A stretch of DNA of 64,000 bases from Anaerolineales bacterium (GCA_040882365.1 JBBEBI010000028.1:34511-98510), one strand, 5' to 3'. Positions 1 through 64,000 are shown, counted from the stretch's first letter. The notes: generated by a model not told the origin, from the sequence alone. Program-made: numbers and translations.

Positions 1-1
1 G

Positions 2-382
2 TCCGCGAGAAGGAAAAATACTAGCTTATCACTACATGCACGCTGGGCGCTATTGGGGGTTTGCTGGGGTTATGTCAACGTCCCCGAAAAGGCTGAAGAC
101 ATTAATGGGAAAACATACAACCTGAAACTTAATAGCTCAATGGCTATGGTAGTCCCTTCACAAAAAATAATCGAACTGATTGATGGAGACGAAATGAAAA
201 AGGAACGCGAAGATACAGAAAAAGAGTTACAAGAAAGAATGGAAAGCTCTGGTTTCTCTGTAAGTTCATCTAAGGCGGGAGACAAAACAGTACATACAAG
301 AAAAAAGTTCGAGGATGCGCTTAAGAAGGCATTTAAGCCTGATGAGGAACAAAAGTCCGCTGAAGGAAAGTCAAAAACATAG
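2..382 (+). CDS. IS passenger gene, 5'-truncated by the window edge; possibly the C-terminus of a trypsin-like protease
   Basis: The frame of ORF 53..382 is open back to base 2. AT-rich. Overlaps the transposase 3' end convergently by 50 nt. LLGVCWG...NSSMAMVVP resembles C-terminal strands of trypsin-like domains (weak). Confidence 0.5.
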   Translation, partial: SARRKNTSLSLHARWALLGVCWGYVNVPEKAEDINGKTYNLKLNSSMAMVVPSQKIIELIDGDEMKKEREDTEKELQERMESSGFSVSSSKAGDKTVHTRKKFEDALKKAFKPDEEQKSAEGKSKT

Positions 383-1199
383 GTGCTTCATCTTTGCGAT
401 GATTGTAGCGGAATGAATATTCATCCAGATAGTTTTGCAGATATTCGGGACTGACGGAATGATAAACGCCCTTGATGCCATTCTTTACCAAAGCCCAAAA
501 CCCTTCGATGGTATTGGTATGTACGTTGCCCGAAACATAAATCTTGTTTCCGTGCAAAATGCGGTCGTGCGAAAACCCATGCAGGCGAAGCTTGTTGTAG
601 ACAGGATATTCATCCGTATAAATCTGTGCGCCCAAGGTCACCTTTTGTTTGATGATTGGGTAAATCGTATTGCTAGTAGTATCAGGAATGGCGTAGGCGT
701 GCAATCTACCCTTACGTTGAACAACGCCAAGCACGGGGGTCTTATTTTCCGCGCCGCGTCCCCGCTTGCCGCGTCCTTTGCCGCCGAAATAACTTTCGTC
801 TACCTCGACCTCGCCATTCAACGGATCGCCGCCTTCAAACAAACGTTTGCGAATTTCCTTGCACATGCGGTGAGCGGTCTTATAAGTGACGCCCGTCTCG
901 CGTTCAATTTGCTTTGCGCTAATACCGCCGCGTGTTTGGGACATTTGAAAAACAGCATAGAACCAATTGACAAGCGAGGTTGGGGACTTGTGGGCAATCG
1001 TGCCAACCGTCGGATGAACATGATTTCCGCAATTCTGGCAACAGAAGGATTTGCGGGTGCGAGCTAAATAATGATTGGTAACCTCACCGCATTTTTTGCA
1101 GAAAATCCCATCGGGATAACGATATTTGCGAAGCCATTCAAGGCAAGCCGCATCATCAGGGAATTCTTTTTGAAAATCTCGAATCGTGTATTTTTTCAT
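333..1199 (-). CDS. IS1595-family (ISXO2-like) DDE transposase
   Basis: N-terminal Zn ribbon (CKKC...CQNC), HTH, VEVDESYFGG, IYTDE, HTNTIEGFW, YLDEYSFRYN motifs. Confidence 0.95.
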   Translation of the reverse strand: MKKYTIRDFQKEFPDDAACLEWLRKYRYPDGIFCKKCGEVTNHYLARTRKSFCCQNCGNHVHPTVGTIAHKSPTSLVNWFYAVFQMSQTRGGISAKQIERETGVTYKTAHRMCKEIRKRLFEGGDPLNGEVEVDESYFGGKGRGKRGRGAENKTPVLGVVQRKGRLHAYAIPDTTSNTIYPIIKQKVTLGAQIYTDEYPVYNKLRLHGFSHDRILHGNKIYVSGNVHTNTIEGFWALVKNGIKGVYHSVSPEYLQNYLDEYSFRYNHRKDEAPMFLTFLQRTFVPHQA

Positions 1200-1215
1200 G
1201 GCAACCGTCCGTTTC

Positions 1216-2685
1216 CTACATACTCAGGTTACCATAAATCCTACATACTGTCAAGGGATACTTACCAAACAAATAACCTGTAGGGCAGTTGTAGCCGGTA
1301 GCGGATTGATAAGCAACTAACCCAGAACTACCCTCGCTGGGTGGCTGATAGGCTTGCAGCTCAGGCGCATCCTGCTGTGCGGGGGCGTAAGCGACCAATT
1401 GCACGCTACCCGCTGGGGCGGGTTCATAAGCAGACAATTGTGGCTGCGAGGGTTGCGCAGGTTGGTACGCTACCAGGCCTGTGCCTGATCCAGCGTTGTC
1501 ACCGGGGCAAACCTCAACTGTGGTCAAAGACCCTTCCGGTGGATGGGGACCTTTGCAAATCCAGCGGCCGGGTGTTTGGGTCGATTCAACACAAGTGTAT
1601 TGAATGCCGCCAACTGTAACTATCTGGCCGCTCAAATCGGAATCCGAATCGATGGTCACTGGGACTTGGCCATTTCCGTCTGGACACCCGAACGCCACAA
1701 AGTCATATCCTGTCGTGCCGGGAGTCGGGGTTACGTCACCGGTCTGCGTAGGATCACAATCATCGTTGGGATCCCTGTAAGGGTCTCGGCACAAGGGGAC
1801 ATACGTGGGCTGGCAGAATGGGGGCTGCACTGCCTGATCGAGCCCTTCAGGCACACAGCGGAAACCCACGTTGTTGTAAGCTTGTTCGGGTTCCATGCCC
1901 AGGCGCTCGGCGGCGCGCAAGGCGTCGGGGCCGTCCGCATAGCTGCCGCCGCGCACCACGCGCAGCTCGCCCTGTTCAGGGCCGGTCGGACTCTCATCCG
2001 GAGATTGCAGGTAATAATCTTCGTCGTACCAGTCCAGGGTCCATTCCCATACGTTGCCGGACATATCGTTGGCTTCATAGAGACTTTCCCCGGCGGGATA
2101 TTGGCCAACTATGTTGGTGTCGGGCGGGTCGACAAAACAACCCGCCATGTTGGAGAGGGAACAACTGGGATCGTCAGTGCCCCAGGGATAGATGTCAGCA
2201 GTTTCGCCGCGCGCCGCCTTTTCCCATTCGGCCTCAGTAGGAAGGCGCCCTTCGGCCCAACCGCAGAAGGCTGCGGCCTGATCCCAGTTCACACCGACCA
2301 CGGGATTGTTCTTATATTCGGGATCGTTGTAATGGGTTGAAGGTCCATCTTCGAAGATGGAGGGCGGAGCACAGACACCGGCGGCAACACATTGTTGATA
2401 AAGGGCGTTGCTCACCTCATTGCGGTAGATGAAGAAACCATCCAGTAGAACTGGGTGGAGTGGAAACTCATCTTCCTGGGCAAGCGGATCCAATTCCACA
2501 TCGCTGCCCATGAAGAAATGACCCGCCGGAACGTAGACGATCAGGTCCTCGATCGGGATTTCTACAACAGGGGTAGTTTCTGCAGTAGGCTCCTCAGCCG
2601 CAGGGGCCGCGCAAGCGGCCAGAGCCAGTGCTGCTAACAGAAATATGATAATTTCACGAGCTGGAATGGACGCGCGTCTAGGCAT
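1216..2685 (-). CDS. FGE-sulfatase/SUMF1-domain lipoprotein with a Cys-rich C-terminal region, probably truncated by the IS
   Basis: Lipobox LAAC; RLPTEAEWEKAARG, DMSGNVWEW, RVVRGGS, NVGFRC motifs. The last ~16 codons read through the IS end. Confidence 0.85.
   Translation of the reverse strand: MPRRASIPAREIIIFLLAALALAACAAPAAEEPTAETTPVVEIPIEDLIVYVPAGHFFMGSDVELDPLAQEDEFPLHPVLLDGFFIYRNEVSNALYQQCVAAGVCAPPSIFEDGPSTHYNDPEYKNNPVVGVNWDQAAAFCGWAEGRLPTEAEWEKAARGETADIYPWGTDDPSCSLSNMAGCFVDPPDTNIVGQYPAGESLYEANDMSGNVWEWTLDWYDEDYYLQSPDESPTGPEQGELRVVRGGSYADGPDALRAAERLGMEPEQAYNNVGFRCVPEGLDQAVQPPFCQPTYVPLCRDPYRDPNDDCDPTQTGDVTPTPGTTGYDFVAFGCPDGNGQVPVTIDSDSDLSGQIVTVGGIQYTCVESTQTPGRWICKGPHPPEGSLTTVEVCPGDNAGSGTGLVAYQPAQPSQPQLSAYEPAPAGSVQLVAYAPAQQDAPELQAYQPPSEGSSGLVAYQSATGYNCPTGYLFGKYPLTVCRIYGNLSM
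1226..1254 (-). promoter_or_regulatory. Transposase promoter inside the IS end
   Basis: TTGACA (1254-1249), 17 bp spacer, TAACCT (1231-1226). An 11-bp direct repeat TCCTACATACT lies at 1214-1224 and 1239-1249. Confidence 0.65.
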
Positions 2686-2801
2686 ACCGGTCTCTCCTCA
2701 CAGGTTAGGCGAAAGCAGCGAACATTAGGCGAATGTTTACGCTGTATGGATTATACGATACGATAAAGAACCGCCACTGTCAATTTTGCTGTGGAGTACT
2801 T

Positions 2802-3926
2802 TTAGGCTACCAAACTGCGCGAACGCTCGTCGATTGTGCCAAAAACCGCATGTATGGATTTACTGAAAGATTCAACGCCCTCGGTTTCCAGCTCCGCCGT
2901 GGCCTTATCCAGCGAAAGCCCGAGGCTCTCGAAATCCTCCAGCGCCTGCTTGGCCGCATCCAAGTCCTGCTGGATGGTGAGTTCGGCGACGCCGTGGTCC
3001 TTGACCGCCACCAGGGTTTGGGGCGGGACCGTGTTTACTGTGCTTTCGGCCACCAGGTTATCCACGTAGATTAGGTCGGCGTAGGCGGGATTCTTGGTGG
3101 AGGTGGAGGCCCACAATGGCCGCTGCAAACGACCGCCTTTCTTTTTAAGCGTCTCGAAGCGCGGCGAGGAAAACTGCTCCAGGAACAATTGGTAAGCAAG
3201 CTTGGCGTTGGCCACCGCGATCTTGCCCTTTAGCGATTCCGCCTTTTTGCCGGCCGCCCCACCCTTTTTCGCCACGCCATCCAACCACTCGTCAACTTTG
3301 CTGTCGATGCGCGATACGAAGAAGGAGGCCACTGAAGCCTGGTGGGCGATAGGCAGATTGTTGGCCACCCTTCGCTCCAGGCCGGCCAGATAGGCCTCGA
3401 TGACCTCGGCGTAGCGCGAGCGAGCGAAGATGAGCGTGATATTGATATTGACCCCTGAGGAGATGGAATGGCGGATGGCAGGCACGCCGGCTGCCGTGGC
3501 CGGGATCTTGACCATCAGGTTAGGCCGGTCGACGAGGCCCCACAGACGCTGCACCTCTTTGTTGGTGGCCTCGGTATCGTCCGCCAAGTCGGGGTGCACT
3601 TCGATGCTCACGTAGCCATCCCCGCCCCGGGTGCTGTCGTACAGCGGGCGGAACAGCTCGCAGGCGGCCTGGATATCCTGCACCGTCAATTCATCGAAGA
3701 TCTCGGAAGTACCGCGCCCTTTGCGAGCCAGCTCGGCAAGTTGCATATCGTAATCCTTGGAGTTGGCGATGGCGTTATTGAAGATGGTGGGATTGGAGGT
3801 GATGCCATAGATATCGCCGCGCTGGATCATGGCATCCAACTCGCCATTGTTTAGCAAGCGGCGCTCGATATTGTCGTACCATAGGGAGTGGCCCAGGGCG
3901 AACAGCTTTTGCGGGACAGTGGTCAT
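2802..3926 (-). CDS. tal: Transaldolase (long actinobacterial/plant type)
   Basis: GITSNPTIF, NLMVKIPAT, NINITLIF, VASFFVSRID, RPLWASTSTK. Confidence 0.95.
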   Translation of the reverse strand: MTTVPQKLFALGHSLWYDNIERRLLNNGELDAMIQRGDIYGITSNPTIFNNAIANSKDYDMQLAELARKGRGTSEIFDELTVQDIQAACELFRPLYDSTRGGDGYVSIEVHPDLADDTEATNKEVQRLWGLVDRPNLMVKIPATAAGVPAIRHSISSGVNINITLIFARSRYAEVIEAYLAGLERRVANNLPIAHQASVASFFVSRIDSKVDEWLDGVAKKGGAAGKKAESLKGKIAVANAKLAYQLFLEQFSSPRFETLKKKGGRLQRPLWASTSTKNPAYADLIYVDNLVAESTVNTVPPQTLVAVKDHGVAELTIQQDLDAAKQALEDFESLGLSLDKATAELETEGVESFSKSIHAVFGTIDERSRSLVA

Positions 3927-4795
3927 TTTGCCCTCTTCTTCGTGAGGGGAAACTTTGAAAATAACACTTTTTTGCCGGCGAAGCGTTTTTTCATTACCTC
4001 AATTGCCTCTTTATTGTTATCAACCAGAATAAAGTTACGCCCCAACTCTAAGGCGACCGCCCCGGCCGTCCCGCTGCCGGCGAAAAAATCCAGCACTAAG
4101 TCTCCGGGGTTCGAAGAGGCCATAATTATCCGGCGAAGAATTCCAAGAGGTTTCTGCGTGGGATAGCCGGTCTTCTCCTTACCGGTGGGGCTTACGATGG
4201 TGTGCCACCAGGTATCGGTGGGCAGCTTGCCGCGGGCGGCTTTTTCCTCTCCTACTAACTTAGGGGCCATATAAGGAATCCGTTCAATTTCATCAACGTT
4301 GAAGGTATAACGGGCGTTATCCTTCACATAAAAAAGAATGTTGTCATGTTTAACAGGCCAGCGGTCCTTAGCGCGGCCGCCATAATCATAGGCCCAGATA
4401 ATCTCATTTAGGAAATTGTGCCGCCCAAAAATGCGGTCAAGTAGTATTTTGCAGTAATGAACTTCCCTATAGTTTACATGAAAGTATAGTGACCCTGTAT
4501 CCTTTAGAACCCGATAAGCCTCATTTAGTCTAGGCTCCAAAAAAGCAATGTAGTCACTAAATTGATCAGAAAAGGATTTTGTGCCTAAAACTTTTGTTGA
4601 ATACCTCCGACCCGTGAAACCATTTCTGTCACCTTTTTTGTCCGCTTTTATGCTTATTTGAGTTCTGGCCTGTTTTTTCCCCGTGTTGAAGGGTGGATCG
4701 ATATAAATGAGGTCGACAGAGTTACTTTGGAGACTCGTTAGAACGGCTAAATTATCTGCAAAAATCACTTTATTTCTAATAGGTTTCGCTGCCAT
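3923..4795 (-). CDS. N6-adenine/N4-cytosine DNA methyltransferase (beta class)
   Basis: DLIYIDPPF catalytic motif precedes YPTQKP and LDFFAGSG (SAM binding). AT-rich. ATGA overlap with the tal start. Confidence 0.92.
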   Translation of the reverse strand: MAAKPIRNKVIFADNLAVLTSLQSNSVDLIYIDPPFNTGKKQARTQISIKADKKGDRNGFTGRRYSTKVLGTKSFSDQFSDYIAFLEPRLNEAYRVLKDTGSLYFHVNYREVHYCKILLDRIFGRHNFLNEIIWAYDYGGRAKDRWPVKHDNILFYVKDNARYTFNVDEIERIPYMAPKLVGEEKAARGKLPTDTWWHTIVSPTGKEKTGYPTQKPLGILRRIIMASSNPGDLVLDFFAGSGTAGAVALELGRNFILVDNNKEAIEVMKKRFAGKKVLFSKFPLTKKRAK

Positions 4796-4869
4796 CCCAT
4801 AGATTATAGTTTAATTACATCTCTCCTAAAGACTACTTCCGATGTAGAATCCCAAGCCAGTATCATGAC

Positions 4870-5985
4870 GTGGAAGAGGGCTATGAGGTGAGCATACCTA
4901 TTCGAGACGTAACCATATACGCGGTTGGGGTAGATACGTACTCAGATGCGGCCTTGAGGAAATTAGATGGTCCTGCCAAGGACGTAAACGGGTTGAGGAA
5001 ACTATTAGTCGAGGACAAGTCAACTGCCCTTTTTAAGCCCAAACAGTTTTTATCTCTTCATAATCCCTCATCTGAAAAACTACGGACACAAATTGACCAA
5101 TATGCTAACGCCCGTTCAGCGAATGGTGATGTGCTTATTTTCTACTACTCGGGACACGGCGTATCAATAGGAAATGACGATTTCGGTTTTTGCACTATTG
5201 ACACAAGAATTAATCTGACAAACAGATCGGTGTTGCCGCTAAGCGTTGTTAAATTTAGCGAGCTGCTACGGACGTTCATGATAGCGAAGATATATCCCAT
5301 AATAATAATTGACGCTTGCTTCAGCGGAATTGTCGGAAAAAGTCCGCTAATTAATCCCAGCAAAGCTTTTGATGCAATAAAAGAAAGCATGATTAGGGCG
5401 ACAAGTAGTTATTTCTTGCTTTGCTCATGCTCAGAGGAAGACACGGTAAAGGACACCAAGTTTGGCGGTGTTTTTAGTAGGATGCTTGTTGATATCTCAA
5501 AAAATGGATTGCGCAGCACACAAAAAAACCTTTCGATCAACAACATATTCCCTCTTCTCGTTGAGGAGGCAAGAAGGTACCCGGGTGAAAGCTCACCGCT
5601 GCTCCACCAGGGACCGGGTATACCAGACGTTCCCTTTATAAAAAACGTCATGTACTCTGCCAGGAGTGAAAATTTTGCAAGAGAGTATTTTTGTATTTTG
5701 AAGACCCTCTGGAATAAGGGAAAGGAAAGGGAATTATCAATTGATGAGCTTGGTCGATATTGCGGTCGTGGAGCTTATTCCAACCACAGTAAATTAAGCC
5801 TTCGGCCATGGAGATTGATAGAGGATGTACCGCGCAGTAAAGGCAGATATAGGAGATTAACCAGGCGCGGCAGGAAGTTCATCGCAGGAGAGCTTAAGAT
5901 ACCCAAGAAAATCGTAAGGGATCCGGAGAAGGAAGTATGGACTCCGGCTGCAGGTACGGCAATGGTTTCGTTTAAGGGTCAATAA
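4870..5985 (+). CDS. Caspase-like (peptidase C14) protein with a basic, putative winged-helix C-terminal domain
   Basis: AVGVDTY...LDGPAKDV, FYYSGHG (catalytic His), IIIDACFSG (catalytic Cys), GGVFSRML. Alternative GTG start at 4888. Confidence 0.85.
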   Translation: MEEGYEVSIPIRDVTIYAVGVDTYSDAALRKLDGPAKDVNGLRKLLVEDKSTALFKPKQFLSLHNPSSEKLRTQIDQYANARSANGDVLIFYYSGHGVSIGNDDFGFCTIDTRINLTNRSVLPLSVVKFSELLRTFMIAKIYPIIIIDACFSGIVGKSPLINPSKAFDAIKESMIRATSSYFLLCSCSEEDTVKDTKFGGVFSRMLVDISKNGLRSTQKNLSINNIFPLLVEEARRYPGESSPLLHQGPGIPDVPFIKNVMYSARSENFAREYFCILKTLWNKGKERELSIDELGRYCGRGAYSNHSKLSLRPWRLIEDVPRSKGRYRRLTRRGRKFIAGELKIPKKIVRDPEKEVWTPAAGTAMVSFKGQ

Positions 5986-6005
5986 CTTAAATTATTTCGC
6001 TTTTT

Positions 6006-8012
6006 TTATACCAGTAAAGCGCGGGCGTGCTTCAATACATTAGGCACGTTGAAGCCCAGCTTGTCCAGCGCCACGTCGCCGGGCGCTGAAGCCCCATAGC
6101 GCTCCAGCGAGATCATGTCACCTTCTTCCACCCAATGCCCCCACCCCTGCGCCACGCCGGCTTCAACCCCCAGGCGAGCGCGCACGCGCGGCGGCAGCAC
6201 TTTGTCGCGATAACTTTTCGGCTGGTCCTTGAACAGTTCCCAACTGGGCAAAGACACCAAGCGCACCGTGTAACCGCCAGCAGCCAGCTTGCGACCGGCG
6301 GCGACGATTAGTTGCACTTCCGACCCGCTGGCCAGCAAAATAATATCGGGGACTTTTTTCTTGCCGAGGTCGGCCAGCACGTAGGCGCCCTTATGGAGCC
6401 CTTTGGCGGGAGCGAATTCCTTACGTTCGAGTGTCGGCACGGATTGGCGGGTAAGGATCAATGCGGTGGGGCCGTTGCGGCGGCGAATCGCGGCGATCCA
6501 CGCCTCACGCGTCTCGTTGGCGTCCGCCGGGCGGATGACCACCATGTTCGGCATGGCGCGCAACGCAGCCAAATGTTCGACGGGCTGGTGCGTAGGGCCA
6601 TCTTCACCCAGGCCGATGCTGTCGTGCGTGTACACCCAGATGCTCGGGTAGGGCGACAAGGCGGAGAGGCGCAACGAAGCGCGCATGTAATCCGAGAACA
6701 CCAGGAAGGTTGCCCCGAAGGCGATGGTGCCGGGGGTCAGGTTCATGCCGTTGACGATGCCGCCCATGGCGTGTTCGCGCACCCCAAAATGGATGCTGCG
6801 ACCCTGCGGCTTATCGGCCTGGAAGTCGGGAGCGGAGTCGATGAAGGTCTTGGTCGAAGGATGCAGGTCCGCCGAGCCGCCGATCAGTTCGGGGAGCTTT
6901 TCGGCGATGGCGTTCAACACTTTGCTGGAGGAAACGCGCGTGGCCATGCCTTTGACATCGGCCGGGAACTGTGGCAGGTCCGCGTCCCAGCCTTCAGGCA
7001 GGTCCCCATCCAGGGCGCGCTGCAACTCGCTGGCCAGTTGCGGATGCGCCTGGCGATAGGCGGCTTGCTTGGCCTGCCACTGGGCTTGAAGTGTTTCCCC
7101 TCTTTCAACAGCCTCGCGATAAAACTCCAGCACATCATCGGGGATCAAGAACCAAGGCTCCAGCGGCCAACCGAGGTTCTTCTTAGCGCCGTTCAATTCC
7201 TCGAGGCCCGGCGGTTCGCCATGCGCCTTGCCGGTGCCCGCCTTTGTAGGCAAGCCATAGCCGATTATGGTGCGAACACGGATCAGCGAAGGCCGCGGGT
7301 CGGCTTTGGCCGCTTGGATGGCGGCATCGATACCCTCGACATCGTTGCCATCGGCCAGGTGCTGCACATGCCAGCCATAGGCCGCGAAGCGCGCGCCCAC
7401 ATCCTCAGTGAAGGTCAATGCCGTGCTGCCATCGATGGAGACATTGTTGTCATCGTAAAGGAAAATAAGCTTGCCCAGCCTAAGGTGGCCTGCCAGCGAG
7501 GCAGCTTCCGAGGTGATGCCTTCCATCAAATCACCATCGGTGACTATGGCATAGACGAAATAATCGAATACCTCGTGACCTGGCCGGTTGAAACGCGCCG
7601 CCAGATGCACCTGTCCAATGGCCATGCCCACCGCGTTAGCGAAACCCTGTCCCAGCGGGCCGGTGCTAGTTTCCACGCCGGGGGCGACCCAATACTCGGG
7701 GTGGCCGGGTGTCTTACTCTCCCACTGGCGGAAGCGCTTGATCTCGTCCAGCGAGAGGGCGTATCCCGTGAGGTGTAGCAATGAGTAAAGCAGCATGGAG
7801 CCATGACCACCCGAAAGGACAAAACGGTCACGGTTAGCCCACCTGGGATCGTGCGGGTTATTGCGCAGGTGGCGTGTCCACAGCGCATAGGCCATGGGTG
7901 CGGCCCCCATGGGTAAACCAGGGTGGCCGGAATCGGCGTTCTGCACGGCGTCCGCCGAAAGGAAACGCAGGGTATTGATGGCTAGTTGTTCCAGCTCTTT
8001 CGATGGGGGCAT
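6006..8012 (-). CDS. tkt: Transketolase
   Basis: [46 protein letters not shown]. Confidence 0.97.
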
Positions 8013-8131
8013 TCCGCTCCTAAACAGGCAGAACGAATGAGACGATTTATTGTACCGTAGGGTCCGGCTGGGGCCTCCATTGGCTTCCCTGTTAGTTACC
8101 TATCACTTTCCCTGTATACTTGAGATGGGCA

Positions 8132-8953
8132 ATGACCAGCAAAACACCATTCCCAAAGCTCGTAGATTGGCAGGAAACGCGCTACACCTTGCACGCTTAC
8201 TGCAAGGTGCTGGGTGCCATACGCGCCGCGTTTACGCCTGAGCAGCCGCGCTATAAGCATGTCAGCCTGCGGCTGTACACGGCTGGCCTCACCACCACGC
8301 CCATCCCCCACCCTGCCGACCCAAAACGCAGCTTCTCGCTAAGCCTGGATCTGCGCAACCATTACGTGTTGCTGAGCACCAGCGAAGGCGAAGTGCAGCA
8401 GACGCGCATTAGCGATGGCCTTAGCGCTACTCAACTTGGCGAAAACTTGCTGGAGAAGTTGGCGGAGCACGGGATCGAGGGTAAGGTAAATAAGGAAAAT
8501 TTTGCTGATAATGAGCCGCGTGACTACGCCTTGGACGCAGCCGAACGCTATTTCACCGCGCTCAGCCATAGCGGGCGAGTGATGGAACGATTTAGAAGTG
8601 AATTACCAGGAGAAAGGGATCCGGTTCAGCTTTGGCCCCGTCATTTCGACCTATCTTTCATCGTTCTCGGCAAGAAGACTGTCAAGACCGTGGAGGGGGT
8701 CTTTCCCAGCCAGATCACCTTCGGTTTCGCTCCGGACGACCCCGGCCAGCCCAGCGCTTACTATTATGCGAATCCCTTCCCTTTCGAGGAAACTCTCACT
8801 CGCCGCGAATTACCCCATGGCGGAGCCTGGCACACCGCCGTGTGGCAAGGGGCCCTGTTGCCCTATGCCCATGTCGCGCAAACAGATGATGCCGAGGAGA
8901 AAATCATGGGCTTCTTCCGCGCTGCCTATGAGATTGAAAGGTCCCTGATTTAG
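8132..8953 (+). CDS. Hypothetical protein (DUF5996-like)
   Basis: TLHAYCKVLG, LTTTPIP, VQLWPRHFDLS, FGFAPDD...YYYANP pattern. Family assignment is from memory. Confidence 0.6.
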   Translation: MTSKTPFPKLVDWQETRYTLHAYCKVLGAIRAAFTPEQPRYKHVSLRLYTAGLTTTPIPHPADPKRSFSLSLDLRNHYVLLSTSEGEVQQTRISDGLSATQLGENLLEKLAEHGIEGKVNKENFADNEPRDYALDAAERYFTALSHSGRVMERFRSELPGERDPVQLWPRHFDLSFIVLGKKTVKTVEGVFPSQITFGFAPDDPGQPSAYYYANPFPFEETLTRRELPHGGAWHTAVWQGALLPYAHVAQTDDAEEKIMGFFRAAYEIERSLI

Positions 8954-9021
8954 ACGTAAAGAAATGTATACTTGGCTGCTGGCGGGCAAAGCCCGCCACG
9001 GATATGGTGAGGAGGAAGAGG

Positions 9022-9369
9022 ATGCATAATTTGGAGAAGCGAAAAGTTTTTCTAGGCATTGTGGTTTCACTAGGGTTGCTGCTGGCGGCCTGCTCCGGGG
9101 GCTCATCCCTTTTGGGGAAATGGGAAGGGACGGAAGACAGCACCGGCCTGACGTTCACCTTCGAGTTCAAGAGCGGTGGCGTCCTGGAAATGGGTTTGGC
9201 GGGCATCACAATTGAGGGAACGTATGAGATGGTGGATGCCGATACCTTCAACATGACCATTGACATGTTGGGCCAGAGCCAAACCGAGGCAGTGGATTTC
9301 TCCCGCTCGGGAAATACCTTGAACCTGACCATCAGTGGTGATACCCTGGAATTCCACAAGGTTCCATAA
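9022..9369 (+). CDS. Small beta-rich lipoprotein
   Basis: GGAGG RBS, lipobox LAAC, LLGKWE motif typical of lipocalin-like lipoproteins. Confidence 0.75.
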   Translation: MHNLEKRKVFLGIVVSLGLLLAACSGGSSLLGKWEGTEDSTGLTFTFEFKSGGVLEMGLAGITIEGTYEMVDADTFNMTIDMLGQSQTEAVDFSRSGNTLNLTISGDTLEFHKVP

Positions 9370-9385
9370 TTTTGGATGCGAAAAT

Positions 9386-9415
9386 AAAAAGACCCCGAGT
9401 TCGGGGTCTTTTTTT
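9386..9415. terminator. Bidirectional intrinsic terminator
   Basis: AAAAAGACCCCGA-GT-TCGGGGTCTTTTT between convergent genes. Confidence 0.85.
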
Positions 9416-9425
9416 ATTGGGAAAC

Positions 9426-10457
9426 CTAAGGCCCCCAGCGCGGCTGCCAATCGCAAATATCATTGTCCGTCAGCCGCCGCACATCGCTGCCATCCACGCG
9501 CATGATGTAGATCTCGCAGCCCAAATCCTCGCGCGGGTGATCCCGGTAGGACATGAAGGCGATCCAGAGCCCATCGGGCGAAAAACTTGGCGCAAGGTTA
9601 TTCAGGCCATCCGTAAGTTTCCGCAGATTTTCGCCATCTGCGTCGAAAGCGTAGATATCCCACTCCCAGGAGCTGCCCCGGTAAGTGGCCAGAGTGACCC
9701 CATCCGGCGACCAATCATTGCGCCCGCGGATGCCGCTGAAATCCGTCACCTGGCGCGCATCCGTACCGTCGGCGTTGATCATGAATAATTGCGGCGCTCC
9801 ATCCACCTCGGAGGCGAACAGGATGCGGGTGCCATCCGGCGACCAGACGGGATCCCAGGCACCACCGGCCCGGTGTGTAATCTGAGTGGGATTGCTCCCG
9901 TCGCGTTCAGCGATCCATAGATTGTGGCTAAGCGGGTAGCCGACGCCATCGTGTGTGGCATAAAAAACAATATGCGAATTGTCTGGAGAGGCCTCGGGGG
10001 CATGGGCGCTATCCGTAGCGAGGTCGGTCAATGGAATTACATCGCCGCTGGCCACATCGACTTCATAGACCTGGTAGCGGCCTGTGCGGTTCGAAACGAA
10101 CAACACGGAACTACCGTCGGGTGACACCGATGGAAAATAATCGTCATAGTTGCCGCCGGGCGTAAGCACGCGTTGTCCGCTGCCATCTGCATTGATTATG
10201 CATATTTGGTTCTTGCCCATGCGTTCGCTGTACTGGCATACGTATGCGATCTTACCGCTGGGGCCGACAGCAAGATCCGGAGTGTCCGTTGGGGCTAGGG
10301 CAGGCGGCGTGGGACTGGCCAGCGGCCTGGCGGCCAGCGTGGCGGCCATGGCCGTCTGCACAGGATTGACCGGCTGAGTTCCCCCGCAAGCCGAAAGCAG
10401 AGGCAGCAGGAGGCCGGCAACAGCGAGCCCGGTCAGGCGGAGGCGAAGAGTACCCAT
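9426..10457 (-). CDS. TolB-like PD40 beta-propeller lipoprotein
   Basis: Lipobox LSAC; repeated PxxSPDG motifs. Start uncertain. Confidence 0.85.
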   Translation of the reverse strand: MGTLRLRLTGLAVAGLLLPLLSACGGTQPVNPVQTAMAATLAARPLASPTPPALAPTDTPDLAVGPSGKIAYVCQYSERMGKNQICIINADGSGQRVLTPGGNYDDYFPSVSPDGSSVLFVSNRTGRYQVYEVDVASGDVIPLTDLATDSAHAPEASPDNSHIVFYATHDGVGYPLSHNLWIAERDGSNPTQITHRAGGAWDPVWSPDGTRILFASEVDGAPQLFMINADGTDARQVTDFSGIRGRNDWSPDGVTLATYRGSSWEWDIYAFDADGENLRKLTDGLNNLAPSFSPDGLWIAFMSYRDHPREDLGCEIYIMRVDGSDVRRLTDNDICDWQPRWGP

Positions 10458-10948
10458 ACGAACCATAACCCGATCATCGATAGGCCCAGCAAAAACCGCG
10501 CCACAAATGACCACCCCCAACCGATCAGCATGCCGCGCGTGACCATCCAGGCCAGGTGGGAATCCTTGTTACGGTAATACTCGGAAGCATACAGCAGAAC
10601 CGGCGCACCCAGCAATCCGCCAAAAGGCGGAAACATGAAGGTCCCGATAACACCACCGCTAAAGGCGAAGGCCAGGCTCCACCACGAGGCGCCGTTCTTG
10701 CGGGCCGCGGCGGCCATGAAGATGTCATCCACCACGATGCCCACAATCATCAGGCCGGTAATGACAAGAAAGAGAAGGAGGCCGAAACCACTGAGGCCAT
10801 TCACCAGCCCGTAAACAAGGATGGCCAGCCAAATGACGAAGCCGCCCGGAAAGATGGGGATGACCATGCCGAACAGGCCAAACAGCATGACGACCAACAG
10901 GAAGGCATTGGTCAGGCCGGAGATCAGGGAAGCAAGCCAATCAGGCAT
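10433..10948 (-). CDS. DUF456 (YqgC-like) membrane protein
   Basis: GMVIPIFPG, GASWWS, GGVIGTFMFPPFGGLLG; hydrophobic throughout. Confidence 0.8.
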   Translation of the reverse strand: MPDWLASLISGLTNAFLLVVMLFGLFGMVIPIFPGGFVIWLAILVYGLVNGLSGFGLLLFLVITGLMIVGIVVDDIFMAAAARKNGASWWSLAFAFSGGVIGTFMFPPFGGLLGAPVLLYASEYYRNKDSHLAWMVTRGMLIGWGWSFVARFLLGLSMIGLWFVWVLFASA

Positions 10949-10997
10949 AGGATGGGAACGCCGAAGAGTTATCCGCTTTTACAGATCGCGGCCCTGC

Positions 10998-12272
10998 CTA
11001 CTTCTCCGCCTTGATCACATCCACCCCGCCCATCCAAGGCAAGAGGACCGGAGGTACGCGCACCGAGCCATCCGGCTGCTGGTTGTTTTCCAACACGGCG
11101 ATCATGACGCGGGGCAGCGCCAACCCCGAGCCGTTCATGGTATGTACGTAGCGCGTGCCTTTGCCTGCTGAGGGGCGATAGCGGATAGCAGCCCGCCGCG
11201 CTTGATAATCCGTGACTAACGAGAGTGACGAAATTTCCAGCCATTCCTCGCAGCCGGCTGCCCAGGCTTCGATGTCGTAGCTGATCACAGAGGCTTCCGA
11301 GATATCTCCGGCGGCCTTGAGCAACAAGCGATAGGGCAAGTTCAGCGCTTGGCAGGTGGCTTCGGCATCCGCCAGCATCTGCTCAAACTCCTGGTGCGAA
11401 GTTTCCGGCGTCGTGAATTTGTACATTTCCACCTTGTCGAACTGGTGGCCGCGCTTGATGCCGCGCACATCGCGCCCGGCGCTCATCTTTTCGCGGCGAA
11501 AGCACGCCGAATACGACGTGTAACGGCGCGGCAATGTGTCCTCTTCAAGGATCTCGTCCATATGCAGGCCGGTCAGCGTCACCTCGGAGGTAGGGATCAT
11601 GTACAAGTCCTCTTCGTGATCCTTGTACAGATTTTCCGCAAAACGCGGCAGTTGGCCCGCGCCATACAAGGTTTGGCCGCGCACCATAAAGGGTGTGTAC
11701 TTTTCGGTGTAACCCTGGCGAGTGTGCAGGTCCAGCATCCAGGCGATCAGCGCCCGCTGCAGCCGCGCTCCCGCCCCGCTCAGAACGTAAAAGCGCGAAC
11801 CAGTCAGCTTGACTCCTTGGTCGAAATCGAGGATGCCAAGCTGCGGGCCAAGGTCCCAATGGGCCTTAGGCTTGAAGCCGAAGGCGGGTTTCTCTCCCCA
11901 CTCTTTTTCCACCACGTTGTTCTCTTCCCCCCCGGCTGGCACGCGCTCCTCAGGGATATTGGGCAAGCCGGACATGAGGGCATCGAGCTCTTTATCCACC
12001 TCGGCCAGCTCGACTTCCAGACTATCGATCTTGTCGCCCACGGCGCGCATGGAGGCAATTCTCTTATCGCGAGTGGCTTTGTCCTGCATTGCGCCGATTT
12101 CTTTGGAAGCCGCGTTGCGCTCCGCTTTCAAGGTTTCGACCTCCACCAGAAATCGCCGGCGGCGTTCATCCAGTTCGTGAGCGCGGTCTACGGGGGCGGG
12201 GTCCATGTTGCGCTTGCGCATCCCGGCCTTCACCAGTTCAAGCTTTGTGCGAATAAGTTCAATATCCAGCAT
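10998..12272 (-). CDS. serS: Serine--tRNA ligase
   Basis: MLDIELIR start with GGAGG RBS; PTSEV, FRREK, GHQFDKVE, EISS, HTMNGSGLA. Confidence 0.97.
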   Translation of the reverse strand: MLDIELIRTKLELVKAGMRKRNMDPAPVDRAHELDERRRRFLVEVETLKAERNAASKEIGAMQDKATRDKRIASMRAVGDKIDSLEVELAEVDKELDALMSGLPNIPEERVPAGGEENNVVEKEWGEKPAFGFKPKAHWDLGPQLGILDFDQGVKLTGSRFYVLSGAGARLQRALIAWMLDLHTRQGYTEKYTPFMVRGQTLYGAGQLPRFAENLYKDHEEDLYMIPTSEVTLTGLHMDEILEEDTLPRRYTSYSACFRREKMSAGRDVRGIKRGHQFDKVEMYKFTTPETSHQEFEQMLADAEATCQALNLPYRLLLKAAGDISEASVISYDIEAWAAGCEEWLEISSLSLVTDYQARRAAIRYRPSAGKGTRYVHTMNGSGLALPRVMIAVLENNQQPDGSVRVPPVLLPWMGGVDVIKAEK

Positions 12273-12289
12273 GCTTCCTCCATAGGTAC

Positions 12290-12500
12290 AAAAACGCCCC
12301 GATCCTTTGCAGGACGGGGGCGCCGTGGTGCCACCTGCATTCGCCTGCGGAAACATGTTGCGCTGCGCAAGCCTCTTACTCGCGTTATCGGGCGAACCCG
12401 GAACCCTTGATGCCGGCGGGTGGAAAGCCGCTTATCCCTGCTGCCTTGCATCGACCGGCAGCTTTCTGAAGGGTTTAGGCGGAGAATTTCCGCTTAGAGT
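12290..12500 (-). promoter_or_regulatory. T-box riboswitch (Ser) leader with terminator
   Basis: T-box AATGCAGGTGGCACCACGG (12341-12323), then a GC hairpin plus U-tract. Stem I apical motif CAGAAAGCTGCC..GGCAGC. Candidate UCC specifier at 12424-12422. Extended -10 TGCTATAAT at 12515-12507. Confidence 0.88.
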
Positions 12501-12532
12501 TGATGGATTATAGCATGCGGTTTTCTGACGCC

Positions 12533-14059
12533 CTACTCTTCTCGCTTCCTTAAATGCGGGAACAAGATCACCTCACGGATGTTGGGTTGGTCGGTGAAGA
12601 GCATGGTGAGCCGGTCAATGCCCATGCCGAAGCCACCATTGGGCGGCATGCCGTAGCGCATGGCGCGCAGATAATCCGCGTCCATAGGGTTGAAGCCCTC
12701 TTCGTCCGTCTTCATCGTACGGCTCATTTCGTCGAAGCGCGCCAACTGGTCCAGCGGATCATTCAGTTCAGTGAAGGCGTTGCAGATCTCGAAGCCGCCC
12801 ATGAATCCCTCGAAGCGCTCTACGATTTGCGAGTCTGCGGGCGTGCTCTTGGCCAGCGGAGAGATCTCGCGCGGATAATCGTAGAGAAAAGTCGGTTGGA
12901 TGAGGCGCGGCTCTACCTGGCTTCCCACCAGATCGTCGATAAGCTTGCCGCGCGAAGCGCCAGGCGGGATGTTGTACTTCTTAGCCGCCATGGCCACCGC
13001 CAGGCTGGCGGCATCCGGACATTCGTCGAGGTTGATAGCGGCGAATTCTTGCACGGCTTCCTTGAGTTCGATGCGCGGCCATTCGTTGTTCAGCTCGATC
13101 TCGTTCCCTTGGAAACTGATCTTAGTGCCGCCCAGGACCTGCTTGCTGGTGAAGAGCAGCATCTCCTCGGTAAACTCCATCACCCGCCGGTAATCGGCAT
13201 AGGCCATGTAGAACTCGAGCATGGTGAATTCCGGATTGTGTTTGCGCGACACGCCCTCATTCCGAAAATCCCGGCCGATCTCGTAGACGCGTTCGATGCC
13301 GCCCACCAGCAGACGCTTGAGATACAACTCGAACGAAATGCGCAAGTAGAGTTCCTGTTTGAGCTGGTTGTGAAAGGTAGTGAAAGGCCGGGCCGCGGCG
13401 CCGCCGTAAACGGGTTGCAATACGGGGGTTTCCACTTCCAGGAAGCCGTGGCTATCCATGAACTCGCGCAGGGCGCGGGTGATGGCCGCCCGCACGCGGA
13501 AGATCTCGCGCACCTGGGGGTTGACTGCCAGGTCGGCATAGCGCTGCCGGTAGCGCGTCTCTGGGTCCGAGAGCGTAGCGTGGCGCACCACTTCGCCATT
13601 AACTTCCTCATCCTTGGCGGCCGGTAACGGGGTGATCGCCTTGGCGATTATGCGGAATTCCGACACATTCAGGCTGGCCTCGCCGGCCTTGGTGCGGAAC
13701 ATCTCGCCGCTAGCCTGCACGAAATCGCCCAGATCGAAGTTTTCCCGGAACAGTGCCATCTGCTCTTCGCCGAGGGTATCGGCGCGCAAGAACAACTGGA
13801 GGCGGCCATGGCCGTCTTCGATGTGGGCGAAGGTGATCTTGCCCATCAAGCGGATCGAGCGGATACGACCCACAACCATCGCCTTGACTGGCTTGGCTTT
13901 CTTCTTTTTTTCGTTGGCTTCAAAAACCTGAGTCGCCTCGGCGGTGGTGTGGCTGCGCTCTACCCGTTGCGGAAAAGGCTCGATTCCCCGGGCGCGCAGG
14001 TTGTGCAGCTTCTCCAGCCGCGTGCGCTCGATTTCTGAGTATTCGCGAGTATCGTCCAT
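12533..14059 (-). CDS. lysS: Lysine--tRNA ligase (class II)
   Basis: [30 protein letters not shown]...[21 protein letters not shown]. Confidence 0.97.
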
Positions 14060-14084
14060 ATCGTCCTTGTTCGAGATTATATAG

Positions 14085-14120
14085 AAAAAAGCCCGTGCAC
14101 TGTTGTAAGGCACGGGCTTT
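14085..14120 (-). terminator. Intrinsic terminator after greA
   Basis: AAAGCCCGTGC...GCACGGGCTTTTTT on the minus strand; a TATAAT follows that could drive lysS. Confidence 0.8.
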
Positions 14121-14140
14121 GGTTCGCTGCAAGCGTCTGC

Positions 14141-14617
14141 TTAGTCTACGTTCATTACCTTCACGGAGAAGGCTCCGGAGGGCGCCTGGATATCCACCTT
14201 GTCGCCCTCTTTCTTGCCCAACAGGGCGCGCCCCAGCGGCGATTCGTGGGAGATCTTGCCCTCGCGCGGGTTGGCTTCGGCGGCGCCGACGATCAAATAT
14301 TCCTCCGGCTTGCGTCGCCCCTGCTGGATGGTGACCTTGGAACCGACCTCGATAGCCCCACCCTTCTTCTTGCCACGATGCTCCTCGATCAAGGTGGCGT
14401 TCGCCAGGATCATCTCGAGCTCTTTGATGCGGCCCTCGACAAAGGACTGCTCATTCTTGGCCGCCTCGAACTCCGGGTCTTCGACGAATTCGCCCAGGCT
14501 ATTCTCGGCCGCCTCGCGCAGGCGTTCCGCAATCTCTTTGCGGCGCACATTGCGCAAGTTGTCCAGTTCATCCTGGAGTTTCTTGTAACCTTCTTTAGTT
14601 AGATATTCGGTTGCCAT
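14141..14617 (-). CDS. greA: Transcription elongation factor GreA
   Basis: YLTKEGYKKL, EAAKNEQSFVEGRI, ISHESPLGRALLG. Confidence 0.95.
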   Translation of the reverse strand: MATEYLTKEGYKKLQDELDNLRNVRRKEIAERLREAAENSLGEFVEDPEFEAAKNEQSFVEGRIKELEMILANATLIEEHRGKKKGGAIEVGSKVTIQQGRRKPEEYLIVGAAEANPREGKISHESPLGRALLGKKEGDKVDIQAPSGAFSVKVMNVD

Positions 14618-14670
14618 TCTATTGCCTCGCGAACAGGGTGGTCTTTCCACCCAGGGCACTCGTTTCCTAT

Positions 14671-14752
14671 AAAAAAACCTTGCTGTGGGCAGGCTTCCCC
14701 CAAGCCAAGCCGACAGCGGCGATACTATAGCATATATAAGGGGCAAAAGCAA
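14671..14752 (-). promoter_or_regulatory. greA promoter and leader hairpin/U-tract attenuator
   Basis: TTGCTT (14752-14747), 17 bp, TATAGT (14729-14724). A long hairpin follows immediately, then T7 (14677-14671). Confidence 0.65.
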
Positions 14753-14815
14753 GAACGAATGTTCACTGAGCAAGGCTGGGCATAATCGAATCGGGTTGAT
14801 GATAAACTCAGCCCC

Positions 14816-15205
14816 GTGGAATTTTTCACGCAAACCGATCCGGTCAAGCGTTTACGAGTACGCTATGTGCTGATCGCTATCGTCCTGGCCACCTTGCCGT
14901 GCTATCTAACCGGCTACATCGCCGCCCAAGTGCGCCTCAGCCAGACGGCCACGCCCACCGCAAGCATCACCCCCACCTCCAGCCTCACGCCTAGCGCGAC
15001 AACTACAGCGACAGCTACGACCACGCTCACGAGCACACCAACCAACACGGCGACTGCCACGGCCACGCCCACCGCCACCCAAACGTTCACTGCGACCAAC
15101 ACGCCAACGCCAACATCCACCTACACTCCAACATTCACCCCGACGAACACATTCACCGCTACACCGCTACCCAGCGACACCCCCTCGGAAACGCCCACGC
15201 CGTAA
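14816..15205 (+). CDS. Membrane-anchored Thr/Pro-rich hypothetical protein
   Basis: One TM helix (IVLATLPCYLTG) followed by a TP/TA low-complexity tail. Confidence 0.7.
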   Translation: MEFFTQTDPVKRLRVRYVLIAIVLATLPCYLTGYIAAQVRLSQTATPTASITPTSSLTPSATTTATATTTLTSTPTNTATATATPTATQTFTATNTPTPTSTYTPTFTPTNTFTATPLPSDTPSETPTP

Positions 15206-15234
15206 ACACGGGCGCCTGCGATACAATGACTCGC

Positions 15235-16536
15235 ATGCGCCCTTTCCCCACCGAGGGTCTTTTCCCGAAACTGCGACTCATTTTAGCGATCGCTTTCATC
15301 CTTGGGGCCTGCGCGGTTCCTCCCTGGCTCAGTCCTGAAGTGACTGAGGAACCAGGTGCTCCAACCGTTCAACCTGCCACTCCTACTCCTGACAATTCCA
15401 CGTCCACCGCGGGTGCGACCATTATTACGGTCTGGGTGCCGCCTGGCTTCGACCCGGGCGGCGGAAGCCCGGCGGCCAGCTTGCTGCAGACCCGCTTTGA
15501 TGAATTCGCAGAACAGCATCCCCAGTTGCGCATCGAAGCGCGGGTCAAAGCTGAAAGCGGGACCGGGGGCTTGCTCGATTCTCTTGTGAATGCCAAAGTG
15601 GCGGCACCGCTCGCCCTGCCCGATCTGGTACTGATGCCGCACACGCAGCTGTCCAACGCCGCGCAGATCGAAATTCTGCTGCCGTTGACAGACCTGAGCG
15701 AAGAAGAGGCCTCAGACGACTGGTACGGTTTCGCAACCGAGATGACTGAAGTTGACGGCGTGCCTTTCGGCTTGCCGTTTGCCGGGGACGCGCTGGTATT
15801 GGCCTATCGGCCGACGGCGTTGACCCAGGTGCCAGCCACCTGGGAGGCCCTCCTTGAGGGGGGACTTCAGTTGGGTTTTGCCGCCGCCGACCCGAGCGCC
15901 GTTTTCACACTCACTAAACTTAGCAACACCAATGCTGCCTCCGAAGGGGTTGGCGCCGGTCTCCTTTTCTCCTCGCAAACCCTTACTTCTGTTTTTGAAT
16001 TCTTCGCCAACGGAGAGGAAGCCGGTGTCTTTCCGTTCTGGTTGAGCCAATACCAAACAAACGAGCAAAGCTGGCAGGCCTTTACCGAAGGCCGCGTTCC
16101 CATGGTTGCGGCCTGGACCAGCCGGGTCTTCGATACCCGTAATGTGGATATCCTGGGCGCCCCTCTGCCGAGCAACGATGGCGACCCTTACACTCTGGTG
16201 AAAGGATGGGCCTGGGCGGTTTCCTCACCTCAGACGGAACGCCAAGCGCTTGCGATGGAATTGGCGGAGTTCCTCACTACACCCGAATTCATCGCCCAAT
16301 GGACTGCGGCGGCCGGCATGCTGCCAACCCGCCACAGCTCGCTGGCAGCTTGGCCGCCGGACGACAAACAGGCGTTGTCCAGCCAGATCGCCGATGGCGC
16401 GGCGGCTTTGCCCGATGAAGCCGTCCTGGATGTATGGGGGCCAGCGCTTTCGGAGGCCGTGGTTGCCCTGCTGAAACAGGAAATGACCGCGGAAGAGGCG
16501 GCGCAATACGTAATAAATGCCGTTTCCGGTCAATAG
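15235..16536 (+). CDS. ABC-type extracellular solute-binding lipoprotein (sugar-binding family 1-like), orphan
   Basis: Lipobox LGAC; LPDLVL, GLPFAGDALVLAYR, GWAWAV, EFLTTPEF. Start 15226 or 15235. Confidence 0.85.
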   Translation: MRPFPTEGLFPKLRLILAIAFILGACAVPPWLSPEVTEEPGAPTVQPATPTPDNSTSTAGATIITVWVPPGFDPGGGSPAASLLQTRFDEFAEQHPQLRIEARVKAESGTGGLLDSLVNAKVAAPLALPDLVLMPHTQLSNAAQIEILLPLTDLSEEEASDDWYGFATEMTEVDGVPFGLPFAGDALVLAYRPTALTQVPATWEALLEGGLQLGFAAADPSAVFTLTKLSNTNAASEGVGAGLLFSSQTLTSVFEFFANGEEAGVFPFWLSQYQTNEQSWQAFTEGRVPMVAAWTSRVFDTRNVDILGAPLPSNDGDPYTLVKGWAWAVSSPQTERQALAMELAEFLTTPEFIAQWTAAAGMLPTRHSSLAAWPPDDKQALSSQIADGAAALPDEAVLDVWGPALSEAVVALLKQEMTAEEAAQYVINAVSGQ

Positions 16537-16612
16537 GCCTGCTCTACACCCGTTAATTTGGCCTGCTTGACGATGGGTTTTGCGGATGATACTATCGCCG
16601 CCGGTATTCTAA

Positions 16613-17842
16613 ATGCCTGACAAAACCAAAGTCCCTAATCCCGCACCCACCCAAACCCAGGAACAAAACCCAAAGCCTCCGGCTTCTTCCAGCCAGGTGG
16701 ACGCTTGGCTGGCCCGAATTACCCGAGGTAGGATCCCTTTGCGCTGGGCGCGTTATGGCGGCGTAGCTGTTTTGGTGGTCTTTGCTCTGCTGATAACCGG
16801 TGTAATGCGCAACTTTGCCGCCGGCGTGCAGCAGCAACAACAAGACGAGCTGCGCGCCACGGCGATGGCCTTGGCCCTGCCCACGATCGAATCTGTAACC
16901 GGAGGGGAAGCCAGCGCCCTGATGCCAGAGCTCTCCGATGCCGCCTCCCCATTCGCTGAGGGCATCCCGCGTCTGGCCTCGCTGGATACCATCATCCCCA
17001 GCCGCCCGCGCGTCGATATCGAAACTTACACCGTCGTCCCTGGAGACACACTCTTTGGAATCGCCGACCGCTATGGTGTAAAGGCCGAAAGCATCTTGTG
17101 GTTTAACTTCGAGGTCTTGCGGGACAATCCCAACTTCCTGGAACCCGGCCAAATCCTGAACATCCCGCCTGTAGATGGCGTGCTGCACACCTACCGCGTC
17201 GGCGAGAGCCTTGCCTCAATCGCCGATCAATATGATTACAGCACGGAGCCTACCGCCCAGGACATCCTGGAATGGCCTGGAAACCACCTCGACCCGTACG
17301 AGACTAACCCAGAGAACCCAAATATCCCGGATGGAATGGTAATTGTTGTCCCGAATGGTTCGCGTCTGCTAAGAGACTGGGGCCCGCCCGCCATCAGCCG
17401 CGATAACCCGGCCGTGGCTGCCTATTACGGCCCCGGAGCCTGCGGAGCCATCGGCGAAGGGGCTATAGGGAACGGATCCTTCGTCTGGCCCTCTGTGAAC
17501 CGCACGCTATCAGGGTTCGATTACAATCCCCCGCTGCACCCAGCCATCGACATTGCCGGCGCGGAAGGCACGCCGGTCTATGCTGTGGATGGCGGTGTGG
17601 TAGTGTATGCCGGGTGGAGCAATTCGGGCTATGGGAATTTGTTGGTAATCGACCATGGCACCGGCTGGCAATCGGCCTACGCCCACTTGAATAGCGTGGC
17701 AGTCAGCTGTGGGCAAAACGTCAGCCAAGGCGGCACTGTGGGTACGATCGGAAACACCGGTAATTCAAGTGGCGCCCACTTACATTTCGAGTTGCTCAGC
17801 TTCCTCTATGGCAAAGTAAATCCCTTGGATTTCTTGCAGTAG
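16613..17842 (+). CDS. LysM and M23 peptidase domain protein
   Basis: YTVVPGDTLFGIADRYGV LysM; HPAIDI, SAYAHL, GNSSGAHLHFE M23 motifs. Confidence 0.92.
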   Translation: MPDKTKVPNPAPTQTQEQNPKPPASSSQVDAWLARITRGRIPLRWARYGGVAVLVVFALLITGVMRNFAAGVQQQQQDELRATAMALALPTIESVTGGEASALMPELSDAASPFAEGIPRLASLDTIIPSRPRVDIETYTVVPGDTLFGIADRYGVKAESILWFNFEVLRDNPNFLEPGQILNIPPVDGVLHTYRVGESLASIADQYDYSTEPTAQDILEWPGNHLDPYETNPENPNIPDGMVIVVPNGSRLLRDWGPPAISRDNPAVAAYYGPGACGAIGEGAIGNGSFVWPSVNRTLSGFDYNPPLHPAIDIAGAEGTPVYAVDGGVVVYAGWSNSGYGNLLVIDHGTGWQSAYAHLNSVAVSCGQNVSQGGTVGTIGNTGNSSGAHLHFELLSFLYGKVNPLDFLQ

Positions 17843-17848
17843 TGATAG

Positions 17849-17881
17849 AAAACCCGGCCATTTTCCATGGCGGGGTTGTTA
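17849..17881 (+). terminator. Probable intrinsic terminator
   Basis: AACCCGGCCA...TGGCGGGGTT hairpin just after the stop codon. Confidence 0.5.
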
Positions 17882-17931
17882 TTGCGTCTTGTGTACTATG
17901 ATGGGAATAATTCGCCAAATAGGAGGACCAC

Positions 17932-18309
17932 ATGCTTACTAAAGCATTCATCATGGCAACCATCCCCGCCGAAAACCTGCAACGCGCCATCAAATTCTAC
18001 AAAGATACGCTCGGCCTTAAACAGGTGGAGGCACCTGAGGGTTCAGCCACCTTCGAAGCCGGCGACGGCAGCACGATCTTTATGTATGAGCGCGCCCGCA
18101 CCAAGGCCGAGCATACGGCCATCACCTTTCTGGTCAAGGATGTAGAAAAAACCGTCAATGAGCTGACTGCCAAGGGGGTTAAATTCGAGCAATACGATAT
18201 GCCAGGGATCAAGACCAACGAAATGGGCATCGCGGACATGGATGGCACGAAGCTGGCCTGGCTCACTGACACTGAAGGCAACATCCTCGCCATCGCTCCC
18301 ACAGCCTAA
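17932..18309 (+). CDS. VOC/glyoxalase family protein
   Basis: RAIKFYKDTLGL, FLVKDVE, AWLTDTEGNIL; AGGAGG RBS. Confidence 0.9.
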   Translation: MLTKAFIMATIPAENLQRAIKFYKDTLGLKQVEAPEGSATFEAGDGSTIFMYERARTKAEHTAITFLVKDVEKTVNELTAKGVKFEQYDMPGIKTNEMGIADMDGTKLAWLTDTEGNILAIAPTA

Positions 18310-18320
18310 AAGGCGTCGTC

Positions 18321-18349
18321 TTGCTCGGGGTATTTCAGGGTGCTATAAT
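18321..18349 (+). promoter_or_regulatory. Sigma70-type promoter for tRNA-Val
   Basis: TTGCTC, 17 bp, (TGC)TATAAT. Confidence 0.75.
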
Positions 18350-18374
18350 CTCGGCTCACAAAAGCTGCCTCGAC

Positions 18375-18448
<74 letters not shown>

Positions 18449-18484
18449 CTCGATCGGTTGACAATAGGCAATGACGGTAACTAG

Positions 18485-18512
18485 AAGAAGGCCACCCCAG
18501 GATGGCCTTCTT
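18485..18512. terminator. Bidirectional terminator
   Basis: AAGAAGGCCA...TGGCCTTCTT inverted repeat between convergent transcripts. Confidence 0.7.
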
Positions 18513-18519
18513 GATCTGG

Positions 18520-19752
18520 TCAGCTATTTGCCATGACCAACTTTTTGTAAATCCCCTCAATTCCCATTGCAGCCCGTTCCCAGGAATACTTTTCGGCTTC
18601 CCGCCGCGCTGCCTGCCCCATCTTTTCTAACAGTTCTTCGTTGGCCAGCAACTCAACCAGCCTTCCTGCCAATTCGCCGGGGTTGCCTTCCTGCACATGG
18701 AAACCCGTGAGGCCGTCCTGCACCAAGTAGGCCAGCCCTCCAACACGCGAGGCTACCACCGGCCGGCCGCAGGCCATCGCCTCGAGCGCCACCATGCCGA
18801 ACGATTCGGAATACGAGGGCATCACCACCACATCCGCGGCGGCGTAGTAGCTGGGCAGGTCTCGCTGGCGTCGGCTGCCCAGGAATTCGATGAAGTTTTG
18901 CATGCCCAGCTCACGGGCCAAGGTGCGCAGGCGGGCCATCTCGCTCTCCAATATTTCCAAGTCTTCTTCCACATCGCCGCCCACGACTCGGACACGAAAC
19001 TTTCTGCCGCCCGGAGATCCTTGGCTAGACATCAAATGCGCGGCGCGGATCAGGGTGTCGATCCCCTTCAACGCTTCAATGCGCCCGACGAATAGCAGCA
19101 GGCTTTCGTCCGCGGCCAACCCAAGTTCCTCCCGCGCTTGCTTCTTGTCTAGTGGCCGGAATAGATCCAAATCGACTCCGGGGGGCACCACGCAGATGCG
19201 GTCAGTGTGCACCTCATACAACCATTGCAGGTCCGCCTGCTCGGCCGGTGTGGCAGCCACCACCATGTCGGCGGCCGCCATTGCGCGCCGCTCCCCCAGG
19301 ATACGCGCATCGCTCTCACGTTCACCCAAGACGGCAATGCGATTCTTCACCAGGCCCAGAGTGTGGAACATCAGCAGCATGGGAATCTTCCAAGCCGCCT
19401 TCAGGCGCGCCCCTACCAAGCCGGACATCCAATAATGAGCGTGAATCAACTCGTATTCAATACCCTCGGCCTGTTGAAAGGATAAAACGGCGGCGGCGAA
19501 CTCGGGGATGTAGGCGGCCAACTCGTTCTTGGGAACTTCTCGTCGCGGCCCAGCCGGCAACGATATCAGGCGAACTCCCGGAGCAGTCACTTCCTCGCTG
19601 GCTGCAACGCCCCGTGTGAAGATATCGACCCGGTGGCCAATCCGCGCCAGTTGGGCGCTCAACTCTCGCACATAGACGTTCATACCTCCGCTGTGCTTGC
19701 CACCCAGCGCGGCCAACGGGCTTGTGTGGTATGAAAGCATGGCAATGTTCAC
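18520..19752 (-). CDS. GT4 glycosyltransferase, MshA-like
   Basis: HTSPL...SGGMNVY, HAHYWMSG, FVGRIEALKG, SESFGMVALEA. Confidence 0.88.
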   Translation of the reverse strand: MNIAMLSYHTSPLAALGGKHSGGMNVYVRELSAQLARIGHRVDIFTRGVAASEEVTAPGVRLISLPAGPRREVPKNELAAYIPEFAAAVLSFQQAEGIEYELIHAHYWMSGLVGARLKAAWKIPMLLMFHTLGLVKNRIAVLGERESDARILGERRAMAAADMVVAATPAEQADLQWLYEVHTDRICVVPPGVDLDLFRPLDKKQAREELGLAADESLLLFVGRIEALKGIDTLIRAAHLMSSQGSPGGRKFRVRVVGGDVEEDLEILESEMARLRTLARELGMQNFIEFLGSRRQRDLPSYYAAADVVVMPSYSESFGMVALEAMACGRPVVASRVGGLAYLVQDGLTGFHVQEGNPGELAGRLVELLANEELLEKMGQAARREAEKYSWERAAMGIEGIYKKLVMANS

Positions 19753-19809
19753 GGGTCTATCCTGGGAATTTTTCCAGATTGGCTCTCGGTTATAATCCGC
19801 GCTCGCAGG

Positions 19810-19882
19810 GCCACCGTAGCTCAGTTGGCAGAGCAGTCGCTTCGTAAGCGACGGGTCGTGGGTTCGAGTCCCACCGGTGGCT
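19810..19882 (+). tRNA. tRNA-Thr(CGT)
   Basis: Acceptor GCCACCG/CGGTGGC, anticodon arm GTCGC-TTCGTAA-GCGAC. TATAAT upstream at 19791-19796. Confidence 0.95.
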
Positions 19883-19892
19883 CTTTTCTCCG

Positions 19893-20174
19893 CTACAAGC
19901 TCTCTTTATTTCCTGCGTCTTGTTCCTTGATCCTTTTCAGGATGTGGTCGCGCACATCCATATAAGCGTCGCTGATCTCCGGGCGGTGCCGGCTGAAGAG
20001 CAGAATGGGAAAGAGCCGGTATCTCTTATTCAGCCACTCGAGTGCCAGACGCGCGTCGCCACCGCCTATTTTGAGGGCCCGATTAAGCAGGCGAGCAAAA
20101 TTACGGCTATACACTTCCCGATCATAACTTGGGGGCATAAGCTCGATAATTATAGTAGACCTATCCGATCCCAA
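19893..20174 (-). CDS. Small hypothetical protein next to the tRNA-Thr 3' end
   Basis: 93-aa ORF filling a lower-GC intergenic gap; no recognisable motif. Confidence 0.4.
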   Translation of the reverse strand: MGSDRSTIIIELMPPSYDREVYSRNFARLLNRALKIGGGDARLALEWLNKRYRLFPILLFSRHRPEISDAYMDVRDHILKRIKEQDAGNKESL

Positions 20175-20228
20175 GCTCCATTCCAGTTAATTAATCGGCT
20201 TTCCCCCCTCATCCCTTATAATCGTTGC

Positions 20229-20900
20229 ATGCCCGTTGCCCGGCCTACCCCGCTCGTCATTGGCATCGCCGGCGGCAGCGGCTCCGGCAAGACCACCGTC
20301 TCGCAAACCATCCTGCAGCGCGCCGGCCCTGACCGCGTGGCCTACATCCAGCACGACTCGTACTACAAAGACCTCAGCGCCTTGGAACCAGCCCAACGCG
20401 CCACCACGAACTTCGACCATCCGAATTCATTGGAAACGGACCTCATGGTCGAGCACGTTCGCAAATTGCGCGCTGGGGAGGCGATTGACATTCCTTCCTA
20501 CGATTTCACCACGCACACCCGCAAGAGAGAGACGCAGCGCATCCAGCCGCGGCCCATCGTCCTCGTCGAGGGCATCCTGCTGTTCACGGACCCGCGTATG
20601 CGCGAGCTATGCGACCTGAAGCTGTTCGTGGACACGGATGCCGATATCCGCTTCATCCGCCGCTTGCAGCGCGACATCCACGAGCGGGGCCGCACCATGG
20701 AGTCGGTCGTCCAGCAATATGAAGCCACGGTGCGCCCCATGCACCTGGAATTCGTTGAGCCGTCCAAACGCTACGCGGACCTCATCATCCCCGAGGGCGG
20801 GTACAACGAAGTGGCCATGGACGTCTTCATGGCCCGCATCGAGGCTAAGATGCGCGAATTCAAACAGACACCCCTTCGCGAAAGGACCCTGACCAAATGA
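20229..20900 (+). CDS. udk: Uridine kinase
   Basis: [46 protein letters not shown]. Confidence 0.95.
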
Positions 20901-21406
20901 GCAAGCAGTGGAGCCAGCCTCCCGCAAAGGAGATCGATCCCAAGAAAGCCTACACGGCCACCTTTCAGACCGATCAGGGTGACATGGTTTTTAAGCTCTT
21001 TGCCGAGAAGGCACCGAAGACCGTGAACAACTTTATTTTCCTCGCCCGCCAGGGTTTTTACAATGGAACCGCATTCCACCGTGTCATCAATGACTTCATG
21101 GCCCAGGGAGGCGACCCCACCGGGACCGGCATGGGCGGTCCAGGCTACAAGTTCGAAGATGAATTCCATCCCGATCTACGCCACGATAAGCGCGGCATCC
21201 TTTCCATGGCCAACGCCGGCCCCCATACCAATGGCTCGCAATTTTTCATCACCCACCGCGCCACGCCCCACCTGGACGATAAGCATGCCGTGTTCGGCCA
21301 GCTGATCGCGGGCGAAGAAGTGCTCATGGCCATCCCGGCGCGCGACCCGAGCGGGAAGGGTGTGCCGGCCGGGCAGCTGGTCTCCGTCACCATTCAGGAA
21401 AGCTAG
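20897..21406 (+). CDS. Cyclophilin-type peptidyl-prolyl isomerase
   Basis: [34 protein letters not shown]. Confidence 0.95.
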
Positions 21407-21412
21407 CGCAAC

Positions 21413-21943
21413 ATGCCGCGCCTGGGCAAGTGGACGCCCTGGCGCGTCCTGGGATTATTGCTCGTCATCGCGCTCAGCCTGGCTATCCTGGCCATCCCCC
21501 AAGAGCAGATCAAGGCCCTGCAGGATTACGGCTATGCTGGCATCTTCCTGATTTCGCTGCTGGCCAATGTCACCATCATCATCCCCGCGCCGGCCATCCT
21601 GATCGTATTCGCTATGGGCGCACACCTTTCTCCATTGTGGCTGGGCTTGGCCGCCGGCAGCGGGGCGGCTTTAGGGGAACTCTCCGGCTATGTGGCCGGC
21701 CTCAGCGGCCAGGCAGTCATTGAAGACAACGCCACTTACCAGCGATTAGCGGCCTGGGTCCGCAATTATGGCGGGTTTACAATATTCGCACTGGCGGCCC
21801 TGCCCAATCCTTTTTTCGATCTGGGCGGCATAGCCGCTGGAGCATTGCGAATGCCGGTGCCGAGATTCTTGGCTTGGTGCGGGCTGGGAAAGATTTTGCG
21901 CATGACAGCGGTGGCTCTGGCGGGGGCAGGGATTCTCAAATAA
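21413..21943 (+). CDS. DedA/VTT-domain membrane protein
   Basis: GAALGELSGY, PNPFFD, GKILR. Confidence 0.85.
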   Translation: MPRLGKWTPWRVLGLLLVIALSLAILAIPQEQIKALQDYGYAGIFLISLLANVTIIIPAPAILIVFAMGAHLSPLWLGLAAGSGAALGELSGYVAGLSGQAVIEDNATYQRLAAWVRNYGGFTIFALAALPNPFFDLGGIAAGALRMPVPRFLAWCGLGKILRMTAVALAGAGILK

Positions 21944-21951
21944 GGAGAGAG

Positions 21952-23313
21952 ATGGTCGACTTCAAAGCAATCGATAGCTATTTGCAGAAGAATATGGACA
22001 AGAGCCTTGACGAACTCGGCAGGCTGTGCGCTATCCCCAGTATTGCCGCCCAGAACCGCGGCCTGGGCGAGTGCGCCGCACTGGTGGCTAAGATGTTGGA
22101 GCAACGCGGCTTCAAAGCCGAGATCATGGAATCGGGCGGGGCACCGGTTGTTTACGCCGAACGCAAAGGCAAGGTGGACAAGACGCTGCTGTTCTACAAC
22201 CATTACGATGTGCAGCCGCCCGAGCCGCTGGACTTGTGGGAGAGCCCGCCTTTCGAAGCCACGCGCCGCAATGGAAAGATGTTCGCCCGCGGCGTCAGCG
22301 ACGATAAGGGTCACTTTGTCAGCCGCCTCTTTGCACTCGACGCGCTGCTGGCCCAGGACAATGAGCTGCCCTGCAATATCAAGTTCGCAGTCGAAGGCGA
22401 GGAGGAGATCGGCAGCGTGCACATGCCTGCCTTCGTGGAAAAGAATGCCAAAAAGCTGGCCGCGGATGCCTGCATTTGGGAATTCGGTTACGTAGACCAT
22501 CGCGATGCGCCCATGCAGGTGTTGGGCATGCGCGGCATCTGCTACGTGCAATTGGATGTCGAATGCCTGACCCAGGATGTCCACTCCGGCCTTGGCGGAT
22601 CCATCTTCCCCAATGCCGCCTGGCGCCTGGTCTGGGCGCTCTCCACGCTGAAGGACCGCGATGAGCGCATCCGTATCCCTCACCACTACGATAATGTGCT
22701 GCCGCTGACAGAGCTGGACCGTAAGCTGGCCGCCGCCCTGCCTTACGAGGGAGATGAATACAAGAAACGCTATGGCGTGAAGGAGTTCCTGCGAGGCACC
22801 CACACTCACCCCGAACTGCATCTTCAGGAGGTCTTAGAGCCCACCTGCACGATTTGCGGCCTGACCTCGGGCTATCAGGGTGCAGGCAGCAAGACCGTGT
22901 TGCCAGCCAAGGCGTCGGCGAAAGTCGACTTCCGCCTGGTGCCCGACCAAACACCTGAAGAGGTATTGAAGAACCTGCGCGACCACCTGGATGCAGAGGG
23001 GTTCGAAGATGTGAAGATCACATATCTGGGCGGCGAGGCGCCCGGCCGAACTGACCCCCAAGACCCGTTTCTGGCTTTGGTTGTCAACACCGCCAAAGAA
23101 GTTTACGGTGTGCCCCAGCAGATCGACCCGATGTCGGGCGGCTCGGGTCCCAACCACGCCTTCTTACATTTCCTCAAATTGCCCGTGGCCGTTGCCGGCC
23201 TCGGCTACCCGGGCAACCAGGTACACGCCCCCAACGAAAACATCCGCGTGGACCTGTACCTAAAAGCCTCGCGGCACGTCGCCCGTATCGTCAGCGAGTT
23301 CGCCAGGAGCTAG
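21952..23313 (+). CDS. M20 family metallopeptidase/deacylase
   Basis: YNHYDVQP, ARGVSDDKG, EGEEEIGS, HAPNE; AAGGAG RBS. Confidence 0.92.
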   Translation: MVDFKAIDSYLQKNMDKSLDELGRLCAIPSIAAQNRGLGECAALVAKMLEQRGFKAEIMESGGAPVVYAERKGKVDKTLLFYNHYDVQPPEPLDLWESPPFEATRRNGKMFARGVSDDKGHFVSRLFALDALLAQDNELPCNIKFAVEGEEEIGSVHMPAFVEKNAKKLAADACIWEFGYVDHRDAPMQVLGMRGICYVQLDVECLTQDVHSGLGGSIFPNAAWRLVWALSTLKDRDERIRIPHHYDNVLPLTELDRKLAAALPYEGDEYKKRYGVKEFLRGTHTHPELHLQEVLEPTCTICGLTSGYQGAGSKTVLPAKASAKVDFRLVPDQTPEEVLKNLRDHLDAEGFEDVKITYLGGEAPGRTDPQDPFLALVVNTAKEVYGVPQQIDPMSGGSGPNHAFLHFLKLPVAVAGLGYPGNQVHAPNENIRVDLYLKASRHVARIVSEFARS

Positions 23314-23324
23314 CGGCCACCCGC

Positions 23325-23355
23325 AAAAAAGCGGCGCCTTCAGACGCCGCTTTTT
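23325..23355. terminator. Bidirectional terminator
   Basis: AAAAAAGCGGCG-CCTTCAGA-CGCCGCTTTTT. Confidence 0.85.
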
Positions 23356-23377
23356 ATTCTTGCACTCAACGAAGCGA

Positions 23378-25360
23378 CTAATCGACCACATAAGGCACTT
23401 CGACAATCACGACCTTGGGCGTGAACAGCAACCGCCAGCGAAGTAACTGCGCCGCCCGGGCATGTAGCCAACCATGCCACCACACGCGTGGCACGAATTC
23501 CGGCACCACCACGGTTACTACTTCATCGGGGCCGGCGTCCGCAGCCTCCGTCTTGATGTACTTGAGTAACGGTTCATAAAGCAGGCGGAAGGGAGATCCT
23601 AGTATCACCAGATTGACATTTTTGTTCCATTGCTGCCACTTCAGCAGCACCTTTTCGCCTGCATCCGCATCCGTGGCCACGTGCACTGCCGTGATGTTCC
23701 GGGAAAGGGAGCGGGCATAGCGCACGGCGGCTAAGGTGCCTCGGTGCACTCCGGATACTGGAACGATCACTCGCTGCCGACGGATGGACTTGGGTCGTTT
23801 ATATCTTTGCAAACTAAGCCGTTCAGCTAAATCTTTATAGTGACGATTGATCACCACAAAGAAGTAAACCATCAGCGGCAGAATAATAATGATGATCCAA
23901 GCGCCGTCCCTGAATTTTGTAAGTGCGAAAATCATCGTCACTAGAAAGGTTGATAGGGCGCCCAAGGCGTTGAATACCATCTTAGGCCGCCACTTAGCGT
24001 CGTAAGGTAACGTTTCGGTCTTTTCCCTGCCATTCTTCTTTACACGCTGGGAGGCTGGCTTAGCTATCTTTCCCACCTTCCACCACCGTCGTGCCAAACC
24101 AGCTTGGGAAAGTGTGAATGACAGAAAAACGCCAATGGCATACAAGGGAATCAACCCGGTTACCCGTGCCTGGAACACAACGATAAGAAAGGCAGCCACG
24201 ACGGCCAGCAATGCGATACCTCGCGAATAAACTAATCTGCTTCCCCGGAAGGTAAGCTGGCGGGGAAGGAAGCCATCCTCTGCGATAAGGGCGCTCAGGC
24301 GCGGAAAGCCGGCAAAGGCCGTATTAGCGGCCAGGATCAAAATGACTGTGGTCGATCCCACCACGCCCAGGTATGCAAGTCCGCGTCCCTCGAAGACGGT
24401 TCGTCCGATCTGCGAAATAACGGTTTCAAATTCCGAAGGTACAGCCCCGATCTGATAGCCAAGGAAAGTGACCCCAAAGAATAAAGTGCTAAGGATGGCG
24501 CCCATCCACAGCAAAGTGACACCGGCGTTATGGCTGCGAGGTTCTTTAAATGCGGTTACACCATTGGATATTGCCTCGATCCCGGTGAGTGCCGCTGTCC
24601 CGCTTGCAAATGCTCTAAGGATCAGGAACCAGGAAATCCCAGTAATAGGGCCAATAAGCTCAAGCGCTGGAGGATCGACAACCCCTCCCAGGGATCCGGT
24701 GAGGAATTTGAAGAAGCCCATCCCTACCGTTAAATAAAGCGTGGCGATGAAAAAATAAGAGGGGATAGCAATGAAGGCCCCGGACTCGCGCACCCCGCGC
24801 AAATTGAGCAACATAATGAAAAATACCATCACTACAGCAATTTCAACCTGGATTTGGAGCAAAACTGGAAAGGCTGAGACCAGCTGGGCAACCCCTGCCG
24901 AGACCGACACTGCAACAGTAAGCACATAGTCGACCAGCAAGGAAGCCCCAGCTGTCAGCGCCGGCAACTCGCCGAGGTTGTCGCGCGCCACAATATAAGC
25001 GCCGCCACCGCCGGGATAAGCGTGGATGGTCTGCTCGTATGAAAGCGTGACGATGACGAGCAAAGCTATGATGGCGATCGACAATGGAATCGAAAGCCCA
25101 AAGGCACCTGCCCCGGCCAGCGCCAGGATCACCAGGATCTCTTGCGTGGCGTAGGCCGTGGACGACAACGCGTCCGACGCAAACACGGCCAAACCAACGG
25201 CTTTGCCGATGGTCTGGTGCGGCGCATCCGCCGAGGGGAGTGCTCGTCCTATAAACCAGTCTACGAATGTTTTCTTTGGTCTGGCCCCCACTTGCTTATA
25301 TTCGACATGGTCATCTTGCTTTGCGATGTCTGCTAGTTTCTTGTCTGAGGCGTCCTTCAA
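23378..25360 (-). CDS. APC-superfamily transporter, KimA/YdaO-like (probable K+ uptake)
   Basis: SDALSSTAYA, YPGGGGAY, ALTGIEAISNG, ANTAFAGFP, LIPLYAIGVF; cytoplasmic domain with VVVPEF. Confidence 0.88.
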   Translation of the reverse strand: MKDASDKKLADIAKQDDHVEYKQVGARPKKTFVDWFIGRALPSADAPHQTIGKAVGLAVFASDALSSTAYATQEILVILALAGAGAFGLSIPLSIAIIALLVIVTLSYEQTIHAYPGGGGAYIVARDNLGELPALTAGASLLVDYVLTVAVSVSAGVAQLVSAFPVLLQIQVEIAVVMVFFIMLLNLRGVRESGAFIAIPSYFFIATLYLTVGMGFFKFLTGSLGGVVDPPALELIGPITGISWFLILRAFASGTAALTGIEAISNGVTAFKEPRSHNAGVTLLWMGAILSTLFFGVTFLGYQIGAVPSEFETVISQIGRTVFEGRGLAYLGVVGSTTVILILAANTAFAGFPRLSALIAEDGFLPRQLTFRGSRLVYSRGIALLAVVAAFLIVVFQARVTGLIPLYAIGVFLSFTLSQAGLARRWWKVGKIAKPASQRVKKNGREKTETLPYDAKWRPKMVFNALGALSTFLVTMIFALTKFRDGAWIIIIILPLMVYFFVVINRHYKDLAERLSLQRYKRPKSIRRQRVIVPVSGVHRGTLAAVRYARSLSRNITAVHVATDADAGEKVLLKWQQWNKNVNLVILGSPFRLLYEPLLKYIKTEAADAGPDEVVTVVVPEFVPRVWWHGWLHARAAQLLRWRLLFTPKVVIVEVPYVVD

Positions 25361-25565
25361 AGCTGCTTCTCCAAGTTGCCGCAGTTACACAGGATTGCGG
25401 CACAATCTGCAATTATAGTCCGCTTTTATCAGGTTGGAATCCTGCCTAAAAGCCAGTTGGAACTATATGAAGGTTCGCCATTACTAGCCGGTGAATAACC
25501 TAATCACTAATCGACTAATCACTATTCAACGCTCCAATTAGAACAGATGTTATAATCCCCGGCCT

Positions 25566-28370
25566 ATGCCCACTATCGTGGCCGTGGACATCGAGAGCAC
25601 AGGCATCGACCCCGAAAAGGATGCCATCATCGAGATCGGCGCCGTGCGCTTCGATGGCCGCCGCATCGAAGGGGAGTGGTCCACCCTGGTAAATCCGGGC
25701 CGCCGCATCCCCCCATTTATAACCCAGCTCACCGGCATCACCGACAATATGGTGCGCCAGGCGCCTGGCATTCGCGAGGTGGTTGCCGATCTGGCCAAGT
25801 TTGCCGGCGATGCCCCCATCCTGGGCCAGCGCATCAGCTTCGACCTTTCCTTCCTTCGCAGGCATGGTCTCTTCCTTGACAACGAAGTCATCGACACATA
25901 CGACATGGCTTCCGTGCTGATGCCGCGCGCCGGGCGCTATAACCTCGGCGCCCTCGGGCAGCAACTCAACGTCCTGCTGCCCGCCACACACCGCGCCCTG
26001 GACGACGCCCGCGTGACCCAGGCCGTGTACCAGCAGCTCTACGAAAAGATGTTGCTCATGCCCATCGATCTACTGGTCGAGATCGGCCAGCTTGGCGACG
26101 AACTAAGCTGGCCGGGCGAATGGACCTTTCGCCTGGCGTTGCGCCAGCGCGAGGCCGAGGCGTTGGCCGCCGGCGGCCGCGATGGCCTCATCTCCCGCGG
26201 GCCGATATTCACCACCCCACCGCCGCAGACCCAGCGGCGGCGAGGCGACCTTCCCGAGCCGCAGCCGCTGGATGCCGAAGAGATCGCCGCCATGCTCCAA
26301 CATGGCGGCGCTTTTTCGAAGCATTTCGCCGAGTTCGAACACCGCAGCCAACAAGTGGAAATGGCCCGTGCCGTCACCGGCGCGATCAGCGACGGCAAAC
26401 ACTTGCTGGTGGAAGCCGGAACCGGCACGGGAAAGTCCATCGCCTACTTGCTGCCGGCCGCGCTGTGGGCGCTAAAGAACGAGAGCCGCGTGGTGGTCTC
26501 CACCAACACGATCAATTTGCAGGACCAGCTGATCCACAAAGACATCCCCGATCTGGAAGCCGCTATCGGGCAGCCCATTAAAGCCGCGGTGCTCAAGGGT
26601 CGCAATAATTACTTGTGCCCGCGCCGCCTGGTTGCGCTGCGCCGCCGCGGTCCGGAAAGCCCCGAAGAACTGCGCGTGCTGGGCAAGGTTCTGGTCTGGC
26701 TGCAGGACACGCAAAGCGGCGACCGCGGTGAGATCAATCTCAACGGCCCCGGCGAGCGCGCCGTGTGGACGCGCATTTCCGCGGCCGACGAGAACTGCAA
26801 CGACGAGACCTGCGTGCGCCGTATGGGCGGGGTGTGCCCCTTCTATCGCGCCCACCAGGCCGCCCTGGCCGCCCACATTCTGGTGGTGAACCACGCCCTG
26901 CTGCTGGCCGACGTGGCCACCGGCAGCCGCGTCCTGCCAGATTACGACCGCCTCATCGTGGACGAAGGGCATCATATGGAAGCGGTCACCACCAGCGCGC
27001 TAAGTTACCGCCTCAACCAGCCGGAAGTCGAGCGCATTTTGCGCGACCTGGGCGGCAGCCACTCCGGCCACTTAGGGCGACTGTTGGTCGTCGCCCAGGG
27101 TCTGCTGCAGCCCGCCCAATACGGCGCGCTCAACGCGCTAGTGGAGGACGCTACCACCAAGGCCATCCAATTCCAGAACCAGCTCACCACTTTGTTCACT
27201 GCAATCAATCAATTCATATTGGATCAGCGCGAGGGCCGGCCGATTGGATCTTATTCGCACCAGGAGCGCATCGTAGAGAGCACCCGCACCCAGCCCGCCT
27301 GGATGTTGGTGGAAGTGGCCTGGGACAGCGCGCTGCGCTTGCTTGATCCTCTGCTGGGTGTACTCGAGCAGATCAGCAAAGGTATGCAGGACATCTCGGC
27401 GAACGATCAGGACGAGGTGGAGGATCTGCTCAGCAATATCGGCATCGCCTTCCGCAGCCTGGGTGAATTGAAGAAGCAGGTGAATGGCCTGGTATTCGAG
27501 CCTCAGGAAGGCATGATCTATTGGGTGGAGATCAATCCGCAGCGCCAGCATCAACTGACTCTGCAGGCTGCCCCACTGCACGTGGGCGAGCTAATGGAAG
27601 AGCACATCTGGCATAAGAAGACCAGCGTCGTGCTCACTTCCGCCACGCTCACCGCCGCTGGAGAGTTCGACTACCTCAAGCGCCGCCTCAACGCCTTCGA
27701 CGCCGATGAGCTGGCGCTGGGCTCTCCCTTCGATTACGAGAGCGCCGCTCTGCTCTACATGGTGGACGATATACCCGAACCCGCCGAGCGCGGACCTTAT
27801 CAAATGGCCGTGGAGCGCGGCCTCATCCAGTTATGCAAGGCCACCGCTGGGCGCACGCTGGCGCTATTCACTTCGTACGAACAACTGCGCAAGACCTCGC
27901 AGGCCATCGCGGCCCCGCTGGCCGAAGCCGGCATCGTGGTCTACGAGCAGGGCGAAGGCGCCTCGCCGCACACGCTGCTCGAAAGCTTCAAGTCCAGCGA
28001 GGGCGCCGTGCTGCTGGGCACCCGCGCCTTCTGGGAAGGCGTGGATATCCCCGGCCAGGCGCTCAGCGTGCTGGCCATCATCCGTCTACCCTTCGATGTA
28101 CCCAGCGACCCCATAGTGGCCGCCCGCGCCGAAACCTTCGAGTCGCCCTTCTATGAGTACCAGGTACCTGAGGCCATCTTGCGCTTCCGCCAGGGCTTCG
28201 GGCGCCTCATCCGCACGCAGTCCGATCGCGGCGTGGTGGCGGTTTTCGATAAACGCATCCTCACCAAGACCTATGGTTCCCTATTCATGGATTCGCTGCC
28301 GCAATGCACGGTGAAACGCGGCCGCCTCGCCGACCTGCCGAAGGCCGCGGCGCAGTGGCTTGGGGCATAG
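25566..28370 (+). CDS. dinG: DinG-family helicase with an N-terminal DEDDh 3'-5' exonuclease
   Basis: DIESTG...HRALDDA exonuclease; EAGTGTGKS, KGRNNYLC, DEGHH, FWEGVD, QGFGRLIR. Confidence 0.93.
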   Translation: MPTIVAVDIESTGIDPEKDAIIEIGAVRFDGRRIEGEWSTLVNPGRRIPPFITQLTGITDNMVRQAPGIREVVADLAKFAGDAPILGQRISFDLSFLRRHGLFLDNEVIDTYDMASVLMPRAGRYNLGALGQQLNVLLPATHRALDDARVTQAVYQQLYEKMLLMPIDLLVEIGQLGDELSWPGEWTFRLALRQREAEALAAGGRDGLISRGPIFTTPPPQTQRRRGDLPEPQPLDAEEIAAMLQHGGAFSKHFAEFEHRSQQVEMARAVTGAISDGKHLLVEAGTGTGKSIAYLLPAALWALKNESRVVVSTNTINLQDQLIHKDIPDLEAAIGQPIKAAVLKGRNNYLCPRRLVALRRRGPESPEELRVLGKVLVWLQDTQSGDRGEINLNGPGERAVWTRISAADENCNDETCVRRMGGVCPFYRAHQAALAAHILVVNHALLLADVATGSRVLPDYDRLIVDEGHHMEAVTTSALSYRLNQPEVERILRDLGGSHSGHLGRLLVVAQGLLQPAQYGALNALVEDATTKAIQFQNQLTTLFTAINQFILDQREGRPIGSYSHQERIVESTRTQPAWMLVEVAWDSALRLLDPLLGVLEQISKGMQDISANDQDEVEDLLSNIGIAFRSLGELKKQVNGLVFEPQEGMIYWVEINPQRQHQLTLQAAPLHVGELMEEHIWHKKTSVVLTSATLTAAGEFDYLKRRLNAFDADELALGSPFDYESAALLYMVDDIPEPAERGPYQMAVERGLIQLCKATAGRTLALFTSYEQLRKTSQAIAAPLAEAGIVVYEQGEGASPHTLLESFKSSEGAVLLGTRAFWEGVDIPGQALSVLAIIRLPFDVPSDPIVAARAETFESPFYEYQVPEAILRFRQGFGRLIRTQSDRGVVAVFDKRILTKTYGSLFMDSLPQCTVKRGRLADLPKAAAQWLGA

Positions 28371-28400
28371 CCTGCAATCAGGAAGACAACAACATAGCTC

Positions 28401-29687
28401 ATGGACTTAAAACGCCTATTCCCCATTCTGCTCATCATCTTCACCAATATCCTCGGCGCCGGAGTCATCATTCCTATTCTGCCACTCTACGCCGAAGGCG
28501 CCTTTCAGGGCAGCCTAGTGCAGGTCACCTTGCTGGCCAGCGCGTTTTTCGGCGCACAGTTCCTGGCCGCGCCAATACTGGGCCGCCTGTCGGACCGCTA
28601 CGGGCGCCGGCCGCTGCTCATCCTAAGCCAAGTTGGCACGGTGTTGGCTTTCGTTCTGTTCATTTTTGCGGCCCCGCTTGGGAGTTGGATCGAAGGATTG
28701 GGAGCGGCGCTGCCGATTAGCGGCGGCATGCTGATCCTCTTTTCCGCCCGCATCCTGGATGGCATAACCGGCGGCAACATCACCATCGCCCAGGCCTACG
28801 TCAGCGACCTCACCACCGACGAAAAGCGTGCACACGGTTTGGGTCTGCTGCAGGGCGCCTTTGGCGCCGGCTTCATCTTCGGCCCAGCGTTCGGGGGCAT
28901 TCTGAGCAGTTACGGGCAGGTGGCGCCTTTTATAGGCGCCACGATTATCACCAGCCTCACTCTGCTGCTCACACTCTTCACCCTCAAGGAATCGCTCACC
29001 AAGGAGGAGCGCAACGCACCTGACGATGGGGCCAGCGGGCGCAGGAGCATCCCCTGGAGTCAGATCCTGCGCACCCCTGCCCTGCTGCTGATCCTCGCCA
29101 TCGGCTTTTTAGGATCCATGGCCTTCTCTTCTATCCCTTCCAGTTATTCGCTCTATGCAGACCACGTCATCTTTGCGAATACACCTTTTCCTGAACGCGT
29201 GCAGCTTTACATCGGGTTGATGTTGGCCTTCAATGGATTCTTCCAAGTCCTTACCCAGCTCCTGCTCATTCGCCCCTTGGTGCGCCGCTTCGGCGAACGC
29301 AGGTTGCTGCTTATCGGGCAGCTTTCGCTGGCAACCGCCCTCTTCGGTCTGGCGGCGGTTACCGGCCCGCTGATGGCCGTGTTGTTGTTCGCACCCTTCT
29401 CTTTCGGAACCGGGGTCAGCGAACCCAGCATGCAATCCCTGGCTACCCGTTTCGGGGCGCGCCGCACGCGCGGCTACCTGTTGGGTCTCTACCAATCGGC
29501 GCGCAGCCTGGCGCTGATAGGCGGCCCTATTGCCGCAGGGTTCGTATTCCAGAATATCGGCGGCCGTTTCGTATTCGCCTTCGCCGGCGTGGTCATGCTG
29601 CTGGCCTTCGTCGGCGGTCTGCTGCTCCTAAGGATGGAGATCAAACCGATCGAGGTGAACACGAATAGCATCGCGCATGAGGCATAA
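28401..29687 (+). CDS. MFS transporter (DHA1/TetA-like)
   Basis: GRLSDRYGRRP motif A, RILDGITGGN, GFIFGPAFGG. Confidence 0.9.
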   Translation: MDLKRLFPILLIIFTNILGAGVIIPILPLYAEGAFQGSLVQVTLLASAFFGAQFLAAPILGRLSDRYGRRPLLILSQVGTVLAFVLFIFAAPLGSWIEGLGAALPISGGMLILFSARILDGITGGNITIAQAYVSDLTTDEKRAHGLGLLQGAFGAGFIFGPAFGGILSSYGQVAPFIGATIITSLTLLLTLFTLKESLTKEERNAPDDGASGRRSIPWSQILRTPALLLILAIGFLGSMAFSSIPSSYSLYADHVIFANTPFPERVQLYIGLMLAFNGFFQVLTQLLLIRPLVRRFGERRLLLIGQLSLATALFGLAAVTGPLMAVLLFAPFSFGTGVSEPSMQSLATRFGARRTRGYLLGLYQSARSLALIGGPIAAGFVFQNIGGRFVFAFAGVVMLLAFVGGLLLLRMEIKPIEVNTNSIAHEA

Positions 29688-29719
29688 ATCCCGTCAAGCG
29701 CAGTAAAATATGGGACCTA

Positions 29720-29786
29720 GCGGGTGTAGCCAAGTGGTAAGGCAGAGCTTCCCAAGCAGGCAGTATTTCGATCATCCCCATTCGCA
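29720..29786 (+). pseudogene. Degenerate tandem copy of tRNA-Gly(CCC)
   Basis: First 25 nt identical to the downstream tRNA; GCTTCCCAAGCA retained; anticodon stem and T-arm disrupted. Confidence 0.75.
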
Positions 29787-29803
29787 GTAAAATAGAAGGG
29801 CTC

Positions 29804-29875
29804 GCGGGTGTAGCCAAGTGGTAAGGCACTTGCTTCCCAAGCAAGCATGCGTGGGTTCGAATCCCATCACCCGCT
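29804..29875 (+). tRNA. tRNA-Gly(CCC)
   Basis: Acceptor GCGGGTG/CACCCGC, anticodon arm CTTGC-TTCCCAA-GCAAG, GGTTCGAATCC. Confidence 0.95.
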
Positions 29876-29961
29876 CCTATAGTTGCTGGGGGAATCCCAC
29901 CCTCTTCGCACTGACCGAACACAATTGCCTCGAATCTCGTTACAATAGTAGGTACTTCGTA

Positions 29962-30864
29962 ATGAAAGCCTCATTTCTTTTTCTTTGCTCCCTTGCCCTA
30001 ATCCTTTCCTCCTGCGCTGGCGCCACTGACCAGTCCGCGCTGCAGACCGCCGCGGCCGGCACGCTGAACGCAGAGGTGGCCACCGCCCAGGCTGCCAACC
30101 AGTCCGATGCGGCTTTGCAGACCGCGGAAGCTGAAAACGCTGCCCTGCAAGCCACCGTAAATGCCCAAGCCACCGCCAATGCTGAACTGCAGGCGGGTGG
30201 CACCGCCACCGCTGCGGCCCAGGCCACGTTGTCTGCAATTCCTCCTCAGGTTGTGCCGCCCGATGGCGCCGTTTGCCGTCTCGGGCCGGATGCGGGTTTC
30301 GGCAAAGTCACCGATCTGGCGCCTGGCCAACCGGTGCTGGCTTACGGCCGCGCCACGAATGGCGAATGGTGGCAAGTGGCTAACCCTGAGCATGATGGCG
30401 AAACTTGCTGGGTATTTTGGGAAGATGACTTCGATTTTCTCGGCGAGGTCTTCAATCTGCCCTTGGTGGCCGGGCCCACCCTGCCCACAGCAACCTTTGC
30501 GCCCACGCACGCACCCGGCATCGCAGTACGATACGTCGACAATCTCACATGCAGCGGAGTGCGCTACGCCATTGTGCGCGTGATCAACCTGGGTCCGGAG
30601 ACTTACCAATCCGCCATAGTCAAGCTCTCGAACGCCGCCGGAGATGAAATTCGGCGCTCGGACGGCAACAATGAATTCCTTCCCAGCTCCACAACCTGCC
30701 CCGGGGGAGAGGAACCTTCCCTTGATCCCGGCGAGGAGCGCTTCGTTGCCGTTTCTCTCCAGGGAGTTGCCTCCGGTGCCACGGTCAGCATCCGCGTCAC
30801 CGTGTGCACGGAAACGGGATATAGGGGAAATTGCTGGAGTTCCACCACTTCGTTCACAAACTAA
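29962..30864 (+). CDS. Lipoprotein with an Ala/Thr-rich linker, SH3-like domain and C-terminal beta domain
   Basis: Lipobox LSSC; CRLGP...YGR...WWQV...CWV SH3b-like pattern. Confidence 0.75.
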   Translation: MKASFLFLCSLALILSSCAGATDQSALQTAAAGTLNAEVATAQAANQSDAALQTAEAENAALQATVNAQATANAELQAGGTATAAAQATLSAIPPQVVPPDGAVCRLGPDAGFGKVTDLAPGQPVLAYGRATNGEWWQVANPEHDGETCWVFWEDDFDFLGEVFNLPLVAGPTLPTATFAPTHAPGIAVRYVDNLTCSGVRYAIVRVINLGPETYQSAIVKLSNAAGDEIRRSDGNNEFLPSSTTCPGGEEPSLDPGEERFVAVSLQGVASGATVSIRVTVCTETGYRGNCWSSTTSFTN

Positions 30865-30916
30865 GCGGATAACCCACTTCGCAACCCCCCGCGGCCGCGC
30901 GGGTTATCATCCCCGT

Positions 30917-32386
30917 ATGGATCGCCACATAGACCGGCGCGCAAAGATCGTTGCCACCCTTGGCCCCGCAAGCCAGGATGCCGGCACGCTCGATCGTCTC
31001 ATCGAAGCGGGCATGAACGTTGCGCGCCTCAATTTCTCCCATGGCACGCATTCCGAATACGGCGAGGTGGTCCAGCGTGTGCGTAGCGCCGCGGAGCGCG
31101 CTGGCAAACCGATCTGCATCCTGCAAGATCTGCAAGGCCCCAAGATCAGAGTGGGCAACCTGCCCGCGGGGAATATCGATTTGCGTCGCGGTGATATGGT
31201 TTCCCTGGTCACCCAAAACGCGGGCGCCAACGGCCAGCAGCATGTCCTCAATGGCGTGGATATCCCTGTTGACTTCGCTGAGTTACCGCGCTTTGTGCAC
31301 AAAGGCGGCCGCATCTTGCTGGATGATGGCAATCTGGAACTTGAAGCAACTTCCGTGAAGCAAGATGCCGTGCAAGCCACGGTAGTGCTGGGAGGCAATC
31401 TAAAATCGCACAAGGGGATCAACTTGCCCGGCACGGAAATCGACATTCCTGGCCTTACGCAAAAGGATGAGGAGGATCTAGCCCAGGGTCTGAAACTAGG
31501 CATTGACATCGTAGCCACCTCCTTCGTGCGCAAAGCGGAAGATGTGGCCCGCGTGCGTCAGGCCATTGCAGACCGCGCTCCCGACCGGCTGGAAACTCCC
31601 ATCATTGCCAAGCTCGAGCGCGCCGAAGCGCTCGAAAACCTGCACGAAATCGTGGATGTGGCTGATGGAGTTATGGTGGCGCGCGGAGACCTTGGAGTCG
31701 AACTGCCCCCCGAAGCCGTACCCATCGCCCAGAAGCAGATCATCGACGCAGCCAACCAGCAAGGCAAGTTGGTGATCACGGCCACCCAAATGCTGGATTC
31801 GATGATCCTCAATCCTCGCCCCACCCGCGCCGAAGCCTCGGATGTGGCCAACGCTATCTTCGACGGCACCGACGCGGTGATGCTTTCCGGGGAGACCGCC
31901 GTGGGCAAATATCCTGTAGAAACCGTGGCAATGATGGATGCTATTGTGCGCGAGGCGGAAAGCCATATCAAGCAATGGGGGCACTGGAAAGGCACCAGCA
32001 GCTCGGCGTCGCGCGACGACGCCGTTTCCATCACCCGCGCCGCCCGCGAGCTGGCCCAGGATGTGAACGTCGCGGCCATCGCGGTCTTTACCTCATCGGG
32101 CCGCACGGCGCGGCTCATGTCCAAGGCGATCCCGCGGGTACCGATATTCGGTCTCACGCCGGAGCCGCGGACATACAACCGTATGGCGCTATATTGGGGC
32201 GTCTATCCGATCCTGGTGGATCTATCCAATACAGTAGATGATATGCTGGCCAGTGTGGAGTCGACGCTATTGAGATTGCCAATGATGAAGCCGGGCCAGC
32301 AGGTGGTGCTAACCTCCGGATACCCGATTGGCGCCATGCGCCCACCCAACCTGGTGATGTTGTATACCCTCGGCCACCACCAATAG
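30917..32386 (+). CDS. pyk: Pyruvate kinase
   Basis: KIVATLGPAS, RLNFSHG, DLQGPKIR, MVARGDLGVE, ATQMLDSM, MLSGETA. Confidence 0.97.
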   Translation: MDRHIDRRAKIVATLGPASQDAGTLDRLIEAGMNVARLNFSHGTHSEYGEVVQRVRSAAERAGKPICILQDLQGPKIRVGNLPAGNIDLRRGDMVSLVTQNAGANGQQHVLNGVDIPVDFAELPRFVHKGGRILLDDGNLELEATSVKQDAVQATVVLGGNLKSHKGINLPGTEIDIPGLTQKDEEDLAQGLKLGIDIVATSFVRKAEDVARVRQAIADRAPDRLETPIIAKLERAEALENLHEIVDVADGVMVARGDLGVELPPEAVPIAQKQIIDAANQQGKLVITATQMLDSMILNPRPTRAEASDVANAIFDGTDAVMLSGETAVGKYPVETVAMMDAIVREAESHIKQWGHWKGTSSSASRDDAVSITRAARELAQDVNVAAIAVFTSSGRTARLMSKAIPRVPIFGLTPEPRTYNRMALYWGVYPILVDLSNTVDDMLASVESTLLRLPMMKPGQQVVLTSGYPIGAMRPPNLVMLYTLGHHQ

Positions 32387-32415
32387 AACGGGTACTTAAA
32401 ATGTACCCGTTTTTT
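32387..32415 (+). terminator. Intrinsic terminator after pyk
   Basis: AACGGGTAC...GTACCCGTTTTTT. Confidence 0.8.
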
Positions 32416-33532
32416 ATAAGCCGATCTTCTTGCGATTAACGGGAATGCCCGGTGACTTGACCCGCCTATCGAGCAATCCCGCATACCAAAGGACACCCAG
32501 GCCCAAAACTGTTGCGATCGCGCCTTGCAACAGCAGTGGCCCTCCGACCTGGTTCAATACTCCACCGGCCACTGCGCTGGCCAGAACGTTCATTGTCGTT
32601 GAGTCGCTGCCTATGGTTGAAGATAGTAGGCTCTCCAGGAAACTGAACGTGAACGCAAACACGGAAAGACCCAATGCAAGCGTCAGAAGGCCGGAAATCA
32701 TGATCGGCCACCCGGACCAGCGCAGGAAAGAAATGAAACCGTGGGCAGCCAGCGCAGCGGCCAGCAAACCAATCGCCAACACCGCCACCCAGCCCCAGGC
32801 CAATCCAAATCGCAAGCGGATCAGGCTCTCTCTCAATCGCACCAATTCCTCAGGAGCATCCTGACCCTGCGTAATCTGGCTCAAATCAAAGGTATCCGGG
32901 GTTCGGCTCACCATTTGGCCAAGTGCGCCGCCCACCTGGGTAATGATTTCGGTATAAACGGGTTCTTCCGGCCGGCACGCCGGGATGGCCCCCATGGCTG
33001 CAACCCCCGCGGCTCCGCTGATGAAGGTTGAGGCTGCATCTGCGCTGCAAGCCGGCAGAGCATCGAGAATCACGACCATAACCTGGCTTGCCTTATCTGC
33101 CGCGTTGGCTTTGAGGCCGGTTAGATCCAAGTGCAAATCCGGGAAGGCCGCATCGGCATCGTTGAGCCAAGCCGAAAAAGCTTCCACCATTACATCCACC
33201 GTTTGAGCCACCAATTCCTCGGGAGCTACGATCTCAGTGATTTGGCGCCAGTCTTCCTCGGTAAGTTGGCCCAGTACGGCGGAAAGGTCAATGTCTTCGC
33301 CCTCCCCGCCCTCGCCGGCGGCGTTCTCGGAGGAGATTATTTGCTCGGCACTGCCACGCGCCAGGCTGGCGGCAAGCTCCGAGCCCATCAGGCTTTCGCG
33401 GGCCAGCGCCTTGGTGGTTTCAGCGTCGAAGAGCACATTGCCCACATTTCGCAACACCAAGCTGAGGGGAAGGGCGACCACGAATAGAATGAGGATTGGC
33501 ACCACGATAATACGTAGCAGGGTTTTCAACAT
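32414..33532 (-). CDS. Hypothetical membrane protein
   Basis: N-terminal TM, a helical extracytoplasmic region with two Cys, three C-terminal TMs. Confidence 0.75.
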   Translation of the reverse strand: MLKTLLRIIVVPILILFVVALPLSLVLRNVGNVLFDAETTKALARESLMGSELAASLARGSAEQIISSENAAGEGGEGEDIDLSAVLGQLTEEDWRQITEIVAPEELVAQTVDVMVEAFSAWLNDADAAFPDLHLDLTGLKANAADKASQVMVVILDALPACSADAASTFISGAAGVAAMGAIPACRPEEPVYTEIITQVGGALGQMVSRTPDTFDLSQITQGQDAPEELVRLRESLIRLRFGLAWGWVAVLAIGLLAAALAAHGFISFLRWSGWPIMISGLLTLALGLSVFAFTFSFLESLLSSTIGSDSTTMNVLASAVAGGVLNQVGGPLLLQGAIATVLGLGVLWYAGLLDRRVKSPGIPVNRKKIGL

Positions 33533-33619
33533 TTCAATAGGATCCTAGAGGGGATGAAGAAGATTCTATCCGTTTACAGGCTCATGTACAACTCGGCAAG
33601 ATTAGAGGTTTAGATCCAT

Positions 33620-33644
33620 AAAAAAGGCCCCTCAGGGCCTTTTT
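33620..33644 (-). terminator. Intrinsic terminator after the oxidoreductase operon
   Basis: AAAAAGGCCC-CTCA-GGGCCTTTTT. Confidence 0.8.
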
Positions 33645-33652
33645 GGGATTGC

Positions 33653-34729
33653 CTAGAACATCATGGCGTTGGCTCTTTCGATCATACCCTTCGGCGGGCG
33701 CAGCTCTGTTTCGGTCATCCTATTCAAGGCTTGAGCCTTAGGCAGTTCAAAGAGGTCCGCCAATGAAGGCCTTTGCGGCTCTACGTAGATCAGCCCGGTT
33801 AGCAGAACGTCTTCACTCTGCGATTCTTCGATCAGGCGCATAGCCGCGGCGCGATCGGTCGGGTCATAGTCCCGATCCAGCTTCTTGAGCACGATCGTCG
33901 AGCCGTCGTGCAATTGGACGGTGCGCGTGGTGCCTTGGGGGAACTCACCGATCTGTATCTCCTGCTCGCGGGGAACAAAAGTGAAATCGTGAAGCGGCTC
34001 TTCATGCTCGCGGCCCCAACTGTAGGAGTGGCGGGCGTCGTCCTGATTATTGAAGGTTACGCAGGGGCTGATGATGTCCAGGATGGCCAGGCCATTGTGG
34101 CTGAGTGCCGCCTTGATCAGCGCCTTAACCTGATTGGCATCGCCCGCAAAGGAACGAGCCACGAAGGTTGCCCCGGAGGCCATGGCCTCTTGCACGATAT
34201 CCACGGCGGGATATGGGTTCGTCCCTTGGTATTTCAAGCGCAGCCCGGTTTCCGCGGTGGCGGAAAATTGCCCTTTGGTTAACCCATACACGCCATTGTT
34301 TTCGACGATGTAGACCATGGGTACGTTGCGGCGCATAATGTGCTTAAACTGCCCCATGCCAATGTTGGTGGTATCCCCATCACCGCTCACCGCGATCGAC
34401 TTCAGGCGGCGGTCGCCGAACATGGCGCCGGTGGCGATCGAGGGCATACGGCCGTGCAGGCTATTAAAGCCGAAACTGCGGTTCAGGAAATAGGCCGGGC
34501 TCTTGCTGGAGCAGCCGATGCCGGAGAGCTTGATCACATCCTCAGGCACCAGGTTGAGTTCAAAGGCGGCGGCGATGATCTGGTTGGAGACCGAGTTATG
34601 CCCACAACCCGCGCACAGCGTAGTCGCCGCGCCTCGGTAATCGTTCTTGGACAGGCCCACCAGGTTCAATTGCACATTAGCCCCGGTTGGCGCTGGGGTT
34701 TTCCCGTTAGTGTGTCCGTTCTCACTCAT
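33653..34729 (-). CDS. 2-oxoacid:ferredoxin oxidoreductase beta subunit
   Basis: LCAGCGH, SGIGCSS, HGR, GDGD TPP motif, NNGVYGLTKGQ, SPCVTFN. Confidence 0.95.
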   Translation of the reverse strand: MSENGHTNGKTPAPTGANVQLNLVGLSKNDYRGAATTLCAGCGHNSVSNQIIAAAFELNLVPEDVIKLSGIGCSSKSPAYFLNRSFGFNSLHGRMPSIATGAMFGDRRLKSIAVSGDGDTTNIGMGQFKHIMRRNVPMVYIVENNGVYGLTKGQFSATAETGLRLKYQGTNPYPAVDIVQEAMASGATFVARSFAGDANQVKALIKAALSHNGLAILDIISPCVTFNNQDDARHSYSWGREHEEPLHDFTFVPREQEIQIGEFPQGTTRTVQLHDGSTIVLKKLDRDYDPTDRAAAMRLIEESQSEDVLLTGLIYVEPQRPSLADLFELPKAQALNRMTETELRPPKGMIERANAMMF

Positions 34730-36560
34730 GGTTCTGCTCCTCGGCTTGGATCGCCTGTTTCACCCAGCGGGCATTCAGGGGCAAGCCATCGTGCTTGGGG
34801 ATGGAATGTAATTTGGCAGTCAGCTGGGGATACTCCAATTGCAGTAATTTGTGCATTTGCCCGTCGCGGTTCATTTCCACCACATAGATTTTCTTATGGC
34901 CAGCAATGAATTCGCGCACCTGGGACGTAAAGGGCACCGCGCGCAAACGCAGATAGTCCGTCTTCAATCCGTCCTCGGCCAAATAATCGCGGGCCTCCAA
35001 GATCGCCGGATCCGCGGATCCGTAGGCAATGATGCCGACTTCGGCATCATCCCCCGAGGTTACTTCGGGGGCAGGCACGAATTGCTGCGCCGTGGTGAAT
35101 TTATTCTTCAGGCGCAGCATATTCTTTTCCCAATCCCCTGCCTGCTCGCTGTATTTGGCCTCCTCATTGTGGCCGGTACCGCGGGCAAACCAAGCACTGC
35201 GCGGGTTTTTGTTACCGGGCACCGTTCGCCAGGTGATGCCGTCGCTGTCCACATCCTTGTAACGTCCCCACCCGTTCGTAAGTTTCTCCAGGTCCTCCTC
35301 CCATAGGATCTTGCCTCGATCCATAGGGGTTTCCGGATATTGGAAGGGCTTGGTCATCCACTGGTTCATGCCCAGGTCCAGATCGCTCATCACAAACACA
35401 GGGGTCTGCATGCGTTCGGCAACGTCGAATGCTCGCCAGCCAAACTCAAAACATTCTTGGGCTGACCCGGGAAGCAGGAGGATATGCTGCGTGTCACCAT
35501 GGCCAAGGAAATGCGTGGACAGGATATCGCCCTGGGAGGTGCGGGTGGGCAGCCCGGTGCTGGGCCCCACGCGTTGGACGTCCCAGATCACCACGGGAAC
35601 CTCGGCATAGTAGGCCAAGCCAGCGAACTCCGTCATCAGACTGATGCCGGGGCCAGAGGTTGAGGTCATAGAGCGCAACCCGGACCAGCCAGCGCCGATG
35701 GCCATGCCAATGGCGGCCAGCTCATCCTCGGCCTGCACGATAGCGTAGGTCTTGCCTTGCTGGCCCTCCTTATCGCGAAAAGTGCCGATATTCTGCGCCA
35801 ATGATTCCGCCAAACTTGAAGCGGGCGTGATGGGATACCAGGCTGCAAATTGCACCCCGCCGAAGATCGCCCCCAGCGCGGCGGCTGTGTTCCCATCGGC
35901 CATGACATAGCCGGCGGTCTTGTCCATAGGTTCGACACGATAGGGATCCGTCTTTGTCAGATTGGCCGCAGCCCAGGAATGCGCGGCTTGGATGACGCCT
36001 ATGTTGGTGGCGACGGGTTTTTCTTTTCCATCGAAGTGATATTCCAAAGCCTCGCGTATCTTCTGCATGTCAATGTCCAGCATTTTTGCCAGCACGCCGA
36101 CATAGGCCATATTGGCCACGTAATCCCGCAGATTAGCAGACGCCGAAGACTCTTTGGCCAGCTGCTTAGCCGGGAAACTATAGACGGAGATGTCGTCGCG
36201 GTTGACCTCAAATTTCAAGTGGTCGCCATAATAGAAGGCCCCGCCCGGCACCACGCTGGCCAGATCCTGGACAAAGGTGTCGGCGTTCATTGCCACTACG
36301 ATCTCTTGCGTGTTGCGCCGCGCCAAGTAGCCTTGCTTGCTAATACGGATGGTGTACCAAGTGGGCAGACCCTGGATATTGGAAGGAAATAAGTTCTTTC
36401 CGGATACCGGGATGCCCATTTTGAACAGGGCGCGCAGCAAAGTCAGATTCGAAGTCTGGCTGCCCGAGCCGTTCATGGTGGCCACGGTCATGGCAAAATC
36501 GTTGACGGCCTCGCCCCCTTCCTTGGTTTTCGCTGCTTCTATCACTTGCGGTGTTGTCAT
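34722..36560 (-). CDS. 2-oxoacid:ferredoxin oxidoreductase alpha (gamma-alpha fused) subunit
   Basis: YPITPAS, QAEDELAA, TSGPG, QRVGPSTGLPT, EMNRDGQ. Confidence 0.95.
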   Translation of the reverse strand: MTTPQVIEAAKTKEGGEAVNDFAMTVATMNGSGSQTSNLTLLRALFKMGIPVSGKNLFPSNIQGLPTWYTIRISKQGYLARRNTQEIVVAMNADTFVQDLASVVPGGAFYYGDHLKFEVNRDDISVYSFPAKQLAKESSASANLRDYVANMAYVGVLAKMLDIDMQKIREALEYHFDGKEKPVATNIGVIQAAHSWAAANLTKTDPYRVEPMDKTAGYVMADGNTAAALGAIFGGVQFAAWYPITPASSLAESLAQNIGTFRDKEGQQGKTYAIVQAEDELAAIGMAIGAGWSGLRSMTSTSGPGISLMTEFAGLAYYAEVPVVIWDVQRVGPSTGLPTRTSQGDILSTHFLGHGDTQHILLLPGSAQECFEFGWRAFDVAERMQTPVFVMSDLDLGMNQWMTKPFQYPETPMDRGKILWEEDLEKLTNGWGRYKDVDSDGITWRTVPGNKNPRSAWFARGTGHNEEAKYSEQAGDWEKNMLRLKNKFTTAQQFVPAPEVTSGDDAEVGIIAYGSADPAILEARDYLAEDGLKTDYLRLRAVPFTSQVREFIAGHKKIYVVEMNRDGQMHKLLQLEYPQLTAKLHSIPKHDGLPLNARWVKQAIQAEEQNHE

Positions 36561-37219
36561 TCTGGCCTCTTGTCAATGAGTTCAAAGTGCTCGTTGAGCA
36601 CTTGATGTCCGCTGGCAAAATCACCTTCCTCGATAGCCTTCACGATGCGGCGATGCATATCCCAAACCTGCTCCAAATACTTAAGTCCCGCATATCGGCT
36701 CAGCCCCACCGCTTCGTATGCTGACCAATAGGCCTCAAGCAAACCGAGCACGAATGGATTTCCCAGGTGGCGAAAGATAGTGAGATGCAGCTCGCGATGC
36801 TCCGCGTGCGGCACGCGCACGGGGGGGCCGTGCAGCATTTCGTCCGCCCGCTCCACCAACTCGCGCAAATGGGCAACATCTTCCCGGGTCAGCTTCTCTA
36901 CCGCTTCGAACCAGTAGGCCCGCTCCAGATGGCGGCGTACATCGGCGAACTGGTCAAAGCTATGTCTGTCTCGCGCCATGGCATAGGAGAGGCTTTCACG
37001 CACAGCCGGGGCGAAGGAATACGGCAGGCGGCGGATGCCGGTGCGCGGGCGCACCTCCACCAACCCTAGGGCACGGGCTACCTGCAACTGCTCGCGTAGC
37101 ACAGAAATGCTGACGCCATGCTGGGCACTTAGGGCTTCTAGCGAGGGCAACTGATCGCCGTGACCGTTGCCAGTCGCCAGATAGGCGAGGAAATCGAAGG
37201 AAGTGGCGTTTTTTAGCAT
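36557..37219 (-). CDS. GntR/FadR-family regulator (FCD domain)
   Basis: LPSLEALS..GVSISVLRE wHTH; HRELH...NP and MHRRI FCD motifs; ATGA overlap with the alpha gene. Confidence 0.88.
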   Translation of the reverse strand: MLKNATSFDFLAYLATGNGHGDQLPSLEALSAQHGVSISVLREQLQVARALGLVEVRPRTGIRRLPYSFAPAVRESLSYAMARDRHSFDQFADVRRHLERAYWFEAVEKLTREDVAHLRELVERADEMLHGPPVRVPHAEHRELHLTIFRHLGNPFVLGLLEAYWSAYEAVGLSRYAGLKYLEQVWDMHRRIVKAIEEGDFASGHQVLNEHFELIDKRPE

Positions 37220-37249
37220 AATTCCTCTGACGAATGCAATTAGTTGCAT

Positions 37250-37297
37250 TAATCAGATTATTGACCGCATTGTACCGCCTGGCGGTAAATGCGTCAA
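37250..37297 (-). promoter_or_regulatory. Promoter and candidate GntR operator
   Basis: TTGACG (37297-37292), 17 bp, TACAAT (37274-37269); palindrome TAATC-A-GATTA at 37250-37260 just after the predicted start site. Confidence 0.65.
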
Positions 37298-37331
37298 GAG
37301 ACCAGATGCAAAAACAAAGATGGAAGTTAAC

Positions 37332-37699
37332 TTATTTGGCCTGAAACAATTCGATTGGATTGCCAGACGGGTCTTCGATCAGCACCTGCTGCTCACCTGG
37401 CCATTGATGGTGTCGTTGCGAAAAACAAGGCCAGCTGCCTTTAGCCGCACTGTCAATGCAGCCAAGTCCTCGACCTCGAGAACCAGCCGGTTCCAGCCGC
37501 CCGGCGCGGGCTGGCGGCCCGTCCGGCATCGGCCGCGAAGCAGAAGCCTGCGGCCCCCGGCCAGCCACAGCGAGAGATCGCCATGGGCGACAATCGCCAT
37601 GGCGGCGCCATATTGCTCAACCTTGTCAAAGCCGAGCTGCTTCGTGTAGAACTCAATACTCTTGTCTACGTCAGTGACGATATAGCGAATGGTGGCCAT
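37332..37699 (-). pseudogene. VOC/glyoxalase gene with three frameshifts
   Basis: The conserved sequence LWLAG/GPQASASRPMPDG/RQPAPGGWNR...NG/PGEQQVLIEDPSGNPIELF alternates between two frames. Confidence 0.8.
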
Positions 37700-37701
37700 A
37701 G

Positions 37702-38396
37702 TTAAGAAAACATTTCCTCGATAACCCGATCGACGTGAATTTTCGTAGTATCAAAAAAGTCACTCCTCCTAAGCCAGCATCCGGCAAAATTAATGGAAGT
37801 TCCGTTCCCGCAAGGATCAGCCCATCTATACGATCCTCTTTGGCCAACCGGCTAACTATAGTTAGCAGTCCTGCACGGGTTTCGGGGATAAAGACGCCTT
37901 GAACAAGCTCATTCAGATATTTATCGTGAATGTAATCTTGTTCTCCGACTCTCGGTTGCACCACTGTAATACCTTCCTTTTCAAATACATCACGATAGAA
38001 ACGGCCTTGCATTGTGAACCGAATTCCAAAAATACCCACATGCTTCAAGCCAAGGTCCTTGGCAACCTTTCGGGTTTCCTCAACAATACTTATTAATGGT
38101 ATTGGCGATTTCGCAGTCAGCGCATCAAAGACAATATGGGGTGTGTTCGCGGCCAGTAAGCTAAAATCAGCTCCTGCGCTGGCTAGTTTCTTAATCTCAT
38201 CTAAAAGGTATTCAGCGAGGTGGTCGAGTTGATTCGCGCCAACCAAATCCAATAATTTCTTGAGATCAATGCTATTGATAATGAGATGGGGGTAACTTCC
38301 GTCTTGTGTTCGCCCCCGGTACGCCGAAACAATCCGGCGATAATAGTCTATGGTGGACTCAGGACCCGTCCCTCCGATAATTCCTAGTGTCCGCAT
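37702..38396 (-). pseudogene. Aspartate/glutamate racemase family, frameshifted near the C-terminus
   Basis: GIIGGTGPESTIDYY, AANTPH, LAGTELP. The expected tail DTTKIHVDRVIEEMFS* continues in another frame after a T6 run near 37755. Confidence 0.8.
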
Positions 38397-38480
38397 TCAA
38401 AAACCCTAATCAGGTGTGTTTTTTAGAATTCGCGCTAGTCGTTATTCTCGGACTCGGTGGCATACAACAAGGCAGATTTG

Positions 38481-39434
38481 TCAGTCGTTTGTTTTCGGCT
38501 TTTTGGCTTCCGCCTTACCGCAGTCGCAGCCGCCATTCTCGTGGCGGTCGCAGGGGGACTCGGACTTGCGGCGCAGCGCCTCCAGCTCATCCCAGGGTTC
38601 CACTTCATGCTTCAAGAATTCGGCGCGCTTACCTTCAGCCAAGCTTACGATTATCGCCTGCTTCATCGGCACCACGTCGATCACTTTACCTCTCCCCAGC
38701 GGCGTGACCACATCCTTGCCGCGTTTGGGCAGCGTCTTGCGCGCTTCCACGTATTGCTCGTACTCATAGATCAAACAGCAACGCAGCCGGCCGCACATGC
38801 CGGTGATCTCCTGCGGGTCCAGCGAAATGCCCTGCGCCTTGGCCATTTTTATCGAGATGGGGCTGAATTCGGTAAGGAACATGGAGCAGCAGCGCGTCTC
38901 CAAGCCGCAGGCGCCCATGCCGCCCAGGATCTTGGCCACGTCGCGCGGCCCCACTCTGCGCATTTCCACTTTGGATTTGCCGTAGGTGGTTTGCATTTCC
39001 TTACGCAGATTTTCCAGATTGATTTCTTCGTCACCCTCGGTGTTATACAAAAAGGTAAGCGAGGTGCCGTCGAAAGTAAATTCCGCCTTGACGATCTTGA
39101 CCCCTTTGTGATTAAGCTTGGAAGCTGTGGCACGACATTCGATCATCGCTTCAACTTCCTTTTTCTGCCACCCCTTCAACTTTTCGAGGTCAACCTCAGT
39201 TGCTTTGCGCTCAATGGCTTTCCAGCTGCCTTGCGGCGGCTGCGCCGGTTTATCCAATCGCTGCACTACCTGGCCGATCTGCACGCCACGGCTAGTTTCC
39301 ACAACTGCGTAATCGCCCGGTTTCAGATCGGGGACCTTGGTAGCATCGAAATGATACAGTTTACCGACTTTTTGGAAACGCACACCCACGATCTGTGGCG
39401 AAACAGTCTCGGCTGCTTGGGGAGCTTCACTCAT
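38481..39434 (-). CDS. PSP1-domain protein (RicT/YaaT-like)
   Basis: VGVRF..GKLYHF, GACGLETRCC, SIKMAKAQ, GMCGRLRCCLIYE; extra C-terminal Cys cluster. Confidence 0.9.
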   Translation of the reverse strand: MSEAPQAAETVSPQIVGVRFQKVGKLYHFDATKVPDLKPGDYAVVETSRGVQIGQVVQRLDKPAQPPQGSWKAIERKATEVDLEKLKGWQKKEVEAMIECRATASKLNHKGVKIVKAEFTFDGTSLTFLYNTEGDEEINLENLRKEMQTTYGKSKVEMRRVGPRDVAKILGGMGACGLETRCCSMFLTEFSPISIKMAKAQGISLDPQEITGMCGRLRCCLIYEYEQYVEARKTLPKRGKDVVTPLGRGKVIDVVPMKQAIIVSLAEGKRAEFLKHEVEPWDELEALRRKSESPCDRHENGGCDCGKAEAKKPKTND

Positions 39435-39436
39435 AT

Positions 39437-40528
39437 TTATTCATCGACCATTCTAATCGGTATGGCCTGATTTTGCGTGGTCAAAGCGGCTGCAGATGCT
39501 CGGAGAGAAAGATCCGCGGCGATGGCCTTCAACGCCTGGGCGGCCGCAGAATCGGGATGGCTATGCACGATCGGCTTGCCGCCATCGCTGCCAGCCCGCA
39601 CTTCTGACTCCAGCGGGATGCTGCCGATGAAGGGCACGCCGAATTCCTTCGCCAGCATCTCTCCGCCACCGCGACCGAAAACTTCCATGCGTGTCCCGTC
39701 GGGCAGGTCCATGTAGCTCATATTCTCGATGATGCCCATAAGCGGCACGCGCAGTTGGCGGAACATCTCGGCGCCGCGGCGCGCATCATCTACGGAGACC
39801 TTCTGCGGCAGTGTGACGATGACACCACCGCTGAGCGGGGTGGTCTGCGCCAGAGAGAGTTGCACGTCGCCGGTGCCTGGCGGCATGTCGATGATCAGGT
39901 AATCCAGCTCGCCCCACTCCACATCATTCATGAACTGGCGCATGGCGTTATGCAGCATGGGCCCGCGCCACACCATGGCTTGCTCGGGTTTCACCAGGAA
40001 GCCGATGGACATGAGCTTCACGCCATAAGCTTCTGCAGGAGCCAAGCGGCCGCTGCCATCCGGCGGCACAGGCAGATGATCCACCCCCATCATGGTGGGG
40101 ATGTTGGGGCCGTAGATATCCGCGTCCAGCAATCCAACGCGTGCCCCAGCTTGCGCCAGGGCCACGGCCACATTGGCCGCCACGGTGCTCTTGCCTACCC
40201 CACCCTTTCCGGAGGCAACGGCCAAGACGTTCTTGACACCGGCGGCCAGCCCCGTCCGCGGCCGACCGTCGGAAGGAACTTCGGCACTCAACTCGATTTT
40301 TACTTTGGATGCGCCGGCTTTTTGCAATGCAACATTCACCTGCTGTTCGATTTGTTCTGCAAACGGATGTGAAGGCGTAATGAGCACAAGGCGCAGGCTG
40401 ACTTCCGTCCCCTTAATGTGCAGATCGCGCACCGCATCCAACATCATCAGATCTCGTTTAAGCGCAGGATCCTGAACCGAGCTTAGTGCGGCGAGCGCTG
40501 CCTCTTGGGTTAGTTGGTCTTTCGGCAT
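39437..40528 (-). CDS. mrp: Mrp/NBP35 (ApbC) Fe-S carrier ATPase
   Basis: VASGKGGVGKST, DADIYGP, WRGPM, DMPPGTGD, ENMS; N-terminal FeS_assembly_P-like domain. Confidence 0.93.
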   Translation of the reverse strand: MPKDQLTQEAALAALSSVQDPALKRDLMMLDAVRDLHIKGTEVSLRLVLITPSHPFAEQIEQQVNVALQKAGASKVKIELSAEVPSDGRPRTGLAAGVKNVLAVASGKGGVGKSTVAANVAVALAQAGARVGLLDADIYGPNIPTMMGVDHLPVPPDGSGRLAPAEAYGVKLMSIGFLVKPEQAMVWRGPMLHNAMRQFMNDVEWGELDYLIIDMPPGTGDVQLSLAQTTPLSGGVIVTLPQKVSVDDARRGAEMFRQLRVPLMGIIENMSYMDLPDGTRMEVFGRGGGEMLAKEFGVPFIGSIPLESEVRAGSDGGKPIVHSHPDSAAAQALKAIAADLSLRASAAALTTQNQAIPIRMVDE

Positions 40529-40604
40529 ATGTCTATATTGTAGTCGCCAGGACCAGCCTACTGGGCGCCTGACCTCTTCGTGGAGGTTTTCGAAATTTAA
40601 TGGA

Positions 40605-40913
40605 TTACCACTTCCCCACGTCTGCGTGCGCCCTCTCGACCCCCTTCAACAGCATCCTCTCTCCACCGCGGTAACGCCGTACTGCGTCCTGGGCGCAAAG
40701 CGTACAACCTTTCATGGCACGGAACGAATCGGCATTGCAATTGTGGCAGCCATTCACCCGCGCCATGGCCAGCACAAAGCTAATCGCCTCTATGGAATCC
40801 GGGGCAGCCTTGGCGGCCTTGTCCACGGCCTTGCGCCAAGCGGGACCATGCAGGTCTCGCAAAGCCGGGGTTACGCGCAGTGGAAAAATGATCTCAGTGT
40901 CTTCGTTATACAC
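40605..40913 (-). CDS. Small hypothetical protein with CxxC-x10-CxxC
   Basis: 102 aa, GCHNCNADSFRAMKGCTLC; directly downstream of nuoI. Confidence 0.75.
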   Translation of the reverse strand: MYNEDTEIIFPLRVTPALRDLHGPAWRKAVDKAAKAAPDSIEAISFVLAMARVNGCHNCNADSFRAMKGCTLCAQDAVRRYRGGERMLLKGVERAHADVGKW

Positions 40914-40952
40914 GTAGTTGCGAGGGCGCCGACAGGCGCCCGAAGCAATCTC

Positions 40953-41591
40953 CTAGCTGCTTTGCGCCGGAGCCGCAGGCATCGCCCTGGCTGCAGCCGC
41001 CTCAGCCTTCTTGGCGGCCTCGGCTGCACGGACGGCTTCCTCCCGGCCATAATTGGTCGGGCGGATATCGGCATAGTATGAAACCGGCTTGGAAAGCTTC
41101 TCTTTGTTGTAGATATGCTCGATATGCCGGTCGAACGCAGCCAACTCGTAATCGTGGTCCATCTTGATGGCATCGAACGGGCAATATTCGGCGCAATAGC
41201 CGCAATTCATACAGATGTCGATATCAATGTAAAACTCGACTGGCTCGGGCACCGGGCGCTTGGTCACCGGATCTTCGGTGCGCACGATCCAAATGCACTG
41301 CGGAGGGCATACTTTGGCGCAAATGCCGCAAGAGGTACAGCGATCGTGCTTGTGGCCCTGCTCATCGACTTCATAAACCAGGAATGGGATGAAGCGGAAT
41401 TCCTCGGGGACTGGAAGCTTTTCCTCCGGATATTGGACGGTGAAAATCCCTTTCGTGTCACTGCTGCGGCGGTGCTCGATGCCTTCGGGTGTGTAATACC
41501 GCTTGCCCATCCAGCGTATATCGTCCACAAAAGTCTGCACGAAGTGGGTCAGTGTCACCCACATGCCCTTTAGAATGCCGATTCCGTACAT
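40953..41591 (-). CDS. nuoI: NADH-quinone oxidoreductase subunit I
   Basis: TVQYPEEK; two CxxCxxCxxxCP ferredoxin motifs. Confidence 0.92.
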   Translation of the reverse strand: MYGIGILKGMWVTLTHFVQTFVDDIRWMGKRYYTPEGIEHRRSSDTKGIFTVQYPEEKLPVPEEFRFIPFLVYEVDEQGHKHDRCTSCGICAKVCPPQCIWIVRTEDPVTKRPVPEPVEFYIDIDICMNCGYCAEYCPFDAIKMDHDYELAAFDRHIEHIYNKEKLSKPVSYYADIRPTNYGREEAVRAAEAAKKAEAAAARAMPAAPAQSS

Positions 41592-41615
41592 TAATCAGTC
41601 TCCAAATCCCATGGC

Positions 41616-43394
41616 TTATCGATCGACTTCGCCGAGCACTATGTCAATCGAACCGAGGTTTACCACCACGTCGGCGATCTTTTGGCCGACGCACATCTTT
41701 TCCAGGATGGTCAAGTTAATGAAGGACGGGGCACGCACGTGGTAGCGATATGGATTGGCCTTACCGGTGGAAACGATATAGAAGCCCAGTTCGCCTTTGG
41801 GCCCTTCTACACGGCCATAGGATTCCCCGGCTGGCACGCGCACCTGGTAAGGGTTCTTGCCCGTCATGATCTCCCCGCCGGAGATCTGTTTGACGGCCTG
41901 TTGCAAGATACGCAAGCTTTGACGCATCTCGTCGACGCGAATCATGTAGCGGTCATACACGTCGCCGTGATAGCGAACGGCGACATCGAAATTGAAGCGG
42001 TCATAAATGCTGTAGGGGTCGGCGCGGCGAATGTCGTAGGGCACGCCGGAGGCGCGCAGCACGGGTCCGGCGGTCGAGAACGCAATGGCATCCTCGGGGG
42101 TGATGATGCCCACGCCTTCACCGCGGCTGCGCACTAATTCGTTGGCAGTCAGATACAGGTCCAGCTCATCGATCTTGCGCGGCAAACGCTCGTTGACCAG
42201 GTCCTTGATCTTGTCCAGCGTACCCGCCGGGAGATCGCGGGCGACACCGCCGAAGCGGAAATAGTTGCACATCATGCGCGAGCCCGCCACGGCCTCGAAC
42301 ACGTCCAGGATTAATTCCCGTTCGGTGATGGCATACAGCGCCGGGGTGAAGAAGGCACCCAGGTCGTTGAGCAGGAAACCGATAGCCCATAGGTGATTGC
42401 TGATGCGGGTAAGCTCAGCCATGATCACGCGGATGTATTCGGCGCGTTCCGGCGGTGCGGATTTTTCGCCCATCAACTTTTCCACCGCCAAGGCGTAGCC
42501 GAAATTGTTGCTCATGGAAGATAGATAATCCAGACGGTCGGTAAACGGCATGTTCATAATCCAGGTATTGCGTTCGCCGATCTGTTCGTGGTTGCGATGC
42601 AAATAACCCATCACCGGCTTAAGCGCCACGATGGTCTCACCATCCAGGCGCACTGCCATGCGGAATACGCCGTGCGTCGAGGGGTGCTGTGGGCCCAAGT
42701 TGACCACCACTTGCTCTGTATCGAAATCTTCGGCGAATTCTCGCCCGGCTCGATCGAGCGACGCGTAGAGGTTCGGGTCGTCGCTTGCTTGAAATCCATC
42801 GGGGTCAAAGCCTTGCGGATACTTTACGTTCTTGCCGAACGGGTTATGGTCTTCGATGCGATACACCTGGCCTTCCGGCCAGCGGTTCTTGAAGGGTTTC
42901 AATTCCTCTTCGAAGTACGGTTCCTTCCAGTCCTTGCGCATCGGGTGGCCGTGGAAGCCTTCCCACATCAGGATGCGGCGCAGGTCTGGGTGGCCTTCAA
43001 ACTTAACCCCATAAAGGTCCCAAGCCTCGCGCTCCTGGAAATCAGCGCCCGGATAAACATCAACCAACGAGGGCACCGCCGAGTTATCGCGCGGGACTTG
43101 CACCTTGTAGACGAGAGCGCCGCCGCCCGTGGATTTGTACAAGTGATAAACAACTTCGATGAAGTTGTTGGCATTGGGCGCCTCGGAATAATAGTCAACA
43201 GCGGTGACGGAGGAGAGGAAGTCGTAACCCATCTCATCGCGAATGGCGGTAGCCACCTCGCGCAGTTTGGCGGCCTCGATAATATGACCTTCATAGCTGG
43301 GGCGCGCGTCGCGTTTCACCGCGCCGGGGAAGCGCTTTTCGAGTTCGGTGGGTTCGGCCGCAGGGGCGGTGGCAACAGGGGCTTGGTCTGTCAT
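41616..43394 (-). CDS. nuoCD: NADH-quinone oxidoreductase fused subunit C/D
   Basis: [27 protein letters not shown] (NuoC); [21 protein letters not shown]-terminal GEVDR (NuoD); no NiFe CxxC motifs. Confidence 0.95.
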
Positions 43395-43402
43395 GGCTCT
43401 CT

Positions 43403-44059
43403 CTAGTGGGCGGCCGGGGCGGCAGCTTGCGCCGGTGCGGGCTTACTGGCCACTTCTTTGATCAGCGCGCTTTCGCGCGGGTCGATGATATCGGGGCCGA
43501 GGATGGGCACCGGGATTGCCGGGATCTCACCTTTGCGATACCAGCGCACCTTTGTGATCGATTCTTTATCGATCTTTTCCTGGAGTTTCATCAGGCCGTG
43601 CAGAAGTGCCTGGGGTGTTGGGGGGCAGCCGGGTACGTAAACGTCCACCGGGACGTATTGGTCCACTCCAGATACGACGTTGTAGCCCTCTTTGAACGGC
43701 CCTCCCCCTGAGGCGCATGCGCCCATGGCCATCACATACTTGGGTTCGGGCATCTGGTTGTACAAGCGCACGATCTGGGGGATCATCTTCTTGGTGACAG
43801 TGCCGGAGACGATCATCAGGTCGGATTGGCGCGGGCTGGGCCGCATCACTTCCATGCCGAAGCGTGCCAGATCGTAACGGCTGGCCGCGGTGCAGATCAT
43901 CTCGATGGCGCAGCAGGCCAGGCCGAACATCATGGGCCACACCGAATAGCGCCGACCCATGTTCCAGATCTTATCGAGGGTGGTGATGGCGATGTTCTGG
44001 CGCATCTCCGGCGGAACTTCGTAACCGGCCGAATTCACTGTGGGTTTGTTCTCAGTCAT
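43403..44059 (-). CDS. nuoB: NADH-quinone oxidoreductase subunit B
   Basis: [30 protein letters not shown]. Confidence 0.95.
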
Positions 44060-44268
44060 ACCGGATTGTTCTCCTCGTACCACTCCTGGTAAATGGCTCC
44101 CAGGATCTCATCGTTGGCCAACTGTGGGTCGTCCGCAAAACCAGGCAGAGCGACCGTCCAGCGAAAAATGTCTCCTAACGAAACCTCATCCAAATTCTGC
44201 TGGGGACGGCTGGCCTTTAGGGCCAGCACGATCTCATATATGGCGTCCCAGTAGAGTGGCTGGGCCAT
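44056..44268 (-). CDS. iscX: Fe-S cluster assembly protein IscX-like
   Basis: LYWD..EI..AL...P......VSL.DI..W...[19 protein letters not shown]...W.EE parallels IscX/YfhJ; ATGA overlap with nuoB. Confidence 0.8.
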
Positions 44269-44293
44269 GTTTGGCCTTTGTTCTTTCGGTCAC

Positions 44294-44356
44294 ATTATAC
44301 ATGAGTGAATTTTCCAGTCAACGGGTATTAATAAGAAAACAAATATTTGCGTAATT
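44294..44356. promoter_or_regulatory. Promoter for iscX-nuo and candidate regulator operator
   Basis: Minus-strand TTGACT (44321-44316), 16 bp, TATAAT (44299-44294); imperfect AT-rich inverted repeat AATAAGAAAACAAATATTTGCGTAATT at 44330-44356. Confidence 0.55.
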
Positions 44357-44383
44357 AGTATATACTTAGAATTGTTTCTCCCA

Positions 44384-44989
44384 ATGCAATCGACCCGTCA
44401 ACGCATACTGGAGTACCTAGACCAGCGGGGCAGCGCCGGGGCTCGCCAGTTGGCCCAGGCCTTCCGCATGACCGCCGCTAACCTGCGCCGCCACCTGGGC
44501 ATCCTGCAAAGCCGCGGTCTGGTTCAGGTGATTGCCCAGCGGCCGGCTGCGGGCCGCGGCCGCCCGGAGCAGGTCTATGCCCTTGCGCCCGCAGCCAACA
44601 GCGCGGATTTGGAAAGGTTAACGCGGGCTTTGCTGGCTGATCTGTCCGCCTCCCCTGCCCGCGGGGGGCGCATCAAACGCCTCGCCTTTCGCTTGGCGGG
44701 TAATCAGGCGGCGCCAGGCGGCCAAACCACCCAGCGCCTGGTGGCGGCCGTGCAGCGCCTCGCGCCGCTTGGATACAAACCGCGCTGGGAAGCGCGGCCG
44801 CAAGGACCACAAGTAGTACTGGGCCGCTGCCCTTACGCAGCCATCATTGGCGACCACCCGGATCTCTGCCAGATGGACTCCCATTTGCTCGAGGAATTGC
44901 TCGGCGCGCCAGTTGAGCAGACGGCAAAGCTTCAGGTTGGACCACAGGGTCTGCCCCAATGCGTGTTTAAGGTGAAGACAGGCGCCTGA
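44384..44989 (+). CDS. SufR-like HTH transcriptional regulator
   Basis: TRQRIL..L wHTH, GRGRP..Y, C-terminal CPY-x9-C...C pattern as in Fe-S sensing SufR-type regulators. Confidence 0.8.
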   Translation: MQSTRQRILEYLDQRGSAGARQLAQAFRMTAANLRRHLGILQSRGLVQVIAQRPAAGRGRPEQVYALAPAANSADLERLTRALLADLSASPARGGRIKRLAFRLAGNQAAPGGQTTQRLVAAVQRLAPLGYKPRWEARPQGPQVVLGRCPYAAIIGDHPDLCQMDSHLLEELLGAPVEQTAKLQVGPQGLPQCVFKVKTGA

Positions 44990-45113
44990 GCAACCTTCAA
45001 CCCAAGCAATAAACGCAGCGCTGCAAGATTTGTCTTAACCTTCCCACACTGTTCTTTTTTGACAAAGCCCCTAATTTCCCCACGATAAAATCGTTCCGGT
45101 TAATAATTGTGCC

Positions 45114-45386
45114 ATGCTCTCAAACCAAAGATCGCATGCCATTCCCGTAAGCCCGGCCGCCTATATCCTCCTATCCGGCCGCGGCGATTATTGGCCATCG
45201 CTTCCTCCAGGGAAATCCGACGAACTGGGTGTCGCTCCATTCGTCAACGGCCAGCAACCACACTACCACACCTACCACATCGACAATTTCTACGTGATCG
45301 ACAACTTCACCACACCTACAACAGAAAGAGCCCACAAGCCCCCGCCTGAAGGCGATTTTCGGCTACGGTCAGATAATTTTTCCTGA
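45114..45386 (+). CDS. Small hypothetical protein (uncertain)
   Basis: 90-aa ORF downstream of an AT-rich promoter-like region; no motif. Confidence 0.3.
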   Translation: MLSNQRSHAIPVSPAAYILLSGRGDYWPSLPPGKSDELGVAPFVNGQQPHYHTYHIDNFYVIDNFTTPTTERAHKPPPEGDFRLRSDNFS

Positions 45387-45425
45387 TGGTAATATTTCTG
45401 GAGCTTTCCCTAGATTTCTTGCCCA

Positions 45426-46490
45426 ATGCGTAATTCCCTCGTTCCCATCCTTTTCTTGCTGGCGGTCTTTCCCGCGCCCACGCTTGCCGCGCCCCACGTG
45501 GAGCCGGCGCCACAAGGCTCCGCCAGCGAAGTCATCGCATTGATCAATGATTACCGTGCCCAAAACGGTTTGCCCGCCTTTGCACAAGACAGCACCTTAA
45601 TGAGTCTCGCTCAGGGGCATTCCGGCTATCAAGCCTCCATTAAGCAAGTAACACACGGGGGGCCGGATGGCTCACGCCCGAAAGACCGCGCCTATGCCGC
45701 CGGCTATGGCAACGGCCAGATCATTTTCATTTCCGAGCTTGTCACCGGTGGCTTTGAGCAGGATTCGCAGGGAGCGCTCACCTGGTGGAAGAATTCTCCT
45801 GAGCACAACTCCTATTTGCTCTCCAGCAACTACTTCGAGATCGGCGTGGGCGTGGCAGCCGATGAGGAGGGGCGTTCCTACTACACCGCCGAGTTAGGGA
45901 ACATCGCCAGCGGCACCACCTACGTTCCCGAGTCCGGCGCTGCCGCACCTAGTGAGCCGCAAGTCGTCAGAGTCCCGGTAGTCAAAGCGGAGCCGCGGGA
46001 CAACGGGGCGTTGGTGCACATTGTGCGCCAGGGTCAAGATCCATGGACCATTGCGGCAGTATACGAAGTCCCGCTGGAACAGCTCTTCGAGCTGAATAAC
46101 CTCAATGCGAATTCCTTCATCTTTCCGGATGATGAGATCATTATCCAGCCGGAAGGATCGGTGCCCACTTCCACCCCCACCTTCGATCCAACCGTGGCGA
46201 GCGGCCCGAAGGCAACAGCAACTGAAGAGTTGCTCACCGCATCGCGGCCCACCATCGAATCCATGGCCGCCGCGGCAGAGGCCACTCCCGCCGCCACGCT
46301 CCCACCGCAAGTCGCGGAAGTCCCACCACTGAGCCCGGAAGAGAAAACCCAGGCGGCCAACACCACGGTCTACTTAGTGGTGGGCGTTGCACTGGTTAGC
46401 ATCATCGGCATCTTCGCTGCCAGCTTCTTCCTGCAACGGCCGCGTCCACCCGAACCGCCGGACAACGATCCCTTCGCCCCAATCGATTAA
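45426..46490 (+). CDS. CAP (SCP) plus LysM domain surface protein with a C-terminal TM
   Basis: Signal peptide; INDYRAQNGL, WWKNSPEH, EIGVG; HIVRQGQDPWTIAAVY LysM. Confidence 0.88.
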   Translation: MRNSLVPILFLLAVFPAPTLAAPHVEPAPQGSASEVIALINDYRAQNGLPAFAQDSTLMSLAQGHSGYQASIKQVTHGGPDGSRPKDRAYAAGYGNGQIIFISELVTGGFEQDSQGALTWWKNSPEHNSYLLSSNYFEIGVGVAADEEGRSYYTAELGNIASGTTYVPESGAAAPSEPQVVRVPVVKAEPRDNGALVHIVRQGQDPWTIAAVYEVPLEQLFELNNLNANSFIFPDDEIIIQPEGSVPTSTPTFDPTVASGPKATATEELLTASRPTIESMAAAAEATPAATLPPQVAEVPPLSPEEKTQAANTTVYLVVGVALVSIIGIFAASFFLQRPRPPEPPDNDPFAPID

Positions 46491-46616
46491 TCGTTCTCGT
46501 GAGGCACAGAGGCGGATCTGAGACCCGCCGTTAGATCCCACAAAAGATAAAGCTGGGGAAGTTTTTTTGCAAACCCAATTACAATTCTTCGTCGCCTCAA
46601 AATTGGTTCCACCGAA

Positions 46617-47351
46617 ATGACTTCGCGCTCTAAGCATCACTCTGTTATACGGGCCGCCATGCTTGCTGGTGCTCGCGATACATTTCCGTTACTCGTCGGC
46701 GCGTGGCCTTTCGGCCTCATCTTCGGCGCGCTGGCGGTCTCGGGCGGCTTTTTTTCGCCGCCGGGCGCGACCGCCATGTCGGCCCTCGTATTCGCCGGCT
46801 CGGCCCAATTCATCGCTGTAGGCCTGGTGGCAGCCGGAACGCCCGCGACCATAGTCATTCTCACCACCTTCGTGGTCAACCTACGCCATATGCTCTATGC
46901 AGCCACGCTGGCCCCTCACCTGAGCAAGCTGCCGGCCCGCTGGCTGTTGCCGCTTGGTTTCTGGCTTACAGATGAATCCTTCGTCGTGGCGGCCAAGCAT
47001 TTCGAAGAATCCAGATCAGATAAAAACAAGCATTGGTACCTGCTCGGTTCCGAAATCGCCATGTACAGCAATTGGCAGTTTGTCACCTGGCTCGGCATCT
47101 TGGCTGGGCAGCAGATCAAGGATCCGCAAAGCTGGGGTCTGGACTTCGCCATGGTAGTTACGTTCATCGGCATGCTGGTGCCAATGGTGAAGGGCCTCCC
47201 CACCCTGGCCGTTGTGCTCGTGGCCGGTGGCGCCGGGCTTTTAGCGAGCGGGCTGCCGAACCAGCTTGGGTTGTTGCTGGCCGCGCTGCTGGGCATCGCT
47301 GCTGGTGTTTCTGCTGAACTCATCTGGCCGGAGCCAGAGGCTAAGCCATGA
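46617..47351 (+). CDS. azlC: Branched-chain amino acid exporter AzlC
   Basis: [26 protein letters not shown]. Confidence 0.9.
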
Positions 47352-47668
47352 ACGAATTCCTGCTTATCGCCGGCATAGCCGTGGCCACCATGGCCACTCG
47401 CATTCCCGTTTTACTTTGGCTCAGCCGGCGAAAGTTACCCAAGGGTTTGTTCCGCGCCCTCAAGTACGTGCCAGGTGCAGTCCTCTCCGCCATCATTTTC
47501 CCCGCTGTGCTTCTGGCCGATGGCAAATTGGCCCTTCAAGCGGACAATGCCCCATTGGCTGCAAGCGTGATAGCGGCTCTTGTTTCCTGGCGGACGCGCA
47601 GCCTGCTCCTCACCATCATTCTGGGAATGATTACGCTTTTCCTGTGGAAGGCGTTGTCACCAGCCTGA
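47348..47668 (+). CDS. azlD: AzlD-family small membrane subunit
   Basis: [18 protein letters not shown]; overlaps the azlC stop. Confidence 0.88.
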
Positions 47669-47707
47669 CCAGCCTCACCCTCTAATCCCTATTCCCCAAA
47701 TTCACTC

Positions 47708-47755
47708 TTGACATCTTCTCCGTTACTTATTATTATGTAACCATTCGGTTACGTA
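47708..47755 (+). promoter_or_regulatory. Promoter and ArsR-type operator
   Basis: TTGACA (47708-47713), 17 bp, TATTAT (47731-47736); inverted repeat TATGTAACC-ATTC-GGTTACGTA overlapping the -10 and start site. Confidence 0.8.
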
Positions 47756-47768
47756 TTTAGGAGGACTT

Positions 47769-48239
47769 ATGCTGGCAGCGCATGTCGCAGATAAAAAGGA
47801 AATCCGTTTCGAAATCGAAATCAATGCCACACCGGCAAAGGTATGGGCAAAACTTGCCACGCTTGAAGGGATGAACGAATGGTTGAGCCGCAAGCTAATT
47901 TTCGAGCACAGAATAGGCGGCCGCTTCCAAATGGAGGGCAACCAGCCGGGTGAAGGACCCTACCGCTTCGCGGGTGAAGTCGTGAAGCTGGTACCAGAAA
48001 AAGAATTGGCCTTCACCTGGAAATCGGAATTAGGCGAAGCCGCTGAATGGCCCGTTCACACATTGGTCACCTTCCACTTGGAGCCTGCGGGGGCAGGTAC
48101 CCGCGTGACGCTCACCCATACCGGCTTCGAGGCCCTGGGCGCAGCCCTGGGCAAGAGCGCCTATGAGGGGCACGTTCAGGGTTGGACTATGTCGGAAGCG
48201 CTCAAAGAACTCAAAAAGACCGTAGAGGCTGCCGGCTAA
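47769..48239 (+). CDS. SRPBCC/AHSA1-like domain protein
   Basis: INATPAKVW, L.FTW, TRVTLTH.GF, GW pattern. Confidence 0.88.
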   Translation: MLAAHVADKKEIRFEIEINATPAKVWAKLATLEGMNEWLSRKLIFEHRIGGRFQMEGNQPGEGPYRFAGEVVKLVPEKELAFTWKSELGEAAEWPVHTLVTFHLEPAGAGTRVTLTHTGFEALGAALGKSAYEGHVQGWTMSEALKELKKTVEAAG

Positions 48240-48240
48240 C

Positions 48241-48561
48241 ATGCCGCCTACCGCTTTCCAGGCCGTTGCCGACCCTATCCGTCGCGGCATCCTTGACCTG
48301 CTTCGGACCAGTGGCCCTCTGCGGGCAGGCGACCTCGCGGCCCACTTTCCCCAGATCAGTCGACCAGGGGTCAGCAAGCACCTACGGGTGCTGAGAGGCG
48401 CCCAGCTGTTACAACAGGAACGCCGGGGCCGCGAACTCTGGTACAGGCTCGATCCCCTGCCCCTCAGGCAAATCAAAGGCTGGTTGGGACAGTACCAGCG
48501 GTTTTGGCAGGCTCGCCTGGAAGCCCTGAAGCGGGCCTCTGAGGGCACAGAGAACAATTAG
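48241..48561 (+). CDS. ArsR/SmtB-family regulator
   Basis: AVADPIRRGILDLL, SRPGVSKHLRVL, RRGRELWYRL. Confidence 0.92.
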   Translation: MPPTAFQAVADPIRRGILDLLRTSGPLRAGDLAAHFPQISRPGVSKHLRVLRGAQLLQQERRGRELWYRLDPLPLRQIKGWLGQYQRFWQARLEALKRASEGTENN

Positions 48562-48731
48562 CGACGCATAGCCCCCTTCTATGGCTGATTATAAATAACA
48601 CAAAGGCGGCTAGGACAGTTGCCCCTATTCGTTTGTGAAAAAAAGTATATAGTCAAGTTAGCTCTTTATCAAGGTTCTGCGCAACTATCGGACCTTTACC
48701 ATCCCGCAAAGCCGTTCTCCGAAGGAGTCCC

Positions 48732-49226
48732 ATGGCACAGACTGCGGCCACTTACAGAAAGACCGGCCTATCCAGGTGGCGAGACTGTATGTTCGCCTTG
48801 GGCCTGTTTCTGATTAGCGCCCAGTTCGTTTCGGCGGCTATCCATGCCCATGGTCACGAAATCATCTGCCTGATCCTGCAAATATCTGCCGGGGCAGTTC
48901 TTCTGGCCGCTGCTGGGCTAGGCGTGTTCCTCCTGAGTGCCCCTATTCTCCAAGTCGACCATTTAGGAATTTCCGAGCGCAACCACATGATCAAAGGTCT
49001 GGATTGGGATATGACTTGGAATGAGATTGCCTATGCCGAATTGGTGGGTGAGATTCGTGGTCGCTTGCGTATTATCGGTTTGGAAAGTAATGAGGTGGAG
49101 CACATTCTGGCCGGTTACGATAGGTTTGAAGCCCTCGTCCAGCAAATAAGAAGCGGGTTATGGAAATATGGACGACGAGTGGTTGAATCAGGCCGGAGAT
49201 TCTCATCCAATCCCAAAAGCTTTTAG
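48732..49226 (+). CDS. Hypothetical membrane protein (two TMs plus a PH-like tail)
   Basis: AAGGAG RBS; two hydrophobic segments followed by a W.EI motif. Confidence 0.6.
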   Translation: MAQTAATYRKTGLSRWRDCMFALGLFLISAQFVSAAIHAHGHEIICLILQISAGAVLLAAAGLGVFLLSAPILQVDHLGISERNHMIKGLDWDMTWNEIAYAELVGEIRGRLRIIGLESNEVEHILAGYDRFEALVQQIRSGLWKYGRRVVESGRRFSSNPKSF

Positions 49227-49422
49227 GCCAGAAACCCCACTAAGCCGGCTTACTGTCCAAATGAAATGCATCAAGATTTAATTGCCCTGCTTTCGCCTAC
49301 CTCCCATAAAATGCCGAAGGTTTTGGTCCGCTTGCGCTGAAACGTGTGCATTTTTTGTGCAGCGCGGCGGATGTACACTATGAATCTGTAGAGGGCGATG
49401 AATTAGGTAAAGGAGAGGATCA

Positions 49423-49986
49423 GTGGCAGCTAATTACGGATTGATGCGCAAGGCCTTTCGCGTCATGAATGCAGCCTTCATGGTGCCTATCTACAGGTTG
49501 GGCTTGGAGCCCATACTTGGCAGCCCAGTTGGCGGCTACATCATGGTCATCAAAACCACAGGTCGCCTCACCGGCAAAACGCGCTACACCCCCGTGAATT
49601 ATGCCATTGCCAATGGGTCTATCTATTGCACTGCCGGGTTTGGGAAAGCCTCGCACTGGGTTAGGAATTTATCAGCAGATCCGAATGTCGAACTCCTGTT
49701 ACCGGCCGGCGCCGTGACCTGCCAAGCCGAAGTGGTAGAAGATACCCAGGAGAAATTCCGCATGCTACGCCAGGTGCTGATCAACTCGGGGTTTGCCGCC
49801 TTTGTATTTGGCCGAATTAACCCCTTTCGCGTAACCACAGAGAAATTGAATGAACTCACCAAAGAATACATAATGCTGCGCTTTCGCCCTATCGGGATTG
49901 GCTCCGGCCCTGCAGATCAAGGCAGCTGGCTCTGGATTTGGCCAACCGCAGCCATAATTGCTCTCATTTGGTGGCTGCGTCGCTGA
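49423..49986 (+). CDS. Deazaflavin (F420H2)-dependent nitroreductase family protein
   Basis: TTGRLTGKTRYTPV, HWVRNLSADPNV. Confidence 0.85.
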   Translation: MAANYGLMRKAFRVMNAAFMVPIYRLGLEPILGSPVGGYIMVIKTTGRLTGKTRYTPVNYAIANGSIYCTAGFGKASHWVRNLSADPNVELLLPAGAVTCQAEVVEDTQEKFRMLRQVLINSGFAAFVFGRINPFRVTTEKLNELTKEYIMLRFRPIGIGSGPADQGSWLWIWPTAAIIALIWWLRR

Positions 49987-50036
49987 GTCAATTGCTGTTA
50001 TCAATCCCCCTCTAAATTTCGCGTTATCATCTGGTT

Positions 50037-50609
50037 ATGGCTCCAGTGACTACCATTGAGCCCGTAACTGCCGAGCGCTGGAACGACTTTGCTCAATTAT
50101 TTGGTCCTAGCGGCGCGTACAGCGGCTGCTGGTGCATGTACTCACGCATCACAGGGAACGAGTTCAGCGCCAATGGCAACAAGGGGAACAAGGCCGCCAT
50201 GCGCAAGATCATTGCCCGCAACCAGGTGCCCGGCTTGCTGGCCTACGTAGGCGATAAACCGGCGGGTTGGATTTCCCTCGGGCCGCGCCAGACCTTCGGG
50301 CGCATTGTGCGGTCGCCGCTGTTCAAGCCGTTGGACGATGAACCTGTCTGGTCGGTGGTGTGCTTTTTTATCGGCAAGGACTTCCGGCATAAGGGTGTTG
50401 GCAAGCGCCTGCTTAACGCCGCGGCTGACTACGCTCGCAAGCAAGGTGCCCGCCTTCTGGAAGCCTACCCAATTGACACTCGCGGCAAGCATTGGGAGAA
50501 TGGCGAAGCGGCCATCTTTTGGGGGACCCAATCATTGTTCGAGCAAGCCGGTTTCAAGGTTGTGGCGCGCCGCAAAGACCGTCGGCCGATGATGCGAAAG
50601 GCGCTCTAA
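50037..50609 (+). CDS. GNAT acetyltransferase
   Basis: CWC, VWSVVCFF, FRHKGVG, LEAYP, LFEQAGF. Confidence 0.9.
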   Translation: MAPVTTIEPVTAERWNDFAQLFGPSGAYSGCWCMYSRITGNEFSANGNKGNKAAMRKIIARNQVPGLLAYVGDKPAGWISLGPRQTFGRIVRSPLFKPLDDEPVWSVVCFFIGKDFRHKGVGKRLLNAAADYARKQGARLLEAYPIDTRGKHWENGEAAIFWGTQSLFEQAGFKVVARRKDRRPMMRKAL

Positions 50610-50611
50610 GC

Positions 50612-51039
50612 ATGCGCACCTTTGGCATCATCTTCTTTGTCCTCGGCATCCTGTTGCTTGGGATCGCCGTTATCATCTGGGGTTTCGGATTCGCCTTCCG
50701 CTCACAAGCGAACAGGGCACGGGCACGGTGGTCGAAGTTGAGCTTCGCCATTACTCCGATGGCAACGCGGATTGTCCGGTAGTCAGGTTCACCACCCGGT
50801 TGGGCCAGACCATGACGCATTTCTCGGACATATGCAGCTGGCCGTCGGATTATGAAGTCGGCCAGCAGGCGGGCGTATATTACGACGAACGAGACCCGGA
50901 AAGAGTTCAGCTGGATAACTTCTTCGGTGTCTGGTTCCTTCCCCTGCTCTTCGGCTTCATGGGTCTAATCTTCGGCGGCGTCGGTTTCTTCTCTCTGTTC
51001 CGGAACCTACTCCCATCCCGCCTGTTACGCCGTCAATAG
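50612..51039 (+). pseudogene. DUF3592-like membrane protein with a frameshift
   Basis: The TM-containing ORF from 50612 joins GTVVEV...PVVRF...YD..DPE in another frame near 50719. Confidence 0.7.
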
Positions 51040-51059
51040 AAGCGGCGAGGCGCTGTATG

Positions 51060-51685
51060 CTAAAGACTAACAGCCAAGCTTTCGAGCATTATGCTGGCAG
51101 ACATATTTTCTTTCTCCATCCGTTCCAGATCGCCATTACGAAAAAGCCTTTCTCCTAACAGCACACCATGAGGCACCACCGTTCGCCAAGCTTCCAAAAC
51201 CTGCTGTGACCTTTCTTCAGAGGTGCGAAGATGGGCGACTACCTGGATTGCCACCATCACGATTTCCAACTCCTCATCTTCGGGACCGGTTGCACTCACC
51301 TCTTGCGCGCGCATGTAATTTAAAGCGGTCAGCAACTCCACGCTGCCGCACCTGGGATCTCGGCTAGCGAAAAGAATCTGTTTGACATTAACCATAACGA
51401 TAGCCCTGATACAGAGGGGCAAGGCTCCGCGGTGCTGAACAAGGTACATTCTCTGGGATTATGCTCCTGAAAATCGGCGGACAACAAGGCATTCAACTCG
51501 GCATGCGCCAGTTTATTACCACCAGGCCTTTGCCCGCCAGTGCCTCGGAAGGAGTTACGACCCTTGCCGATGACTTCACCTGATTTATTCACCACAACAG
51601 CGCCGATTGGCAAGGAACCGGCGCAATAGGCTTGCCATGCCTGCTCTACGCATGTTTGCCAGGGAAGTGATAAACGTTCCCACAT
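51060..51685 (-). pseudogene. Nucleoside/tRNA deaminase (CDA/TadA-like) with a frameshift
   Basis: PIGAVVV, HAELNAL, STAEPCP in one frame; LCI.AIVM..V..I.FA in another, with the break at a C-run near 51418. Confidence 0.8.
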
Positions 51686-51711
51686 ATCAATTGTCTGCGG
51701 AGTGGTTGAAG

Positions 51712-53553
51712 TTACTCCACCGTCACACTCTTGGCTAAATTCCTCGGCTGGTCCACGTCTAGGCCGCGCAGGCTGGCGATGTGATAGGCCAGCAGCTGTA
51801 GCGGGATCACGGTGACCACCGGGTTGAGCATCCAGGGGGTCCCCGGTACCCACAGAACGTGATCGGCCAGCGTCGGGATCAGCTCGTCGCCAACGGTAGC
51901 CACGGCGATCACCTTGCCGCCGCGGGCCTTGGCCTGCTCGATCTGGCTGATCATCTTTTCGTACCAGGGATCGCGTGGGGCGATGGCCACTACCGGCATC
52001 TCGGGGTCGATGAGAGCGATGGGGCCATGTTTCATCTCACCCGCCGGATATCCTTCGGCGTGGATATATGAAATCTCCTTCAATTTGAGGGCCCCCTCGA
52101 AGGCCGTGGCGGTGTTGATGCCGCGCCCAAGATAGAGGCAATGCGAAATGTCCTTCAGATCTTCGGCAACGGCCATCACTTCGCTCTCGCGCTCGAGGCA
52201 AGCCGAAGCCCATTCAGGGACATGGCTCAACTCCCCCACCATGGCGCGACGTTCTTTATCGCCGATGACTCCGCGCAGATCTGCAAGTAAGATGGCCAGC
52301 ATGTATAGATCGACCAAGGGCGCCGTGTAGGCTTTGGTCGACGCCACCCCGATCTCAGGTCCGGTCTGCATCGATATGTGGCCGTCGGCAATACGCATGG
52401 CCTGTGAGCCGATGGCGTTGATGATGGACCACAGAGTGGCGCCACGCTTCTTTCCCTCGGCCATGGCGGCCAGGGTATCGGCCGTTTCTCCTGATTGGCT
52501 GATGGCCAGCACCACACTGTTCTTGTCCACCAGGGGATCGCGATAGCGAAACTCGGAGGCAATGTCGAACTCCACCGGAATACGGGCAATACGCTCGACC
52601 AGCGTTTTCCCCACCATGCCGGCATAGCCTGCAGTGCCGCAGGCGATGATAAAGATCTTTTCGATCTTGCGCGCCAGTTTTTCGTCCAGTTTCAGATCGG
52701 GGAGCAGGATGCGCCCGCTCTCGAAATCCACCCGCCCGGTGATGGTGTCGGTAAGTGAACGCACTTGTTCGTGGATCTCTTTTTGCATAAAGTGGCGATA
52801 TTCGCCCTTCTCGGCAGCCACCGGATCCCAGGATACGCTATCGACTTTGTACTCCAGTTCATGGCCTTCCAGGTCGCGCAGAGTCAGTCCCCCGCGGGTA
52901 ACGGAAACCACTTGCCCTGACTCCAGGAACACTACGTCTCGCGTGTGTTCCAGGATAGCCGGAAGGTCCGAGGCCAGGAACATTTCGCCCTTTCCGAAGC
53001 CCACCACGACCCCACCCGCATTGCCAATGCGAGCGGCCACAATGCGGTCGGGCTGCCTAGAACTGAAAAGTACCACGCCGTGGTGACCGCGCAGATGGTT
53101 CAGGGCGCGCCTGGCGGCCTCTTCGATGCTGACATCCTGAGACAGGTAGCGCTCCACCAGGTGCACGATGATCTCGGTATCGGTGTCGGATTTGAAGATC
53201 ACCCCTTCGGCTTGAAGTTCATCCTTGAGCTCGAGGTAATTCTCGACAATACCGTTGTGCACCAGCACCACCTCGCCGGTGGCGCCCATATGCGGGTGAG
53301 CATTGCGGGCGCTGGGTTCCCCGTGCGTGGCCCAGCGCGTATGGCCGATGCCCAGCTTGCCGTCCAGCGGCTCCTTTTCGACTAGCGAGAAAAGTCGGCT
53401 CAGTTTGCCGGCGTCGCGGCGCACTTCGATGTGCGAGTTCTGCAGCACGGCAATGCCGGCCGAGTCGTAGCCGCGATATTCAAGGCGCTTGAGGCCATTG
53501 AGTATGATCGGCGTGGCATCCCGTTCGCCGATGTATCCAACTATTCCACACAT
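51712..53553 (-). CDS. glmS: Glutamine--fructose-6-phosphate aminotransferase
   Basis: MCGIVG, LEYRGYDSAG, GHTRWATHG, SQSGETADT, PRNLAKSVTVE. Confidence 0.98.
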   Translation of the reverse strand: MCGIVGYIGERDATPIILNGLKRLEYRGYDSAGIAVLQNSHIEVRRDAGKLSRLFSLVEKEPLDGKLGIGHTRWATHGEPSARNAHPHMGATGEVVLVHNGIVENYLELKDELQAEGVIFKSDTDTEIIVHLVERYLSQDVSIEEAARRALNHLRGHHGVVLFSSRQPDRIVAARIGNAGGVVVGFGKGEMFLASDLPAILEHTRDVVFLESGQVVSVTRGGLTLRDLEGHELEYKVDSVSWDPVAAEKGEYRHFMQKEIHEQVRSLTDTITGRVDFESGRILLPDLKLDEKLARKIEKIFIIACGTAGYAGMVGKTLVERIARIPVEFDIASEFRYRDPLVDKNSVVLAISQSGETADTLAAMAEGKKRGATLWSIINAIGSQAMRIADGHISMQTGPEIGVASTKAYTAPLVDLYMLAILLADLRGVIGDKERRAMVGELSHVPEWASACLERESEVMAVAEDLKDISHCLYLGRGINTATAFEGALKLKEISYIHAEGYPAGEMKHGPIALIDPEMPVVAIAPRDPWYEKMISQIEQAKARGGKVIAVATVGDELIPTLADHVLWVPGTPWMLNPVVTVIPLQLLAYHIASLRGLDVDQPRNLAKSVTVE

Positions 53554-53594
53554 ATTTAGGGACCCTCCAAGGGATCCGCTGGTCCACTCAACCG

Positions 53595-53835
53595 TGCCGC
53601 CCGTTTTTGTCCGCCGGATTACTCCCGCGGCATTGCTCGGGCTTTTTCAATTGGAGGGAAATTGTCGGGGCGGTCTTCCCCGGAAGGTATCCGCTGATCT
53701 TTCGATTTTCGCAGCCGAGTTACCCGGCTGCTTAGGTTCACTTCGCAGTGAACAACCTTCATCCTCGTCACCCTCGCACATAGGCTTGACAGCAATTTGC
53801 GTTGTCAAACAAGTGCAAGGGGCATGCGCTGTTTC
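53595..53835 (-). ncRNA. glmS riboswitch-ribozyme (variant with insertion)
   Basis: Cleavage-site AGCGC (53830), P1 hairpin, GACGAGG (53769-53763), AUCGAA..CAGCGGAU core, P2 GAAGG/CCUUC, P4 with a GUAA loop and ACAAAA; located in the glmS 5' UTR. Confidence 0.88.
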
Positions 53836-54084
53836 CCTCAGTCTCTATTCGCTTCTGATAGATCCTCCGCCTGAGTTAGTGGGCGGAATTATACCTGCGG
53901 GGATTTCCTTTTGGAGGGGATAATAGAGGACTTGAAGCCATGGCAGATTAATGGAATCTGCGCATGGTAAAATCACTCGTTTGCGATTAAATTCCCAACT
54001 AGTGCGATAAATCAGGGAAAACCCGAACAGTGAAACCGACACCAACCGGAATCAGCATACCCAATCCTTAGTTCGGGAGATCGA

Positions 54085-55131
54085 GTGGCATTTAATCCTC
54101 TTAACTGGATCCTGGGTCTCTTCTCCCTGGATATTGGCATCGATCTGGGAACGGCCAATACCCTGGTGTTTGTGCGCGGTAAGGGCATTGTCATCAACGA
54201 GCCGTCCTGGGTGGCCGTGGAAAAGCGCACCCGCCGCCCGATCGCGGTGGGCAAAGAAGCCAAGGAGATGATGGGCCGCACCCCAAAGAACGTCGTCGTC
54301 GTGCGGCCGCTGCGCGACGGCGTCATTTCCGAATTCGAGATTACCGAGGAGATGCTGGCCTACTTCATCAGTAAGGCCCACGAGCAAAGTATCGTGCCCC
54401 TGCCCCGGCCGCGGGTAGTCATCGGTGTGCCCACCGGCGTCACTGAAGTCGAAAAACGAGCCGTCAACGACGCCGCCCTGCTGGCTGGCGCCCGCTCTGT
54501 TTACCTCATCGAGGAACCCACGGCTTCGGCCCTGGCGGTAGGGCTGCCCATCAACCAAGTAGGCGGCACCGTGATCGTGGATATCGGCGGCGGCACCTCC
54601 GAGGTCACAGTATTTTCCATGGGGGGTATCGTCAGTTCCAAATCCCTACGTCTGGCCGGCGACGAAATGGATTTGGCCGTGATGCAGTACATCCGCAACA
54701 AGTACAACATCCTCATCGGCGAACGCGCCGCCGAACAGGTGAAGATCAAGATCGGTTCAGCCTTCCCACTGAAAGAGGAAAAAACCACCACGGTGCGCGG
54801 CCGCAACCTTATAAATGGGTTACCTGAAACCTTGGAAATCTCGTCGATCGAGATCCGCGAAGCACTATCGAATGTCGTAAACAGCATCGTGCAGGCGGTG
54901 AAAGAAACCGTCGATGACATCCCGGCTGAAATGATCGGCGACGTGATGGACGCAGGCATCTGCATGTCCGGCGGCGGCTCGCTGTTGCGAGGCCTGGACG
55001 AGCGATTGAGCGAGGAATTGCGCATCCGCTGCTGGGTGGCGGAGGATGCCATGACCTGCGTGGCGCGCGGCGCCGGCCTGGTCCTCGAAGATATCAACGC
55101 CCATCAGCATCTGCTGCTCCGGTTGGATTAG
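54085..55131 (+). CDS. mreB: Rod shape-determining protein MreB
   Basis: GIDLGTANT, RPLRDGVI, TEVEKRA, DIGGGT. Confidence 0.96.
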   Translation: MAFNPLNWILGLFSLDIGIDLGTANTLVFVRGKGIVINEPSWVAVEKRTRRPIAVGKEAKEMMGRTPKNVVVVRPLRDGVISEFEITEEMLAYFISKAHEQSIVPLPRPRVVIGVPTGVTEVEKRAVNDAALLAGARSVYLIEEPTASALAVGLPINQVGGTVIVDIGGGTSEVTVFSMGGIVSSKSLRLAGDEMDLAVMQYIRNKYNILIGERAAEQVKIKIGSAFPLKEEKTTTVRGRNLINGLPETLEISSIEIREALSNVVNSIVQAVKETVDDIPAEMIGDVMDAGICMSGGGSLLRGLDERLSEELRIRCWVAEDAMTCVARGAGLVLEDINAHQHLLLRLD

Positions 55132-55248
55132 AAGGTGGTCCGCAGGCCCGGTCGCCCTTTTGCCTATCGCCTAAAGTCCCGATTTCCTTGCCGCAGATAA
55201 TCCAGCATTCTCCCTCCTCACGGGATATTATCGAGGCGTGGCCTTCCA

Positions 55249-56088
55249 ATGCGTTTTCCAAAAAATAACCCCTACCAATTAGTAGCCCTGATCCTTTTGG
55301 CAGCCGGTCTGCTGCTCCTGGCTCTCGCCGGCTATCTCAGCCCTCTGCTAAACTCCGTCTTGCAGCCCATCTACGGGGCGCAGGCCTGGCTCTATGATCG
55401 TTTCCAGGCCATCCAGGATTTCATCAACGCCCCGGCCGACATAGCGCGTCTCCGCCAGGAAAACGCCGAACTTAATTCCGAGAACGCCGCGCTGCAGACA
55501 CAGATCATCGCGCTCCAGCAGCAGGTCACCGAGATCGAGTTACTATCTGCTCTGCTGGATTTTGCGCGCGCCCGCCCCGAAAACGCCTACCAGGCGGCTG
55601 CCGTCATAGGCCGCGATCCGAGTCCCTTTTTGCACTACGTGATCATCAACCGCGGCTCGGATGACGGCATCCGCCGCGGCATGCCGGTGGTGGCCCAGCA
55701 AGGCATGGTTGGCCGCGTGGCCCAGGTGACCGCCAATGCCGCGCGCGTGGAATTGATCACCGACCCGGCCGCCCAGGTGAGCGTGCGCCTGCAGCCCTCC
55801 GATGTGGATGGCATGTTGAGCGGCAGCATCATCGGGGACCTGGCTATCGATCTGATCCCCCAAGATGCCACCCTGCAAGCCGGCGATCTGGTGTTCACCT
55901 CCGGGATCGGAGGCCTATACCCCGGCAACATTCTTATTGGCCAAGTGAGCAGCGTTCAGCAAGAAGCACAGGCTCTCTTCCAGACCGCCACTGTGCAACC
56001 GGCCGTCGATTTCACCCGATTGGAAATCGTTTTAGTTATCGTCAATTTCCAGCCTGTGGACGTGGCTCCGCTGTTGACTTCCCCATAA
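55249..56088 (+). CDS. mreC: MreC
   Basis: TM plus coiled coil, INRGSDDGI..GMPV, TSGIGGLYP; synteny. Confidence 0.92.
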   Translation: MRFPKNNPYQLVALILLAAGLLLLALAGYLSPLLNSVLQPIYGAQAWLYDRFQAIQDFINAPADIARLRQENAELNSENAALQTQIIALQQQVTEIELLSALLDFARARPENAYQAAAVIGRDPSPFLHYVIINRGSDDGIRRGMPVVAQQGMVGRVAQVTANAARVELITDPAAQVSVRLQPSDVDGMLSGSIIGDLAIDLIPQDATLQAGDLVFTSGIGGLYPGNILIGQVSSVQQEAQALFQTATVQPAVDFTRLEIVLVIVNFQPVDVAPLLTSP

Positions 56089-56101
56089 GGCATACCCGAT
56101 C

Positions 56102-56602
56102 ATGCGCATCTTCGCGGGGATCGTTCTCCTTTTAGGCGCGGCCCTTCTGCAAATTACTCTGTTCACTCGCATCACCCTGCTACAGGGTTCGGTTGATTTC
56201 GTCCTGCTTGTACTGGTGGCGTGGATGCTGCTGCCCGCCAATCGATCTGATTGGAAATGGGGTTTGCCGGCAGGGATTATGCTGGGTTTTGCCAGCGCCT
56301 TGCCCGATTGGGTATTATGGATAGGGTATGCGGGGGCGGCGGGAATTTGCCAGTTATTAAAACAGCGCATTTGGCAAGGCCGGTTACTTACTTTGTTTTC
56401 CGCCACCATGCTTGGGACCCTGGCAATACACCTGGTTACCATGGCTTATCTATTCGTCAGCGCTCATCCAATGGATGCACTCGAAGCGCTAAATCTGATC
56501 ACCGTTCCAACCATGTTGCTAAACCTCATTTTTATCTTACCTATCTATGCAATAATGGGCGAGGTGCAGAAACTGGTCAGCCCAGCTGAAGGGCGTGCAT
56601 GA
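56102..56602 (+). CDS. mreD: MreD
   Basis: Hydrophobic 166-aa protein between mreC and mrdA. Confidence 0.75.
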   Translation: MRIFAGIVLLLGAALLQITLFTRITLLQGSVDFVLLVLVAWMLLPANRSDWKWGLPAGIMLGFASALPDWVLWIGYAGAAGICQLLKQRIWQGRLLTLFSATMLGTLAIHLVTMAYLFVSAHPMDALEALNLITVPTMLLNLIFILPIYAIMGEVQKLVSPAEGRA

Positions 56603-58677
56603 ACATTAACACCCCAAAGCCAACCGGGAAGTCAGCTCTCGAGTCGTGGAGGCTTTTCGGCTTCCTGGCGGCTATCGGTTTTGTTTTCCTCGTATTCAGC
56701 CTACGCCTCTTTTACCTGCAAGTTCTCGAGCATGAAAACTGGTTGCGCCAGGCAAACGATAACCGCACCGAAACGATCAGCCTGGCTCCGCAGCGGGGCG
56801 TGATCTACGATCGCAATGGGATCGTGCTGGCGCAAAACGTGGCTTCTTATAACGTGGTCATCATCCCTGCGCTTCTACCGGATGATACCGGTGAGATCGA
56901 GCAGATCATCCTCGAATTGTCCACCATTACCGGAGTGCCCGTGACCAAGGGGTCCATCGAGGAACCTTTGATCCCCTGCGGAGACAACCTGGGCCTCACC
57001 GAGATGGTCGAAATCCAGACCTCCTTCTCACCTTACGATCCTGTGTTGATCCAATGCAATGTGTCGCGCGATATGGCTCTTTCGGTCAAGGAAAAGGCGG
57101 TGGATTGGCCTGGTGTGGACGTACAAATCGAGCCTGTGCGTGATTACCCTACCGGGGATCTGACGGCCACGGTAATCGGTTATCTGGGGCCCATTCCCGC
57201 CGTTCAGGAAGCCGAATTACGTGCGCTTGGCTTCGTACCCAATCGAGACAAGGTCGGATATGGTGGAATGGAACTTTATTTCGATGAGCTCCTGCGGGGA
57301 GTTCCCGGCCAGCGGGTTGTGGAAAGGGACGTCGGTGGACAAATTCTGCGCGACGTTGAGCCACCGATTGAGGCCCAAGCTGGGCTGAATCTTGTAGTGA
57401 CGCTGGACACACGCTTGCAACAAGCTGCCAGCACCATTCTTCAGGACGAGATTGACGAATGGAATTTCTTTAGCGGAGAAATCACCATGACCAGCGGCGT
57501 AGTGATCGCTATGGACCCACGCACCGGCGAAATCCTCGCCATGGTTTCTTGGCCGAGTTATGAGAACAACCGCTTCGCGCGCTTCATCCCAGCATACTAC
57601 TACGAGCAGCTTGTCGCGGATGCCACTCACCCTTTGGTGAACAATGCTGTAGGAGCAGAGATCCCCGTCGGATCGGTGTTTAAGTTGGTCACCGCTGTTG
57701 GCATCCTGAACGAAGGCGTGGTAAGCCCAAACCAGATCATTCAGACGCCTGGCCTGATAACGGTGACCGAACGCTTCTTCGAGGGCGAAGCTGGCCGGGC
57801 GCGGGAGTTCATCGACTGGAACGAAGCCGGCTTCGGCCAGTTAAATTTCATCGGGGGCCTGGCCAATTCCAGCAACGTTTATTTCTACAAAGTTGGCGGC
57901 GGCTATCAGGATGAAGTGCCCGAAGGGCTAGGAATCTGCCGTCTGGGTACCTATGCCCGCGCCCTTGGCTACGGATCCGAGCTGAACATCGAGCAACCCT
58001 ATGAAGTGGATGGGCTGGTGCCGGATCCAACTTGGAAACGCCGCACACAGGGCGAGAACTGGTCCACCGGTGACACCTACATTTCCAGCGTGGGACAGGG
58101 CTTCGTGCTGGCCTCCCCGCTTCAAATCCTGATGTCTGCGGCAACGATCGCCAACGATGGCGTGCAAATGCAGCCTACCTTGCTGCGTGAGCTGGTGGAC
58201 GGCAACGGCAATGTGGTGCAGGAGTTCGAACCTCAAGTGCGTTGGGACATAACCAAAGATCCGATGATTGAAAAATACGAAAATCCCTCGGGGATCGGGG
58301 CGTGCCGTCCGACGGGCGAAGTGGTCACCGTGGAGCCATGGGTGATCGAGACTGTGCAACAGGGCATGCGTGGGGCGGTGCAATTCGGCACCCTGGCCGA
58401 GGAATTCGCCGATTTCCCCATCGCCGCGGCCGGCAAGACAGGGACGGCCGAATATTGCGACGAGACGGCCTTCAATAAAAACCTGTGCCAATACGGTAAC
58501 TGGCCCAGCCACGCCTGGACCCTGGCATACGCGCCATTCGACGACCCTGAGATTGCCGTCATCGCCTTCGTTTACAACGGTAAAGAGGGCGCCACGGTGG
58601 CTGCCCCTATAGTTCGCCAGGTCATCGAAGCCTATTTCGGCCTTAAAGAAATTGACACCCTGCTCGGAAACCGCTGA
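56599..58677 (+). CDS. mrdA: Penicillin-binding protein 2
   Basis: RGVIYDRNG, GSVFK (SxxK), SSN, KTGTAE. Confidence 0.93.
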   Translation: MNINTPKPTGKSALESWRLFGFLAAIGFVFLVFSLRLFYLQVLEHENWLRQANDNRTETISLAPQRGVIYDRNGIVLAQNVASYNVVIIPALLPDDTGEIEQIILELSTITGVPVTKGSIEEPLIPCGDNLGLTEMVEIQTSFSPYDPVLIQCNVSRDMALSVKEKAVDWPGVDVQIEPVRDYPTGDLTATVIGYLGPIPAVQEAELRALGFVPNRDKVGYGGMELYFDELLRGVPGQRVVERDVGGQILRDVEPPIEAQAGLNLVVTLDTRLQQAASTILQDEIDEWNFFSGEITMTSGVVIAMDPRTGEILAMVSWPSYENNRFARFIPAYYYEQLVADATHPLVNNAVGAEIPVGSVFKLVTAVGILNEGVVSPNQIIQTPGLITVTERFFEGEAGRAREFIDWNEAGFGQLNFIGGLANSSNVYFYKVGGGYQDEVPEGLGICRLGTYARALGYGSELNIEQPYEVDGLVPDPTWKRRTQGENWSTGDTYISSVGQGFVLASPLQILMSAATIANDGVQMQPTLLRELVDGNGNVVQEFEPQVRWDITKDPMIEKYENPSGIGACRPTGEVVTVEPWVIETVQQGMRGAVQFGTLAEEFADFPIAAAGKTGTAEYCDETAFNKNLCQYGNWPSHAWTLAYAPFDDPEIAVIAFVYNGKEGATVAAPIVRQVIEAYFGLKEIDTLLGNR

Positions 58678-58735
58678 GCAGTTCGCCCACGCCTTCTCCA
58701 GCGACCAAACAGACCGGATGCTATAATTTTTTTAA

Positions 58736-59428
58736 ATGTCGGTACAGATTAAAGGCATCCGCGAAGGCCTGTTGGTTTCGATCGACAGCGAAGAGTGGCC
58801 TGTGGCGGAAAGGAATCTGCTCGAGGAGTTGGATCGCCAAAAAGAATTCCTTAAAGGCGCCAAACTCATCCTGAATTTGGAAGGGCACGATATCACCGCC
58901 GCGTCCATGGGCCGGCTGCGCGATCAACTCTCCGACCAAGGCCTCTCGCTGTGGGGTGTGTTGAGTCGTTCCCCGCTAACCGAGCGGAGCGCCCAAGCCA
59001 TGGGCCTGGCAACTCGCATCCACGGTAGCGAGCCCGAGCCTGAAGAAGAAATAGTGGAAGAAGAGGCACCGGAGGCGCAGCCGGCTGGAAGCGCAGTTCT
59101 GTTGAAGAAGACTCTGCGCTCCGGGTCAAACATCACCCATCATGGTGACGTCACCGTGATAGGCGATGTGAACCCTGGCGCACAAATTGTGGCCGGAGGC
59201 GATGTAGTGATCTGGGGCCGCCTGCGCGGCCTGGTGCACGCAGGCGCCGAAGGCAACGAAAGCGCGGTGGTTTGCGCCATGGACCTGTCGCCCACTCAAT
59301 TGCGCATTGCCGGGCACATCGCCATCCCACCTAAGGAACGGGGCACGCCGCGGCCAGAGATCGCGTTTGTGCGCGACGGACAGGTAGTGGCCGAAGAGTG
59401 GGCGCCACCCAGCGCCACGGCGCAATAA
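58736..59428 (+). CDS. minC: Septum site-determining protein MinC
   Basis: TLRSG, GDVNPGA, LRGLVHAG, QLRIA. Confidence 0.95.
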   Translation: MSVQIKGIREGLLVSIDSEEWPVAERNLLEELDRQKEFLKGAKLILNLEGHDITAASMGRLRDQLSDQGLSLWGVLSRSPLTERSAQAMGLATRIHGSEPEPEEEIVEEEAPEAQPAGSAVLLKKTLRSGSNITHHGDVTVIGDVNPGAQIVAGGDVVIWGRLRGLVHAGAEGNESAVVCAMDLSPTQLRIAGHIAIPPKERGTPRPEIAFVRDGQVVAEEWAPPSATAQ

Positions 59429-59450
59429 TAATACTAAGGAATAGTAACTA

Positions 59451-60260
59451 ATGAATGGACGAGTAATTACTGTAACATCGGGTAAGGGTGGCGTGGGCAA
59501 GACGACTGCCACCGCCAATATCGGGGCGGCCTTGGCCTCAATCGGCAAGAAGGTCGTTTGCCTCGACGCCGACATCGGCTTGCGCAATCTAGATGTGGTC
59601 ATGGGCCTGGAAAACCGCATCGTTTACGACATCGTGGATGTCGTGGAGGGGCGCTGCAAGTTGCGCCAAGCCATGATCCGCGATAAGCGGTTGGAGGAAT
59701 TGCATCTGATCCCTGCCGCGCAGACGCGCGACAAGAACGCTATTTCCCCCAAGGATATGCAGCGGGTCTGCGATGAACTGCGCAAGGACTTCGACTTCAT
59801 CTTGATCGATTCGCCGGCCGGCATCGAACGCGGCTTCAAGAACGCCATTGCCCCCGCCGACGAGATCATCATCATCACCAACCCGGAGGTCTCGGCAGTG
59901 CGAGATGCCGACCGCATCATTGGCATCGTGGAGGCCGAGCAAAAGGGCCCGCCCAAGCTGGTGATCAATCGCATCAATTCCGATCTCGTGGAACGCGGCG
60001 ATATGTTAGCGGTGGCCGACGTACTCGAACTACTGGCCGTTGACCTGATCGGCATCGTGCAGGAAGACCAGGCGGTCCTGGTGAGCACGAATCGGGGCAC
60101 GCCGATAGCGCTGGAGCCCAGGAGCAAGACCGGACAGGCCTTCCGCGACATCGCACGGCGTCTGGCCGGCGAGCAAGTGCCGTTTACGAGGGCCAATGGC
60201 GGCGGCTTCCTCGGAAGACTGTCCAAACTGATCCGCGCGGGAAGCAAGAAAGATGCGTAG
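59451..60260 (+). CDS. minD: MinD ATPase
   Basis: SGKGGVGKTT, DIGLRNLD, DSPAGIE, RDADR; C-terminal amphipathic helix. Confidence 0.97.
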   Translation: MNGRVITVTSGKGGVGKTTATANIGAALASIGKKVVCLDADIGLRNLDVVMGLENRIVYDIVDVVEGRCKLRQAMIRDKRLEELHLIPAAQTRDKNAISPKDMQRVCDELRKDFDFILIDSPAGIERGFKNAIAPADEIIIITNPEVSAVRDADRIIGIVEAEQKGPPKLVINRINSDLVERGDMLAVADVLELLAVDLIGIVQEDQAVLVSTNRGTPIALEPRSKTGQAFRDIARRLAGEQVPFTRANGGGFLGRLSKLIRAGSKKDA

Positions 60261-60522
60261 CTTAGCTGGATTATTACACCGCAGAGGAAGCGCAAGCACT
60301 GCAAAAGAGCGCCTGCGTCTGGTGCTGATCCATGATCGCAGCACCTTGCCGCCAGGTGCGATGGAGGCCTTGCGGGACGAACTCATCGAGGTCATCTCGC
60401 GCCATGTGGAAGTGGACCGAGGCGCTGTGCGCCTGGAGATCGCCCAGGAAGGGCGCACCCAGCGTCTAATTGCCGAGATTCCTCTGAAAAAGAGGAACAC
60501 CCCTCTATCCGACGATTTCTAA
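60253..60522 (+). CDS. minE: MinE
   Basis: AKERLRLVLIHDR, ELIEVISRHV. Confidence 0.93.
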   Translation: MRSLAGLLHRRGSASTAKERLRLVLIHDRSTLPPGAMEALRDELIEVISRHVEVDRGAVRLEIAQEGRTQRLIAEIPLKKRNTPLSDDF

Positions 60523-60553
60523 GTCATAATATTCACCGGTCTGAGGAAAGCCT

Positions 60554-61660
60554 TTGAGAACAGCTATTTGGCGTTATTTTGACTTCTGGCTGCTAGGAGC
60601 AGTGGCCGTCCTGCTTACGTTCGGGTTGGCTATGATCAGCTCGGCTATCGCCGGCAACCAGGAGCTGGTTGAATTGGACATCCTCGGCCGCCAGATTACC
60701 TACGCGCTGGTCGGAGTGGTGATCGTCCTTATCGCCGCATCGGTGGATTACCGCATGTGGATCGCGGTGAGCCGCGTTCTTTATGTCCTGCTGGCCGTTC
60801 TGCTCTTCATTGTGTTCTTGATCGGAGAGGCCAGCTTCGGGGCCGCCCGTTGGCTGAACGTCGGCCTACTGATATTCCAGCCATCCGAGCTAGCCAAGAT
60901 TACTATGATCATCATTCTGGCGGACTACTTTGCGCGCCACCGGGAAGGGGACAAAGACTTGAGGTGGATCGCCCGCAGCGTGGTGCTCACATTGGGCCTG
61001 GTAATCCTCATTCTTTTGCAGCCCAACCTCAGCACTTCTATTGTGCTGATGACCGTGTGGTTTGCGCTGCTATGGGCTAGCGGACTGGAAATAAAACATT
61101 TGGCGCTGTTCATCCTGGCGCTCCTGGTGGTGGGTATCGCCGCCTTCCCGTTTCTGGAACTATACCAGCAGCAGCGCATCGTCAATTTCCTGGCGCCTGA
61201 CCCGGAAGCTGCCCTCGATGAGAATTACAATGTCACGCAATCGCTTATCAGCATTGGGTCGGGTGGATTGCTGGGCCAGGGGTATGGGCAAAGTTCCCAG
61301 GTGCAACTGCGCTTCCTGAAAGTGCGGCACAACGATTTCATATTCTCCGCTATATCCGCAGAGTTCGGTTTGCTGGGCGGTCTGGCCGTTCTCGGTTTGC
61401 TCTTTTTCATCATCTGGCGCTGCGTGCGGGCCGCGCAACTCTCCCAGGATACCTTCGGTTCGCTGATCGCTTACGGAGTGGCGGTGATCATTGCCCTGCA
61501 CACCATTGTGAACGTGGGCATGAATATCCAGCTGCTGCCGGTCACCGGCCTGCCGCTGCCATTCATTAGCGCCGGCGGCTCCTCGCTACTCACCTTCATG
61601 TTCAGTATAGGGCTAGTGGAAAGCGTGGTGGCCCGCCACCGAGCGCTGAATTTCTCGTAA
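60554..61660 (+). CDS. rodA: SEDS peptidoglycan polymerase RodA
   Basis: GAARW, QPSELAK, QPNL, IGSGG, DFIFS, PVTGLPLPFISAGGSS. Confidence 0.93.
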   Translation: MRTAIWRYFDFWLLGAVAVLLTFGLAMISSAIAGNQELVELDILGRQITYALVGVVIVLIAASVDYRMWIAVSRVLYVLLAVLLFIVFLIGEASFGAARWLNVGLLIFQPSELAKITMIIILADYFARHREGDKDLRWIARSVVLTLGLVILILLQPNLSTSIVLMTVWFALLWASGLEIKHLALFILALLVVGIAAFPFLELYQQQRIVNFLAPDPEAALDENYNVTQSLISIGSGGLLGQGYGQSSQVQLRFLKVRHNDFIFSAISAEFGLLGGLAVLGLLFFIIWRCVRAAQLSQDTFGSLIAYGVAVIIALHTIVNVGMNIQLLPVTGLPLPFISAGGSSLLTFMFSIGLVESVVARHRALNFS

Positions 61661-61669
61661 AATTAGCCA

Positions 61670-63190
61670 ATGCCTAAAAACGGTAACTCTGTTGCACCCG
61701 CGCGGGTGCGCTTCTCCCCATCCCCTACCGGCCTAACCCATCTGGGCAGCGCCCGCACGGCGCTATATAACTATCTATTCGCACGCAAGACTGGCGGGGT
61801 TTTCCTACTGCGTGTCGAAGACACCGATCAGAAACGTTACGACCCCGCTGCGGAGCAAGATCTGATTTCAAGCCTCAAATGGATCGGTCTGTCCTGGGAT
61901 GAGGGTCCGGACGTGGGCGGGCCTCATAAGCCCTATTACCAATCCCAACGAAAAGAGATTTATCGCAAGCACGCTGAAGGGCTCATCAAGAAAGGCAAGG
62001 CATATTATTGCTTCTGCTCCTCCGAGGAATTAAAGGTAGTGCGTGAAGCGCAGCAGAAACGCCACGAGCAACCCCATTATTCAGGCAAGTGCCGCAACAT
62101 ACCTGTCGAAGTGGCCGAGCAGCGGGTGCAAGCTGGCGAAAGCCATGTGGTTCGATTTAAAACCCCCAAGAAGGGCAGCATTACTGCGCTCGACCTGCTG
62201 CGGGGCGAGATCACTGTTGAAAACAGCAAGGTAGACGACATGGTGCTGCTCAAGTCCGATGGGCATGCGGTCTACCACTTGGCCACCATGGTGGACGACC
62301 ACCTCATGCAAATCACGCATGTCTTCCGCGGTGAAGAATGGCTGCCCAGTCTGCCCTTACACGCCCACATCTACGAGGCTTTTGGCTGGCAGCAGCCGGT
62401 GTGGGTGCACCTTTCGGTCTTCCTCAAACCCAGCGGTAAGGGGAAGATGAGCAAGCGAGACACGGCGGAGGCCCGCCTGACAGGGAAATCTATCTTCATG
62501 AAAGACCTGGCTGATATGGGGTACCTGCCTGAAGGCGTAACCAATTGGATCGCCCTGATGGGTTGGAGCTACGACGACCACACTGAATTTTTCACGATGA
62601 AGGACCTCATCGAGAAGTTCGAACTGGCGAAACTTAATCCTTCGCCCGCCTCTATCGATTTCAAGAAGCTCGATCATTTCAACGGCTTGCATATCCGCGC
62701 CCTGCCCCAAAAGGAGCTGGCCAAGCGGTTGGTGCCATATTTCCAAAAGGCAGGCTATCACGTCGCCGCGGGCCAACTTGCGCCTATCGTTCCCATTATC
62801 CAGACGCGCATGACGACGTTGGATGAGGGCCCACAGCTGGCGGGTTTCTTCTTCAAGGAGGAGGTCAAGCCACCACCCGAGATGCTGGTCGGAAAAGGCA
62901 TGACGGCTGCCGATTCTGCTGGCGCCCTCATAAAGGCACTGGGGATCATCGAGGTGCTGCCCGAATTCAATGCCGCCAGCGCCGAAGAACCCATGCGTGC
63001 CGTGGCCGACGAACTTAGCCTAAAGGCGGGCCAGCTCTTCGGCATCCTGCGCAACGCCGTTACCGGCCAGGAAGTGAGCCCGCCGCTGTTCGAAAGCATG
63101 GAGATCGTCGGGCGCGACACCGTTATCGCCCGCTTGCAGGAGGCAATTGCGGCGCTGGAAACAATGGGGGAAGGCAGGAAGGCAGCTTAA
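61670..63190 (+). CDS. gltX: Glutamate--tRNA ligase
   Basis: RFSPSPTG..HLG, LRVEDTD, THVFRGEEW, KMSKR. Confidence 0.96.
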   Translation: MPKNGNSVAPARVRFSPSPTGLTHLGSARTALYNYLFARKTGGVFLLRVEDTDQKRYDPAAEQDLISSLKWIGLSWDEGPDVGGPHKPYYQSQRKEIYRKHAEGLIKKGKAYYCFCSSEELKVVREAQQKRHEQPHYSGKCRNIPVEVAEQRVQAGESHVVRFKTPKKGSITALDLLRGEITVENSKVDDMVLLKSDGHAVYHLATMVDDHLMQITHVFRGEEWLPSLPLHAHIYEAFGWQQPVWVHLSVFLKPSGKGKMSKRDTAEARLTGKSIFMKDLADMGYLPEGVTNWIALMGWSYDDHTEFFTMKDLIEKFELAKLNPSPASIDFKKLDHFNGLHIRALPQKELAKRLVPYFQKAGYHVAAGQLAPIVPIIQTRMTTLDEGPQLAGFFFKEEVKPPPEMLVGKGMTAADSAGALIKALGIIEVLPEFNAASAEEPMRAVADELSLKAGQLFGILRNAVTGQEVSPPLFESMEIVGRDTVIARLQEAIAALETMGEGRKAA

Positions 63191-63272
63191 AGTAATAGCA
63201 GTGGAGGTTATAGGCAGAATCCAAGACCCTCCCTTCTCCGCTTTTCTCTGACAACTCTAGCGAGTAAAAGAT

Positions 63273-63294
63273 CAGGGCTACGCGCGTAGCCCTG
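63273..63294. repeat. Perfect 22-bp palindrome between convergent genes (possible terminator)
   Basis: CAGGGCTACGC-GCGTAGCCCTG. Confidence 0.55.
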
Positions 63295-63327
63295 TTAGGT
63301 TTTTCAGGCCTTATTTCTGCTCAATTG

Positions 63328-64000
63328 TTACGACAGGCCGATCACCCTTCCTGTTTCCACATCCAAGTCGATGTCGAAAAACACCGGCCGCGTGGAGAGC
63401 CCCGGCATCGTGGAGATTTCTCCCGCTAATGGATACAGGAAGCCGGCGCCCATAGCTGCCCGCAAGTCCCGTACCGGGACTCGAAAACCCTTGGGCACTC
63501 CTTTAAGCGTTGGATCGTGGCTGATGCTGAGATGGGTCTTGGCCATGCAGATCGGAAGATTGCCAAAGCCCAGGCGCGTGTAATGTTCGATCTTTTTTTC
63601 TGCTTCCTCCGAGAAATCGACCCCATCGGCTCCGTAAATCTTCTTGCAGATGCGCTCAATCTTTTCTTTGATCGGCAGGTCGAGCGGGTAGGTGAACTGG
63701 AATTCCTTCGGCTGTTCGGCCACCCTGACGATCTCCTCTGCCAGAGCAACGGCCCCCGCGCCACCTTCGGCCCAATGGCTGGAAACAGCCGCCCCCGCCG
63801 CGCCTGCATCCAGAGCGGCCTGACGGATCATGCCCAGTTCGGCTTCAGTGTCTGTCGGGAATTGGTTCACCGCCACCACCACGGGTACGCCAAAGCCGAC
63901 CGCGATGCCGATGTTGTGCCGCAGGTTAGGCAATCCCGCCTTCAACAGGTCGAGGTTTTCCTCAGTGTACGCCGCATCCAGCGGTTTGCCGGCCACAACC
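63328..64000 (-). CDS. fhs: Formate--tetrahydrofolate ligase, C-terminal part (5' end outside the window)
   Basis: NQFPTDT, WAEGGAGA, PICMAKTHLS, AGF, TMPGL. Confidence 0.95.
   Translation of the reverse strand, partial: VVAGKPLDAAYTEENLDLLKAGLPNLRHNIGIAVGFGVPVVVAVNQFPTDTEAELGMIRQAALDAGAAGAAVSSHWAEGGAGAVALAEEIVRVAEQPKEFQFTYPLDLPIKEKIERICKKIYGADGVDFSEEAEKKIEHYTRLGFGNLPICMAKTHLSISHDPTLKGVPKGFRVPVRDLRAAMGAGFLYPLAGEISTMPGLSTRPVFFDIDLDVETGRVIGLS

What the first reader, a model, noticed from the sequence alone, without database searches (positions are those of the whole stretch)
38481..44989. Complex I quinone module (nuoB-CD-I) alone, packaged with Fe-S maturation genes opposite a SufR-like regulator
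Seen: one minus-strand run of iscX-like, nuoB (ATGA-coupled), nuoCD, nuoI, a Cys4 small protein, mrp and a PSP1/RicT gene. nuoA is absent before nuoB, nuoH is absent between nuoD and nuoI, and no nuoE-G or nuoJ-N is in the window. A SufR-like regulator is divergent. Known: NuoB and NuoI carry the Q-module Fe-S clusters; Mrp/NBP35-family proteins (Ind1/NUBPL) mature complex I clusters; IscX normally sits in isc operons; RicT binds [4Fe-4S]. Inference: a dedicated, Fe-S-sensing unit that makes and loads an exchangeable or stand-alone Q-module separately from the membrane arm. I regard this as the best candidate for an undescribed system here.
Basis: partly seen in the sequence, partly recalled or inferred. 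Interest (0 to 1): 0.75.

Follow-up and report, generated by a model that had tools for sequence, protein, structure and literature searches.

The report
Detached arm of split complex I
These genes encode the electron-transfer arm of a respiratory complex I whose membrane part is encoded elsewhere in the same genome, a layout already reported for this bacterial group, and only the small iron-sulfur-related helper genes packed around it are new and untested.

Summary
The gene run is real. It is not a stand-alone Q-module. The same genome holds exactly the complementary operon, nuoA-H-J-K-L-M-M-N, on contig C16, plus a canonical nuoA-K cluster with nuoEFG on C23. NuoD and NuoH trees both place the two halves beside contiguous nuoA-B-CD-I-H-J-K-L-M-M-N clusters such as that of Herpetosiphon. 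This is the Chloroflexi "2M" complex I, and its separated nuoBCDI with fused nuoCD is in print (PMC7117926, citing Chadwick 2018).

The flanking linkage is conserved over 100 Anaerolineae loci: mrp 57 of 70, ricT 42 of 66, IscX 44 of 84, Cys4 40 of 73, regulator 44 of 76.

- The "Mrp" has no cysteine and lacks the family's CxxC cluster site.
- Mrp and RicT are single-copy here and persist in a relative that has no NuoD.
- IscX and the orphan Cys4 protein were found only at this locus.
- The regulator is a paralogue of the genome's SufR and keeps three conserved cysteines.

This scan noted the same layout earlier on three other genomes. Verdict: a known system, with untested lineage-specific accessory genes.

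The parts
44372..44989 (+). SufR-paralogue regulator: ArsR-type HTH plus a C-terminal domain with C153-x12-C166-x30-C197
   Evidence: Pfam HTH_20/HTH_5. TIGR02702 SufR scores only 31 bits against a cut-off of 178.8. It is 27% identical to a paralogue on C3 that lies divergent from sufC-sufB. The three Cys are conserved in 47/47, 47/47 and 44/47 aligned sequences. It lies divergent within 5 kb in 44 of 76 assessable loci.
44340..44349 (.). Perfect 10-bp palindrome CAAATATTTG inside a conserved AT-rich block just upstream of the -35; possible operator (inferred)
   Evidence: Sequence read. The block is conserved in the 8-sequence same-genus alignment. A wider imperfect palindrome was reported. 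No binding test was done.
44294..44321 (-). Sigma-70-like promoter TTGACT-16-TATAAT (11 of 12) upstream of iscX
   Evidence: The -35 TTGAC and -10 GTATAATG are invariant in 8 same-genus loci.
44056..44268 (-). IscX-family protein (70 aa), translationally coupled to nuoB
   Evidence: ATGA overlap. Present upstream of nuoB in 44 of 84 assessable loci. Not found elsewhere in 4 genomes that lack it at the locus; the control genome has it only at the locus.
43403..44059 (-). NuoB (cluster N2 subunit); start taken at the ATG that overlaps the iscX stop
   Evidence: PF01058 and TIGR01957. C49, C50, C115 and C145 are invariant in 36 orthologs.
41616..43394 (-). Fused NuoCD (quinone-site subunit)
   Evidence: PF00329 plus PF00346. 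No C-terminal Cys motif. Falls in the 2M-type clade, separated from canonical NuoD with support 100.
40953..41591 (-). NuoI (clusters N6a/N6b), with a Lys/Ala-rich C-terminal tail
   Evidence: TIGR01971 and Fer4. Eight invariant Cys in 36 orthologs.
40605..40913 (-). Cys4 protein: orphan helical protein with invariant C56-x2-C59-x10-C70-x2-C73
   Evidence: No Pfam or NCBIfam family. Alignment A2 of 46 sequences. AF2 pLDDT 95.4, six helices. No PDB fold match. 277 clusters at E<=1e-3 among 1.84 billion representatives. Present in 40 of 73 assessable loci.
39437..40528 (-). Mrp/NBP35-family P-loop ATPase with N-terminal DUF59 domain, cysteine-free (no CxxC)
   Evidence: PF10609 324 bits, PF01883. 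Zero Cys. D-L-P-D aligns to C-S-N-C of solved chain 8ZKC. It is the only strong PF10609 hit in the genome.
38481..39434 (-). RicT/YaaT (PSP1 domain), 2 nt after mrp
   Evidence: NF041131 191.5 bits against a cut-off of 70. Single copy by tblastn. Downstream in 42 of 66 assessable loci.

Best explanation
The run is the detached peripheral-arm (Q-module) operon of a Chloroflexi-type '2M' complex I.

NuoB (cluster N2), fused NuoCD (quinone site) and NuoI (N6a/N6b) dock on a membrane arm. That arm is encoded by a separate operon, nuoA-H-J-K-L-M-M-N, on contig C16 of the same genome. Together they make an 11-subunit-type enzyme without its own NADH-oxidising NuoEFG. A second, canonical complex I with NuoEFG is encoded on contig C23.

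Shown: the gene content of the two loci is complementary, the two halves have congruent phylogenies, and relatives hold contiguous homologous clusters.

Inferred: physical assembly of the two halves, and the electron donor. The literature hypothesises ferredoxin. A 2-oxoacid:ferredoxin oxidoreductase is a frequent downstream neighbour.

The operon appears to be transcribed from a near-consensus promoter upstream of an IscX-family gene that overlaps nuoB by ATGA. It then runs through a Chloroflexota-restricted four-cysteine helical protein, a cysteine-free Mrp-family ATPase and RicT.

My reading of the extras, all inferred:
- IscX and Cys4 are optional factors specific to the Q-module, either helpers of cluster insertion or small accessory subunits.
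- Mrp and RicT are housekeeping genes that share the transcription unit.
- The divergent SufR paralogue, which has three conserved Cys, ties transcription to Fe-S status through the AT-rich palindrome next to the promoter.
For: Complementary loci:
- Two nuoA and two nuoH lie in the genome. One pair is in a canonical cluster on C23. The other pair is directly adjacent on C16.
- The C16 genes are A, H, J, K, L, M, M, N by Pfam and NCBIfam.
- There are only two sets of B, C, D and I: the window's and C23's.
- C23 carries C, D, E, F, G and I. E, F and G occur nowhere else.

Related clusters:
- Contiguous nuoA-B-CD-I-H-J-K-L-M-M-N lies in Herpetosiphon L138. L141 and L142 hold similar contiguous clusters (L141 begins in nuoCD; in L142 only one nuoM was detected).
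- In G028 the two halves lie on one contig, 3.6 kb apart.
- In other relatives they lie 241-591 kb apart.

Trees:
- NuoD tree, 29 rows: canonical versus 2M-type split has support 100. The 18 split-type rows form one clade with support 99.
- NuoH tree, 13 rows: same topology, with supports 99 and 99.

[quoted passage not shown] C. aggregans has a 2M cluster plus a 14-gene cluster (PMC8004040 passages).

Cluster ligands are invariant.

Operon structure: gaps between genes are 2 to 76 nt, there is an ATGA overlap, and a promoter scores 11 of 12 and is conserved within the genus.

IscX and Cys4 are seen only at the locus. Mrp and RicT persist without NuoD in G038.
Against: - No expression or protein data exist. 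No RNA run holds the stretch.
- The lengthened NuoL lateral helix, cited as a mark of 2M complexes, was not seen against the canonical NuoL of two relatives.
- The canonical nuoL, M and N are missing from this 88%-complete assembly, because C23 ends right after nuoK. That the canonical complex has its own membrane arm is therefore shown only in relatives G011 and G036.
- IscX and Cys4 are each absent from about half of the loci, so neither can be essential to the enzyme.
- The regulator scores far below the SufR cut-off and has three, not four, cysteines.
- The G038 argument rests on one genome.
- The 100 loci are kin and were selected by likeness to NuoCD, so the counts describe conservation and are not independent events.
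Confidence: 0.85

Rival explanations
1. First reader's reading. A stand-alone or exchangeable Q-module is made and loaded by a dedicated Fe-S-sensing unit, independently of any particular membrane arm.
For: The run lacks nuoA and nuoH. The halves lie hundreds of kb apart in complete genomes. The neighbours related to Fe-S metabolism are conserved. The genome has two membrane-arm starts, on C16 and C23, that a Q-module could in principle serve.
Against: The membrane operon on C16 lacks exactly B, C, D and I. The canonical cluster has its own B, C, D and I. NuoD and NuoH of the two split halves have matching phylogenies. Contiguous homologues exist. Mrp lacks its cluster ligands. Mrp and RicT are kept without complex I.
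Confidence: 0.05
2. The Cys4 protein supplies in trans the cluster ligands that the cysteine-free Mrp ATPase has lost, making a two-component Fe-S carrier for the Q-module.
For: cys4 lies directly upstream of mrp here (76-nt gap), and more tightly so in L048 and L062. Four Cys are invariant in a confident fold. Of 69 linked Mrp orthologs whose motif could be read, 68 lack CxxC.
Against: Five near-complete genomes (95-100%) with CxxC-less Mrp have no Cys4 anywhere, while the positive control found it in 5 of 5. Mrp without cys4 occurs in 22 loci, against 35 with it. In L084 and L131 Cys4 follows nuoI with no mrp hit in the locus (of these, only L131 had enough downstream sequence to count among the four cys4-without-mrp loci). 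Apparent Cys4-Mrp fusions are frameshift read-throughs. Whether the four-Cys site binds Zn or Fe-S is unknown.
Confidence: 0.12
3. The accessory genes are only neighbours. mrp-ricT is an old housekeeping pair beside which nuoB-CD-I landed, and iscX and cys4 are lineage-specific genes with no role in complex I.
For: Mrp and RicT are single-copy and stay adjacent in G038, which has no NuoD. In Caldilineaceae unrelated genes lie between nuoI, cys4 and mrp. IscX and Cys4 are each missing from about half of the loci.
Against: IscX overlaps nuoB by ATGA. It was found nowhere but upstream of nuoB. Of 14 control genomes, only E. coli matched its family. Cys4 was likewise found only downstream of nuoI, apart from one second copy in G036. 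Linkage of mrp to nuoI spans several orders of the class.
Confidence: 0.25

Closest known systems
Chloroflexi-type '2M' complex I. Source: Chadwick, Hemp, Fischer & Orphan 2018, ISME J. The paper is not held; I saw it only as summarised in passages of PMC7117926, PMC8004040, PMC6606698, PMC9040806 and PMC12342949.
   Same: Two adjacent nuoM in the order L-M-M-N. No NuoEFG at either locus. nuoBCDI separate from the membrane operon, with fused nuoCD. A canonical 14-gene cluster coexists in the genome.
   Different: The passages I read say nothing about IscX, the Cys4 protein, the cysteine-free Mrp, RicT or the SufR paralogue. No NuoL lateral-helix insertion was seen against canonical paralogues.
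Cyanobacterial and chloroplast NDH-1: an 11-subunit complex I without an N-module (PMC3144371 abstract). Scattered ndh operons and ferredoxin as donor are recalled, not from a call.
   Same: An N-module-less core of NuoA-D and H-N homologues, encoded at more than one locus.
   Different: A different clade. It has oxygenic-specific subunits (NdhL-S, recalled) and no second NuoM. No homology of IscX or Cys4 to those subunits was found or tested.
Ind1/NUBPL and ApbC/Mrp: Mrp/NBP35 Fe-S carrier ATPases. Ind1 matures complex I (PMC6345978 passages; PMC6196649 abstract).
   Same: The same family (PF10609 324 bits; 8ZKC at E 4.8e-80). An intact deviant Walker A, GKGGVGKS. Genomic linkage to complex I Fe-S subunits.
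   Different: The CxxC that holds the bridging [4Fe-4S] is absent, and the protein has no cysteine at all. In other classes of Chloroflexota, 18 of 22 Mrp homologues keep Cys in that loop and none is linked to nuo genes.
E. coli IscX/YfhJ (PDB 1UJ8, 2BZT)
   Same: Full-length profile match at E 2.6e-16, and TIGR03412 above its cut-off.
   Different: It does not lie in an isc operon. The genome has a sufCB...SU cluster and no IscU other than SufU. It is coupled to nuoB instead.
Cyanobacterial SufR, a [4Fe-4S]-sensing repressor divergent from sufBCDS (function recalled)
   Same: HTH plus a C-terminal Cys domain, in divergent position to the operon it would control. It is a paralogue of the genome's own suf-linked regulator.
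   Different: It scores below the SufR model cut-off (31 against 178.8 bits). It has three conserved Cys rather than four. It faces a respiratory operon, not suf.

Membership tests
Complex I Q-module (NuoB/NuoCD/NuoI) | NuoB with four Cys ligands of cluster N2, including the tandem CC | tested here: met
   C49, C50, C115 and C145 are invariant in 36 orthologs. PF01058 and TIGR01957 are above their cut-offs. That these Cys are the N2 ligands is recalled.
Complex I Q-module (NuoB/NuoCD/NuoI) | NuoI with two CxxCxxCxxxCP motifs | tested here: met
   Eight invariant Cys in 36 orthologs.
Complex I Q-module (NuoB/NuoCD/NuoI) | NuoD-type large subunit, not a [NiFe] hydrogenase (no C-terminal Cys motif) | tested here: met
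   PF00346 306 bits, NuoD models at about 450 bits. The C-terminus [12 protein letters not shown] has no Cys. The HPSTHG and DRLDY blocks are invariant. Their role at the quinone site is recalled.
2M complex I (Chloroflexi type) | Second nuoM next to the first, in the order L-M-M-N | tested here: met
   TIGR01972 scores 519 and 452 bits for the two middle genes. NuoL and NuoN flank them. The two NuoM are 35% identical.
2M complex I (Chloroflexi type) | nuoBCDI separated from the membrane operon, with nuoCD fused | tested here: met
   Definition as quoted in PMC7117926.
2M complex I (Chloroflexi type) | No NuoE, F or G of its own | tested here: met
   E, F and G lie only on C23. None was seen at the 100 related loci with the queries used, but E, F and G were not among those queries.
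2M complex I (Chloroflexi type) | Lengthened NuoL lateral helix | tested here: inconclusive
   NuoL is 718 aa, and its match is longer than the 615-position NuoL model. Against canonical NuoL of G011 and G036, no insertion of 10 aa or more lies in the C-terminal helix region. No reference NuoL of a one-M enzyme outside the class was compared.
IscX | Sequence family | tested here: met
   TIGR03412 49.4 bits against 40.4. PF04384. 1UJ8/2BZT at E 2.6e-16.
IscX | Member of an isc operon with IscS and IscU | tested here: not met
   It is coupled to nuoB. The only NifU_N hit is SufU, next to SufS on C3.
Mrp/NBP35 Fe-S carrier (ApbC, Ind1) | Deviant Walker A GKGGhGK[ST] | tested here: met
   GKGGVGKS is aligned to the solved relatives. 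Motif as defined in PMC6345978.
Mrp/NBP35 Fe-S carrier (ApbC, Ind1) | Conserved CxxC that binds the bridging [4Fe-4S] | tested here: not met
   Zero Cys in the protein. DLPD aligns to CSNC of 8ZKC. Only 1 of 69 linked orthologs whose motif could be read keeps CxxC.
SufR | Scores as SufR, and has four C-terminal Cys | tested here: not met
   TIGR02702 31 bits against a cut-off of 178.8. Three conserved Cys; the suf-linked paralogue on C3 has a fourth.
RicT/YaaT | Family model | tested here: met
   NF041131 191.5 bits against 70, and PF04468. Partners RicA and RicF were not sought.

The most novel reading that the evidence does not exclude
IscX-like and the orphan Cys4 protein are dedicated biogenesis factors, or small accessory subunits, of the N-module-less two-NuoM complex I. 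The cysteine-free Mrp ATPase has been turned from a cluster carrier into a cluster-independent assembly chaperone for the separately made Q-module. A three-cysteine SufR paralogue makes synthesis of the whole unit depend on the cell's Fe-S status. Together this would be a bacterial counterpart of the Ind1-type complex I assembly line, built from different parts.
Probability: 0.2. Interest if true: 0.6.

Novelty: new member of a known kind. Interest (0 to 1): 0.33.

Why it matters
The headline claim, a free-standing Q-module, dissolves into a published gene arrangement, so the locus itself is ordinary for Anaerolineae.

What is left is a set of concrete, cheap questions about how bacteria build complex I:
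- Why is an IscX gene, whose family matched only E. coli among the 14 control genomes searched, welded to nuoB in a SUF-only organism?
- What does a conserved four-cysteine orphan protein bind?
- What does an Mrp ATPase do once it has lost its cluster site?
- Does a SufR paralogue control a respiratory operon?

Bacterial complex I assembly factors are little known, so a positive answer to any of these would be useful, though not surprising in kind.

Tried and rejected
- **Complex prediction.** IscX as partner against NuoB 18-198, NuoCD 30-592 and NuoI 1-180, each with its own alignment. Result: 'no answer', score 0.00 in two runs, controls not folded. This is no evidence either way.
- **Sequencing runs.** No RNA holder is listed for window 38400-45000, only 14 DNA runs.
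- **Cys4 fold.** Foldseek against PDB gave no match at E<=0.001. VIA-align against 48,161 chains gave a best Z of 4.7. The Atlas lists only 'hypothetical protein' clusters from Chloroflexota.
- **Cys4 fusions.** Among 150 listed representatives, the longer hits carry no informative domain, and the three whose sequences I read (P0144, P0131, P0135) look like frameshift read-throughs.
- **Cys4 and CxxC loss.** Cys4 presence does not co-vary with loss of CxxC in Mrp. CxxC is missing whether or not cys4 is present.
- **IscX against Cys4, 61 loci.** Both present 13, IscX only 19, Cys4 only 22, neither 7. There is no clear pattern and the loci are kin.
- **Replacement ligands in Mrp.** The position aligned to the first Cys varies (E, D, T, A, S, K, I). 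Only the 'LPDG' turn recurs, and many orthologs delete the loop.
- **NuoL lateral-helix insertion.** Not seen.
- **Literature.**
  - Chadwick 2018 (PMC6194058) is not held.
  - Hug 2013 (PMC3971608): the passages found with 'complex I', 'nuo' and 'NADH dehydrogenase' mention a 14-subunit complex I in RBG-9 but no nuoBC/DI split. Its supplements are closed and may hold it.
  - No paper holding both IscX and Chloroflexi turned up in the search IscX + nuoB + complex I + Chloroflexi at 3 of 4 terms.
  - The search for ApbC, Mrp, CXXC motif, lack, NBP35 and Ind1 gave 8 papers (7 listed). By title and abstract start none concerned a cysteine-free bacterial Mrp next to nuo genes. I read only passages of PMC6345978.
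- **The search of earlier findings.** Searches by place and by sequence gave nothing.

Full report
**Observation**

Pfam and NCBIfam name the genes as follows.

| Coordinates | Identity |
|---|---|
| 44056-44268 | IscX-family protein |
| 43403-44083 | NuoB |
| 41616-43394 | Fused NuoCD |
| 40953-41591 | NuoI |
| 40605-40913 | 102-aa protein without any family |
| 39437-40528 | Mrp/NUBPL-family ATPase with a DUF59 N-domain |
| 38481-39434 | RicT/PSP1 |
| 44372-44989 | ArsR-type HTH protein whose best NCBIfam hit is SufR, far below its cut-off |

- The iscX stop and a nuoB ATG overlap as ATGA at 44059-44056.
- Gaps between the genes are 2 to 76 nt.
- A TTGACT-16-TATAAT promoter-like site (11 of 12) lies at 44321-44294 on the minus strand.
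- No other nuo gene is in the window. nuoA and nuoH families, and tblastn with J, K, L, M, N, E, F and G, hit only contigs C16 and C23.

**Where the missing subunits are**

The window is C28:34511-98510 of a 2.2-Mb assembly in 67 contigs, 88% complete.

- Contig C16 carries, on one strand and back to back, nuoA, nuoH, nuoJ, nuoK, nuoL (718 aa), nuoM, a second nuoM and nuoN. ATP-synthase genes follow. These are exactly the subunits that the window lacks, and C16 holds no B, C, D or I.
- Contig C23 carries a canonical nuoA-B-C-D-E-F-G-H-I-J-K cluster that is cut by the contig end.
- The assembly has only these two sets of B, C, D and I.
- The canonical L, M and N are missing from the assembly. 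They are present, with a single M, in relatives G011 and G036.

**Do the halves belong together?**

A fused-NuoCD ortholog at 63% identity or more is present in 37 of the 41 genomes searched among relatives, counting the window's own (the tally includes unpublished G015).

I fetched two sets of loci.
- 20 kb around the ortholog in 20 of the 36 relatives that have one, chosen for contig length and spread of families.
- 80 named loci, the best 80 of at least 599, from GTDB species genomes.

In Herpetosiphon llansteffanensis (L138) the homologous genes form one cluster, nuoA-B-CD-I-H-J-K-L-M-M-N. L141 and L142 are similar. L141 starts in nuoCD at the contig edge, and in L142 only one nuoM was detected. 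In G028 nuoA-H-J starts 3.6 kb after ricT on the same contig. In other relatives the halves are further apart: 591 kb in G011, 565 kb in G005 and 241 kb in G036. In G016 the gap is about 574 kb round the circle.

A NuoD tree of 29 rows (quick IQ-TREE, SH-aLRT) separates 7 canonical sequences from 22 of the 2M type with support 100. It makes the 18 split-type sequences one clade with support 99, next to the contiguous ones. A NuoH tree of 13 rows has the same shape, with supports 99 and 99.

The split is therefore a derived rearrangement of one enzyme's operon, not a free module.

**What is in print**

- PMC7117926 (passages) states, citing Chadwick et al. [quoted passage not shown]
- PMC8004040 (passages) describes a 2M cluster beside a 14-gene cluster in Chloroflexus aggregans.
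- PMC6606698 (passages) gives the hypothesis that 2M complexes link quinol and ferredoxin.
- PMC12342949 (passages) gives the same hypothesis.
- The Chadwick paper itself is not held.

One cited mark of 2M enzymes is a longer NuoL lateral helix. I did not see it against the canonical NuoL of two relatives, and I leave that point open.

**The neighbours**

Counts are over the 100 loci and include only loci with enough flanking DNA.

| Feature | Present / assessable |
|---|---|
| nuoB adjacent | 91 / 92 |
| nuoI adjacent | 92 / 92 |
| nuoA upstream | 3 / 81 |
| nuoH downstream | 3 / 80 |
| IscX | 44 / 84 |
| Divergent regulator | 44 / 76 |
| Cys4 | 40 / 73 |
| mrp within 7 kb | 57 / 70 |
| ricT | 42 / 66 |
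| 2-oxoacid:ferredoxin oxidoreductase (korA) | 14 / 44 |

The loci are kin and were picked by likeness to NuoCD. The numbers show conservation across Anaerolineales, Aggregatilineales, Phototrophicaceae, Caldilineaceae and others. They are not independent events.

**Mrp**

The family's two signatures are a deviant Walker A and a CxxC that holds a bridging [4Fe-4S] (PMC6345978 passages).

- The window's protein keeps GKGGVGKS but has no cysteine at all. DLPD aligns to CSNC of the solved carrier 8ZKC.
- Of 71 linked orthologs, the motif region could be read in 69, and only one (L114) has CxxC.
- Many orthologs delete the loop, and no replacement ligand is conserved.
- I also looked at the 30 best Mrp loci from a sample of 81 Chloroflexota genomes.
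  - All 8 loci from the window's order lack CxxC, and 7 of them sit by nuoI/nuoCD.
  - Of the 22 from other families, 18 keep cysteines in the loop and none is next to nuo genes.
  - The 18 are 16 with CxxC and 2 with CPCGC. One of the two CPCGC rows is unpublished G065.
- It is the only strong PF10609 hit in the genome.
- In G038 (single contig, 99% complete) a cysteine-less Mrp still sits beside ricT, although that genome has no NuoD-family match; the control genome has 2.

So Mrp and RicT are not dedicated to this complex, and the canonical carrier mechanism is not available to this Mrp.

**IscX**

The ortholog profile matches E. coli IscX structures over the full length at E 2.6e-16. The genome has a SUF cluster on C3 (sufC, sufB, sufS, sufU) and no other NifU_N hit. 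PF04384 was found in none of four relatives that lack it at the locus (G025, G030, G034, G038). It was found once, at the nuoB locus, in the control G011. Of 14 control genomes only E. coli matched. A complex prediction of IscX with the Q-module gave no answer.

**Cys4**

- Forty-six orthologs share invariant W26, C56, C59, G69, C70 and C73.
- The AF2 model is confident (pLDDT 95.4) and shows six helices.
- It has no clear solved relative.
- A profile search of 1.84 billion representatives finds 277 clusters at E<=1e-3, nearly all of 90-150 aa.
- The longer hits I checked appear to be frameshift read-throughs.
- Five near-complete genomes with a cysteine-less Mrp but no cys4 at the locus have none elsewhere, while the control found it in 5 of 5. 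G038 has none either.

Cys4 is therefore not an obligate partner of the ATPase.

**Regulator**

It is 27% identical to a paralogue on C3 that lies divergent from sufC-sufB. Three cysteines (C153-x12-C166-x30-C197) are conserved in 47, 47 and 44 of 47 sequences, and the C3 protein has a fourth. In eight same-genus loci the -35 element, the -10 element and an AT-rich block are conserved. In the window that block holds the perfect palindrome CAAATATTTG at 44340-44349. That this site is an operator, and that the protein senses a cluster, are inferences.

**Verdict**

- The locus is a further member of the known Chloroflexi split 2M complex I.
- What remains new, as far as my searches reach, are the accessory genes:
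  - IscX is coupled to nuoB and seen only there.
  - Cys4 is an orphan family.
  - Mrp is cysteine-free.
  - The regulator is a three-cysteine SufR paralogue.
- Three earlier notes of this scan reached similar points on other genomes. I re-tested their claims here, except the Hug 2013 citation, which I could not confirm.

Noticed in passing
window 33653-37249 (-): A GntR/FCD regulator and a two-gene 2-oxoacid:ferredoxin oxidoreductase (POR_N/POR, TPP_enzyme_C) lie just downstream of the operon. They recur downstream of ricT in 14 of 44 assessable loci. They are a possible source of the reduced ferredoxin that the literature proposes as partner of 2M complexes.
   Followed up: partly
G000 contig C23, end at 30015 (L010): The canonical nuo cluster is cut by the contig end right after nuoK. 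No canonical nuoL, M or N is in the assembly. Relatives G011 and G036 have them, with one nuoM.
   Followed up: yes
G000 contig C16, 4437-5976 (L009): ATP-synthase genes, including a PF00119 a-subunit, follow nuoN of the membrane-arm operon on the same strand.
   Followed up: no
G000 C3:45327-45815 and C45:58646-59059 (L007, L008): Two further PF01058 (NuoB/hydrogenase small-subunit family) hits at 84 and 80 bits, outside both nuo sets. They may be hydrogenase small subunits.
   Followed up: no
G038 (L169): This is the one genome of the order searched that has no NuoD-family match: single contig, 99% complete. It also lacks IscX and Cys4 but keeps the cysteine-less Mrp next to ricT.
   Followed up: yes
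L121 (Anaerolineae bacterium STL-CHL21), 9214-21734: Here nuoB-CD-I is followed directly by a second nuoA-B-C/D... cluster, whose NuoD sits on a long branch in the canonical clade. The layout differs from both the split and the contiguous types.
   Followed up: no
L174, L175, L180, L191 (other Chloroflexota families): Four of 22 Mrp homologues outside the window's order have also lost the loop cysteines, without any nuo neighbour within 1.5 kb. Loss of CxxC is therefore not unique to the nuo-linked form.
   Followed up: no
G036:C1:4075520-4075801: A second Cys4-family copy lies about 1 Mb from the Q-module locus in a 6.4-Mb relative. It is the only Cys4 seen away from nuoI.
   Followed up: no
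Caldilineaceae loci L112, L119, L128, L140: A metallo-hydrolase-like gene and an FAD-dependent oxidoreductase-like gene are inserted between nuoI, cys4 and mrp. I named them from their N-terminal sequences only; no family search was run.
   Followed up: no
window 47769-48561 (+): An AHSA1/SRPBCC-family gene is followed by a small ArsR-type regulator. They are unrelated to the finding.
   Followed up: no
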